A stretch of DNA of 64,000 nt, from positions 239,816,001 through 239,880,000 of the forward strand of contig NC_091977.1 of NCBI RefSeq assembly GCF_044704955.1. The letters are read 5' to 3'. Made by a program: the position numbers and the translations under genes. This document shows, piece by piece, positions 1 to 64,000 of the stretch. The DNA is from Pristiophorus japonicus. Taxonomy: Eukaryota. The notes under the pieces are model-generated. The model made no database searches and was not told the origin of the DNA. It saw nothing but the letters and a program-made list of their open reading frames with translations. Every line of letters starts with the position of its first letter. The first letter of the stretch is position 1.

Positions 1-1375
1 ACTATCTTAACATACAAGTGCTCGCAATTCAAATTCTCGCAAATCATTTCCAAGGTTACTTCCATATCTTATCTCATCTCCCCCAAATGGCATTTCTGTC
101 TTTCATCAGAGAAAATGGCATGTTTAGATTGTTTACAAACTTTTTAGTATTTTTTTTCTAAACTGTTTAGTATTATTTCTTTTAAAAAGGTTTCCAAACC
201 CAAGATTTTCCAATACAACCAAAATGTTTATCACCTAAGTCCCAATTCAAATGTACGGCAATCTTTTTATCTCTTTTACTGAACTAGGAGCTTTCACGTC
301 ATTTAAAATAAGATTCTACACAAAGGAAAATGAGGGCAGTGCTTCCCACAGCCTGTAGCCTCGAGAAACCCACGCAGGCTTTTAAAAAAAAAAGGCATTA
401 CACTCTCCCTTCTCCTTTCTTTATCTCATTCATAGACTAAATTTATTATCTTTCAACCCAATGTAATCAATGATTATGTGTTTTTTTAAACATAATTGGG
501 CATATTGGCTTGCAAAACTGATTGAGACCACACATTTTTTAATTTAAACTACCTAAGATAATCCTATTTTCTCTTTTTTTTTCCAGCAACTTTTTTTCTG
601 GTTCCCTTGTTTTTCTTCGTCAGTCTCTGTCCCAACCATCCGGTGGGCGTCATTCTCAAACTACTCACTTTTACTCTTAACCTCCATAATTGTAGGCACT
701 GACTTATTACCATTAATCCTGCTTTGGCTGTTTTCTTATTTTTCTGTTTCTCCCACCATAATTTCTGTTTGGCAGGTTCTATTTTAGGATCCCACCCGTC
801 ACTTAACATCGTCATTATTCATTTCTTATGGTCATCTGCAAAGTATCTACTCAGCCACCTGTTTGGTCCCCAGTCCAACAGATCCTTGCATGCCATCTCA
901 CGTTCTACCCCTTCCACCAAATTCTGTGAATTGTCTCCAAGCCCTTGGACTCCTCTAATGTCCAGCCGGACTAACAATACTGATTGCCTCCCTTATCTGG
1001 TCCTCAGATCTAGAATTTGCAACCACTACCGGTTTCTCACTTTGACTTATATATAGTATATACAACACACTAAATTACCCCAAATCTTTTACACCACGAT
1101 GGATCCTTCTTACCAGTTCGGACACCCCAGGTGACTGACACATTTCGCGGTAGATTACATAGATTTATGAGTGGTATTTAAAATATACTCACTTGCGATG
1201 GTCTGCAAACGTCTGTCTGTCTTTCACCTGGGTGCATCCTGCCGACTACGCCAATTGTTGTGGAGTATTACAAAGATACTCAACACAGGTCTGTTTCGAC
1301 GAAAATAATCATTTATAATAAACCATTTGAACGAGGGAGAGACAGCTTCTGCACAAGGTCAGTAACTCGGTGACC
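1..1375 (-). mobile_element. 5' end of an ERV (partial 5' LTR, PBS, leader, degenerate gag) running off the left window edge
   Basis: LTR end CAACA on the minus strand at 1256-1260 is followed by a tRNA-Ser PBS. Downstream is a stop-interrupted Trp/Lys-rich frame (MLSDGWDPKIEPAKQKLWWEKQKNKK, ORF 564-815). The LTR outer boundary is approximate. Confidence 0.6.
1236..1253 (-). promoter_or_regulatory. Primer binding site, tRNA-Ser
   Basis: The plus strand reads ATCCTGCCGACTACGCCA, the 3' 18 nt of vertebrate tRNA-Ser(AGA) including CCA. Confidence 0.85.
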
Positions 1376-1382
1376 CAAGCAG

Positions 1383-1490
1383 CTAAGGGAGTGCTGCACT
1401 GCAGGAGGTTCTGTCTTTCAGATGAGACATTAAACCAAGTCTGCTCTGTCAGTTGGAGGTAAAAATTCCAATGGCACTATTTCGAAGAAC
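1383..1490 (+). mobile_element. Deu-domain SINE fragment (SacSINE1/AmnSINE1-like)
   Basis: GGGAGTGCTGCACTG..GGAGG..GTCTTTCAGATGAGACATTAAACC..ATGGCACTATTTCGAAGAA; it also matches the reverse complement of the copy at 55524-55905. Confidence 0.75.
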
Positions 1491-1989
1491 AATGTAAGAA
1501 TGTACAGACCTTAAATCTGGTATATATTAAAATGCTCTATTAGGCCAAAAGGCTTTTTGAAGTAAAATAAAGCTGTTGAATGTAACAAGCTGTCTTTTGC
1601 TGATGAATGGAGATGGATGGCAGACTTTGATGCCTCACAAAAAGCAGCAAATATTTTTCTGAGTAAAGTAAAACCTGCTGAACTTGCAAACTGTTCTGTG
1701 AGTACAAAAGCTCAGTTTGTGAGGCAGCAGCTCAGAGTTGGAAAAGAGAGTTTGGTAAGTGGGAGCATCTAAAGGGTTAATCTCTTTTAAACCACTTGGA
1801 CGCTAGTGGCAATTGGTACTAGCTTCTAAGTAAGATTAACAGTTAAATATTTAGGATTCTTTCAGGCTCTCCAGTAGTTTGGTAAATAACTAGTTTGTGA
1901 AAACTAGTTAAAATCAGTTCTTTAAACAGCTGACCAGTGGTGACTCATCGGAGCCACAAGCAGTTTAAAAACCAAGGATTGGTGTTTGC

Positions 1990-3308
1990 ATGCACTGCAG
2001 CAGTTCTGAGTGGGAAAGGAAAACAGAGTTTGGTAAGTGGGAGAGTTTGGTGAAGTGGGGGCAGGAGGTGTTGGGTTTGCCTTGTTTTTTCTAACTTTTC
2101 CCGCAGAGCAGCGGCATACCTGAGCAGGAGCAGACTGAGGCCCGAGAGTGGGGATAAAAACCACAGCAGACCACAGCATACCACCAGTGTGATCTCCTAG
2201 ACCAGTTTCGATCGCCTGGTTGGGTGGAGAGGAATTTCCCAGATTTTTTCCCCAATTGGCCTGGGGTTTTATCTGTTTTTTTGCCTCTCCCAGGAGATCG
2301 CACGGCTCTGGGTGAGGAGAACTCTGCTGTGTGACATCACAGGTAAGGCAGATAAGTGATTGTCGGCTAAGTTTTTCTTTTAAATTAACATATAACATAT
2401 AACTACATTCTAAAAACTAACCATTATTTGTTTAACTACATCAATAAACTATATAGGGTAAATCCTTTGATTAACACTAAACTAATTAATTAAATAAAAT
2501 AATGGGAAAACAGGAGATGCGGAATAACTAAGGGCAGAAAACTCTAGTGGGTGTTGTGTACAGACCACCAAACAGTACTAATGAGTTTGGGGATGCGTGC
2601 AATAAAGGTACAGCAGTTACCATGGGTGACTTTAATCTACATATAGATTGGGCTAACCAAACTGGCAGCAATACGGTGGAGGAGGATTTCCTGGACTGTA
2701 TTAGGGGTGGTTTTCAAGACCAATATGTCGAGGAATCAATTAGAGGGCTGGCCATCCTAGATTGGGTGATGTGCAATGAAAAAGGACGAATTAGCGATCT
2801 TGTTGTGCGAGGCCCCTTGGGGAAGAGTGACCATAATATGGTAGAATTCTTTATTTAAATGGAGAGTGACACAGTTAATTCAGAGACTAGGGTCCTGAAC
2901 TTAAGGAAAGGTAACTTCGATGGTATGAGATGTGGATTGGCTAGAATAGACTGGTGAATGATACTTAAAGGGTTGATGGTGGATAGGCAATGGCAGACAT
3001 TTAAAGATCACATGGGGATTAACTTCAACAATTGTACATCCCTGCTTGGCGTAAAAATAAACCGGGGAAGGTGGCTCAACCGTGGCTAACAAGGGAAATT
3101 AGGGATAGTGTTAAATCCAAGGAAGAGGCATATAAATTGGCCAGAAAAAGCAGCAAACCTGAGGACTGGGAGAAATTAAAGAATTCAGCAGAGGAGGACA
3201 AAGGGTTTAATAAGGAGGGAAATAGAGTATGAGAGGAAGCTTGCTGGGAACATGAAAACTGACTGCAAAAGCTTCTATAGATATGTGAAGAGAAAAAGGT
3301 TAGTGAAT
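1990..3308 (+). mobile_element. CR1 LINE fragment (putative 5' region plus ORF2 APE endonuclease/linker), cut off by the satellite
   Basis: GVVYRPP, MGDFN, LDWVMCN and LGKSDHN motifs (ORF 2547-2858); PWLTREI; colinear with the CR1 at 39100-39915. The 5' boundary is uncertain. Confidence 0.85.
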
Positions 3309-3330
3309 ATGACATGACGAAAGATTAGTC

Positions 3331-6300
3331 TTGCGTGCCATGCCATGTATCATGCAATGTGCCATGCCGTGTGTCATGTTATGTGTCATGTCTCATGTCA
3401 TGTCATGTTGTGCCATGTGTCATGTTGTGTGCAATATTATGTGGCGTGTTGTGTCATGTGTCGTGTCATGTGTCATGCTGTGTGTCATGTTGTGCCGTGT
3501 GTCATGTTGTGTCGTGTGTCATGTTGTGTCGTGTGTCATGTCATATCATGTCATGTGTCATGCTATTTGTCATGTTGTGTGCCATGTTGTGTTCATATGT
3601 CGCTTAATGTCTTGTGCCATGTTGTGTTGTGTGTCATGTCACGTGTCATGTCATATTGTGTGTAATGTTGTGTTGTTTGTCATGCTGTGTGTCATGTTGT
3701 GTCGTGTGCCATGTTGTGCATCATGTCTTGCGTCATGTCATGTTGTGCCGTGTATCATGTTGCATGCCATATTGTGTGGTGTGTTGTGTCATGTGCTGTG
3801 TCATGTGTCATGCTGTGTGTCATGTCGTGTCACATGCAGTGTGTCATAAATGACATGTGTCATGCCATTTTCATGTTGTGTGCCATGTCATGTGCCAGAT
3901 TTCATATGTGCAATGTGCTGTTTGTCATGTCATGTGTCATGTTGTGTCATGTAATTTTGTGTGTCATGTCTTATGTCATTTGTGTCATGTTGTGTGTCAT
4001 TATGTGTGTCATGTATTATGCTGTGTGTCTCGTTGTGTCATGTGTCATGTTGTGTATCGTGTTGTATCATGTCATGTCGTGTGTCATGTCATGTTGTGTG
4101 CCATGTTGTATTGTGTGTCATGCCATGTGTCATGCCATGTGTCATGCCATGCATCATGTTGCATGTCATGTCATGTGTCATGTCGTGTCTGGTGTCATAT
4201 TATCTGTTATTTCGTGCTCATGTATCATGTCATGTTTAATGTTGTATGTCATGTTGTGTCAGGTAATATGTTGTGTGTCATGTCATGTGTCCTGTGTCAT
4301 GTGCCGTGTCATGCCATGTTGTGCCATGTGCCATGTTGTGCACCATGTCTCACGTCATGTCATGTTGTACCATGTGTCATGTTGCATGCCATATTGTGTG
4401 GTGTGTTGTGCTACGTGCCATGTCATGTGTCATGCTGTGTGGCATGTCGTGTCACATGTCATGTGTCAGAAATGCCGTGTGTCATGCTGTTTTTCATTTT
4501 GTGTGCCATATTTCATGTTATGTGTAATGTGATGTTTTTCATGTCGTGTGTCTTGTGTCATGTAATGTGTGCCATGGCATATGTCATTTGTGTCATGCTG
4601 TGTATCATGTGTTATGCTGTGTGTCTTGTTGTATCATGTGTCGTGTTGTGTTTCATGTTGTGTCGTGCCATGTTGTGTGTCATGCCATGTGTCATGCCAT
4701 GCATTATATTGCATGTCATGTCATGTGTCATGTCGTGTCTGGTGTCATGTTGTGTGTCATTTCGTGCCATGTGTCATGTAGTGTGCCATGTGTCATGTGA
4801 CATGTGACATGTGACGCGTGTTATGTGTCATGTCATTTTGCATCATGTGTCATGTAATGTGCCATGCCATGTGTCATGCTGTGTGCCATGTTGTGCCATG
4901 TGTCATGCCGTGTGTCATATCATGCCTAGTGCTGTGTCATGTGTCGCCATGTGGCATGTCATGTGTTGTGTGTCATGTGATGCATCATGTGTGGCATATG
5001 TGGCACATGTTGTGTCATGTGCCATGTGTTGTGTAGCGTGTCATGTGTCAAGTCATGTGTCATGTCATGTGTAATGTTGCATGTCATGCAGTGTCAGGTA
5101 ATATGTTGTATGTCATGTCATGTGTCCTGTGTCATGTGTCATGTCGTCCCATGTTGCCATGTTGTGCATCATGTCTCACGTCATGTCATGTTGTGCCATG
5201 TGTCATGTTGCATGCCATATTGTGTGGTGTGTTGTGTCACGTGCCGTGTCATGTGTCATGCTGTGTGTCATGTTGTGTCACATGTCATGTGTCAGAAATG
5301 CCGTGTGTCATGCTGTTTTTCATGTTGTGTCATGTTGCATCATGTGTCATGTCATGTCATGTGCCATGCCATGTGTCATGTTGTGTGCCATGTTGTGCCA
5401 TGTGTCATGCCGTGTGTCATATCATGCCACGTGCCGTGTCATGTGTTGTCATGTGGCATGTCATGGCATGTTGTATGTCATGTCATGCGTCATGTGTTGT
5501 GTCATGTGTCATGTGTCTTGTGTTGTGTGGTGTGGCGTGCCATGTGTCAAGTCATGTGCCATGGCATGTGTAATGCTGCATGTCATGTTGTGTCATGTGA
5601 CATGTTGTGTGACATGTCATGTGTCATGTGCCGTGTTGTGCCATGTGTCATGTTGTGCATCATGCCTCACGTCATGTCATGTGCCGTGTGTCATGTTGCA
5701 TGCCATAGTGTGTGGTGTGTTGTGTCATGTGCCGTGTCATGTGTCATGCTGTGTGTCATGCCGTGTCACATGTCATGTGGCAGAAATGCCGTGTGACATG
5801 CTGTTTTTCATGTGTGCCATATTTTATGTTATGTGTAATGTGATGTTTTTCATGCCATGTGTCATGTGTCATGTAATGTTGTGTGTCATGGCATATGCCA
5901 TTTGTGTCATGTTGTGTGCCATGTGTTATGCTGTGTATCTTGTTGTGTCATGTGTCATTTTGTGTATCATGTTGTGTCATGTCATGTCGTGTGTCATGTC
6001 ATGTTGTGTGTCATGCTATGTGTCATGCCATGCATTATATTGCATGTCATGTCATGTGTCATGTCGTGTCTGGTGTCATGTTGTGTGTCATTTCGTGCTG
6101 TGTGCCATGTACTGTGCCATGTGCCATGTGACATGTGGCATGTGTCACGTGCTATGTGGCATGTAATGTTGCATCATGTGTCATATCATGTGCCATGCCG
6201 TGTGTCATGTTGTGTGCCATGTTGTGCCATGCGTCATGCCGTGTGTCATATCATGCCAAGTGCCGTGGCATGTGCCATGTGGCATGTCTTGTTGTGTTGT

Positions 6301-8762
6301 ATGTCATGCCATGCATCATGATGTGTGTCATGCATGTCATATTTTGTGTCGTGTGTCATGTGTCATGAGTTGTGTGCTGTGCCGTGTCATGTGTCAAGTC
6401 ATGTGTCATGTAATGTGTAATAATGCGTGCCATGTGTCATGTGACATGCTGCGTGTCATGTCATGTGTCATGTGCCGTGTGTCATGTCATGTTGTGTGTC
6501 ATACCGTGTCATATGTCATGTTGTGTGTAATGTCATGTTGTGTTCCATGTCATGTGTCATGCTATGTGCTTATGCTGTGTGTCATGTGTGTCACGCATCA
6601 TGTAATGTCATGTGGCATGTGTCATGTTACATGCCATATTGTGTGGTGTGTTGTGTCATGTGTCATGTCATGTGTCATTCCATCTGATGTGTCATGTTGT
6701 GTTGTGTGTAATGGCATGTCATGTCATGTGTTATGGCTTGTGATGTGCCATGTGTCATATCGTGTGACCTGCCGTGTTTCATGTAGTGTCATGTGTCATG
6801 TCATGTCATGTTGTGTCATGTGTCATGTTGTGCCATGTCATGGTGTGTGCCAAGTTGCTTCATGTCATGTCATCTGTCATTTCATGTGTCATGTTGTGTG
6901 TCATGTGTCATGTTGTGTCATGCGTCATGTTGTGTAGCATGCCATCTGTCATGTCATAGCATGGGCCATGCCATGTCATGTGTCATGCAGTGTGCCATGG
7001 CATGTGCCGTGCCATGTGTCATGTGTGTCATGTTATGTCCTGTCATGTGTATGCCGTTTGTCATGCCGTGTGTCATGTCATGTCATGTGTTATGTTGTGT
7101 AGTGTGTCATGTGTCATGTCATGTGTGTAATGGTGTGCTGTTTGTCATGGTGTGTGTCATGTTGTGTCATGTGCCATGTTTGCATCATGTGTGCCATGTT
7201 GTGTCATGTGTTATGCCAAGTGTCATGTGTCACATCATGTAAATTTCTTGTTGTGTGTCATTTTGTGTGGCATGTCATGTCATGTGTCATGCCCCATCAT
7301 GTGTCATGTTTAGTCATGTGTCATGCCGCATTGTGTGTCATTTTGTGTTGTGTGTTGTGCCAGCTGTCATGCCATGTTGTGCTGTGTGTCATGCCATGTG
7401 TCATGTTGTGCCGTGTGTCATGCCATGTGGCATGTCATGTGTTGTGTCAGGTGTCATGCTGTGTGTCATGTCATGTCGTGTGTCATGTCATGTTGTGTGT
7501 CATGCCATTTGTCATGTGTGCCATGTTGTGTGTTGTATATCATGTCGCATCTTGTGTAATGTTGTGTTGTTTGTCATGGTGTGTGTCATGTTGTTTCATG
7601 TGACATGTTGTGTATCATGTGCGTCATGTTGTGTCATGTGTTATGCCATGTGTCTTGTGTTGTATGTCATGTTGTGTTGTTTCATGCTGTGTGGCATGAC
7701 GTATCGTATTGTGTGTCATGTCATGTATGCTGTCATGTGTCATGTTGTGTATCATGTTGTGTCATGTGTCATGTCACATCTTGTCATGTGCCATGTCGTG
7801 TTGTGCCATGTCGTGTTGTGTGTCATGTCATGTGTCATGTCATTTTGTGTGTAATGTTATGTTGTCGGTCATGGCTTGTGTTATGTGTGCCGTGTGCCAT
7901 GTTTTGTGTCATGCCGTGTGTCATGTTTTTCCATGTGTTATGCTCTGTCTTGCCGTGTTGTTTCATGCTGTGTGCCATGTTGTGTGGCATGTCATGTGTT
8001 GTGTGTCATGTCATGTGTGGTGCCACGTGGCATGTGTATCATGTCATGCTGTATGACATGTGTCATGTGTCATGCAATGCATCATGTCGCGTGTCATGTC
8101 ATGTGTCATGTCGTGGCACGTCATGTCATGTCGTGGCAGGTGTCATGCTGTGTGTCTTTTGTGCCATGTGCCATGCTGTGTGCTGTGTGTCATGTGTCAT
8201 GTGTCATGTGGCATGTGTCATCAGTTTGTGTCATGTGTCATATCATGTGTCATGTCATGTGTCATGTTGTGTGCCTTGCCATGCCATGTGTCATGGCGCA
8301 TGTCATGTTGTGTTGTATCATGGTGTGTGTCATGTTGTGTTGTCATGCCATGTCTCAGGTTGTGTTCCATGTTGTGTCATGCATCATGTCATGTATTATG
8401 TTGTGCCAAGTGTCAAGTCGTGCCATGTTGTGTTATGTGGCATGTCATGTGTTGTGTGTCATTTCATGTGTCATGTGTGCTCTGTTGTGTGTCATGTGTG
8501 TTGTGTTGTGTGCTGTGTGTCGTGCATCATGTGCTGTGTGCTGTGTCATGTCATGTGTCAATCTTGTGCCATGTCTTGTATAATGCCATGTGACATGTTG
8601 CATCATGTGTCAGGTCAAGTCATGTTGTGTCATGTGTCATGTCGTTCCGTGTCATGTCATGTGTCATGTTGTTTCACGTCATGTCATCTGTCATTTTGTG
8701 TGCCGTGTTGTGTGTCATGTTGTCTCATGTGTCATGTCGTGCGTCGTGCCATTTGTCATTTC
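3331..8762 (+). repeat. (TGTCA/TGTCG/TGTTG)n low-complexity satellite, about 5.4 kb, with internally duplicated blocks
   Basis: Continuous tgtcatgtgtcatg-type sequence. Rare marker CAGAAATGCCGTGTG at 4467, 5293 and 5781; AGGTAATATGTTGT at 4261 and 5096. Confidence 0.97.
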
Positions 8763-10680
8763 ACGGACTTCCCGTGGCGGCAGATGACCTCCTCCTCAAT
8801 GACGACCGGGTCCCCCTCTCTCACGTCGGCGACTGGCCTCCCCTACTCCTTCAGCGACAACTGGAGCTCTCTTTCCCCACTGGCGACCTGGCCTCTCCTC
8901 CTCCTCCAACACATGGTGAGTTCCATGGCTGTGACCCCCCCTGCTATCCCACCCTGAACCCCGGTGGGCCACTGACCCTCCCAATGCCTGTCCCCAACCA
9001 AGCCTCGGATCACCTACCACCAAGGGCACTAACCAGCGCCGAGCCTGTGGCCAACATCTCGCCGCAGGCAACTAGGCCCATATAGCAGTGCCTGGTCGCC
9101 AGTCATCTTGGATCCCCTTGCCACTGGATCAAGATCTCGCTCAGCTAAGCCTGTGTGGTAGCCGGTGTGCAACGATCACCCCACGTTAAAAGAACTCATG
9201 CACAGGCACCTTCCACTCCTCTAACATTAAGTTCAGGACCTGGAACTTCAGGACCCTCATGGACAACCCCAACATCAACAAACCGGAACGCTGCACCATT
9301 ATAGTTGCCCGGGAACTTAGATGCTTTGATATCGAATTCTGAGTCTTAAACAACAACCCAATGCGGGAGCAGCAAAACAGCGTTACAGACGGCTCAAGGC
9401 TGAGATCCAACAAAAAACCAGGGACCAAAAGAACAGGTGGTGGATGAAGAAAGCACAGGAGATACAGCAGCTGGCCGACAATCATGATGTGTGAGGATCC
9501 TCCATCGCAGTCAAGGCCACCTACAGGCCGAGCACCAAAGGCCCCACCCCATTGCTGGCCAAGAACGGGGAAACACTCATCAAGGACACCGAGGCAGTCA
9601 GGGCCCGCTGGAATGAGCACTTCGAAGATCTTCTCAATCGAGACTCTGCCTTTGACTCGAGTGTTCTCGACTCCATCCCGCAGCATGCTACCCGCCACCA
9701 CCTCAGTAAAACCCCAACACTGCATGAGTTAGAAAAAGCCATAAGACAGCTCAAAAACAACAAGGCTACGGGTGCGGATGGAAGCCCTGCTGAGGCACTG
9801 AAGTATGGCGGAGAGACACTGCTGGCACGAATACATGACTTCATCTCTCTCATCTGGAGGGAGGAGAGCATGCTGGGGGATCTCAGAGATGCATTAATCA
9901 TCTTTAAAAAAGGGGGACAAGTCTGACTGTGGCAACTACGGAGGAATCTCCCTGTTATCAGCCACTGGTAAAGTCGTCGCTAGAGTCCTCCTCAACTGTC
10001 TTCTCCCGTAGCCGAGGAGCTCCTCCAGGAGTCACACTGCGGATTTTGCCCCCTATGGAGCACAATGGACATGATATTTGCAGCGCAACAGCTACAGGAA
10101 AATAGCAGGGAACAGTGCCAGCCCTTATACATGGCCTTCTTCGACATTACAAAGGCCTTTGACACTGTCAACTGCGAGGGTCTATGGAGCGTCCTCCTCT
10201 GTTTCGGATGCCCCTAGAAGTTCATCACCATCCTCCGCCTGTTCCACGATGACATGCAGACCATGATCCTTACCAACGGATCTATTGCAGACCCAATCCA
10301 CGTCTGGACCGGGGTCAAAAAGGGCTGCGTCATCGCGCCAACCCTCTTCTCAATCTTTCTCGCCGCCATGCTAGTCTTACAGTCAACAAGCTCCCTGCTG
10401 GAGTAGAACCAAACTACAGAACCAGTGGGAACCTTTTCAACCTTCGCCGTCTCCAGGCCAGATCCAAGACCACCCCAACCTCTGTCGTCGAGTTACAGTA
10501 CGCAGATGGCGCCTGCGCCTGCGCACATACAGAGGCTGCACTCCAGGACATAGTCGACGTATTTACTGAGGCACACGGAAACATGGGCCTTACTCTAAAT
10601 ATCCGTAAGACAAAGGTCCTCCACCAGCCTGTCCTCACTGCACAGCGCTGCCCCCCAGTCATCAAGCTCCATGGCACGGC
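8763..10680 (+). mobile_element. RTE (BovB-like) LINE, internally deleted and 3'-truncated
   Basis: Endonuclease start KFRTWNFRTLMDNPN..PER (about 9230); LLAKNGETLIKDTEAVRARWNEHFEDLLNR; NYGGISLL; GVKKGCVIAP; LQYADG (from YADD); GLTLNIRKTKV. Membership of 8763-9083 is less certain. Confidence 0.88.
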
Positions 10681-11165
10681 TGTGTTTTGTGTTGTGTCAT
10701 GGTGTGCCATGTGTCATGTTGTGCCATGTGTCAAGTCATGTGTTGTGTTGTGTGTCGTGTTGTGTGTCGTGTCATGTTGTGTCGTGTGTCATGTCAAGTG
10801 TCATGTTGTGTTGTGTGTCATGTTGTGTCGTCTGTCATGTTGTGTCATGTGTCATGTGTGTCATGTTGTGTCATGTTGTGTCATGTTATGCCATGTGTGT
10901 CATGTTGTGTCATATCATGCGTCATGTCGTGTGTCATGTTGCATGTCATGGCATGTCATGTGTCATATCATGTCATGTTGTATTGCGTCATGTTGTGCCA
11001 TGTGTCATGTTGTGTTGTGCCGTGCCATGTGTTGTGTTATGTGTCATGTTGCATCATGTCATGTCATGTGTTGTGTGTCATGTTGTGTCATGTTGTGTCG
11101 TGTGTTGTTTGTCGTGTTGTGTGTCGTGTCCTGTCGTGTATTGTGTATGTCGTGTGTCATGTATC
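10681..11165 (+). repeat. Second block of the TGTCR satellite
   Basis: Same units as 3331-8762, same orientation. Confidence 0.95.
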
Positions 11166-11169
11166 TTAC

Positions 11170-12608
11170 TCCATGTGTGGATGAGAGCAGGGACTGCAGG
11201 GAGGATGAGCAAACTGACCACAGCACCATGGTACAGGGAGTCATTCAATTAGGGGGAGTAAAAAGAACCGTTATAGTGGTAGGTGGATAGATACTGTTCT
11301 CTGCAGCCGAGAGTGTGAGTTCTGGAGGCTATGTTGCCTACCCGGTGCCAGAGTTAATGACACCTCATTTGGGCTGGAGAGGAACTTGGAGTGGGAGGGG
11401 GAAGATCCAGTTGTCATGGCCACATGGGTACCAATGACATTGGTAGGACAAACAAAGAGGTTCTGCTGAGAGATTATGAGCAGCTAGGGGCCAAATTAAA
11501 AAGCAAAACCACAAAGATAATAATCTCTGGATTACTACCTGAGCCATGAGCAAATTTGCATAGGGTAAATAAGATCAGTGAGTTAAACACGTGGCTCAAA
11601 GACTGGTGTGGGAGAAATGGGTCTTGGTCCGTGGGATGCAGGCACCAGGGTAAGAGGGAGCTGTTCCATTGGGACGGGCTCTACTTAGACCATGCTGGGA
11701 CTAGGGTCCCGGCAAATCAAATAACTAGGGCTGTAGAGAGGCCTTTAAACTAATTAGTGGGGGAAGAGGATTCAGATGAGCAAAAATTTAAAAAGACAAA
11801 GAATAAAGAGAAGGCAATAGAGCAGGGCAGCACTGGGGAAATGAAAACCAGAGCATGACAGGAGGGACAGAATGTATAAACATAAAGGTGAATCAGCAAG
11901 TGGGGTCAAAGCAGGAAAAAATGGTAAAAAAACAAATGTACAAGCTCTTTACCTGAATGCATGCAGCATTTGTAACAAAATAGGTGAGTTGGCGGCACAA
12001 ATAGATATAAATGGGTAAGATCTGATAGCCATTACAGAGACGTGGTTGCAAGGTGACCAAGGCTGGGAATTAAATATTATGGGGTATTTGACAATTCGGA
12101 AGGACAGACAGAAAGGAAAAGGAGGTGGGTTAGCTCTGTTAATAAAGGATGAGGTCAGTGCATTAATGAGAAATTATATTGGCTCAGAGGATCAAGATGT
12201 TGAATCAGTTTGAGAGGAGACAAGGAATAATAAGGGGAAAAAGTCGCTGGAGGGCGTAGTCTATAGGCCCCCTAACAGTAACTACATTGTTGGATGGAGT
12301 ATAAATCAAGAAATAATGGAGGCTTATAAAAACGGAACAGCAATAATCATGGGCAATTTTAACCTCCATGTTGATTAGACAAAGCAAATTGGCCAGGGTA
12401 GCCTTGAGGACGAGTTCGTAGAGTGTATCCGGGATAGTTTCCTTGAAAAGTACTTTGCAGAACCAACCAGGGAGCAGGCTATCTTAGATCTGGCACTGTG
12501 TAATGAGACAGGATTAATAAATGATCTCCTAGTAAAGGGTCCTCTAGGAATAAGTGACCATAACATGGTTGAATTTCAAATTCAATTGGAAGGTGAGAAA
12601 GTGTCATC
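11170..12608 (+). mobile_element. CR1 LINE part 1: ORF1 SGNH-esterase region and ORF2 endonuclease (degenerate)
   Basis: CCLPGARV, GTNDIG, NTWLKDWC, HWDGLYL (ORF1); LYLNACSI, AITETWL, YRPP, SDHN (ORF2). It continues at 20238. Confidence 0.88.
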
Positions 12609-12618
12609 GGGCTAGAAC

Positions 12619-12895
12619 TGTCATGTATGTAACCATTATGCAACAGTAATCTTCATGTAACTGTAATCTTCATGCAACTCCTGTACACTCCACATATACC
12701 CTAGAAATGCACACACTGACCACAGGGGGCGAACTTGTGGGAGACACTCCTCACCTAGGTTTCCAGGTATAAAAGGGGAGATCCCACCCAGGGTGAGCAC
12801 TCCTTGGTCCTGGGAATAAAGGTTAAGGTCACGTAGTGACTGTGTCTGCAGTACATGCCTCGTGTGAGTTTGTAGTACAGTGCAGGGACACCACA
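12619..12895 (+). repeat. Gypsy-1 5' LTR
   Basis: TGTCATGTATGTAACC...GGGACACCACA; contains TATAAAA and AATAAA. Confidence 0.93.
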
Positions 12896-12932
12896 TTTGG
12901 CGATGAGAAACGGGAATCACCGAACCACGAGG

Positions 12933-15900
12933 ATGGCCACCGGCAGCACAGAGGAACGTTACTGTGTGGGCGAGAACTGAGACGACTTCGTGGAAAGATT
13001 CCAGCAGAGCTTTGTCACGAAAGACTGGCTGGGAGCGACAGCGGCTGGCAAGCGGAGGGCGCATCTACTGACCAGCTGCGGACCACAGACGTATGCGTTG
13101 ATGAAAGACCTGCTCGCACCCCAAAAGCCAGTGGACAAGTCCTTTGAAGAGCTCAGCCAGCTGATCAGTGAGCATCTCAAGCCGGCGAGTAGCGTACACA
13201 TTTCCCAGCACTGGTTCTACACACACTGGCGTCGGGAGGGACAATACACCTCGGACTTCGTTGTGGACCTGCGGCGCTTGGCCAGCCTCTGTAAGTTCAC
13301 AGACGCCTGCAGGGGGGAGATGTTAAGGGACTTTTTCATTGAGAGCATTAATCATGCCGGGATTTTCAGGAAGCTCATAGAGGCCAAGGACTTGATTTTA
13401 GAAGGGGCGGCATTGATAGCTCAGCTCTTCATGGCAGGGGAAGAGGAGACCAAGCTAATTTACGCGCGCAGCCCTGGTCCCAGAGTGGCGATGGACCAGG
13501 GAGTTAACATAGTGAACGCGGCTAGGGACCCCGCAGGCAGGCAAGGGCATTTCGAAACCGCCCAGGCAGCAACAGACTCCAGGGCGGGCCCGCAACAGGG
13601 ACAATGGAAAGGGGATCGGTAATTCACGCCATCACGAGCAACAATATGTCCTGCGATGGGACCATTAACACCCACCATCAGAGTGCTTAGAAACAAGCAA
13701 ATGGGCAATCAGAGAGGAATACCTGGTAACAGTCCCTTTGTTACCAACAATCTCAGTTCATGCTGGAGATGCGGGGGTAGACATACTGCGAAAAGCTGCA
13801 GGTTTCAGCAAAATACCTGTAGGATTTGTAACGTCAGTGGACACTTGGCCAGGATGTGCAAAAAGGCTGTGGCGAGGCTAATCTGTGAGACAGAGGAACC
13901 AGACGAGGGGTCTGCAATGCAGGATGATGCCTGGGGAAAAGCTATGGATGCTGAAGTTCAGCGGGTTCACGTGGCTGACGTCCACAACTCATACACTAAA
14001 ACGCCACCCATGATGATGAAAGTTTTATTGAATTGCATCCCGGTGCACATGGAGCTGGAAATGGGAGCTAGCGAGTCACTTATAAGTGCCCAACAATTTG
14101 AGAGACTATAGCCACACAGAGCTAGCAGGCCCAAACTGGAACGCATTGACACACAGCTACGGACATACATCAAAGAGATCATTCCAGTGCTAGGCAGTGC
14201 AAACTTGGTGGTAACACATAATAGATCATAAAACCGGCTGCCCCGCGCTCTTGGGGAGGAGTTGGCTAGCCAAGATGAATTGGAAATGGGGGGATGTGCA
14301 TGCCATTTCATCTGTGGAGCGAAGTTCATGCTCACAGGTCCTACAAAAATTTGGGTCACTGTTTCAACCCGGAGTCAGAACGTTCAAGTGCACTAAAGTA
14401 GTGATACGCATCATTCCGGATGCCAGACCAGTGCACCACAAAGCCAGAGCGGTGCTGTATGTGATGCGTGAGAAAATTGAAAGTGAATTGGACAGGCTGC
14501 TCAGAGAGTGCATCATTTCGGCCATTGAATTCAGCGACTGGGCAAGTCCCATCATTCCTGTCCTTAAAGCAGATGGCTCGGTCAGGATTTGTGGCGACTA
14601 CAAAGCCACCATCAACCGAGTGTTGCTGCAAGACCAATACCCGCTCCAGAGAGCGAAAGACCTTTTTGCCATGCTGGCAGGTGGCAAGCTGTTCACGAAG
14701 CTGGAACTCACTTCAGCCTACATGACTCAGAAACTGGCTGAAGAATCCACCATGACGACGCACAAGGGATTATTTATCAACAACAGGGGTCCATTTGGCA
14801 TTTGTTCAGCGGCGACAGCTATCTTTCAACGGAACATGGAAAACTTGCTCAAATCCATTCCTGGAACAATCGTATTTCAAGACGACAACCTTATAACGGG
14901 TCGAGGCACCGAGGAACACCTCCACAACCTGGAGGAGGTGCTACGCCGACTGGACCGGGTAGTCTTGCGGCTGAAAAAGGCCAAGTGTGTGTTTTTGGCC
15001 CCAGAACTCGAGTTTTTGGGCAGAAGGGTTGCCGCAGACGGGATCCGGCCCATCGAATCAAGAACGGAGGCGATCCGCCGGGCGCCCAGGCCCGGCAACA
15101 CGTCGGAGTTGCGATCATTCCTGGGACTTTTGAACTATTTTGGGAACTTTCTGCCAAACTTAAGCACATTGTTGGAGCCGTTACACATGCTCCTGCATAA
15201 AGGTTGTGATTGGCTTTGGGGGGACTGTCAAGAACGGGCTTTCAATAAGGCGAGGAACCTGCTGTGTTCGAACAGACTGTTGACTTTGTATGACCCCTGT
15301 AAAAAACTGGTTTTAACGTGCGATACATCGTCCTACAGGGTTGGGTGTGTGTTGCAGCAGGGTAATGACGACTGCTGAGTCCAACCAGTGGCTTATGCCT
15401 CCAGGTCACTCTCCCAGGCAGAGCGTGGATACGGCATGGTCGAAAAGGAAGCACTCGCTTGTGTTTACGGTGTGAAAAAGATGCACCAGTACCTTTTTGG
15501 TAGACGGTTCGAGCTAGAGACGGACCACAAGCCGTTAACATCCCTGCTGTCCAACAGCAAGGCTGTCAATGCCAATGCGTTAGCTCACATACAGCGATGA
15601 GCTCTCACGCTGGCTGCGTATGACTACACCATACAGCACCGGCCAGGCACCGAAAATTGCGCTGATGCGCTCAGCAGGCTTCCCCTGGCCACCATCGAGG
15701 GGTCAGCGGAGCAAAGCTGAGGCTTTTGACACCGCAGGCTCCCCCATCACAGCCCGCCAGATCAAACTCTGGACCAACAGAGACCCCCTCCTATCCATGA
15801 TAAAGAAATGTGACCTAACTGGGGATTGGGCGCCCACACACAGGGCATGCCCCGAGGAGGTCAGACCGTTTCAGAGACAGATGGATGAGCTCTCCATCCA

Positions 15901-17073
15901 AGCTGACTGCCTGCTATGGGGCAGCCGGGAAGTCATGCCCCAGAAAGGAAGGGAAGCGTTCATCAGGGAACTCCACAGTGAGCACCCTGGCATCGTGTTA
16001 ATGAAGGCCATTGCCCGGTCACATGTATGGTGGCCGGGGATTGACTCAAACCTGGAACACTGGGTTTGCAAGTGCACGACATGTGCCCAGCTGGGCAATG
16101 CCCCCAGGGAGGCCCCACTCAGCCCGTGTCCTGGCCCACCAGGCCATGGTCACGCATTCACGTAGACTATGCAGGCCCGTTCATGGAGAAAATGTTCCTG
16201 ATTGCTGTCGATGCATACTTGAAATGGATCGAGTGCACCATATTAAACTCGTGCACGGCATCCATCACCGTGGAGAGTCTGCGTACGGTTTTCGCGGCCC
16301 ACGGCTTGCCGGATATCCTGGTCAGCGACAATGGCCTGTGTGTCACCAGCCATGAATTCCAGGAGTTTATGTCGGGCAATGGTATCAAACACGTCCGGAC
16401 AGCGCCGTTCAAGCCGGCTTCCAATGGCCAGGCGGAACGTGCGGTCCAAGCCATAAAACAGGGCATGCTACGCATCCAAGGACCCTCCCTTCAGTACCGC
16501 CTATCGTGCCTCCTGCTGGCCTACAGGTCCTGCCCGCACTCGCTCATGGGAGTCCCGCCAGCGGACCTTCTCATGAAATGCATATTTAAAACACGGCTGT
16601 CCCTCATTCACCCAGCCCTGGCAGACATTGTTGGGGGCAAGCGCCAGTCCCAAACCGAGTTCCATGATCGAAACTCAAGGGGGAGGTGTATAGAAATGGA
16701 TGACCCGGTATTTGTTCTTAACCATGCTTTGAGACCCAAGTGGCTTGAGGGCACAGTAATTGGCAAAGAAGGGAATAGGGTCATTGTGGTCAGACTAAAC
16801 AATGGGCAGATATGCCGCAAACACTTGGACCAAGTAAAGAAAAGGTTCAGCATAGACACGGAGGCACCTGCAGAAGAGCATGAGATGTCACCCACATCAC
16901 TGCCAGTGGACGAGCAATGAGGACAATCCACAGCATGCACAGTCCCTGCGGCCAGCCTGGACAGGCCGGAATCACCTCAGGTGACAGAGACACGTACCGA
17001 GGCTCAGCCACCAGAGCCATAACTGGGGCGCTCCATGAGAGAGCGTCGACCACCTGAAAGAGTTAACCTTTGA
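12933..17073 (+). pseudogene. gag-pol: Gypsy-1 gag-pol with stops and frameshifts
   Basis: Two zinc knuckles (CWRCGGRHTAKSC, CRICNVSGHLARMC); RT WASPIIPVLK..VRICGDYK, FQDD; RH LTCDTS; IN HSEHPG..CTTC, HVDYAGP, SDNG. Confidence 0.93.
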
Positions 17074-17101
17074 CACAAAAAGACGTAAGGGGGGAAGGTG
17101 A

Positions 17102-17361
17102 TGTCATGTATGTAACCATCATGCAACGATAATCTTCATGCAACTCCTGTACACTGTACTTATACCCTAGAAATGTACACCCTGACCACAGGGGGCGAAC
17201 GTGTGGGAGGCACTTCTCATCTGGGTTTCCAGGTATAAAAGGGGAGGTCCCACCCAGGGTAGGCACTCCTTGTTCCTGGGAATAAAAGTTAAGGTCATGT
17301 AGTGACTGTATCTGCAGTACATGCCTCGTGTGAGTTTGTAGTACGGTGCAGGGACACCACA
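17102..17361 (+). repeat. Gypsy-1 3' LTR
   Basis: Direct repeat of 12619-12895. Confidence 0.93.
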
Positions 17362-18019
17362 AGAATATCCACTTTTTTTGCCAACTTAATGACCATTTAA
17401 TGCCCATTTTACCACTGAAATGACGTATAATGCCCATTTATCGCCCATTTTGACACAAAATGGAAGCTGGTAGGCATTTTGTGGAAACTTATCGCCGAGC
17501 ATTACTTTTCCCATGTGGTTAATGCCGAGAAAAGATATTACCAACTGCCCACTTTTTGGGGGTGGATGGGCAAATTCAACGTCCATAATATCACCCAGCG
17601 TTACTTTCCATGCAGAATTAACGCCGAGATTCAATATTAACACCCGGCAACTGATTTTTGTCGTAAAGAGCATATTTACCCAAACTAGCGGCCATGGAGA
17701 TCACCCACCGTCAATTTCACCACCTCGCACACATTTCGCCTACAATATCGCTCGCTCAAAAAACCACCCCCCAAAAAAGTGGAACTAACCGGAACGAAGC
17801 ATTATGGACGCCAGTTTCTAGCTCACATGTCGCGTCCTTTAAAACGCTGCTGTGCTTCACCCTCGGCGGAGTTCGGATGTACTCTCCTGGTCATTGGAGT
17901 TGATGTGAACATCTCTAAAAACATCTTGGCCACACTGTGACCGATTGGAATTGAAGAGGTGTGTTGGTCGGGACATTCCTTGTTTGTGTGCAATCGGTGG
18001 AAAACAGTGAACTACTGCA

Positions 18020-19190
18020 ATGGGGCCTGTCCTTTCTCACCCTCTCTTGGTGACCAAATATATGCAGCAGACTCGACATTGCCAAAGGAATGCTGCGCTG
18101 CATTATGTGACCAATGCACGAAGTAACAGACTGATGAGGAGGACCAGACATTACACCCTCCCGCAAGCACAAAGAGAAGCATTCTTACCTCAACTTGCCC
18201 GATACCACCTGCCTTCGGAGACTGCATTTCCACAAAGAGGTTATCACTGAGGTATGCCAGCTGATAAGGGCAGACCTGCAGCCTGCCAGAGCCATCAAAA
18301 CTGCACTATCCGTCAAGGTTAAAGTCACCGCGGCACTATTGTTCTATGCCTCGGGTTCTTTTCAGGCCACAGCTGACGACATTTGTGGACTTTCTCAGCA
18401 TGCCACACATCACTGCATTAGACAGGTCACTGAAGCCCTGTACACATGCAGAAGGGACTTGATCAGCTTTCCGATGACCAGGGAGATACAGAGTGAGAGG
18501 GCTCTAGGTTTCTCCAGAATTACAAACTTCCCCAAGGTGCAAGGAGCAATAGACTGTACGCACATCACGATGCAGGCACCTTTTCAGGATGCTGAGGTTT
18601 TCAGGAACCACAAGGGATTCCACTCCCTGAATATCCAGCTGGTTGTCGACCACCAGCAAATTATACTGGCAGTGAATGCTAAATTTCCAGGCAGCATCCA
18701 TGCTACTCACATCCTGCGTGAGAGCACTGTAACTGATTTGTTTAACAATCAGCCACAAGGTCAATGCTAGATGCTTGGGGACAAAGGATATTGCCTCGCC
18801 ACCTGGCTGATGACCCCGCTGCTTGAGGCTGAAAGGTGATACAAGAAGAGCCACAGAGCAACTCGCAATATCATGGAGAAAACCATTGGAGTGCTGAGGC
18901 AGCGCTTTAGATGCCTGGACCACTCAGGAGGCGAGCTCCAATACCACCCTGGGCAGGTAGCTACACAATTTGGCTATTAGGAGGGGACAAGAATTGCCTG
19001 ATGAGTCTGACAGACTATTTCACCAGAGAGAGGAAGAGGAGGATGAGGAGGCGGACGCTGACATCGGGCCAAACAATCAGGCTGATGCTGAAGCCATGTC
19101 CCCGCCCCCCTGTAGACCGCATGAAGGCATGGTGGCATGATAGCTGCAAGAGCCTTACATCAGGAGCTCATCAATGATCACTTTGCCTGA
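18020..19190 (+). pseudogene. Harbinger DDE transposase (HARBI1-like), disrupted
   Basis: FYASGSFQ, FPKVQGAIDCTHI, FRNHKGFHSLNIQLV, FPGSIH, then LGDKGY after a stop. Confidence 0.9.
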
Positions 19191-20237
19191 AAGAGCGTTG
19201 GTGTTATTTACAAGGTAGACACACTGCTGGGTGTGCAGGTCATACATCATTGGTGGGCACCACCTTGGTGACAGTTAAAGTTTAAGTTGATTGAAGTTAA
19301 GTGTAGTTAAACCCTTTGATGTTAAGGAATCACCAGCGTGTAATGGTGCAGTTATCTGCGCCAATGTGCTGCAAGGTTTTGTAAAATAAAAAATATTTAA
19401 ACTGAACATTAGTCTGAAATCATCAGCATTTCTGTACAAACCAACCCTCCGCCCCCCACTCCCCCACCCCCCATTCCATGCTTCTCCTACCCACCTCTAC
19501 CCCTTACCCTTTCCCTCCTGACTCCAAGCCACCTGGCCGAGGAAGTCCTCAGGCGATGCTTCATTGTGGGGGGGGGTGGTTGACTGCCGACGCGCTGCTT
19601 GGATGGATACGGGAGAGGACGGTCCCGACGTGGGAACGTGCTCCGAGCTAGAAGCAAGATGTTGCTGCTGGCTCTCATGTGTGGTTGGCGATGGGGGTGC
19701 GGCACCTTGGGGTGCAGTGCAGCGCTCCGGGACCACTGGGAGCCCTCTGCCACCAGTGTTCGTGGCTACCAGCTCCAGGCCTCCTCCATCCCTTCCATGT
19801 TATATCTTATTTGTTGGACAAAAAATCGGTGCCAACTATGTTCTTGGTGCTTATTAGACTTTTTGCTGCTGGTGAATCTCCGTCGTTCCTCCCACAACAG
19901 CCAAACAAGCACACACCACAGCCACACACGCTTTCAGTGCCTCTGAGCTCCCTCTCTCTCTGTCTCCTCTTCTGAGCATGTAATGACCTCCTGAATCGCG
20001 GGAATTGAGCATTGCCATGCCGTTGCTAAGGACGGCTACACGTTATGGCAGAAGGTCAGAAAAATTTAACGCTACTGCCCATTTGATATCGCTCATGGAA
20101 ACGCCCATTTTCAAAAATGTAAACTAAGTGTTTAGAGAATGGGCTAGAAGCCGCGATCAAAAAACCCTTTTTTAATGCCCACGCTGGAAATAATGCCCAC
20201 TTTTGGGCGATAAGCTCAAAAGTGGAGGTTCTAGCCC

Positions 20238-21418
20238 TTAATCTTCAATAAAGGAGACTACAAAGGTATGAAGGCAGAGTTGGCTAAAGTGGACTGAGAA
20301 AATAGATTAATGTGTGGGACAGTTGATGAGCAGTGGCAGACATTTAAGGAGATATTTCATAACTCTCAACAAAAATCTATCCCAATGAGAAGGAAAGACT
20401 AATGGAAGAGATAATGATCCTTGGCTAATTAAGGAAATAAGGGATGGTATCAAATTGAAAACAAGGGCATACAATGTAGCCAAGACCAGTGGGAGGCCAG
20501 AGGATTTGGAAACTTTTAAAAGCCAGCAAAGAATGACTAAAAACATAATAAAGAGAGGGAAAATAGATTATGAAAGTAAACTCGCCGAAAATATAAAAAC
20601 AGATAGTAAGACTTTCGACAGGTACATAAAAAGGAAAAGAGTGGCTAAAGTAAATGTTGGTCCCTTATGTGATGAGACTGGGGAATTAATAATGGGGAAC
20701 AGGGAATTGGCAGACTTTGAACAAATATTTTGTCTTGGTCTTTACAGTAGAAAACATTAAAAACATCCCAATAGTGGATAATAAAGGGGCTATAGGGACG
20801 AAGGAAGTTAATATAATCACTATCACTAAAGAAGAAGAACTTGATAAAATAATGGGACCAAAGGTGGACAAGTCCCCTTGACCTGATGGCTTGCATTCTA
20901 GGTTCCTAAAAAAAGTGGCTGCAGAGATAGGGGATGCATTGGTTGTAATCTACCAAAATTCTGGGGAGGTCCTAGCAGATTCAAAAAGTGCAAATGTAAT
21001 GACCCTATTTAAAAAAGGGGGCAGACAGAAAGCAGGAAACTATAGACTGGTTAGCCTAACATCCGTCGTTGGGAAAATGCTGGAGTCAATTATTAAGGAA
21101 GCAGTAGCAGGACATTTGGAAATGCATAATTCAATCAAGCAGGGATAGCATGGCTTTATGAAAAGGAAATCATGTGTGACAAATTTGGTGGAGTTCTTTG
21201 AAGATGTAATGAGCAGGGTGGATAAAGGGGATCCAGTAGATGTAGTGTATTTGGATTTCCAGAAGGCATTCGATAAGGCCACATAAGACGTTGCTGCACA
21301 ACATAAAAGTTCACGGGATTGGAGGTAATATATCAGCATGGATAGAGGATTGGCTAACTAACACAAAACAGAGAGTCGGGATAAAGAGGTTATTTTCCAG
21401 TTGGCAAACAGTAACTAG
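20238..21418 (+). mobile_element. CR1 LINE part 2 (ORF2 linker and RT N-terminal half)
   Basis: [33 protein letters not shown]; ends at VTS, where the provirus inserted. Confidence 0.9.
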
Positions 21419-22622
21419 TGTAAGCGATTTTGATCCTAGCCTAATTGCTAGATGGACGGTTCGAATCGCCCCCGCCTTACGAAAGTTCTAGACCCGGGAA
21501 TTATTATTCAGAGTGTAAATGAAATGAGTCACGGACAGGAATGCTTCGGTGAAAAAAAAATCATACTTCTATTTATTTGGGCTAACATACACTGGCTAAA
21601 ACATGCACTACTAAACAAAATCACTGTGTCTGTGGAGAATAAAATCCAGGTTACAAACAACATACATACAGTACAGAAATGAGACCTAGTAACATGCAGT
21701 AATTCCTTGGTGGATTCTAACTGCACCCCTACCAACAAATTACCCTCCCCAGAATAGCCCTGAAAAGCTTCACTTCTGAGAAAACCTGAGCCCTTACCCA
21801 GCATGCCTGGGATATCTGGTTACTGGCTTGGGACACTCTCGATCATGCACACCATCACATGCAGCCGGTTTCCTTTCTCAGCTCAGCTGTGGGAAGTCAC
21901 TGCCTGGTTTTCAGTCTCGGCGGCTTCTTCTGCTGCACTGCGGCTTCTTCCTCTGGTACATCGATCTTGGTGTAGCGAGAGCGAGAGGTAGAGAGAGCTC
22001 TCTCTAGATACAAGCAGCAAGCTGCAAGCTCCAAGCTTCACTCCAAGCTCCAAGCTTCAAGCTAAAAATAAAGTGGAAAAGACTCTGGTTTTATGGGAGT
22101 TTTGTTACCCCTATCTTTCCCGCCAATCTTTAAAACCCCTTTGTATCTAAGCACAGATGCTTAGTCAGTGATAGGCCATCCAACCCACATGCACTGGGTG
22201 ATGGCCCTTAATCTGGGTATCTCGCCGTGTCTTTGTGTTAGGAATAATCTGGCTCCCCTTTGGCTGGCCAGGCTAGTGGGTTCATTGTTTCTGTTTTTCC
22301 TTCTGAGATGGAAGTGAGAAGTGCTTTTACATATTAGAGTGGCTTTGTCAATGGCCCTTCCTGACTGACAGCTCTTTTGTCAATATTCGTGGCCCCCTTC
22401 CTTTAGCTGTGACTGGTGGGCAAACCCGTTCTGGATGACTGACAGATCTTTTGTCACAACTCGCTGCCATGCGGTCTCTGGAGTTTTAACAAAACCAGCT
22501 TTTTCACATACCTGCACAGAGTGATCCCATCATAGGGAAAATACCCTCAGAAAAACCCATAAAGTCCATGAAATATTCTCGACTGAATCCATTCTTGAAA
22601 CAGCAACTTTGCGATCTCTTCA
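21419..22622 (-). repeat. 3' LTR of the Loki-like provirus
   Basis: TGTAAGCG...TCTCTTCA on the plus strand; PPT (minus strand ATGGGGGAC) adjacent at 22623-22631. Confidence 0.93.
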
Positions 22623-22981
22623 GTCCCCCATTTGATGCTTTTTCTTTCCATAAAGCATCACTCGACGAGAGAGCAAAGGCCAAAGTCTCCCACAAGTGAA
22701 GTTGTTCCCCTGATTTTACGTTTTAAAAACCCCAAAACTGTACCCCTTACTGCATGTCACCGTTCCCTTCTACAGAGTTAAGACATCAGTGAAAACGGCT
22801 TCTTAACACGTGGTCGGATTCCACTCCTCGATACGTTAGAAAAACACTGCGCACATCACGCAAAACAGAGTGTGAAACCCTAACCAGAATATACAATACA
22901 CTTGCTTACAGAACTTTGGTACATTACAAGTTTTAGCAGGGAGAAACCATCGTCCACATACATCAATTACACCTCTCCGGG

Positions 22982-25272
22982 TCAATCTAACACCCCTTGC
23001 CACTGCGCTCGGATCATCTGGCTCTGTCGCCTGTAGCTGGTGTAAAACAAGTAGCCTACAAGGAACAATTGTATGATAACCAATGCATGGGAACAGATGC
23101 AGTTCCCGGGAGGAATCTCCACACTCAGACCGATGTCCCACCACGGTGGCGAGGCAATCCCCTTGATCTCCTCCCCCAGTCCTACTGTCTTTTGCTCTAA
23201 GGTTTAAAAATGTTTCTGGGATAGCTCAACGGTCTTTATTAACTCAGTGAGGTGTTCCGGCAGAAAAGGAATCGGGTACCCGAAATGCTCCACATAGTCC
23301 TGGAGATGCGTGTCATTCACAGTGAGGTGAATGGTTGAGGGTTCGAGGATGGGAGTAATTCGCTCTTGTGCCACTTGAACCTCAGCCTTGAGTGTGAAAG
23401 AAAACTGCTATCGTTCATCGGACACCACATGTCCTGATTGTATCGGTAGCGGAGCGCACGTGGTGCCACTCCCCACATATGCTACCTGTGGAGGTACGTG
23501 ATCTGGTGCCATCATTTCCATGGTGCAATTGATAGGTTCCCCGCCTGCAGAAGCAAACCCACATTCTGATCGGGCAAAAGCAATCAAGTGCTGGGGACAC
23601 AGTATTACGTGTGCACCACGGCTCTGGCATCCGGAGAGGTCAATGCCTGTCATGGCATGCTCCCACTTTATGACATACGGTAGGACCACTTTAAAACGAA
23701 CATGCACTCCTCCACGAATGACCCCGATATTCTCAACCCTGTATACCGGTGCTGGCTGGAATTACCTGTCCATTACCAGCATCCTTACTACAATTCCCAT
23801 CACTGTATGGTTGGACTGCCTGCAATCTAGAGGGACAGGGTAGGCTTCAGAGGCTAAACAAAGCTGGCACGGGCTCAATGAATTGCTATATGGATGCAGC
23901 GCGACGAGATGCTTGTTGTTTATCCATGAAGGGACGTGACCTTGCCTCAGGTCCTCCAGGTTACAGCGGCCCTCGCCCAGCAGCTATGCTCCATACAACA
24001 CACACACCTCATACCGGACAGCCTGCTCCGAGGTGTTCCTGTCCTCCCGTATTAAATCATTAACAGTTATTAGCGTGCCTCTCCAGCTCCGCAATGACCT
24101 CCTTTAAATGAACAGTCATTGCCTGGTCCTCATGAAGCTCTGAACCCACCACTTTGTTCTTTTCCCCTAGAATCTTACACAGTTGGTTCTTTAACCCAGT
24201 GATCTGCATCTGGAGTTGCACATCATCCATAGTATTAACAATACCCGTTCCTGTACTGAGCACTGTGGCTACATCGTTCCAGGTCCCTCTTCTCTGCCTC
24301 CCGGACCCCACACTATTCCCAACATTCAGATCATAAAGCTGTTCTTTATCTACATTTCCAAAGTCCAGTTTATAAAATTCCTGAAGCATCACTTTTAACA
24401 GAGCTTCATAAAGCTTCTTCGTCTTCTTTGGGCAGCACACAGGCAGGTGGACTTCAGTCAGGTTGAGGATCACGCATGTCACGGAGTAGTGCACATTCTG
24501 AAACAAAACTTTGTCAGTAGGGATTAACACCAACCCATTGCTGGATCCCTGGTGGTGGTAGGACACCTATCTATAGCCGTCTGTACTGTCGGGCTCTGGG
24601 CGGGGGCTTCCTGGTGTATGAGATGAGCTCTGTGGCGTTGATGGTGTTCGGGGGATTTGGGATCACACAGGAGTCCACACTCCGACCCCAACCAATCCCA
24701 CCCCCGGCATCCTGCCATCGCCTGCTAAACGCGATCGACACACCAGTTCGGCAGATCTTTTCCGACCCCCACATATACACATCAATCCCTTCCTCGGAGT
24801 CCCACCACTTATTGCAACACAGATACACTCCTCCCTGAGAATCCGTGATCGTCCAGTACGTGTCGTTACGTAGTCTTTCCCAGTCAGCTGTCTGGTCCCC
24901 TGTGTCCATGCTCAGTTTCCTAAGCCACCATCACCTTCCCAGTAGAATGTGTCCCCTACAGCTAAGGCACACCTGTTTACCCTCCGTTACCCTAACCCGG
25001 GAGGTGGTGACCCCTATTCTCGGACATGGGATGGAAGCTTCACCATTGTTGAATTTGTCATGGCTGGAATACTGGGTGGAATTCGACCCCAGCCATCCAG
25101 GCCCTCTTCCCTTGTGGAGATAGACGCTCGCCCCATCATTCGAGCCACCTCCAGTGCTCACGGTCGGTCCGTCTCTGCCAGTGCAGCCGAAGATAACTGA
25201 TTCCTCGGTGTCGCCCCTGCGACTCGTGCTGGCTTCAATCATGGCGATCAGGATTACTATGGCTGGCTTCAT
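22982..25272 (-). pseudogene. env: env: F-like class I fusion glycoprotein with an N-terminal extension, several stops and frameshifts
   Basis: Signal-like MKPAIVILIAMIEAS; furin site RQRR followed by GTWNDVATVLSTGTGIVNTMD and a heptad; DLRQGHVPSWI; YRVENIG; IDLSGC..ILCP; PPWWDIG followed by TM ALVIIQLFLVGYLFY and a short tail (manually translated). Confidence 0.8.
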
Positions 25273-25299
25273 TTTATTTTTAGGCATTCCCTGACAAAC

Positions 25300-28200
25300 A
25301 CACAGACCCATACCTGTAGCACAGCTCACCACTCCCTGCTGCTTCCTTCTCTTGTCAGCTCTTTCCCCAGGGTTGAAAAGCTTGCACTGATTGATATGGA
25401 ACCACTTAGTGCGTCGGGGCATTTTGACCACATATACCATCGGACTTGCCTTATCCACGATACTGTACGGTCCCATGTATAGCGGTTCAAAAGTCCCTAC
25501 CCTGGCGAACTTTCTGACCATTACTTAATCTCTGACCTTCCACTCGTGGTGCCTCCGAAGCTCAAGCAATAAACGATTTCTACGATGTTGCTTCCCCATG
25601 TTACTGGCAGCCTGCCAATGGATCTGTTTGAGATGTTCAAACAGATTCTTAACAAACCTTTTCCGGTTCACCGCTCTCAACTGACCTTCCATGAGAACCG
25701 GTGCCAGTACATGGCTGGGCGTTCTCATGACCCTGCCAGTCATGAGCTCATGTGGGGAATACCCTGTGCTTCTAGAGGGGCTGGCTCAGACCCCCATCAA
25801 AACTAACGGCAAGACCTCCACCCATTTTCTAGGCGAGTCTCCCGTTTCCTTTCATAACCTTTCTTTGATGGTCCTATTCATTCACTCCACAATCCCTGAT
25901 GACTGCAGGTTGTGGGCGACGTGCCATTTACCCTCTCCACCTAGCATCTTCAGAGTCGCCTGCATGACTGCCCCTGTGAAGTGACTCCCCTGATCGGACT
26001 CCACATACTGTGGTAGCCCCCACCTAGAGAATGCTTCTCTCACTAGAATCCTTGCGGTCCCCACAGCTGGGAAACCTTCTACCCATTTAGAAAACACATC
26101 TACCAGGACCAGGCAGTATTGTAACCCCCCTGCGCGATGGACAGCAGCCCGATATAATCGACCTGTATGGACTGCCATGGTCCCTCCACTCTCCTTGTGT
26201 GTCCCATGGATACCTTCCTTTTCTGGGGGTCAGGGTTGTTTGCAGCACACACCAAGCAATCCGCGCAGAAGTTGCGGACATCCTCCCTCAGTTACGGCCA
26301 CCACCCTGCCTGTTCCACCCGTTGCCAGGTGGTTTCCAGCCCAGGGTGCCCCGCTCCTGGACCCTCATGGGCCAACTGAAGGAATTCTCTCCGGTGCTGC
26401 TGTGGAACTACCCACTGTTCCCCTCTGAAAACCATCCCTTCCTTTACCGTAATGCCTGTCACTCCGTATGGACCCTCTACCTTATCACCCTTAGCCAGCG
26501 TCTCCAGAACAGTCTTTAGGATGGGATCCTGTGTCTGGACCATCTTTAGGTCCAGGGCCAATACTACCCCTGCACTCCCTTGTGTCCCATCTCTGTCCCT
26601 GATCGCGGCTACTGGACTCGACCCATAAGGATCCCAAAACATGCCCGTTCGAGCACCTTCCTTGGCCAGTATGTCGGCCTGCTGATTGACCTCTGCACGG
26701 GGTTCTGTCTTAGAATGGGCCTTGACTTTGTGGATATAGAAATCCCCCTGGGTTCCTATTGATGTTATGATCTGTTGCAACTATGGCTTGGTTGCTAGGG
26801 GTTTCCCGTCTGTGATGTGAACCCGCAACGAGACCAAATGGCTAAATATTCTGCATATGAATTGCAAGTGAACATGCTGTCCTAGCAAATCGTGTAGGGT
26901 GTAGGGAACTCTTCGGGGTGGGTAACCATATACACCACCGCTGACAGTTCAGCGTGCTGGGCGCTCATGGTGCTCGGGAGTTTAATGGCCTTGGCAATGC
27001 CCGCCTTTGGGTCAAAAATCTCGCATCCAGTGAATCACTCCCCTGCCACCACTGTACTGGACCCGTCTACATAGATCTCGCAGCCCGTAGGATTGATCCC
27101 AGCCCAAAACCCTATGTTTACATCCCATGCCCCTTCAACAGAACATTTGTGAGCCACCTCTAGATAGATCAAATTTGCGGCGAGCTTGGGCTCACAGAGG
27201 CCTTTCACGCTCAAATTCATCTGCGAGAGTAATAAAGTCCAGCAAGCAATGCGTGCACTGCTCACCATGCGTCCTTTATCCTCCCATCCAGAAGCATCTG
27301 AGTGGGCGTATGATGGGTTAAGAGAGTTATCGGGGACACCCCTGTGAAGATTTGTGATCTCTTCACGGCCCAAATGTGTGGCAAGCAGGTGCCTCTCACA
27401 ATTGGAGTACCCCCTCTCTACATCTGTGAGGATTCTTGATGAGTATACCACAGGCCTCAGCTTGCCATGTTGCTCCTGGAACAGCACTGCACTTAAACCG
27501 TCCCCTGGGGCAGCTACCTCCAAAAAGAACTGCTCTCCCCCATCAATTGCTCCCAAAGCCGGTGCGGTCTGCAGATCGCTCTTCAGACGACTAAAAGGTG
27601 CCATGCAGTCCTCATCCCACTCCCAGCCCACTCCCTTGTGGAGGAGCCGGAGTAGAGGGGCTGCCGTAGTGGCATAATCGCTCTATGAAATCCCTGCAGT
27701 ACCCTGGAAGGATCTTACTCCTGTTACCATGGTCGGGGCAGGTAGCTCCTCGCCTCATCGATGGCCCTCACCCCAGCCCGCACGGTCAGCCCGAGGATTT
27801 TTACTTCCTGCTGCCGATCTGTGCTTTCCTAGGATTGACCTTGAAGCCAGCTTCCTTTAACAGACTCAGCAGCTCAGCCAGCAGTGGGCCATACTCCTCC
27901 TCCTTTGTCGGATAACAAAAGCAGGTTGTCCACATACTGCACAAGCTGCTGCGGTCTGCTGAACCCTTTTGTTGGCCATACATTGCTGGAAAATAGAAGG
28001 ACTGTTATGAAACCCTTGGGGAAGGCAGGTCCATGTGTACTGCTGACACTTGAAAGTGAATGCGAGCTTCTGAGAGGGATAGACCAGAATCCACTTGAAA
28101 TGTCCAGCACCATGAATGTTTTCGCAGATGCTGGGATACTCCCGATCAGGTTGGCTACAGCTGCGACAGTGGAGGCACAAGCTGGGATGTTCTTGTTAAG

Positions 28201-28957
28201 AATCCGATAGTCCACAGTGGCTCTCCACGAATTGTCCGGTTTCCTAACCGGCCAAATCAGAGAGTTCACATGGGTCGCTATGAGTCTCAACACACGCCTC
28301 TAAATCCGCCTCAGCCTTTCTAGGGAAGTTGTACTGTTTCTGTGGTCGGGCCATGGGGTCTCCTTCTACTCTGACCTCCACCCCTGCTACCCTCCCACAG
28401 TCGTGCTTGTGTGTAGCGAATGCCACGAGGTTGGCTCGCAGATCCGCCCTGTACTCCGCCGGGGTAGAAGTGACCAAAGGTTCAAGGTCATTAATACCCT
28501 TGGGCTTCATTGTACACGCGGTTCCATTGCCTTGCTTCCCTGGTATAACTATCACCTCCTTCTGCTTTCCTGTGCATACTGCCCCCCATAGACAGTGATT
28601 CTGGAAATCCACCAATATCTTGTGGGCCAGTATGAAGTCTGTCCCCAAAATGCCTATTCCCCCCCACTCCCACCACATCAGGACACATTTCCACTCCATA
28701 TGGAGTGTCCTCAGATCGATGGCTAGCAGGATGGAGAAAGACCCCGTTCATTCGTTCCCGGTGAACCCTACTAAGTTATATGGGACCCCGTTCGATAGAG
28801 GTGATGTGGTCGGGTTATCTGCATAGACAATAGTGCTTGAAGCTCCAGTGTCCAGCAGCTAGGTCCCTTGCACCTTCTCCACCTCCATCTTCACGCACGT
28901 TCTTCTCCAAGCATTATAACTTAATGGGCACTGGTAAACGGGCTGGGAAGCCCCTCG
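25300..28957 (-). pseudogene. pol: pro-pol (PR, RT, tether, RNase H, IN), degenerate
   Basis: LLDTGAS; NSLIWPVRKPDNSWRATVDYR; LPQGFHNSP; QYVDN; tether FFLEVAA..RPVVYSSR; RNase H IYVDGSS..HAEL..KVKAHS; IN AHEGPGAGHPG, LVDVFSKW, SDQGSHF, QSSGIVE; GPY module. Confidence 0.92.
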
Positions 28958-30606
28958 TCATGGGTCGGGATTGTTCGGAGCGGATGGGAGTACGCTTCCT
29001 GCTGCCACCCTACCCTGCCCTGCCGGAAAGACTGCGCGGAGAACAGCCACTAATACCGCGAATGGATCCAGTGCTGCTTCCCACCACAGCTGCGGCTTTC
29101 CGCGCTGGGGCTGGAGGATCCCCTTTCCCGCTCCCTTTGTCAGAGACTGGGCAGTCTTTCCTCCAGTGCCCTTTACTCCCGCACCCATAACAACCCTGCT
29201 TCTTCTCTGAGCTACCCACTTTCTGGCGCCACTCTTTTCTAATGTTGCCTCCACTAGGCTTTAACTCGTGCACTCTGCCCTTTGGTTTGTCCTCCTCACC
29301 CCTACCATTCTTAAAAGAGAGAGTTAACTGCGGATCACCCCCTCGTCTGTGGTCTGGGGATCCTTGGAATCGAACCACCCCTCTCCTTTGGCCTTGATCC
29401 TGGGCAGGCTGTTCACCACCAGGGTCCTCAGCCAATGAGCCTGAGGCTCCCCCTGCAGTTGCGCCCGGTCAGGCACCCCCACACAGGCACTCCGGTAGAC
29501 AGGCCAAAGCCTGCAGTGCCTCCCCAGCTAACTGCAGTGTCCTTTCCTCTCAGGAGAAGGGACTTCCATCATTGAGGTCCATAGCCTCTAGGATGTCATC
29601 CTTTATCCCCTCTAACATACCCTGCCCCTCTTGCTACCTGCTGAGAGCAACTGGTACAACCTACTATCCAGGGAAAACAAAAGTAATTTGGCTGCCTCAG
29701 CTTCATTACAATTATTGATCCCACCCCCCCACCTGTTCCACATCCATAAAATGGACAGATGGGTCGTCATTGCTGGTCAGTTTGGTCAGGTTAGAGACCA
29801 TTGCCTGCAGCTGAGAGGTCATATACTGGACTACGAAGTCACTCTGCAATGGTCCTTGCTCTTGACCGCCTACGGGTGCACCGTATTTCTGCTACCGGAC
29901 AGGGCACATGGATCCTGGTCCCGGCACTTCGAGCGGTGGTCGAGTGTCCTCCTCTGCCTCACAGTCCTTCTTATCTTTCCCCTGCTCTACCTCATCTACC
30001 CGGGCCATTCCCGGAGCTATCAAGCATACCATCCCTTTAGCCCTAGATAGAGCATCGGTTAAATTCTGGATCTGCTCCTGGCAAGGACCATGATTAGCCG
30101 TATCAAAACCTCTAGTGCTGGAGACTCTGTATGCCACCTGAATATCCTTCAACTGCTCTTGCAGCACCTTTACCTCACTCGACAAACGAACGTTCTCCTC
30201 CCTAACCGCCTCTCGTTCCCTTTTGGCTCAGTTACTTGGCATTGCTGGAACTCCTTATGGTTACGGAAGGTTTCCTCCTGGCTTATTCTTCCCCTCTTCT
30301 TATCCCTTAGCTGCGTGCATAACCTGCTCTTTACTACAGCCCTTGCGTCCGATTGTGCCTTGGACTCCCTGAGCTCTGCCGCTAACTTACCAACTGCTCA
30401 TCTAGCAGTTGGACTTGTCTTTGTAGACAGACGAGCCATATTGCCTTTTCAATGCTACGCCTATGCTCCTTGCCCTTCGTCCATTCTGCCGCTGCCTCCA
30501 TTGGACGATCAGCACGCAACAAGCCTAGCACCTTGTTAACCTTCTTAAATACATATGAAGAAATCCCTTCCTCCATTTGTGATCTTTCGCCAGAAGCACT
30601 GTCCAT
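28958..30606 (-). pseudogene. gag: gag with coiled-coil segment and a single CCHC knuckle, degenerate
   Basis: ATG at 30606; heptad-like EVKVLQEQLKDIQ..QEQIQNLTDAL; CYGCGSKGHWRKDCP. Confidence 0.8.
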
Positions 30607-30632
30607 GACTGACTTAGACTCCTTTAACCCGT

Positions 30633-30650
30633 GTCCTGTCGTGGTCGCAA
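30633..30650 (-). promoter_or_regulatory. PBS, probably tRNA-Arg
   Basis: GTCCTGTCGTGGTCGCAA versus the tRNA-Arg(TCG) 3' end GTCCTGCCGCGGTCGCCA (15/18); lies 5 nt from the LTR. Confidence 0.7.
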
Positions 30651-30655
30651 AGAGA

Positions 30656-31848
30656 TGTAAGCGGTTTTGATCCTAGCCTAATTGCTAGATGGACGGTTTG
30701 AATCGCCCCCGCCTTACGAAAGTTCTAGACCCGGGAATTATTATTCAGAGTGTAAATGAAATGAGTCACGGACAGGAATGCTTTGATGAAAAAAATCATA
30801 CTTTATTTATTTGGTCTAATATACACTGGCTAAAACATGCACTACTAAATGAAATCACTGTCTTTGTGGAGAATAAAATCCAGGTTACAAACAACATACA
30901 TACAGTACAGAAATGAGACCTGGTAACATGCAGTAATTCCCTGGTGGATTTTACCTCTACCCCTACCAACGAATTACCCTCCCCAGAATAACACTGAGAA
31001 GCTTCACTTCTGAGAAAACCCTGAGCCCTTACCCAGCATGCCTGGGATATCTGGTTACTGGCTTGGGACACTCACGATCATGCACACCATCACATGCAGC
31101 CGGTTTCCTTTCTCAGCTCAGCTGTGGGAAGTTACTGCCTGGTCTTCAGTCTCGGCGGCTTCTTCTACCGTACTGCAGCCCCTTCCTCTGGTACATCGAT
31201 CTTGGTGCAGCGAGAGCGAGAGGTAGAGAGAGCTCTCTCTAGATACAAGCAGCAAGCTGCAAGCTCCAAGCTTCACTCCAAGCTCCAAGCTTCAAGCTAA
31301 AAATAAAGTGGAAAAGACTCTGTCTTTATGGGAGTTTTGCTACCCCTATCTTTCCCGCCAATCTTTAAAACCCCTTTGTATCTAAGCAGTATCTTAGTCA
31401 GTGATAGGTCATCCAACCCACATGCATTGGGTGATGGCCCTTAATCTGGGCATCTATTCGAGTCTTTGTGTTGGGAAAAATCTGGCTCCCCTTTGGCTGG
31501 CCAGGCTAGTGGGTTCATTGTTTCTGTTTTTCCTTCTGAGATGGAGGTGAGAAGTGCTTTTGCATATTAGAGTGGCTTTGTCAATGCCCGCCCCTCCTGC
31601 CCCCTTCCTGGCCGACAGCTCTTTTGTCAATATTCATGGCCCACTTCCTTTAGCTGTGACTGGTGGGCAAACCCATTCTGGATGACTGACAGTTCTTTTG
31701 TCACAGCTAACTGCCATGCGGTCCCTGGAGTTTTAACAAAACCAGCTTTATCCCATCACAGGGAAAATACCCTCAGAAAAACCCATAAAGTCCATGAAAT
31801 ATTCTCGACTGAGTCCATTCTTTAAACAGCAACTTTGCGATCTCTTCA
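30656..31848 (-). repeat. 5' LTR of the Loki-like provirus
   Basis: Direct repeat of 21419-22622 with scattered substitutions and a few small indels. Confidence 0.93.
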
Positions 31849-32876
31849 CTAGTGGGGTGCTGCAAGGATCGGTGCTTGGGCCTCAACTATTTACAATCTA
31901 TATTAATGAATTGGATGAAGGGATCGAGTGTAAAGTAGCCAAGTTTGCTGATGATACAAAGATGGGTGGGAAAGCAAATTGTGAGGAGGACACAAAAAAT
32001 CTGCAAAGCGATATAGACAGGCTAAGTGAGTGGGCAAAAATTTGGCAGGTGGAGTACAATGTAGTAAAATGTGAGGTTATCCACTTTGGCAGAAAAAATA
32101 GAAAAGCAAATTATAATTTAAATGGAGAAAAAAATGCAAAGTGCTGCAGTACAGAGGGACCTGGGGGTCCTTGTGCATGAAACACAAAAATTTGGTATGC
32201 AGGTCCAACAATTAATCAGGAAGGCAAATGGACTGTTGGCCTTTATTGCTTGGGGGATGGAGTATAAAAGCAGAGAAGTCCTGCTACAACTGTACAGGGT
32301 ATTGGTGAGGCCACACCTAGAGTACTGCGTGCAGTTTTGGTCTCTGTATTTAAGGAAGGATATATTTGCATTGGAGGCTATTCAGAGAATGTTCACGAGG
32401 TTGATTCCGGAGATGAGGGGTTTAGCATGAAGATAGGTTGAGTCGGTTGGGCCGAGACTCATTGGCGTTCAGAAGAATGAGAGGTGATCTTATTAAAACC
32501 GATAAGATAATGAGGGGGCTCATCAAAATGGATGCAGAGAGGATATTTCCACTCATTGGGGAAATTAAAACTAGGGGGCATGGTCTCAGAATAAGTGGCC
32601 GCCCATTTAAAACTGAGAGAAGGAGGAATTTCTTCTTTCAGAGGGTTGTAAGTCGATGGAATTTTCTGCCCCAGAGAGCTGTGGAGGCTGGGTCATTGAG
32701 TATACTTAAGACGGAGATAGACAGATTTTTGAGTGATAAGGGAATAAAGGGATATGGAGAGCAGGCACGGAAGTGGAGCTGAATCCATGATCAGATCAGC
32801 CATGATCTTATTAAATGGCGGAGCAGGCTCGAGAGCCAAATGGCCTACTCCTGCTCCGATTTCTTATGTTCTTATG
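31849..32876 (+). mobile_element. CR1 LINE part 3 (RT C-terminal half, 3' UTR, tail)
   Basis: SGVLQGSVLGP, KFADDTK, RPHLEYCVQFW; tail TTCTTATGTTCTTATGT. Confidence 0.92.
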
Positions 32877-32950
32877 TCTGTCCTGTCCTGTCCTGTGTCC
32901 TGTGTCCTGTGTCCTGTGTCATGTCCTGTCCTGTCCTGTCCAGTCCTGCA
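32876..32950 (+). repeat. (TGTCC)n microsatellite abutting the CR1 tail
   Basis: ctgtcctgtcctgtcctgtgtcctg... Confidence 0.9.
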
Positions 32951-34725
32951 CTGCCTTCGTTTCTTCCTCCCTCAGCGACAACCCCTCATCGCCCTGCGCC
33001 GAGCCCTTAATGCTCTCTGACCTGGCGGACATCCGCTCTCGGAGTGGTGAATAAAGGGGAGGGCGCCTGCGCCCTCGTCCTGCATTGTTATTTGTTGACT
33101 GAATCACAGGTCGGCTCGACGAAGGCGGCCATAGCATGGTCCGGGCCGCCAACATGCAACCCAAATCTCCATTGTCCTGGTGGCCCAGTGGTGGCCATCA
33201 AAGGCCATGCAAAGTGCACAGCGACCCTCCCCTTTAATGTGGCCCCCAGGCCACTAATAATCACGCGAGTAAAAAACAAAACTTTTCAAAAGTTGCCAAA
33301 GATTCTCACAAGTTTTTGGAACTCCCAACAAGTTTTTAGAACGCCGCAAACTTTTCCAGCACAAAAATCCCGATTCCACCTCCTCTGGCGGTCTCAAGCA
33401 GCCCAGAAAAATGTTCCGACACAAAAAGCTGTTGGGGGCACCGTCAGGAAGCAAGTCGGCATTTATACTGAATTTCGGTGGTGGGGCGAAGCGACAGCGG
33501 TGTGCACTGTGATTGTTAAACCCATTAACAATATTTTCCTCGGTCATGTTTTTTCTCTTTTATTATCTATTCTATTCAGCCTATTTGGAAGGCCTTATAT
33601 TTTTTTTCATATGTTTATTTAGTGGGCCTGTGTTCTTTGGTGGCCCTGGGGCTGTAGCCTAATTTTCCCCATGGTTAATCCGCCCCTAGCTATGTGGCTT
33701 CTCTGCGTAGCGCTGATGCATTTTAACGCCCCTTTCCTTCCAATAAAGGGGAGTGCCACTACAAACTCTGCAGGCCCTTTGATGGCCTCCACTGGGTATC
33801 AGGGCTGCGTGGTGCCGTGGTCACAGCCCGGCACCAAAACAGAGTGCCCCCAGAGATGCTAAAAGGAGGCGCAGAACACGGCAATTTTGGTTCCAAAAGC
33901 TTTAAGGAAAGACTTCACATCTAGAATCCTCATTGCTTAGCATGTAGGCAACAGTTACAAACTTGCCTCTATAGTATACCCTCTCACACATAGATACTGC
34001 ATTCCAGTTCAATATTAGGTTAACATTTTTTCCTGTCCCTGTCAGATGAAGGCGTTCTGAATTGCTTTGCAACAGAAGGTTAATATTTGTCAGGCTGCAT
34101 ACTGATCCCCTAGGAATTCTATTGCAATTCCAGTCAAAGGTTTGATGTGGTCATAAGATTAGCTTCACTGATTTAGTCACTTAGCTCCTTTAAAGTCCGA
34201 TAATTATACAAATTACAGGCATCATAAAACACCCATTTTAATCACACTTTTATCTGTAACCAAGTTATCATCAAGGCAGAGCTCACTAATTGCCGAAGAT
34301 AATCTTTTTTTTAAAATATTATTCTTATTATAATAATTCACAAAGGGGCAATGATTTTAATATAATGGTTAATTTATGAAATAATCTGAAAGGGTAATTA
34401 TTCAAACACGGGAATCATTTTGTTGCTGGTATAATTGGAAAATTCAGTTGCTTAGCACATAACTGAAAGTGAGTCGATGAAAATCTGTCAAGAAAAGCAG
34501 TCAATGGTACCATATTTTCTTCTATACTTATATACTTATCATTTACAGGGAACACTATTAAAAGCGGTTGAGAGAATAAAGGATCCAGGTGTTATGGTGC
34601 ACAGATCACTGAATGTAGAGAATCATAGAAATTTACTTCACAGTAGGAGGCCATTTAGACCATTGTGTTTACTCCGGTTGAAAAAAAAAGAGCTATTCAG
34701 CCTTATCCCACTTTCCAGCACTTAG

Positions 34726-36790
34726 AAACATTGAAACATAGAAACATAGAAAATAGGTGCAGGAGTAGGCCATTTGGCCCTTCGAGCCTGCACCACCATT
34801 CAATATGATCATGGCTGATCATGCAACTTCAGTACACCATTCCTGCTTTCTCTCCATATCACTTGATCCCTGTAGCCTTAAGAGCCACATCTAACTCCCT
34901 TTTGAATATATCTAACGAACTGGCCTCAACAACTTTCTGTGGTAGAGAATTTCACAGGTTCACAATTCTCTGAGTGAAGAGGTTTCTCTTCATCTTGGTC
35001 CTAAATGGCTTACCTCTTATCCTTAGACTGTGAGCCTTGGTTCTGGACTTCCCCAACATCGGGAAATTCTTCCTGCATCTAACCTGTCCAATCCCATCAG
35101 AATTCGATATGTTTCTTCTAAATTCCAGTGATTTTAAGCCTAGTCGATCCAGTCTTTCTTCATATGACAGTCCTGCCATCCCAGGAATCAGTCTGGTGAA
35201 TTTGCTCATTCACCTAATCTGTCCAAGTCCCCCTGCAGCCTCCTAGCATCCTCCTCGCAGCTCGCACTGCCACCCAGCTTGGTGTCATCTGCAAACTTGG
35301 AGATATTACATTCAATTCCTTCATCTAAATCATTAATGTATATTTTAAATAGCTGGGGTACACTAGTCACTGTCTGCCATTCTGAAAAGGACCCATTTAT
35401 TCCCATTCTTTGCTTCCTGTCTGCCAACCAGTTCTCTATCCAATTCAATACATTACCCCTAATACCATGTGTCTTAATTTTGCACACTAATCCCTTGTGT
35501 GGGACCTTGTCAAAAGCCTTTTGAAAATCCATAGGTTCTACCTTATCCACTCTACTAGTTACATCCTTAAAAAACGCTAGAAGATTTGTCAAGCATGATT
35601 TCCCTTTCATAAATCCATGCTGACTTGAACCGATCCTGTCACAGCTTTCCAAATGCGCTGCTATTAGAGCTTTAATAATTGATTCCAGCATTTTCCCCAA
35701 CACCGATGTCAGGTTAACTGATCTATAATTCCCTGTTTTCTCTCTTCCTCCTTTTTTAAAAAGTGGGGTTTCATTAGATACCCTCCAATCCATAGGAACT
35801 GAACCCGAGTCGATGGAATGTTTCCTGACTAATAAGGATTTCCCTCAGTTCCCCCTTCTCACTAGACCTTCGGTCCCCTAATATTTTCGGGAGGTTATTC
35901 GTGTCTTCCTTAGTGAAGACAGAACCAAAGTATTTGTTCAATTGGTCTGCCATTTCCTTCTTCCCCATTATGAATTCACCTGATTCTGACTGCAAGGGAC
36001 CTACATTAGTCTTCACTAATCTTTTTCTCTTCACATATCCATAGAAGCTTTTGCAGTCAGTTTTTATGTTCTCTGCAAGCTTACTCTCGTTCTCTATTTT
36101 CCCCCTCCTAATGAAACCCTTAGTCCTCCTCTGCTGAATTCTAAATTTCTCCCAGTCCTCAGGTTTGCTGCTTTTTCTGGCCAATTTATATGCCTCCTCC
36201 TTGGATTTAACACTTGCCCAAATTTCCCTTGTTAGCCAAAGTTGAGTCACCTTCGCTTTTTTATTCTTACGCCACATAGGAATGTACAATTGATGTAGTT
36301 CATCCATGTGATATTTAATGTCTGCCATTGCCTATCCACCGTCAACCCCTTTAAGTATCCTTCCCCAGTCTATCCTAGCCAATTCACGTCTCATACCATA
36401 TAGATTCCATATCATCCACGTTAATGTCCTTCCTTACTATTGCGTTAATCTTCTCTTCCCTTCCTGTCTGTCGTTTCTGAATATTGAATACCCCTGGATG
36501 TTGAGTTCCCAGCCTTGGTCACCCTGGAGCCATGTCTCCGTAATCCTAATTACATCATATCCGTTAACAGCTATCTGCGCAGTAAATTCACCCACCTTAT
36601 TACAAATGCTCCTCGCATTGAGACTCAGAGCCTTCAGGCTTGTTTTTTTAACACTCTATCCTTTTAGAATTATGTTGTAATTTGGCCCTTTTTGATTTTT
36701 GCCCTTGATTTCTCTGCCCTCCACTCTTGCTTTTCTCCTTCCTACCTTTTGCTTCTGCCCTCTTTTTACTTCCCTCTGCCTCCCTGCCTT
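34726..36790 (-). mobile_element. CR1 LINE with internal deletions
   Basis: (GAAACATA)n tail at the left end; ORFs 35206-35793 (FADD) and 35774-36328; endonuclease remnant to about 36650. Confidence 0.92.
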
Positions 36791-36904
36791 GGTCCGTAGC
36801 CTTGCAGTATACGCCACCTCAAATGCATATCCAAATATTTTTCAAATGTGATGAGGGTTTCTCCACCAACCTTTCAGCAAGTGGGTGAATCTGAACCAGG
36901 TGAA

Positions 36905-37560
36905 TTTTCTACTTTGATTGCTGCCAACATTTTAAGTACCTCCTCTTTATTTTTATCCCATTCAATTTCTCTACCCAGTCCCCTCCCCCCTTTGCTGTGA
37001 CATTGGCAGCATTCTCATCTTTTGTGATGACAGGTGCAAAATATTCAGTTAGCACCTTAGTCATGCCATCTGCCTCCATAGGAATATATCCTTTTTGGTC
37101 CCTAATTGTCCCTACCCTTTCTTTGGCTATCACTTTACTTTATATATGCTTATAAAAGTCTTTATTGTTCCCTTTTATGTTACCTGCTAATCTTCTCATA
37201 CGTTCTTTGCCCCTCATTTCCTTTTTCAGTTCTCTGCACTTCATGTATTCGGCTTGATTCTCCACTAAATTTTTAACCTGCCACTTTCAGAAATCTCCTT
37301 TTTCTGTTTCATTTTAATCTCAGTATCTTTAATCATCCTGGGGGCTCTAGCTTTGGATACCCTTCCTTTCTCTCCTGACATGGTTGTGTTTAGTCTGTAC
37401 CCGATCTTCCTTGAAGGCCTCCTCCCATTGTTCATTTATCTGCCATCTATTTCCACTCCACTTGGGCTAAATCCCTTTTCAACTCACTGAAATTTAACCC
37501 TTAACCTTTTATTGTCCCTTTCTAGAACTACTCTAAACATAACGATTGTAATCACGGTTT
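36905..37560 (-). mobile_element. Old CR1 ORF2 remnant
   Basis: KERVGTIRDQKG..VLTEYFAPVITKDE. Confidence 0.65.
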
Positions 37561-37905
37561 CCCAAATGCTCTCCCATTCAGGGCTATCCATTGATCCCTA
37601 TTGGAAGTGGACTTTGGACAAGATCAAGCTTGGCTGTGATGTTCCCAGGTCAAATAACCTGCCAATATTAATTAAGGCACTGCTGAATAATTTGAGTTTT
37701 GCACCAAAGGGTAACAACCAATAGAAATGCACTTCTACAAGGAGAAGATGATAAGAGGAAAGAGAATAATGGGGGAAAATAAATTGCAAATAAAATCCGG
37801 CAAGGAAAAAAATGCAATCCAGGCTGTTTCAATGCAAGACAACATTGTAATCACCTCGCCCGACATCCCCACCCTGTCTCAGCGCATTTGCTGCTGAAAT
37901 CATGC

Positions 37906-40900
37906 GAGCTGGTCGTACCGCAGGGAAAGGGGCCACAGCCAGATAGGGAATGGAAGACCAGCAGGAAGAGCAGTGCAAGGAAGGTAGTGCAGGGGTCCCC
38001 TGTGGTCATCCCCCTGTAAAACAGATACACTGCTTTGGGTACTGTTGGGGGGAATGACTCATCAGGGGAGGGCAGCAGCAGCCAAGTTCATGGCACCATG
38101 GCTGGCTCTGTTGCACAGGAGGGCAGGAAAAAGAGTGGGAGGGCGATAGTGATAGGCGATTCAATTGTAAGGGGAATAGATAGGCGTTTCTGCGGCCGCA
38201 ACCGAGACTTCAGGATGGTATGTTGCCTCCCTGGTGCAAGGGTCAAGGATGTCTCGGAGCGGGTGCAGGACATTCTAAAAAGGGAGGGAGAATAGCCAGT
38301 TGTCGTGGTGCACATTGGTACCAACGACATAGGTAAAAAACGGGATGAGGTCCTGCGAAACGAATTTAAGGAGCTAGGAGCTAAATTAAAAAGTAGGACC
38401 TCAAAAGTAGTAATCTCGGGATTGTTACCAGTGCCACGTGCTAGTCAGAGTAGGAATCGCAGAATAGCGCAGATGAATACGTGGCTTGAGCAGTGGTGCA
38501 GCAGGGAGGGATTCAAATTCCTGGGGCATTGGAACCGGTTATGGGGGAGGTGGGACCAGTACAAACCGGACAGTCTGCACCTGGGCAGGACCGGAACCAA
38601 TGTCCTAGGGGGAGTGTTTTCTAGTGCTGTTGGGGAAGAGTTAAACTAATATGGCAGGGGGATGGGAACCAATGCAGGGAGACGGAGGGAAACAAAAAGG
38701 AGACAAAAGCAAAAGACAGAAAGGAAATGAGGAAGAGTGGAGGGCAGAGAAACACAAGGCAAAGAACAAAAAGGGCCACTGTACAGCAAAATTCTAAAAG
38801 GACAAAGGCTGTTAAAAAAACAAGCCTGAAGGCTTTGTGTCTTAATGCAAGGAGTATCTGTAATAAGGTGGATGAATTAACTGTGCAAATAGATGTTAAC
38901 AAATATGATGTGATTGGAATTACAGAGACATGGCTCCAGGATGATCAGGGCTGGGAACTCAACATCCAGGGGTATTCAACATTCAGGAAGGATAGAATAA
39001 AAGTAAAAGGAGGTGGGGTAGCATTGCTGGTTAAGGAGGAGATTAATGCAATAGTTAAGAAGGACATTAGCTTGGATGATGTGGAATCTATATGGGTAGA
39101 GCTGCAGAACACCAAAGGGCAAAAAATGTTAGTGGGAGTTGTGTACAGACCTCCAAACAGTAGTAGTGATGTTGGGGAGGGCATCAAACAGGAAATTAGG
39201 GGTGCATGCAATAAAGGTGCAGCAGTTATAATGGGTGACTTTAATATGCACATAGATTGGGCTAACCAAACTGGAAGCAATACGGTGGAGGAGGATTTCC
39301 TGGAGTACAGAAGGGATGGTTTTCTGGACCAATATGTCGAGGAACCAACTAGGGGGGAGGCCATCTTAGACTGGGTGTTGTGTAATGAGAGAGGATTAAT
39401 TAGCAATCTCGTTGTGCGAGGCTCCTTGGGGAAGAGTGACCATAATATGGTGGAATTCTGCATTAGGGTGGAGAATGAAACAGTTAATTCAGAGACCATG
39501 GTCCAGAACTTAAAAAAGGCTAACTTTGAAGGTATGAGGCGTGAATTGGCAAGGATAGATTGGCAATGATACTTAAGGGGTTGACTGTGGATGGGCAATG
39601 GCAGACATTTAGAGACCGCATGGATGAACTACAACAATTGTACATTCTTGTCTGGCGTAAAAATAAAAAAGGGAAGGTGGCTCAACCGTGGCTATCAAGG
39701 GAAATCAGGGATAGTATTAAAGCCAAGGAAGTGGCATACAAATTGGCCAGAAATAGCAGCGAACCCGGGGACTGGGAGAAATTTAGAACTCAGCAGAGGA
39801 GGACAAAGGGTTTGATTAGGGCAGGGAAAATGGAGTACGAGAAGAAGCTTGCAGGGAACATTAAGACGGATTGCAAAAGTTTCTATAGATATGTAAAGAG
39901 AAAAAGGTTAGTAAAGACAAACGTAGGTCCCCTGCAGTCAGAATCAGGGGAAGTCATAACGGGGAACAGAGAAATGGCGGACCAATTGAACAAGTACTTT
40001 GGTTCGGTATTCACTAAGGAGGACATAAACAACCTTCTGGATATAAAAGGGTCTAGTAAGGAGGAGGAACTGAGGGAAATCCTTATTAGTCGGGAAATTG
40101 ATGGGATTGAAGGCCGATAAATCCCGAGGGCCTGATGGTCTGCATCCCAGAGTACTTAAGGAGGTGGCCTTGGAAATAGCGGATGCATTGACAGTCATTT
40201 TTCAACATTCCATTGACTCTGGATCAGTTCCTATCGAGTGGAGGGTAGCCAATGTAATCCCACTTTTTAAAAAAGGAGGGAGAGAGAAAACAGGGAATTA
40301 TAGACCAGTCAGCCTGACATCGGTAGTGGGTAAAATGATGGAATCAATTATTAAGGATGTCATAGCAGCGCATTTGGAAAGAGGTGACATGATAGGCCCA
40401 AGTCAGCATGGATTTATGAAAGGGAAATCATGCTTGACAAATCTTCTGGAATTTTTTGAGGATGTTTCCAGTAGAGTGGACAAGGGAGAATCAGTTGATG
40501 TGGTGTATTTGGACTATCAGAAGGCTTTCGACAAGGTCCCACACAAGAGATTAATGTGCAAAGTTAAAGCACATGGGATTGGGGGTAGTGTGCTGACATG
40601 GATTGAGAACTGGTTGTCAGACAGGAAGCAAAGAGTAGGAGTAAATGGGTACTTTTCAGAATGGCAGGCAGCGACTAGTGGGGTACCGCAAGGTTCTGTG
40701 CTGGGGCCCCAGCAGTTTACACTGTACATTAATGATTTAGACGAGGGAATTAAATGTAGTATCTCCAAATTTGCGGATGACACTAAGTTGGGTGGCAGTG
40801 TGAGCTGTGAGGAGGATGCTATGAGGCTGCAGAGCGACTTGGATAGGTTAGGTGAGTGGGCAAATGCATGGCAGATTAAGTATAATGTGGATAAATGTGA

Positions 40901-41710
40901 GGTTATCCACTTTGGTGGTAAAAACAGAGAGACAGACTATTATCTGAATGGTGACAGATTAGGAAAAGGGGAGGTGCAACGAGACCTGGGTGTCATGGTA
41001 CATCAGTCATTGAAGGTTGGCATGCAGGTACAGCAGGCGGTTAAGAAAGCAAATGGCATGTTGGTCTTCATAGCGAGGGGATTTGAGTACAGGGGCAGGG
41101 AGGTGTTGCTACAGTTGTACAGGGCCTTGGTGAGGCCACACCTGGAGTATTGTGTACAGTTTTGGTCTCCTAACTTGAGGAAGGACATTCTTGCTATTGA
41201 GGGAGTGCAGCGAAGCTTCACCAGACTGATTCCTGGGATGGCGGGACTGACCTATCAAGAAAGACTGGATCAACTGGGCTTGTATTCACTGGAGTTCAGA
41301 AGAATGAGAGGGGACCTCATAGAAACGTTTAAAATTCTGATAGGTTTAGACAGGTTAGATGCAGGAAGAATGTTCCCATTGTTGGGGAAGTCCAGAACCA
41401 GGGGACACAGTCTAAGGATAAGGGGTAAGCCATTTAGGACCGAGATGTGGAGAAACTTCTTCACCCAGAGAGTGGTGAACCTGTGGAATTCTCTACCACA
41501 GAAAGTTGTTGAGGCCAATTCACTAAATATATTCAAAAAGGAGTTAGATGAAGTCCTTACTACTAGGCGGATCAAGGGGTATGGCGAGAAAGCAGGAATG
41601 GGGTACTGAAGTTGCATGTTCAGCCATGAACTCATTGAATGGCGGTGCAGGCTAGAAGGGCCGAATGGCCTACTCCTGCATCTATTTTCTATGTTTCTAT
41701 GTTTCTATGT
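37906..41710 (+). mobile_element. Young, 5'-truncated CR1 LINE: ORF1 esterase plus nearly complete ORF2
   Basis: VIGDSIVRG/VHIGTND (SGNH); endonuclease ORF 38727-39569; RT ORF 40098-41609 (503 aa, FADD); stop near 39567 and small deletion/frameshift near 40095; (TTCTATGT)n tail. Confidence 0.95.
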
Positions 41711-42415
41711 TACTTCTAGACTTAGCTATTCCAACGCACTCCTGGCTGGCCTCACAACTTCCATCCTCCATAAACTTGAGCACATTCAAAATGTTGTTGC
41801 CTGTATCCTAATTCGCACCAAATCCCATTCACCCATCACCCTTTGCTCGCTGACCTACATTGGCTCCATTCCACCAACATCTTAATTTAAAAATTCCCAT
41901 TTACATTCCTTGTTTTCAAATCCCCCTATGGCCTCGCCCCTCCTATCCCTGTAAATTTCTCCAGCCCTAATACCTCCCTTTAAAAAAAAATTAATACCTG
42001 GGATGTGGGCATCACTGGCAAGGCCAGCATTTATTGCCCATCCCTAATTGCGCTTGAGAAGGTGGTGGTGAGCCGCCTTCTTGAACCGCTGTCATCTGCA
42101 TGGTGAAGTTACGCCAATGCCGCCCCCGACCTGCGAGCAAACACCATCGCAGCAAGTTGGAGATAAAAGGCCGAGCAGCCCCAGGACCCAGCGCGGCGCC
42201 CCCCTCCCCCCTCCCCCCGACCTACAATGGAACACAATCGCAGCAGGTCAGGGATAAATGGCATAGCAGGGAGTGGCACAAGCTGGTCCAGGAGTGCAAT
42301 GGCTTTGAGGAGGGCAACTGGATTGACGTCATCGGAGTCCAGGCAGCCCATTGGAGAGGAACGAGACCAGCAGCGGGGTCGGGACCCAGGTGGAGGAAGA
42401 GCAGCGAGGCCCACA

Positions 42416-42568
42416 GATCGAGACCAGCGAGGAGTAGCGTTCAAGTCCAGCAGGGAGAAGCGTTCGAGACCAGTGGGGAATAGTGTTCAAGACCAGTGAG
42501 GAGCAGCATTCGAGTCCATCGAGGAACAGGGTTCGAGATCAGCGAGGTGCAGCTTTCGAGTCCAGCGA
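42416..42568 (+). repeat. 23-bp tandem repeat (7 units, last partial), each with a B-box-like GTTCRAGWCC
   Basis: Units start at 42416, 42439, 42462, 42485, 42508, 42531 and 42554. Confidence 0.85.
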
Positions 42569-42599
42569 TTGGAGACGGTGAGCAGTGGAGGATCGATGA

Positions 42600-43122
42600 T
42601 GTCGGGGCCCTGGAGTAGTGGGTTGTGGCACAGGAGTGAAGGGGTCATGGCCCAGGAGCAGCGGGGTCATGGCCCAGGAGCGGCGGGATCGTGGCTCAGG
42701 AGCGGCAGGGTCATGGCCCAGGAGCGACGGGATCGTGGCTCAGGAGCGGCAGGGTCATGGCCCAGGAGCGACGCGGTCATGGCCCAGGAGCGACGGGGTC
42801 GTGGCCCTGGAGCGGCAGGGTCGTGGCCCAGGAGCGACGGGATCGTGGCTCAGGAGCGGCAGGGTCATGGCCCAGGAGCGACGCGGTCATGGCCCAGGAG
42901 CGACGGGGTCGTGGCCCTGGAGCGGTAGGGTCGTGGCCCTGGAGCGGCGGGGTCGTGGCCCAGGAGCGATGGGGTCGTGGCCCAGGAGTGATGGGGTCAT
43001 GGCCCAGGAGTGATGGGGTCGTTGCCCAGGAGTGATGGGTTCATGGCCCAGGAGTGAAGGGGTCGTTGCCCAGAAGCGATGGGGTCGTGGCCCATGTGCG
43101 CAGGGGCCATGGCCCAGGAGCA
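42600..43122 (+). repeat. 22-bp GC-rich minisatellite (TCRTGGCCCAGGAGCGRCGGGG)n, over 20 copies
   Basis: Direct inspection. Confidence 0.95.
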
Positions 43123-46100
43123 GCGCAACATATAACAGCAGCGGGCTCAGAGCCCAGGAATGGTGCAGCAGGGCTTCGTCTCCAGTCATCTTGGTTAACC
43201 TTTGCTACTGGACCAAGGCCTTGCTCTGTAAAGCCCGTGTGGTGGCTGGTGTGCCACTCCACGTTCAAAGAATTCACGCACAGGAATCTTTGACCCTTCA
43301 ATTGGTGGGGAAGTGGGTCATTCTCAACACAAGGGACTGCCTAATACTACTACGGCTTTTACGGAGGGAGTTCCATGATTTTGATCTAGTGACGCTGAAG
43401 AAACGACGATATATTTCCAAGTCAGGATGGTGTGTAACTTGGAGGTGAACCTGGAGGTGATGGTGCTCCCATCTGACTGCTGCCCTTGTTCTTCTAGGTG
43501 GTAGAAGTCGCAAGTTTGGGAGGTGCTGATGAAGAAGCCTTGTTGAGTAGCTGCAGTGCATCTTGTAACACTGCAGCCACAGTGGTGGTGGAGAGAGTGA
43601 TTGTTGAAGTTGGTGGATGGGATACCAATCAAGCAGACTGCTTTGTCCTGGATGGCGTCAAGCTTCTCGAGTGTTGTTGGAGCTGCACTCCTCCAGGCAA
43701 GTGGAGAGTATTCCATCACACTGCTGACCTGTGCCTTGTAGATGGTGGAAAAGCTTTGGGAAGTCAGGAGGTAAGACACTTCGTTGCAGAATATCCAGTG
43801 TCTGACCTGCTCTTGTAGCCACAATATTTATGTTGCTGGTCCAGTTAAGCTCCTGGTCAATGGTGACCCCCAGGATGTTAATGATGGGGGATTTGGTGAT
43901 GGTAATGCTGTTGAAAGCTGTTGGAGATAGTCATTGCCTGGTACTTGTATGGTGCAAATGTCACTTGCCACTTATCAGCCCAAGCCTGAATGTTGTCCAG
44001 GTCTTGCTGCATGAGGGCATGGACTGCTTCATTATCTGAGGAGATGCGAATAGAACTGAACACTGTGCAATCATCAGCGAACATCCCCGCTTCTGACCTT
44101 ATGATGGAAGAAAGGTCATTGATGAAGCAACTGAAAATGGTTGGGTCTCGGACACTGCCCTGAGTAACTCTGGGGCTGGGATGACTGACCTCCAGCCACC
44201 ACAACCATCTTCGTTTGTGCTAGGTATGACTCCAGCCTGATTCCCATTGACTTCAGTTTTACTGGGGATTTCATAGAGATCTACGTTCCTTCAATTCTGC
44301 CCTCTTGCACATCCTTGATTTTCATCTCTCCACCATTGGCAGCTTTGTCTTCAACTGACTCGGCCCTAAGCTTTGGAATTCCCTCCTAAAACCTCCCCAC
44401 CTCTCTCTTGTCCTTTAAGATGCTACTTAAAACCTACCTCCACCTATCCTAATATCTCCTTATGTGGTTTGGTGTCAAATTTTGTTTTATAAAGCCACTG
44501 TGAAGCGCCTTGGGGCATTTTACTATGTTGAAGACACTATATAAATGCAATTTGTTGTTGTAATACCAAAGGCTGAAAAAAATCTTTTCATTTGTTACCA
44601 CTGCTTGCACCTCACTGTTGCTATTTGTATAGTTTCATGCTCGGCCTGTGTACACTCTGGGTTTAGTAGTTCTGCAGGAGCCGAGTGAAAACTGCATCTG
44701 TATTCTTCTCTCACACACAATATCCCCAGAGGAGCTAGAATTGACTGGTCCTTTCTGCCTGGTTCCCATCTGTCCTGGGATACTGTATTAGAGTTTCGCA
44801 GGAGCAGGGTGAACCATCATACATAGTTCACACACAAGAGAACTGACCACAGGAGACAGACTTTTCAATATCCAGATCCAGGTGGAATCTGCAACTCAAG
44901 CCCTCAGGCTCCAGACAGAAGAAAAGGTCTATCTCAGGGGCACTCGTAGCAAAATCTTTCAAAATCTCTTTTTTTTAAATTTGTTAGTGTTATTTCAACC
45001 CTGTATATTCTTATCTCAGTGAAGAAGACACAGACTAATGAAAACTGTTCAAAATATTTATTTTAGAGCAGTTTTATTTGCTCGCCTTCTTTTAGTGATA
45101 GCTGTTTCTAATTGGCTCATTTTTGATTCATTTGTTTTGTTGAACTCTGTGTTGGGTAGTTTTCATTCTTATTTACCATGTGCTGACTGGCAAGCTCCCC
45201 ATCTGTTCAGTTGCAATTTGTCGCAGTTCAATGAATATGAAATTTGAGCCAATTAGATACTACTCTGCTGCAAAATTTGCATATAGAGAAGTGTGACAGT
45301 CGAGTGTTATGCCTATAGTGTGACGCCTCAAACATGCCAGACAAAACGTGCACACACATACCTTTTCTATGTACACTGGTGCAGCTCCCATGTGTTGCCC
45401 ATGATGAGTCGGGGGTTATGCGCGTTTTATAAGAGATGTTATGGCACAATACATTATGATAAGGGCAACTGAATTACAGTGATTGAATAAGTGAAATTGC
45501 ATTTTAATTACATGTTATCATGGTATTTTTCACCAATGTTTTGGAAATCAAAGACTTTTTGTCCAGTTTTTACTGAAAATTGTAAATCAGTGGCCTTGAT
45601 TGCTATTATACATTTTCCTTTCCCCACATGCTCAATTGTTATCTCTTACACAGCAATACAGAAGACAATTTGTATTAATTTGGCCATCGGTAGCTGAGAC
45701 AAGAGTTTCCACTTTGGGCGCAATCGGCGATCTGGGCGCAAAGTCTGTTCAGACTTTCGATAGTTTTGCAAAGGAAAGTCTCCACTCAAACTCATTTGCA
45801 TATCACCAAACATAAAATCTGCCATGAGCCAGCGTAATCGGGCAGCATTTGAGAATGTCATTTTTTTTTAAATTCAGCATTAAAAAATTCCTTGATATAT
45901 TTAAGAGTGGTAACTTAGTGCAGTTTGATTAATACAGCTAAAAATTGGTTTATCACAAAAAATCAGCATTTTTAGTCAGTGCCTAGTCCACCACCTGTGA
46001 TTAATCTGATTTCAAATAACTGAAAATGACTTAAAAAATGATGCAGATCCATTTATTAGTTACATTGGTGTACAACAGTTAGTTTTTATTTGTAAATATA

Positions 46101-46151
46101 TAAAAATATTTAAAAGCTTTTAAAATGTGCCAATTAGAGCCTTTTCACCAA

Positions 46152-46503
46152 TGTTAGATCTCTTAATTTCTAATGAAATATGAACTCCGATTGTAGTTTT
46201 AATGTCACTTTATTTTTGGCAGCAGTAACAAGCTTCTGGCTTTAAGCCAGGTCTTTATCCTTCTGAGACCACATGGTCAAAATGGCTGGACTTATACCTG
46301 GATCAATTTACAGAAAATAACTCGCCTTCTTTGACCTTATTGGCTCAATTAATAATCTTTCAACCTTATAATTGGCTCGCTACCCAATGTACTAAAATGT
46401 CAAGTTGATTGATGATTTAATGCAACATGCTGAACTGCACATAGTCATTGGAGTCTGTGTTTTCTCAACCTGTCTAAATGCAGCCTGTTTGAATTCTCTA
46501 TCA
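46152..46503 (-). repeat. 3' LTR of ERV-2
   Basis: TGTTAGATC...CTCTATCA; near-identical to 53433-53784. Confidence 0.95.
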
Positions 46504-46778
46504 ATCCCCCCTTTGATTCTTTCACAAACTGAATCATAAAACATCAGGTATCACTGGTTAAACATTCTACAAAATAATTTCATACATGTTAATAGAGTTT
46601 CCTTCTAAAATTTGTTGATGTGTTTCGCCACATGTCCGGACTAGTAGCTGCCACACAAATTTACACCAACCCGAGTTCCATCGTAGCCACACTGGAAGTC
46701 TGGTTTTAGTAGATTAATTAACCTTATTCCAATTTAATCCAAATTAATATCTTAATTCAACCAGTAAACGACCTTCCC

Positions 46779-48120
46779 TTAAGCATAACATACCCCTGTG
46801 CCACATACAGATGGTCTGCTGGGACCTGCAAGGTGTCTCACATGCGGGATAGCAGCCACAGTCGCCTGGTCACAACAACATTTAATCAACATAAACAAAC
46901 AATATAAAAGTAAAACAATTACAACAAATAGAATTAAACCTTCCACCAATGAAGTTCCTATTGAACCGAGCCATTCAGTGGCTCCACTCCACAACGTGAA
47001 TGATGGGGGTTGCTTAAGTTTTTCTACCTCCTTTTGGATATGCTCAGCAAAGTGGGTAATTTCTTCGGAGCTATCTGGGATATATGTGCAACACTCAGTT
47101 CCGAGTAGGGTGCAAGTACCTCCCTTTTCAGCCAGGATGTAATCAAGGGCCAGTCTATTCTGTAGGGCTACTGTGCGGATTGCTACCATTTCTGCATTGA
47201 TTTTAACTAGGGCCTCTGAGGTATCATTGGCTACCCATTCCACAATGGATGCCATGTTAATGGATTCCCTTGCCAGTCTGGCGGTCCCATACCTGGGGAT
47301 CAGAATGGCAAAGAACCTCTCTGTTCCTGTGATAGCTCTCTTAGGATGGTGTAAATGTTCCGACAGTGACTTTATATGATACATATAAGGCACAATGTAG
47401 GCTAAATAGCAGGATCCCATCCAATTCTGGGGCAGCCAAGGGTAGGCCTTATGGCCACACAACCAATAGGTGCCATTATATGCAATGAATGTTAGCTGTT
47501 TCTTTGTCAGCAACACTCCGGGGCCTGTCCAGGCTTTTCCATCTGTTTTATTCAGCATCCCCGTTACGTTAAAAATTCCCACATCGGCCCAGTTTGGACG
47601 GTTCCGTGGCTTGATTATATTATAATTCCGGGAGCAGTTACTATACCCCATATTTTGACCTCCTTTGATGTTTCTAATCAGACAGACCGATTCCCCCGGT
47701 CTTCCTATTCCCGTTGTATTAGTGATAACAAAATATGGGGGCCGTTTGGAATTATTGTAGCATGGTTGGTATCCCCCTTCAAAGGTAGTCAGATTATAAC
47801 CTGCTGACTTCCATTTACGTGCCCAGTTTTCCGTATCCTGAAACGCATTGCCTGTTTTGTTTTGATTAATTATCCACTCAGCCATTTCCGAGATATTCAA
47901 GGGAACTGGCCTCAAGGGAATCCCTCCCTTTGAGTGAATAGGAATATGCGCACACACCCAACAACTAGAAATGTTACCTTGTTTGGCATAAATGTATGAC
48001 ATATATAAGAAGGTATTTACTTGCTACCCTACTATTTCCCTTTGGTGCAGAGGGTCGGCTAGTAAGAAGTAGGCCTATGCCTAGAATACCTACAATCAAT
48101 AATACAGTAAATTTATACAT
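46779..48120 (-). pseudogene. env: env, gamma-type; 407 aa open frame, with the signal peptide separated by a frameshift and a stop
   Basis: MYKFTVLLIVGILGIGLLL (ATG at 48120); CWVC; HPKR cleavage site; ISD LQNRLALDYILAEKGG; CX6CC CTLLGTECC; TM LILFVVIVLLLYCLFMLI. Confidence 0.93.
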
Positions 48121-48144
48121 TTTCGCAAAAAGTAATTGTCCTTA

Positions 48145-51100
48145 TTAGATTTCAGCTTCAGTTACGGGTGCTCGTTTAATGTGTGAAGCGTGGATCCCGG
48201 CTTTCTTTCCTTGGACTTTAACAGCTGCCTGGGTGGTCAATAACACTTGATAAGGTCCCTCCCACTTGGCACCCAAAGGTTCTTTATGCAACTTTTTCAC
48301 ATACACCCAGACTCCTGGGATGATGTCATGTCCTCCTTCGGGTGGATTACCCCAAGCTGCCGATACCTGTCGGGAAACAGAACTAATAGCATTAGTTAAG
48401 TTCTGACAGTATGATAACAAAGTGTCACTCATTAAGTGAACATCAGCTTTCCGTAAATCGATAATTCCTGGCAGCGACATGGGTCTTCCTGTTATAATTT
48501 CAAATGGGCTTAGACCTGTAGTTCTGTTCGGGGTTGCCCTAATGCTACATAGCACTATTGGTAGTGCCTGGGGCCATGGTGTTCCTTCTTGGTGATATTT
48601 GGCAAGCTGTTGTTTCAGAGTTCAATTCATTCGCTCTACTTGTCCTGATGATTGTGGATGATAAGGACAGTGTAAATTCCACGTAATGTTCAGTAACCGA
48701 CAGACTTCTTGGCAGACAGCACCTGTGAAGTGTGTTCCCTGATCTGAGTCAATGCTACTCGGGACTCCCCATCGGGGAATGTAATCCTTACTCAAGACCT
48801 TTGCAGTGTGATTGGCTGTGGCTCTTTTAGTTGGGACAGCTTCTACCCATCTAGAGAATCTATCGACCATGACAAGAATGTTAGTGTATCCTTGGCATGA
48901 AGGAAGAGATATATAATCAACCTGCAGATGCTGGAATGGTCCGACAGGGGCAGGGGGCCTCAGTTGGGGCATTACCGTGATGGGTCCAGAATTATTTTTC
49001 TGGCAGAACACACAGCGGTCTGCTACCAGCTGGGCCTGTTTTTTAAATCTCCGACTCCACCAGCTTTTCTGGAACCGTGCCGTCATCTGTTGTGAGGCCA
49101 AGTATCCCCACAAGTGGATCTGTTGGGCTAAAAAAGGCATAAGCGCTTGTGGCACGACTGGCTTGTCGGTAACTCTTTGTCTCCAGACACCATCTTCGCA
49201 CAGCTTAATTCCTGCCTCAATCCATGTCCATTTTTCCTCTCGGGAGCACTCGCCTTGCATTGTTTGAAGGTTCTCGTGTCAGAGTCCTGAGTGCTTTCAA
49301 TCTGCACATCTGTGTTGGTTCTTCTGGTGGAACACCCTGTGAGGCGGCATCTTTAGCTGCCTGGTCGGCTAGGGCATCTCCCTGTGCTTCTGTGGTATTT
49401 TCCTTGGTATGGGCCTTACACTTCAGGATGGACACTTCCTGAGGTAATTGTAAGGCCTCTAGTAAGTCTCGGACTTCTTTTCCATTTCGGATAGGTGTAC
49501 CAGCAGCAGTGAGGAATCCTCTTTTACGTCATAACAGACCAAAGTCGTGAGCGACTCCAAAAGCATAACGCGAATCTGTGTAGACATTAGCTGTCTGTCC
49601 TTCCGCTATTCGACATGATTCTGACAGGGCCCGTAACTCGGCCTGTTGTGCTGACGTTCCTGAGGGTAAACATCCTTTTGCCACTACCTCATATAAGGTT
49701 GCAACTGCCCATCCTGCTTTTCTGGTACCATTGTCAACAAAGGAGGAACCATCTGTAAACAGGATGAGGTCTGGGTTGTGCAGAGGCTCCTCTGCTGCTA
49801 AGGCTGCTTCTTCTGTTTCTTTTAAAATCTCCATGCAGTCATGCTCTTCACATTCTCCCTCCTCTTGCTCCCTCGATTCTGACATCGGGAGCATAGTTGC
49901 AGGATTAACCGGGCTGGCCCGGACGAAATGGAGATTAGGAGCTTCCAAAACTGCTGTCCAGCGGGTCCATCTAGCTGCCGTCACCTGAGACATTCTATTC
50001 ATAGACAGCAAAGCATGTACGGTGTGGGGACACCTGACAATCAGCTTTTGGTCGAGGACTAGACCCGCAGTGATCATTACCGCTCAACATGTAGCTTCCA
50101 TAGCCCTTAGGCAACTTCCCCATCCGAGGGCTACCGCATCCAGTTTTGCCGAATAATAGCCAATAGGTCTTTGCCGATCCCCATGTTCTTGTGTCAGTAT
50201 AGCTGTCATATATCCTTCTTTCTCATGGACAAACAGGGTAAATGGCTTACCACTGTCGGGGATTCCCAGAGCCGGTGCCAAACACAAAGCCTTTTTCAAA
50301 CTCAGGAAGGTCTCTTGCTGTTCCTTAGTGAGGGTGATGGCTTCTTTAGAGGCACGTTTCCCCTTTAAAATATCATTCAATGGCTGAGCAAGCTGTGTGA
50401 AGGAGTCAATCCAATTTCTGTTAAAGTTACACAATCCCAAAAAAGACGTTAGTTCCTGAATAGTGGTGGGTTTTTTAGCAGCCCGAATGGCTGCAGTTCT
50501 ACCCTGGGTAAGTTCTCTCTTTCCTTGTGAAATCTTTTGTCCCAGGTATACAACCTCTTCTTGGGATATTTGTGCTTTGTCGATGCTGGCTTTATGTCCT
50601 TTCAGCCGAAGGTGCTCCAGCAAAACTCGTAAATATTGTTCATGCTGTTCTTCCGTGTTTGAAGCTAGCAGGATATCGTCTACATATTGGATGACTGTGG
50701 ATGACAGGGGAGGTAATTCTCGCAAATGGCTTTGTAAAGCCATGTGGAATACTTTAGGGCTGTTGTGGAAACCCTGTGGTAACCGGCTCCAAGTATACTG
50801 TTGGCCTTGGACAGTGAAAGCAAACCACTGTCGAACCTCCGGTGCCAGAGGCACCAACCAAAATCCGTTGGTCATATCTATAACCGAGAAATATTTATGT
50901 TCCGGTTTGAGGGCATTAAAAATGGTGGAGGGATCTGCGACCAAAGGAGCTTTTTGATCAATACATTGGTTAGCTTTCCTATAATCGACAGTCAAACGCC
51001 AAGTCTCATTAGATTTCTGTACCGGCCACACGGGGCTATTGGAGGAGCTATGCATTTTAATAAGCACCCCTTGTTTCTCCAATTGCTGAATAACCGGTAA

Positions 51101-51560
51101 GATTCCCACAATGGCAGTTGGACTGATGGGATACTGTTTAGTGCATGGAGGCTTGGTCCCGGAGTAGGCCACAATCATTCTTATCTTTAGCCCATATCAG
51201 GTGTTCCTTCAATTCTTCTTTCTTCAAAGTTCTAATTGACCATGTCACCCGACCATCCTCGAAATGCAACGATGAATCTACTTTGATTAGATCGTCCATT
51301 CCCAAAAGGGGTCGATCTACTGGGCCTATCCAGACCGGCGTGGTTAGTTCATGTGGACCCAGCCCTATAAGTACCGGTGTTGTCCTTTTAATTTCCATTT
51401 TATGGCCCCCAACGCCATAGGCTGTACGTGCCCTTCCATCCAACGGCAAAAAGTCTCCATATTGTAGGGTTAAGCATGTTAATTCCGCCCCTGTGTCTAA
51501 AAGACAGTCCACATCCTTATCGCCCACCCTCACAGTTATATATAGCCCATCTCCCCTTTG
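48145..51560 (-). pseudogene. pol: pro-pol of ERV-2, several disruptions
   Basis: LLDTGAE; NSPVWPVQK..WRLTVDYR; LPQGFHNSP; QYVDD; LFTDGSS..AQQAEL..YTDSRY; LQVDYI, SDQGTHF, QSSGQVE; WEGPY. Confidence 0.95.
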
Positions 51561-51599
51561 TTGTATTAGTGCGAGGAGTGGGGCCAGGGTGGACTCTAT

Positions 51600-53144
51600 C
51601 CGTCTTTTGCTATCCCAAGTAACTCCTTCTGTTGTTGTATTGTCAGTCGCATAAATGCTTCTATGAGGTCGTTATCTTGTGACAAGCCTGGTTTGTTGGC
51701 TGAATTGTATCCCTGGCTGCGTCCTCTTCCCCGGCCACAACCTTGCTGTTTTGCCCTGCACGTCTTGGCCCAGTGACCTTCTTTCCCATAATAATGACAT
51801 TTTCCGGGTAATTTTCTTAATAACTTTATCGGTATCCTGGGATTTCCATCCCATAGCCTGTACAGCTCGGACTTTAGCTCCCATATCCCGATCTAATTGG
51901 TTACATCGATCCACCAATGCTGCAAAGGTAGTTCCTCTACCTTCCCAGTCCGGTAACACTACCTTAAGCATTTTGGACAGTTCTGGCTTTTGACCTGCCA
52001 CGAAAGCTGCTTTCAGGGATCCAAACACTTGTTCATCCATTTCCTCATCCATATTATTCATACCCGAATGTTCTAGCCACGTGCATCTAAACCACTCGTC
52101 ATACTCCAGGACCTCCTCTGTTCCTTTCTGTTGGCAGGCTGCAATTTTTCCCCAGTCTGTCTTAGCTGGACTGAAGGCTTGCAGCCAGTGTTTAATCGCC
52201 TCCCATCCTGTGTCTAATTCTTGCTCATCCTGCCCCAAAGCTTCTTCTACCTTGTCGTGCAATTTTCTTCCCTGTGTTTTTGTCACCATTATGGTCAAAA
52301 TTTGCACTCCGTCCCAGGGATGAAGTTGATATATATTTCTTAAGCAGTCCAATTGGTCGCACGGTTTCACTCCCCCTTTCTTTGGATTGGACCATTTATC
52401 AATTTTCTCTGGGTCTGCCGGATCATGAACTAAGTATTTTTCGTACACCCTTTTCCTCGTTTTTTTGGTTCCGCCCTCATCCGCAGTCTCTTCTGATTTG
52501 ACTACAACTTGTCTTTTTTTAAATGGGGCAAAGGGCACCCCTAATTCTTCATCCTCCGACCCTGTATCGTCAGAGGATTCAGAATTCGTATCTATTCCTC
52601 GGTCGTGTCTTCGGGTTTGCGCTTTTAATTTATCCAAACATGGGTACCCTGGGAATTGACTGATACATTTTCCTTTTCCTATTACTGTCTCTTGACCGAA
52701 TGTTTTTTTCCATTCTTTAATTTCACCTTTAAGATCTTTAACTTCCGCTTCCAGCTTTTCAAGTTCAAGCTTTTTCTGTCGCAGCTGTGCACAAACTGCT
52801 TGCAATTGATCCTTTGTACTGGTCAGTTCTCGATCATGTTGGGAACGCATTATAATTTCATTCCAGTTTCGAATCTGTCCCATAACCGCTAGGGACCATC
52901 GGTTTCGCTCTTTATTTTTCATACGGGTCGTTTTTCCCCAGACCCTTTTAATCTCGTCCAAGGACCATTGTCCTATGGAGGTTCCATACTTTTGCTCAAT
53001 CTTAATACCGGTTTTAGATAAGTTGAATTGTTGCTCTATGTATTCTTTCAACTGTTCGAGAATTAAATCTAGCGAAACTTCATGTGGTGCCTGCCCACCT
53101 TTAACAGTTGTAGGCAATTCTTTGCTCTTATCTCCTGCTGCCAT
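51600..53144 (-). pseudogene. gag: gag of ERV-2
   Basis: 490-aa ORF from MAAGDKSK with a coiled coil and CA-like CQQKGTEEVLEY; frameshifted knuckle CHYYGKEGHWAKTC near 51770-51810. Confidence 0.85.
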
Positions 53145-53410
53145 AATACTGATTTCTTTACTAGGGTCTCGAGTCGTAGGCTTTCTAGCCGATCAATAGG
53201 TCGGTGATTAATTAACTAACACACCGCCGAAGTTTAGACGTCTATGGGATCTCGAGCCGACTACCAACCGGAGGGTTCGCAAACCGGAGGCTTTCGGAAA
53301 CGCGTAGAAGGAGAGGCGAATTTAGACTTTTGACCGAGGACTTTTATAAAGAGGAGTCCTTACCTCAGTATGTAGGTCCGATGTCCAAAATTCAGTTTCT
53401 TTCCTCAGCG

Positions 53411-53428
53411 ATCGTGTTCGTGACGCCA
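53411..53428 (-). promoter_or_regulatory. PBS, tRNA-Ser(CGA)
   Basis: ATCGTGTTCGTGACGCCA versus the tRNA 3' end ATCCTGTTCGTGACGCCA (17/18). Confidence 0.85.
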
Positions 53429-53432
53429 AAAT

Positions 53433-53784
53433 TGTTAGATCTCTTAATTTCCAATGAAATACGAACTCCGATTGTACTTTTAATGTCACTTTATTTTTGG
53501 CAGCAGTAACAAGCTTCTGGCTTTAAGCCAGGTCTTTGTCCTTCTGAGACCACATGGTCAAAATGGCTGTACTTATACCTGGATCAATTTACAGAAAAGA
53601 ACTCGCCTTCTTTGATCTTATTGGCTCAATTAATAATCTTTTAACCTTTTAATTGGCTCGCTACCCAAGGTCCTAAAATGTCAAGTTGATTGATGATTTA
53701 ATGCAACATGCTGAACTGCACATAGTCATTGGAGTCTGTGTTTTCTCAACCTGTCTAAATGCAGCCTGTTTGAATTCTCTATCA
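53433..53784 (-). repeat. 5' LTR of ERV-2
   Basis: Direct repeat of 46152-46503. Confidence 0.95.
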
Positions 53785-55523
53785 ACCTAATAAAACAGCT
53801 TAATTTTTAGAGCCACGTTGAAGGCCCCCAAACGAGTGCAATTAGTGGAAACTCGCCATGATGATTAATTCGATCTGGGGCACTGGCCAGTTTTGTGGGC
53901 GGGGCTGGCTTCCAACATGATGTTTTTTAAACCAGCGCAAAAGATCGCGGAAAATCAATTTGTGCTGGACGAAATTTGCACTTGGAATTCCTCAATCTTT
54001 TGCGCTGGGTTGGCCGATTTTGGGCAAACTGCACACCTACTGGAAACTCCAGGCCCTGGTGTTTGTGAGATTTAGTGGCACCAGAAAGGGGAATACTGGA
54101 TTTTGATAGCACTGCGAAGCTGGACCTGAACTTGGCAGACATTGGGCAATGGTCTAGGAGTTTAGCAGCACTATGGAGAATTTCCTGCAGTTCTGGGGCA
54201 CTGCCAATGGTGGTCCTGCAGTTTAGCAGCACATGGGGGTATCCTGGGCTTTGGCAATACTGAGGTGCAGCAGCACTGGCATCATTATTTAGCAGAACTG
54301 AATGGTGAAATGTGGGGCTTTTGGGTCGGTAGGGATGACTGAAATCTACTCGCACTCGATGGGGGTGGTGACGGCCGGGGGTGGGGGGATCTTTCAGCTT
54401 TGGGGATGTCTAGCAGAACTGTATGTGTGTGTTAAGGTCTAAGTAGCTATGATGATGATGATGAAGTAGCAGTGTGAAGGCATGCTTGGGGCATGGCAGC
54501 CCTGGAAAGGGCATGCACCATGATCTAAAAGGACCAGTAAGATCCCAGAAGCTAGCATAATCGATAGGGCTGGGGTTACCTCGGGTAACCTAAGATGGCA
54601 CTAAGACTGGGTATCCCAGGGTCTGTCAGCACAGGGCAGAAGGAGGGCTCCACAGATGTGGCAGCACTGGGAAGCAACAGGATCTGACAGCATTGTGGGG
54701 GCGGGAGCGGTTGTCCCTTAAGTCTGGCAATACTGGCAGGAGGGTCCCAGCGTTCAACAGCTCTGGTGAGTGATCCCAGGGCCATGCAGAAATTGGAGAA
54801 GGGAATCTTGGGGTCTATCCAGATTATGGTCTTTCCCTATCCGAAATAAGATCCCTGCACTGTGGCTCAGGATAATTCAGTGTGCTTTAATGCAGAAGCT
54901 TGCAGGTCATGCTTTTCAGTTTCAATTTTGTTACTGATTATGACTTGGTTTTATTGTTTGTTATGCGGTACTCGAGAGCCAGGATAAATTTCATGGCAGA
55001 CTGAGATTCTGTTAATGCACTTTCTATGAACAATCAACCGACTGCCAGCTGTATCACATTGCATTCCGCGAATACACTCAAAAGAAGTCTATCTTGGCAC
55101 TGGAGTTCAAACCATCACGTCTTCCAACCAAGATTATACTTGGTTTGTCTACAAAAGCTTCAGTTTGTCTTAGTCAAATAGAGGAGGGGTGGGGGAGGAT
55201 GAGAAGAATTTTTTTTTATGCAGCGAGTTGTTATGTTCTGGAATGCACTGTCTCAAAGGGTTATGGATGCAGATTCAAAAGCAATGTTCAAAGGGAATTG
55301 GATAAACACTTGAAAAGAAGAAATTTGCAGGGCTACGGGGAAAGAACGGCTTGGGAGGGTGGGGCGGTGGTGGTGATGGTAGACTAATTGGATAGCTCTT
55401 TCAAAGAGCCAGTACAGGCATACTGAGCTAAATGACCTCCTTCTGTGCTGTATAATTTATTCTATGATACTGGTCCTGTGATTTTTCAGGTGTTTTATTG
55501 AATAGATTGCAGCACAGATATAA

Positions 55524-55905
55524 AGACAGAAAGACTTGCATTCATATAGTGCCTTTCATGACCACAGGATATCCCAAAGCGCTTTACAGCGAATGAAGTA
55601 ATGTAAGTGTAGTCACTGTTGTAATGTAGGAAACGCTGCAACCAATTTGTGCACAGGAAGTTCCCACAAACAGCAATGTGATAATGACCAGATACTCTGT
55701 TTTAGTGATGTTGATTTAGGGAAAAGTATTGGCCAGGACACCGGGGGTAACTCACCTGCTCTTCTTCAAAATAGTGCCATGGGATCGTTTACATCCACCT
55801 GACAGGACAGACGAGGTCACGATTTTAACGTCTCATCCGTAAGATGACACCTCCAACAGTGCAGCACTCCCTCAGTGCTGCACTGGAGTGTCAGCCTAGA
55901 TTTTT
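55524..55905 (-). mobile_element. Deu-domain SINE (SacSINE1/AmnSINE1-like)
   Basis: AAAGACTTGCATT..CCCAAAGCGCTTTACAG..TGGCCAGGACACCGGGG..CTGCTCTTCTTCAAAATAGTGCCATGGGATC..AGTGCAGCACTCCCTCAG. Confidence 0.85.
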
Positions 55906-56123
55906 CTTATAGTGAACTCCATTGAGATGGTGAAAACATTTAAAATTAATAAAAAGAGAAATTTTTTACACAGACATTCCCACTGTCTGTAAATGTTTTC
56001 TGGGACTCCTGCAACAATGATTTTTGCAATTGAATACAGATCCACAATATTGCCACTTGTAATGCAAATTATTCCCGGACATTCACAATTCCTCTGTCAG
56101 GTGGGAATATTCAGGATGGAAAT

Positions 56124-59100
56124 TGTTATGCATGTAAACTTGTATTTACCTTGTCCAGCCACCAGAGGGCTCATCCCCTGGAGTCCCAAGGGATCCCATA
56201 ATCCCTTGGGAGCACAGGTACTTAAGGAGGCCTCACAGGTTGGAGAGGCACTCTGGAGACCTGCAATAAAAGACTACGGTCACACTTTACTTTGAGCTCA
56301 CAGTATCCAGTCAGACTCTTTCTTCATACATAACAACTGGTGACAAGGTACAGATAACGAACCCAACAATGCAGAGAACAGTGGGCATCCTGGAGGGAGA
56401 TGATTGGGAAACCTTCTTGGAGCGACTCGGCTAATACTTTATTATAACGAGCTAGAAGGAGAAGCAAATGCTGCCAAATGATGGCCGATTCTCCTCACTT
56501 CTCCTCCTTGCAGGGCACCAAAGTATGGCCTCATGAAAAATCTGCTTGCTCCTGTGAAACCCACAGAGAGATCGTACGATGATTTGTGCACACTGGTCCG
56601 GGAGCATCTGAACCCGAAGGAAAGCATTCTGATGGCGAGGTACCAGTTCTATACCTACAAAAGGTCTGAAGGCCAGGAAGTGGCGAGTTATATCGCCGAG
56701 CTAAGACGCCTTGCATAACATTGCGAATCTGAAGGACATTTGGAGAACATGTTCAGAGACTTTTTCGTACTTGGCATTGGCCATGAAACGATACTTCGCA
56801 AACTTATGACTGTAGAGACCCCAACCTTGAGTAAGGCCATAGTGATAGCCCAAGCGTTCATTACCACTAGAGACAATACGAAGCAAATCTCTCAGCAAAC
56901 GAGTGCGGATACAAGTACTGTGAACAAAGTGATGTTGTTTTCAAATCGCAACGTAGAAGGCAGGCCTCACATGCCTACAGCTGCATGTCCACAGATATCT
57001 CAGAATCCACCATCAAAGGTGATGAATGCAAAGCCATTAACACCTTGTTGGTGCTGTAGGGGTGATCATCGTTTCCATTCATGCCACTTCAAAGGGTAAG
57101 TTTGCAAGGGCTGTGGAACAATGGGACACCTCCAACGTATGTGCAGGCGAGCTGATAATCCTGTTAAACCTGCAAACCACCATGTTGCAGAGGAGGACAG
57201 ATCCACGGCAGATCACGACGAACCAGAGCCTCAGACCGAGGAGGCAGAAGTATATGGGTGCATACATTTACCAATAAGTGTCCCCCGATAATGCTGAAGG
57301 TTGAACTAAATGGACTCCCGGTGTCAATGGAGTTGGACACGGGCACGAGCCAGTCCATTATGAACAAAAAGACTTTTGAAAAATTGTGGTGCAGCAAGGC
57401 CTCAAGGCCAGTCTTCACTCCAATTCGCACAAAACTGAGAACTTACACAAAGAAAATGATTCCCATAATCGGCAGTGCTGCTGTAAAAGTCTCCTACGAT
57501 GGAGCAGTACATAAGCTATCACTATGGGTGGTACCGGGCGATGGTCCCACGCTGCTCAGCAGGAGCTGGCTGGAAAAGATACGCTGGAACTGGGATGGTG
57601 TCCGAGCGCTCTCGTCCGCTAACAACATTTTGTGTGCCCAGGTCTTAAACAAGTTGCCTTCGCTGTTCAAACCAGGCATCAGGAAGTTCCAAGGAGCAAA
57701 AGTGCAGATCCACCTAATTCCGGGGGCGCGACCCATCCATCACAAGGTGAGAGCAGTACTGTACACGATGAGAGAAAGGGTAGTGTTCGAGCAAGACCGG
57801 CTGCAATGAGAGGGCATCATTTCACCGATCAAATTCAACGAGTGGGCCAATTCGATTTTCCCAGTCCTCAAAGGGAGACGGCACCATCAGAATCTGTGGT
57901 GATTACAAAGTAACTATCAATCGTTTCTCCTTGCAGGACCAGTACCCACTACCAAAGGCTGACGACTTTTTTGCTACGCTGGCAGGAGGAAAGACGTTCA
58001 CAAAGCTGGACTTGACCTCGGCCTACATGACGCAGGAGCTGGAGGAATCATCGAAGGCCCTTGCCTGCATCAACACACACATAGGTCTCTTCAGTTACAA
58101 CAGATGCCCATTTGGAATTCAATCAGTGGCAGCGATATTGCAGAGAAACATGGAAAGCTTACTGAAGTCGGTCCCACGCACGGTGGTCTTCCAGGACGAT
58201 ATCTTGGCTACAGGTCGGGACACAAACGAGCATCTGCAGAACCTGGAGGAGGTTCTTAGTCGACACAACCATGTGGGGCTCAGGTTAAAACGCTCGAAGT
58301 TCATTTTCCTGGCGCCTGAAGTGGAATTCCTGGGGAGAAAAATTGCAGCGGACGGCATCAGGCCCACCGATTCGAAGACGGAGGCAATCGAGAATGCACC
58401 AAGGCCACAGAACGTGACAGAGCTGCGGTCATTTCTAGGACTCCTGAACTATTTTGATAACTTCTTACCGGGTCTCAGCACACTGTTAGAACCACTGCAC
58501 CCCTTACTGCGTAAAGGGGACGAATGGGTATGGGGCAAAAGCTAAGATAATGCCTTTGTAAAAGCTAGAAAATTGTTATGCTCAAACAAATTGCTTGTGT
58601 TGTATGATCCATGTAAGCGTTTGGTACTAGCATGTGATGCGTCGTCATATGGCGTCGGGTGTGTATTGCAGCAAGCTAATGATTCTGGGAAATTGCAACC
58701 AGTTGCTTATGCATCCAGGAATCTGTCGAAGGCTGAGAGAGCCGATAGCATGATTGAAAAAGAAGCGTTAGCATGTGTCTATGGGGTAAAGAAAATGCAT
58801 CAATACCTGTTTGAGGTAAAATTTGAATTGGAAACTTACCATAAGCCACTAATATCCCTGTTTTCCGAGAGTGAGGGGATAAATACTAATGCATCGGCCC
58901 ACATCCAGAGATGGGTGCTCACGTTGTCCGCATACAACTATGCTATCCGCCACAGGCCAGGCACAGAAAAATGTGCCGATGCTCTCAGCAGGCTGCCATT
59001 GCCCACCACGGGGGTGGAAATGGTGCAGCCCACAGATTTAGTCACGTTTATGGAAGCATTTGAGAGTGAGCAGTCAGCCATCACAGCCCGACAGATTAGA

Positions 59101-60682
59101 ACCTAGACGAGCCAGGACCCCTTACTGCCCCGAATTAAAAACTGTGTGCTTCACAGGAGCTGGTCCAGTGTCCCAGTGGAAATGCAGGAAGAGATAACGC
59201 CGTTCCAGCAGCGCAAAGATGAAATATATATACAGACAGATTGCCTTCTGTGAGGCAATCGGGTAGTGGTTCCCAAGAAGGGCAGAGACACCTTCATCCA
59301 CAGCACCCACCCAGGCATCGTAATGATGAAAGCGATAGCCAGATCCCATGTGTGGTGGCCCGGCATCGATGTGGACTTAGAGTCCTGTGTGCACAGATAT
59401 AACACATGCTTGCAGTTAAGTAATGCACCCAGGGAGGCGTCACTAAGTTTATGGTCTTGGCCCTCCAAACTGTGGTCTAGGGTACATGTCGACTAGGCAG
59501 GCCTGTTCTTGGGTAAAATGTTTCTTGTGTTTGTAGATGCATACTCCAAATGGATTGAATGTGAGATAATGTCGCCAAGCATGTCAGCTGCCACCACTGA
59601 AAGCCTGTGGGCCATGTTTGCCATGCACGGGCTACCCGATGTCCTTGTGAGCGACAACGGGCCATGTTTTACCAGTGCCGAGTTCAAAGAAGTTATGATC
59701 CGCAACGGGATCAAACATGTCACATCTGCCTTGTTCAAACCAGCACCCAATGGTCAGGCAGAGAGAGCAGTGCAAACCATCAAGCAGGGCTTGAAGAGGA
59801 TAACTGAAGGCTCACTGCATCTCATCTATCCCAAGTCCTACTTAGTTACCCCACGAGACCCCACTCGTTCACTGGGATTCCACCTGCTGAACTGCTCATG
59901 AAAAGGGTACTTAAGACAAGGCTCTCGTTAGTTCACCCTGATCTACATGAACAGGTAGAGAGCAGGCGGCTTCAACAAAGTGCATATCATGATAGCGCAA
60001 ATGTGTCACGTGAAATTTAAATCAATGATCCTGTATATTTATTGAATTATGGACAATGTCCCAAGTGGCTTCCCGGCACCTTTGAGGCCAAAGAAGGGAG
60101 CAGAGTGTTTCGGGTCAAACTTTCAAATAGACTCATTCACCGGAAACACTTGGACCAAATCAAACTCAGATTTACAGACTATCCTGAGCAACCCACTTTG
60201 GACCCTACCTTTTTTGATCCCCCAACATACACACCAGTGGCAACCGACACCACGGTTGGCCACGAAGCAGAACCCATTATCCGTGGCAGCCCAGCAGGAC
60301 TCACCACACCAGGCAGCCCAGCAAGGCCAGCTGCACAGCTGCCCAGCGAGTGTCTAATAGACGGTTCACCAATACCAGCATCTGCACTGAGACGATCAAC
60401 CAGGGAAAGAAGGGCCCCAGATCGTCTCACCTTGTAAATAGTTACACTGTTGACTTTGGCGGGGGGTGTGTTGTTATATATGTTACTTGTATTTACCTTG
60501 TATAGCCACCAGAGGGCTCATCCCCTGGAATCCCAAGTGATTCCATAATCCCTTGGCAGCACAGGTACTTAAGGAGGCCTCACAGGCTGGAGAGGCACTC
60601 TGGAGGCCTGAAATAAAAGACTACGGTCACACTTTACTTTGAGCTCACAGTATCCAGTCAGACTCTTTCTTTATACATGAAA
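56124..60682 (+). mobile_element. Ty3/Gypsy LTR retrotransposon, full length, degenerate; related to Gypsy-1 but with different LTRs
   Basis: LTRs 56124-56335 and 60472-60682; perfect TSD GAAAT; PBS TGGTGAC at 56338; G-rich PPT. Confidence 0.94.
56369..60437 (+). pseudogene. gag-pol: Gypsy-2 gag-pol
   Basis: MELDTGT; DQYPLP..LDLTSAY; FQDD; LACDASSYG; HSTHPG; SDNGPCF; NGQAER. Confidence 0.92.
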
Positions 60683-62164
60683 GAAATATATGGGGTCAGA
60701 ACAAAAGATGCTATTTAAATTAGCCTGTTTTCTGTCTATCTCATCCACAAGAATTTACTTCACTTAAATGAACACAAATGGTGATGTCTCCATTGGCTGA
60801 TTGTATTGCAGCACTGACATTCACCACAGAGATTGCGGCAACCTGTACTATGCTACTCTGTTGCCTCAACAAAAAGTAGCAGGAAGTTAAAACAGGAGAA
60901 TGCAACAGTTTAAAAAAGTTACATGCAATGAGTCCAACAATGCAAATACTGACAATTGGACTGCAAGGAAGAAATTCAAATTAAATTGAAATCCAATCAA
61001 TCACAATTAAATGTAGTTGAATTAATTCAAGCAAACAAACCACTGGCCGGGAATTTCCTTGCGGTTTCTCTTGTTTTGCCCCTGTAACTTTGAGGATCTT
61101 TGTGGCATTGCACCATTGTTTTACAATTATTTATTTCATCTGCTCTATGTGTTGCATTAAAAAAAACACTCATTTTCCCTTCAAATGGCAGACCATTTAA
61201 GAACTACAACTGCAGCCAATATTCCTTCCACCCCTTTGGTTGAGTTAGTGCTCGGGAGGCCCAACCAGGTCGAGAGCTCGCACTGCCAATCTAATTCAGG
61301 TAAACTTCAAAAGATTTGGTAGGGGGCCATGACCAGAAATTCTACCCTTAAAAGAAGAAATGTTCTTCTGGAGGACATCAAACATCTGATTGTTACAAAT
61401 TTGTGGTGGTTAATCATAGAACCATATGACACAGAATGAAGGATATTTCACCCATCGTGCCTGTGCTGGCTTTCTGATAGAGCTATCCAATTAGTCCCAT
61501 TCCCCCAGCTCTTTCTCCGTAGCTCTGGAACTTTTTACCCGTTCAAGAATTGATCCAATCCTCTTTTGAAGGTTATCATTGAATCTGCTTCCACCATCCT
61601 TTCAGGCAGTGTGTTCCAGATCATCACAACTCACTGATGGGATGAATTTTCACAAGTATTAGGTAATTGTCCAAAATATAGTCATCCAAATGAGTGTCAA
61701 AGCTACGAGTCCCATTCTACTTTTGGGAGATATCGAACATAGAGGTCTGGAGATTGTTTCTGCTATTGCAATTGGAAGGATCATATAATCTTAATGTCTG
61801 CAATAAAGCGTTTCACCAAAAAAGGAACAACTTAACAAGCCATTGAAGCTGTATTTCAGGCTTTATTTTTGTCCAATCAATTCATCTATGTTTGGTCTAA
61901 ATATGTTATTTTTCTTCTGTGTTCCCTATCCTTATCCCTGGGCTGCCAAAAGCAAATAAACAACAATGCCCGCATTAAAACAGCTAAATGTATCTGCTAA
62001 TATTGCCAACAGTAGTTTCTAGGTTGGAGAGATAATCCGGCAGACATGCATGCTGATCCAATGCTCTCAAAGGCTGGTTGGACAACCCACATAATTTGTG
62101 AGAAAAGCAAGAAATTGTCTTCACGGAAAGAAAAAGAAAGAAAGAAAAAGGAAATAGAAAGCAG

Positions 62165-63510
62165 GTTAATAAGGCTAAAACAAGCAAACCAAGCACTGGG
62201 GTTCATTTCTAGAGGGATAGGAATGAAAAGCAGAGAAGTTATGTTAAACTTGTATCAAAGCTTGGTTAGACCACACTTGGAGTACTGTGCACAGTTCTAT
62301 TCTCCATATAACAAAAGGACATGGAGGCACTGGAGAAGGTGCAAAAAAGATTTACTAGGATGACAACAGAACTGAGAGCTTATACCTATCAGGAAAAACT
62401 GAACAGGGTGAGTATTCTCTAGAAGAGGAAAAGCCTGATCGAGGTCTTTAAGAATATGAAAGGGTTTAATAGGGTAGATGTAGAGAAGATGTTTCCACTT
62501 GTGGGCGAGACCAGAAATAGGGGCCATAAATATAATGGGGCTAAACTTCTGGCATCGCCGGGTCTGTACAGAATACATAACGACCCAGCAAGGCCTTGTA
62601 AAAAATGGTTTTCGGCTCACAATGCGGATGGGCCGAAAACCGGCTTTTCCGATCTGTCAAGTTTTGGCTTGACAGATCCTCCGCATCCCCGCAGCCAGAA
62701 CACATTTGCCCGGGCGAGATTGGGCTATTTGCCCAACTCTTGCCCAGCGAATGTCCTTAAAACTCTTGTGCCTGATAAAAGCAGGCGCATAGCCTACTTT
62801 TACCAGCATAAGAGTTTTAAAACATAGAAAAATAAAATTTAAAAACACATTTTTATATAAAAAAAACCCTGTCCACTAAGGTAAGTTTATTTTAAACCCT
62901 AATTGAAACACAAAAAAAAATCCAAAAAAAAATATTTTTTCCAAAACATTTCATTAACTTTAATTTCAATTAATGTTAAATTTGTGAGGTTTTTAAAACA
63001 ATGCTATGTTGTGTTTGGGTATGGGGGGGGGGGAGTGGTGGTTCTCATTGATAATAATGGGAGCTCGTACTTATGGAGTTCCTATTATTATCAATGAGAA
63101 TACTGTACTTTCATTGGTTGTCCAGTGCCTTGCGACTCCAGCTTCTCCCTCCATATCTCCAAGACGTGAATGCGCTCCAATGCGCAGGAAGAAAAGGCCT
63201 CAGAACGGAATCGCTGGAGGTCGCAGGAGCAAAGGTAGGTGCGGATCTTTTTTCTTATTTTCAGGTGAGCATCCGTTGGAAACTCAGCACCGGGATTTCA
63301 GGGCCAACATGGTCACTAATAAATCCAATAGGAAATTCAGGAGAAACTTATTTACCAGAGAATGGTTTGAACGTGGAACTCATGACCACAAGGAGTAGTT
63401 AAGGTGAATAGGTTGGATGCATTGGAAGTTGGATAAGTACATAAGGGAGAAAGGAATAGAAGGATATGCTGATAGGATGAGATAAAGTAGGGTAGGAGGA
63501 GGTATGTATG
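62165..63510 (+). mobile_element. Old CR1 3' fragment interrupted by a non-coding insert of about 770 bp (62536-63305, probable MITE)
   Basis: LYQSLVRPHLEYC; MKGFNRVDVEKMFPLVGETRNRGHKY ends at the insert and VTNKSNRKFRRN resumes after it. Confidence 0.75.
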
Positions 63511-64000
63511 GCACATACAACAACAACTTATATTTATATAGCACCTTTAACATAGTAAAACGTCCCAAGTGTAGGGGGTAGTCTCGGGGGTAGGTTCACT
63601 TCTGACCTTCTGAGTTTCAAATCACTCCCACTCCCTGGGTTCTAGACTTTAGATTTATTTGGGGATGTGACAAAGTGCAAATGACAACTGGTTTTGGTGC
63701 AAGAAACTTTGATTTTATTTTGGAAAGAAAATACAATGTCAAAACTTACAATCTCTCGTATAAGGAACATTTGATTACACATACAAAAGGGGTTACAGAA
63801 GATAATACACCTCCCACCTCCTACTGCCTAAATCTTTCTTGGTTAAATTCTAGGACAACAGGGATAATGCTCACAATCCTCTTATTCACAGCTAGCGGAG
63901 GTTCGCCATTTTGGGGTTCGTTGGATTTTGTAGGTTCTGCTTGCCGTACCCCGAGCATCGTGGAAGATTTCTCACTGCATAGTCTTCAGTTGGGTGGTGT

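Follow-up and report, generated by a model that had tools for sequence, protein, structure and literature searches.

The window analysed in this study is a 64,000-nucleotide stretch of the Pristiophorus japonicus genome (NC_091977.1, positions 239,816,001 to 239,880,000). A 10.4-kb provirus with the order LTR-gag-pol-env lies in this window, and all of its features are on the minus strand. The 5' LTR (TG...CA; 30656..31848) was aligned to the 3' LTR (21419..22622), and the pair showed 95.0% identity over 1178 aligned bases (K2P 0.052). A 4-bp target duplication, CTAG, precedes the 5' LTR and follows the 3' LTR, and a polypurine tract lies ahead of the latter. All three genes, gag, pol and env, are broken. 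The decayed gag (29013..30672, its extent taken from ORF fragments) contains a CCHC zinc knuckle (zf-CCHC, E 4e-5, within 29013-29468). Pfam analysis placed the decayed pol at approximately 25340..28750, with reverse transcriptase (RVT_1, 7e-6), a degenerate RNase H or tether (RT_RNaseH_2, 5e-17), RNase H, and integrase (Integrase_H2C2, 3e-8; rve, 4e-7). The RNase_H match downstream of the tether was partial and below the cut-off (E 0.004). A splice-acceptor-like pyrimidine tract with CAG (25288..25305) lies just 5' of the env ATG, and a similar sequence was found at this place in all four copies examined from three subfamilies, in addition to the window copy.

The provirus encloses the segment 25272-24571, which an earlier note had singled out. 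As stated there, it reads in one frame that is interrupted once, by a TGA at codon 114 (24931..24933, read here as X). The hydrophobic leader, Cys105, Trp115-Trp116, the stretch at codons 144-152 and PPPRARQYRR are all present in the window as quoted. The stop at codon 114 is common to two of the 29 other copies compared. In the layout that we derived, a signal peptide (codons 1 to ~19, 25216..25272), judged by eye from the hydrophobic leader, is followed by a segment designated N1 (codons ~20-83, 25024..25215) with an H-x-G-x-W-P-G-x-x-G-x-N motif, two Cys residues and one sequon. An Ig V/I-set-like domain (codons ~84-186, 24715..25023), assigned from Pfam, profile, model and fold searches on open copies, comes next. 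It is followed by a Pro/Cys-rich linker (24537..24714), an F2-like segment terminating in a furin-type RQRR (24288..24536, with RQRR at 24299-24288), and a decayed F1-like subunit with fusion peptide, heptad regions and transmembrane anchor (22980..24287). The signal peptide is thus separated from F2 by about 220 extra residues, which are in frame in open copies.

The abundance of the family was examined in the 5.9-Gb genome. The segment as a DNA query gave 1848 candidates; scores were obtained for 40, namely the window itself and another 39 with 89-91% identity. The comparison set for the subfamily consisted of 29 other copies, that is, the 30 loci returned of 40 matches minus the window. A protein query gave 15,570 candidates, and among the 123 scored, about 29 had a stop-free frame of at least 757 residues. 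The window copy was 91.1% identical to the other 29, which were 90.8% identical among themselves, and it carried 16 private residues compared to 8-18 in the others, as expected of an ordinary decayed member. The extension is preserved in three of this genome's subfamilies, as well as in named relatives from sawshark, whale shark and a skate; the skate protein (P0007) has both the extension and an F2 with a basic site. A search among shorter proteins found none in 43 candidates. The family is an endogenous retrovirus of sharks and skates, present in very high numbers, and the window holds a decayed copy of it. Two sawshark gene models join parts of this Env to other proteins: P0003 combines the entire Ig-bearing extension with an array of zinc fingers, and in P0075 a fragment of Env is joined to a Niban-like protein. 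Such fusions may reflect splicing into env or annotation artefacts. In a young subfamily (L053:1-1278), the integrase frame continues for ~190 low-complexity residues past the integrase, a spacer that is absent from the window's subfamily.

Conservation of the Ig motifs was taken from column counts in alignments. The B-strand Cys105 (24958..24960) is kept in 29/29 other copies and in 15/15 sequences of a clean alignment, A3. Both C-strand residues, Trp115 and Trp116 (24925..24930), were found in 28/29 other copies, as was Cys152. The F-strand motif of the family lies at codons 160-166 (24775..24795), where Tyr and Cys are each kept in 27/29 other copies and an E-strand-like run stands ahead of the motif. 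The full D/E-x-G-x-Y-x-C was present in 20/29 loci of subfamily A and in 29/30 loci of subfamilies B and C; it has decayed in the window copy. The earlier note had placed the F strand at codons 144-152 (24817..24843), now a predicted E strand. That stretch fits neither D..G.Y.C nor D-x-G-x-Y-x-C, its Asp being eight residues before the Cys, and Asp144 and Tyr150 occur in 0/29 other copies and account for two of the 16 private changes. Of the C/W/Y-x-C signature proposed for checking, the Cys and the Trp pair held among copies but the Tyr did not. The spacing of about 46 residues between the Cys residues, read as a short C2/I-set fold, also had to be revised: because the family F motif lies 14 codons further on, the spacing is 61 and involves a different Cys. 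It was 61-62 in all 16 motif-carrying copies among the 17 open copies listed.

Sequence and structure comparisons were then made on open copies and on A3 (15 sequences), which was used for the Ig_3 score, the CRTAM profile match and the conservation counts. The best Pfam Ig_3 match had an E-value of 2.1e-4 and 22.2 bits, which is below the gathering threshold of 30, and the window's own frame, with X at the stop, gave zero Pfam matches. A profile search matched CRTAM (PDB 4h5s, 3rbg) at E 0.016 (range 0.016-0.023), with D-x-G-x-Y-x-C aligned. The AlphaFold model of the extension had modest confidence overall. It contained, with moderate confidence, a two-sheet beta-sandwich with Ig topology, and its best 50 fold matches were all Ig domains. 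The fold alignments covered model residues 12 to 152-156 and left the G strand unmatched. The N1 segment had a pLDDT of 35-64, and the model packs one N1 strand against the Ig sandwich; the N1 motif is invariant in 15/15 aligned sequences. The domain is thus predicted to be a beta-sandwich spanning codons ~84-186 and closed by Cys105-Cys166. Together with Atlas features, these comparisons back the earlier proposal that an F-like Env has an N-terminal Ig-like module. They do so in open copies, where an Ig sandwich is predicted and Ig_3 scores below threshold, but not in the window frame. We conclude that the Ig-like domain of this Env family is probably real, though drawn differently from before.

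The origin of the domain was also considered. The CRTAM/nectin-like V-set was the best profile match and spans the whole domain; compared to it, the viral domain has additional conserved Cys and Trp residues, and the E-value is too weak to name a donor. No host donor gene was identified, and the full-library profile search was swamped by zinc fingers brought in through a chimeric gene model: they made up nearly all of its 150 rows, and the search yielded three new relatives. Host capture of the Ig module is plausible, with CRTAM as the best lead. Both LU domains of CD177 also matched codons 166-217 (24619-24777) weakly (E 0.057), a stretch that includes the last part of the Ig domain. This match was not recovered with a profile and was set aside.

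Selection on the extension was estimated by the Nei-Gojobori method using 12 copies, within and between subfamilies. Between subfamilies, pN in the Ig region was 0.16-0.23 and pS was 0.65-0.88, comparable to F2, and dN/dS was 0.17, 0.04 and saturated. Inside the window's subfamily, three pairs gave a ratio of 1.1, the value to be expected of copies that decay once inserted. On these figures, the extension is under purifying selection between subfamilies, which is the outcome of the dN/dS check suggested earlier.

The number of cleavage sites was also examined. At two places in the linker, near codons 227 and 244, the window frame departs from that of 27/29 copies. RARQYRR (24597-24577), previously read as a second basic cleavage site, is a product of the frame shifted near codon 227. 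Among the 19 copies that read in frame into F2, a linker R-x-x-R was found in one, which has a local deletion, and the 17 open copies had no basic site in the linker. A looser REMR occurs within the Ig region in 5/17 open copies and is not conserved. In a natural 777-residue Env with one transmembrane segment near 730-758, R-x-K/R-R was confined to residue 327 and the cytoplasmic tail. Since the open copies have a single ectodomain R-x-K/R-R site, the Env consists of two parts, and the Ig head belongs to the F2 subunit. The F-strand motif and the second cleavage site of the earlier note are accidents of decay in the window copy.

The fusion part gave no Pfam or PDB sequence match, including to PF00523 and PF12259, and the Atlas features of an open copy were Baculo_F (0.92) and Fusion_gly (0.91). 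The order F2, basic site, fusion peptide and F1 is shared with the F proteins of paramyxoviruses and pneumoviruses (PF00523) and of baculoviruses and errantiviruses (PF12259). Paramyxoviruses carry attachment on a separate protein, whereas the window family has a candidate head fused to F2. Lokiretroviruses are described, in the parts of PMC7947760 (Wang and Han 2020) covered here, as a reverse transcriptase clade sister to retroviruses, with an integrase close to CGIN1 and an Env like Mononegavirales F (PF00523) that has a signal peptide, RxKR, fusion peptide, coiled coil and transmembrane segment. The same Env elements were found in open copies of the window family (fusion peptide and coiled coil by eye). 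The LTR-gag-pol-env layout and the tether followed by RNase H are also shared, as are, by eye, the start of F2 and the core motifs of F1, with the portion of the PMC7947760 supplement compared. The nearest PDB reverse transcriptases were foamy virus, then MLV, then Ty3, a similarity ranking rather than a tree and compatible with the lokiretrovirus clade; the nearest integrases were those of foamy virus and Ty3. These results suggest that the window provirus resembles lokiretroviruses in layout and motifs, as judged from sequence. It differs from them in the ~220 extra, Ig-bearing residues. Of the 23 lokiretrovirus Envs listed in that supplement, 22 had a usable N-terminus and were compared by eye, the remaining one being truncated, and in 22/22 the F2 start motif lies within a few residues of the signal peptide, whereas in the window family it lies ~220 residues later. 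The hosts differ as well, since the original screen, as reported in PMC7947760, found lokiretroviruses in 0/6 chondrichthyan genomes; the present family would extend loki-like elements to cartilaginous fishes.

Based on these observations, the reading that we favour, and hold to be somewhat probable, is that the segment comes from the 5' end of a decayed env in a lokiretrovirus-like provirus, in which the predicted V/I-set domain is likely the receptor-binding head of a likely F-type fusogen that is cut once. Env would be translated from a spliced RNA via the acceptor-like tract, and a furin-type protease would cut it once, at R-x-K/R-R. In paramyxovirus F, F2 stays attached to the membrane-anchored F1. 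The subunit composed of N1, Ig domain, linker and F2 may be retained on F1 in the same way. The Ig head would then stand outside the trimer and engage a cell-surface protein, probably an Ig-superfamily adhesion molecule, and this engagement may help to trigger fusion. Receptor binding by the Ig head is what we infer. We also propose, as a tentative and doubtful extension, that an undescribed, hugely amplified and still young loki lineage of cartilaginous fishes grafted a nectin-like host V domain onto an F-type fusogen before sharks and skates split, thereby combining attachment and fusion in one gene and entering cells by mimicry of Ig-Ig adhesion.

The Ig domain could instead be displayed by virions and infected cells as an immune modulator or decoy, engaging an inhibitory or adhesion receptor of shark leukocytes, while the F part alone carries out entry. 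Large DNA viruses deploy Ig domains in this manner, the best sequence lead, CRTAM, is a lymphocyte nectin-like receptor, and the published lokiretrovirus Envs presumably still infected cells with no such domain. However, the domain is joined to the fusogen with no cleavage site that would release it, and between subfamilies it is as constrained as F2. We consider this role rather unlikely. It is distinctly unlikely that the domain has no host partner and instead stabilises or hides the prefusion trimer, acting as a structural cap or glycan shield. The nine conserved Cys residues and three conserved sequons of the extension in A3, an unusually Trp-rich surface and a conserved N1 with no assigned fold are consistent with such a cap, but canonical Ig motifs, typical of interaction domains, are retained and other F-type Envs fold with no such domain. 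The extension might also be a viral beta-rich domain that merely resembles an Ig sandwich by convergence, as sub-threshold Ig scores throughout, modest model confidence and a donor not found would allow; this is improbable, since four partly independent methods agree on clan and register, and the order and spacing of the B-, C-, E- and F-strand motifs are correct. The earlier version, a short C2/I-set Ig domain with a second furin site in a three-part Ig/F2/F1 Env, is how the window sequence reads by itself but is very improbable and an artefact of reading one decayed copy, because Asp144 and Tyr150 are found in 0/29 other copies, RARQYRR depends on a frame change absent from 27/29 copies, and 18/19 in-frame copies have no linker R-x-x-R.

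The preferred reading, an Ig head on a singly cut F-type Env, was compared with published elements. In the parts of PMC4299795 covered here, CrocERV31 is described as having captured nectin3 mRNA, ~76% identical to the host protein, which replaces env. It is likewise an endogenous retrovirus with Ig-superfamily domains under purifying selection. In the window family, by contrast with this whole host mRNA, a complete Env contains a single, highly diverged domain as an in-frame fusion. As the earlier note supposed, the architecture was not found in the literature covered, which included portions of PMC8922424, PMC12440569, 10.1101/2023.10.26.564294 and PMC11521997. The Ig-bearing Env is a real, apparently unpublished variant of the loki-type Env. 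In it, a class I fusogen would have gained a host-type domain instead of being replaced by one. How lokiretroviruses with an F-type Env recognise cells found no answer in the portions of the literature covered, and an Ig head that folds by itself could provide a small soluble reagent for receptor hunting.

Other elements were observed in the window. A second, unrelated provirus occupies 46152-53732 on the minus strand, with direct repeats 96% identical over 300 nt. It contains gag, pol and an ordinary retroviral Env (46779-48023) with a motif that, by eye, is like an immunosuppressive domain. A TGTCATG-type satellite (12/17 nt) and a G+C-rich array of 22-nt tandem units make up positions 3300-8750 and 42554-43191. 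Decayed pieces of gypsy-like pol, Harbinger-like transposase and CR1-like LINE were recognised by eye in ORF translations at 14215-16920, 57168-59106, 18138-18770 and 35206-36331.

Follow-up and report, generated by a model that had tools for sequence, protein, structure and literature searches.

The 64,000-nucleotide stretch of the Pristiophorus japonicus genome analysed here (the window) carries on its minus strand a broken reading frame whose core had been compared, from the letters alone, to the fusion protein (F) of paramyxoviruses and pneumoviruses, and the locus raises the question of what kind of gene this is and to which viral lineage it belongs. The frame was found to be the decayed env gene (22982..25272, delimited by matches to an open sister env) of an LTR provirus of 10.4 kb, which spans 21419-31848 on the minus strand and also holds decayed gag and pol genes in the order LTR-gag-pol-env. 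The 5' LTR (30656..31848; 1193 nucleotides, TG...CA) pairs with the 3' LTR (21419..22622), and a 4-bp target duplication, CTAG, flanks the provirus at 31849-31852 and 21415-21418. A tRNA-Arg-like primer-binding site was located at 30633..30650, where 15 of 18 bases can pair with the 3' end, CCA included, of the tRNA-Arg(TCG) encoded by a gene of the same genome, and a purine-rich tract (around 22623-22650) precedes the 3' LTR. The gag gene (29010..30610) retains an N-terminal coiled coil, a capsid-like region and one CCHC knuckle (zf-CCHC, E 4e-5), the last of which sets it apart from foamy-virus Gag, which is not known to have one. The pol gene (25345..28948) is arranged as PR-RT-tether-RNase H-IN, with a dual RNase H, and is 55-77% identical to the sister pol P0006. 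Divergence between the LTRs (K2P 0.054 over 1178 sites) corresponds to an age of roughly 12 to 120 million years depending on the rate, the bounds being set by the mammalian rate of PMC7947760 and by the shark rate of PMC4422223, which is slower by a factor of ten. The provirus is dead, and its env copy cannot make protein. Other elements in the window comprised another minus-strand provirus (46152-53785), epsilon-like by eye, which has gag, pol and a different env between 353-nt LTRs that are 96.9% identical, as well as decayed Ty3/Gypsy gag-pol sequences on the plus strand (around 12900-17000 and 57800-59800), a degenerate long TGTCA-type satellite (around 3300-11000) and a 22-bp tandem array (42554-43191).

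Within env, the elements listed in the sequence-only reading were recovered on the minus strand in the order that it gave. An F2-like segment, GLVLIPTDKVLF..VILNLTEVHLPVCC (24300..24580), covers the beta strands and the helix with which the F core begins (the model of the sister protein described below aligns from residue 247 to F from about residue 30), and is followed by a single furin-type cleavage site, R-x-R-R (24288..24299), and by a Gly/Thr-rich putative fusion peptide that starts at 24287 and continues into heptad A (24060..24287; long helices at sister model residues 330-444). The end of the helical core and Cys-rich beta domains resembling F domains I/II, as placed by profile and sister model, occupy 23330..24060, and heptad B, a WW motif (around 23140), a hydrophobic transmembrane helix (around 23045-23101) and a short tail ending at the stop codon (22982-22984) make up the remainder (22982..23330). 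A basic cleavage site was found in most members of the env family; an apparent second one in the window, near 24580, coincides with a frame change, is absent from the sisters, and was rejected. Strong hydrophobicity was not seen in the putative fusion peptide, which is amphipathic and shows no hydropathy peak above 1.2 over 19 residues. The part downstream of cleavage, put at about 430 residues beforehand, measured 1303 nucleotides or some 434 codons, and at about 434-457 residues in the window and family it exceeds the short TM subunit of gamma-type Env. The reading frame runs into at least four internal stops (near 24933, 23986, 23764 and 23206) and shifts at four places (near 24580 and 24065, plus a pair bounding about 23410-23460). 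The three surviving pieces nevertheless matched the open sister ORF at 55-64% identity with 187-453 bits, which cannot be attributed to chance since the best of 50 shuffles of that ORF reached 25.8 bits.

The start of the gene had been placed at 24570, which the alignments did not bear out: the real start lies near 25272, about 700 nucleotides further upstream. The F-type interpretation described the arrangement of the core correctly but overlooked an N-terminal head of about 225-230 residues (24590..25272), which consists of a start resembling a signal peptide by eye, a small beta region, an Ig-like domain (around 24720-25030, to which sister sequences lend weak support) and a Pro/Thr linker leading into the core.

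Pfam and PDB sequence searches with the window env pieces returned no F or Env match, and the open sister env P0005, a natural protein of 787 residues which shares 57%, 55% and 64% identity with the three pieces, was for this reason taken as proxy. The same searches with this single sister sequence likewise gave no F or Env match, and RTX and other rows from its PDB search were discarded as chance (E at least 0.4). A single-sequence AlphaFold model of the sister env was unusable (pLDDT 34), but an AlphaFold2 model of P0005 built on a 79-row alignment reached a pLDDT of 64 and a pTM of 0.47, with values mostly of 80-95 in the beta-rich core. When the check by AlphaFold and Foldseek that had been suggested for the window protein was run on this proxy, paramyxovirus or pneumovirus F occupied all rows listed, the best match being 1ztm (E 5.4e-10). 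By VIA, the model aligned with Nipah F (8dmj) at Z 11.4 and an rmsd of 5.2 over 290 residues and with foamy-virus Env at Z 7.4-8.0. When 48,161 chains were scanned without bias, F or foamy Env filled each of the best 15 rows. The alignment to F covers residues 247-660 on both sides of the cleavage site, in a predicted model of a proxy sequence, and the whole-chain rmsd is large. Baculovirus F, named in advance as a supporting match, was found with the sister model in BFVD, together with lispivirus, walleye retrovirus and foamy glycoproteins. The walleye matches were the predicted Envs of walleye epidermal hyperplasia virus 1 and walleye dermal sarcoma virus (Q9WHI8 and A4GTG3; E 2.6e-11 and 3e-9, respectively), and a fish filovirus glycoprotein (A0A2P1GML9) matched the F-type model at E 6.5e-12; these walleye and filovirus matches have low TM-scores. 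Affinity to the gamma-type TM family, which would have spoken against an F-type protein, did not appear, as there was neither a CX6CC motif nor a TLV_coat hit.

Profile evidence was divided. The expected support from an F profile was obtained through the fold of the sister proxy and did not extend to the window pieces, and neither window nor sister env gave any hit to Fusion_gly (PF00523; gathering cut-off 29.8 bits). One of the 41 proteins scanned, the distant family member L032 from this genome, came close (E 1.7e-6, 27.1 bits, below the cut-off) and aligned to the env family profile in hhalign at 98.6%. A PF00523 search of the genome gave two matches among 10 candidates, neither above the cut-off, and one of the two, L033, was dismissed as a repeat artefact. 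In the ESM Atlas the best cluster for P0005 was Fusion_gly (0.94). A 41-row env profile ranked foamy Env first (E 7e-4, 0.003 and 0.014) and F0 next (E 0.083); a larger profile (A3) retained foamy Env alone (E 0.01), and another (A2) matched nothing relevant. On the predicted model of the sister proxy, the env core is predicted to be a class Ib fusogen and almost certainly has the fold shared by paramyxovirus F and foamy Env. That a paramyxovirus or pneumovirus F gene was captured relatively recently might be read from the best structural matches, which are paramyxovirus F, but we regard it as scarcely credible: the family is 7-16% identical to any F, insect-virus, baculovirus and fish-retrovirus glycoproteins match equally well or better in BFVD, and relatives are spread over sharks, skates and frogs. 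The precedence of foamy Env over F0 in the profile search argues for a member of a shared class Ib fold and not for a captured paramyxovirus gene.

The head was likewise examined mainly through the sisters. The N-terminal piece of the window is 57% identical to sister residues 9-233 and has no Pfam match of its own, but sister residues of about 89-175 display the hallmarks of an Ig domain (a B-strand Cys, a C-strand Trp and D-x-G-x-Y-x-C on strand F), which are degenerate in the window copy and present in the sisters. The profile scores of the sister head (Ig_3, E 0.002; CRTAM Ig, E 0.086) were below the cut-off, its ESM Atlas Ig clusters scored 0.85-0.87 (under 0.9), Ig folds were met by VIA at background level (Z 4.4-4.8), and the head of the model has a pLDDT mostly of 30-74. 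Each of these scores is below significance, yet they agree with one another, and UniRef independently labels the relative P0039 as Ig-like. We consider that the head is probably an Ig domain, and by analogy the balance tips slightly towards a role as a cell-attachment module. It is modular, because three env families of this genome can be aligned only downstream of about residue 221-236, their heads being unrelated, and because one env relative has no head.

The env family is present in many copies in the 5.9-Gb genome: of 10,909 env candidates 150 were scored and every one matched, as did each of the 40 scored among 1,610 LTR candidates, the LTR copies being 91-94% identical apart from the window's match to itself. 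The closest named proteins come from sawshark, catshark and skate, which points to a cartilaginous fish as host. A search of 1.84 billion representatives produced 46 env relatives. Of the 20 that were looked up, 13 were chondrichthyan and three were from frogs, and no ray-finned fish was found among the named hosts. The frog relatives (P0046, P0072, P0089, P0055 and P0063), from Pelodytes, Mantella (a 16-member cluster) and Xenopus, share the core; among them a weak V-set head was seen in P0055 and no head in P0063. A sister family represented by L017, L028 and L029 has different LTRs and includes a copy that is young, with LTRs 99.5% identical to each other and a CCCC duplication, and gag and pol lie in one frame with a single stop between them. 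A second family was observed at L064:1462-3819 (G000:C18, around 30.17 Mb), where an env of 786 codons is open and 45% identical to a Chiloscyllium protein; upstream of it lie only integrase remnants and then an unrelated gypsy element, and its kin copies (82-88% identity) carry stops. This open env is a candidate for an env kept by the host. A third family (L046, L096 and L097) combines the same F core with an unrelated Cys-rich head in many near-identical copies, and its pol is 34% identical to that of the window family's sister, with an RNase H that is very SnRV-like by eye. Env pieces were also seen in four shark gene models (P0003, P0010, P0011 and P0071; cadherin-related, Niban, zinc finger and fbxo15), which are either exonised ERVs or annotation chimeras.

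The lineage of the provirus was approached through its polymerase. The reverse transcriptase (RT) was closest to foamy virus and MLV (164 and 151 bits, respectively) and not to Ty3 (109 bits). In a hand count on the alignment printed in the supplement of PMC9040795, the sister RT was identical to that of snakehead retrovirus (SnRV) at 104 of 219 positions (47%) and to that of Loki-Str at 71 of 219 (32%), other references being compared by motif only. The sister RT has the motif LPQGF, as does SnRV, and the window's own RT piece also reads LPQGF; in that alignment Loki and Odin have PFGY. By eye, the RNase H motifs resemble SnRV, and the tether and several env motifs resemble Loki (Loki-Xtr, Loki-Str). 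The integrase is about 40% identical to Loki/Odin by eye and 40-41% identical to P0014 (a marsupial Gag-Pol) and P0013, and so does not discriminate. A coiled-coil (smc-like) region lies before gag, as in the Loki plan; SnRV has an Arg tRNA primer and a Gag coiled coil, both of which the provirus matches. No related RT locus was found in viral_contigs, and SnRV was not among the named env hits. Motif and pairwise identity together suggest that the RT is SnRV-like rather than Loki, with good probability, and that the element is likely to belong to the snakehead-retrovirus-like (clade III) shark ERVs. ERVs of this kind are known from the elephant shark (PMC4422223, PMC4977317), and clade III predominates among the RT hits in chondrichthyans (PMC11089739).

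Lokiretroviruses (lokiortervirus) are the established vertebrate LTR elements with an F-like Env (Wang & Han, PMC7947760), and the window family has in common with them a basic cleavage site, a coiled coil before gag and the dual RNase H, the last of which is not diagnostic of Loki because it is common to all retroviruses. These likenesses, together with the tether and the short env motifs shared by eye, would allow the provirus to be a true lokiretrovirus, extending Loki to cartilaginous fishes, but we judge this improbable. The RT motif and the hand count favour SnRV, and none of six chondrichthyan genomes was scored Loki-positive in PMC7947760. The window family Env, of about 790 residues, has an N-terminal head and a far less hydrophobic fusion peptide, whereas the F core begins right after the signal peptide in the Loki Envs examined, which are headless with a hydrophobic fusion peptide. 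That no ray-finned fish is among the named hosts of the 20 relatives looked up also speaks against a lokiretrovirus. The signals are mixed by domain, and a second pol lineage bears the same env core in this genome (the third family above); domain replacement has moreover been reported for these viruses (PMC7947760). This would fit a mosaic in which an SnRV-like RT is combined with a Loki- or Odin-type tether, integrase or env, as it would a separate basal lineage on an intermediate branch, but outside RT the identities differ little and are not diagnostic, and we hold such an origin to be quite improbable. The SnRV-like assignment is further consistent with the RT and RNase H motifs common to SnRV-like ERVs, including CmiERV lineage I, and with an LTR-flanked span of about 10 kb, like that of CmiERV-1 (9.6 kb; PMC4422223). 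SnRV itself differs in having a 136-residue Env tail and accessory ORFs, the tail of the window family being short. Overall, the locus is best explained, with good probability, as the disrupted env of a defunct LTR provirus that exists in many copies and is likely an SnRV-like (clade III) shark ERV, with a predicted class Ib fusogen and a likely Ig-fold head.

By analogy to F and to foamy Env (PMC11468914), the ancestral Env would have entered the secretory route by its signal peptide, been cleaved at the furin site and formed a metastable trimer. Heptad A would then extend and insert the fusion peptide into the target membrane, after which heptad B would zip back. The N-terminal Ig head may have provided attachment in the same chain, replacing a separate H, HN or G protein, and such a one-chain combination of head and core would parallel the layout of the coronavirus spike and the IgV-like domains of gamma-type Envs. 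The predicted order F2-cleavage-fusion peptide-HRA-domains I/II-HRB-TM (model residues 247-715) is that of paramyxovirus and pneumovirus F (PF00523; 1ztm, 3maw, 8dmj, 3rki), from which the family differs in its low identity, its encoding by a provirus and its own head. Foamy-virus Env (PDB 8ozh, 8rm0, 8rm1) is a retroviral class Ib fusogen, as the family core is predicted to be, but its receptor-binding domain lies between the subunits and the family's extra module is N-terminal (PMC11468914). Gamma-type Env (MLV/FeLV RBD-C) has an N-terminal Ig-fold module too, and modules are swapped between these Envs, but its head is carried by a class Ia core with CX6CC, unlike the predicted F-type core of the window family (bioRxiv 2024.03.17.585361).

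F-like Envs were already known from Loki, from foamy viruses and from the errantiviruses of invertebrates (bioRxiv 2023.10.26.564294), and have been viewed as a Loki-specific acquisition (PMC9040795) or as a surprise of foamy viruses (PMC11468914). The window family differs in its likely SnRV-like RT in a host class scored Loki-negative and in the weakly supported Ig domain before the F core. In the part of the literature that was covered, which included passages of PMC12440569, PMC12287698, PMC12193657, PMC13709493 and bioRxiv 2021.11.05.467493, neither an F-like Env nor one with an Ig head was described for sharks or for SnRV-like ERVs, and no description of the Env fold of the SnRV clade was found. 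Within the family the same F core occurs naturally with various heads and also without any, a modular series such as PMC11468914 proposed for class Ib. A broader possibility, which we advance tentatively and consider doubtful as it stands, is that the F-type envelope was ancestral in retroviruses and that SnRV-clade shark ERVs and their frog relatives swap heads, including host Ig domains, onto a minimal F core; if this were true, one-chain attachment and fusion of the spike type would have arisen inside retroviruses. The predicted walleye retrovirus Envs match the core as well. If sharks carry an F-type Env together with an SnRV-like polymerase, and related Envs occur in skates and frogs, the fold would stand on a third branch, which would favour an F-type envelope early in retroviruses that was replaced later in most orthoretroviruses.
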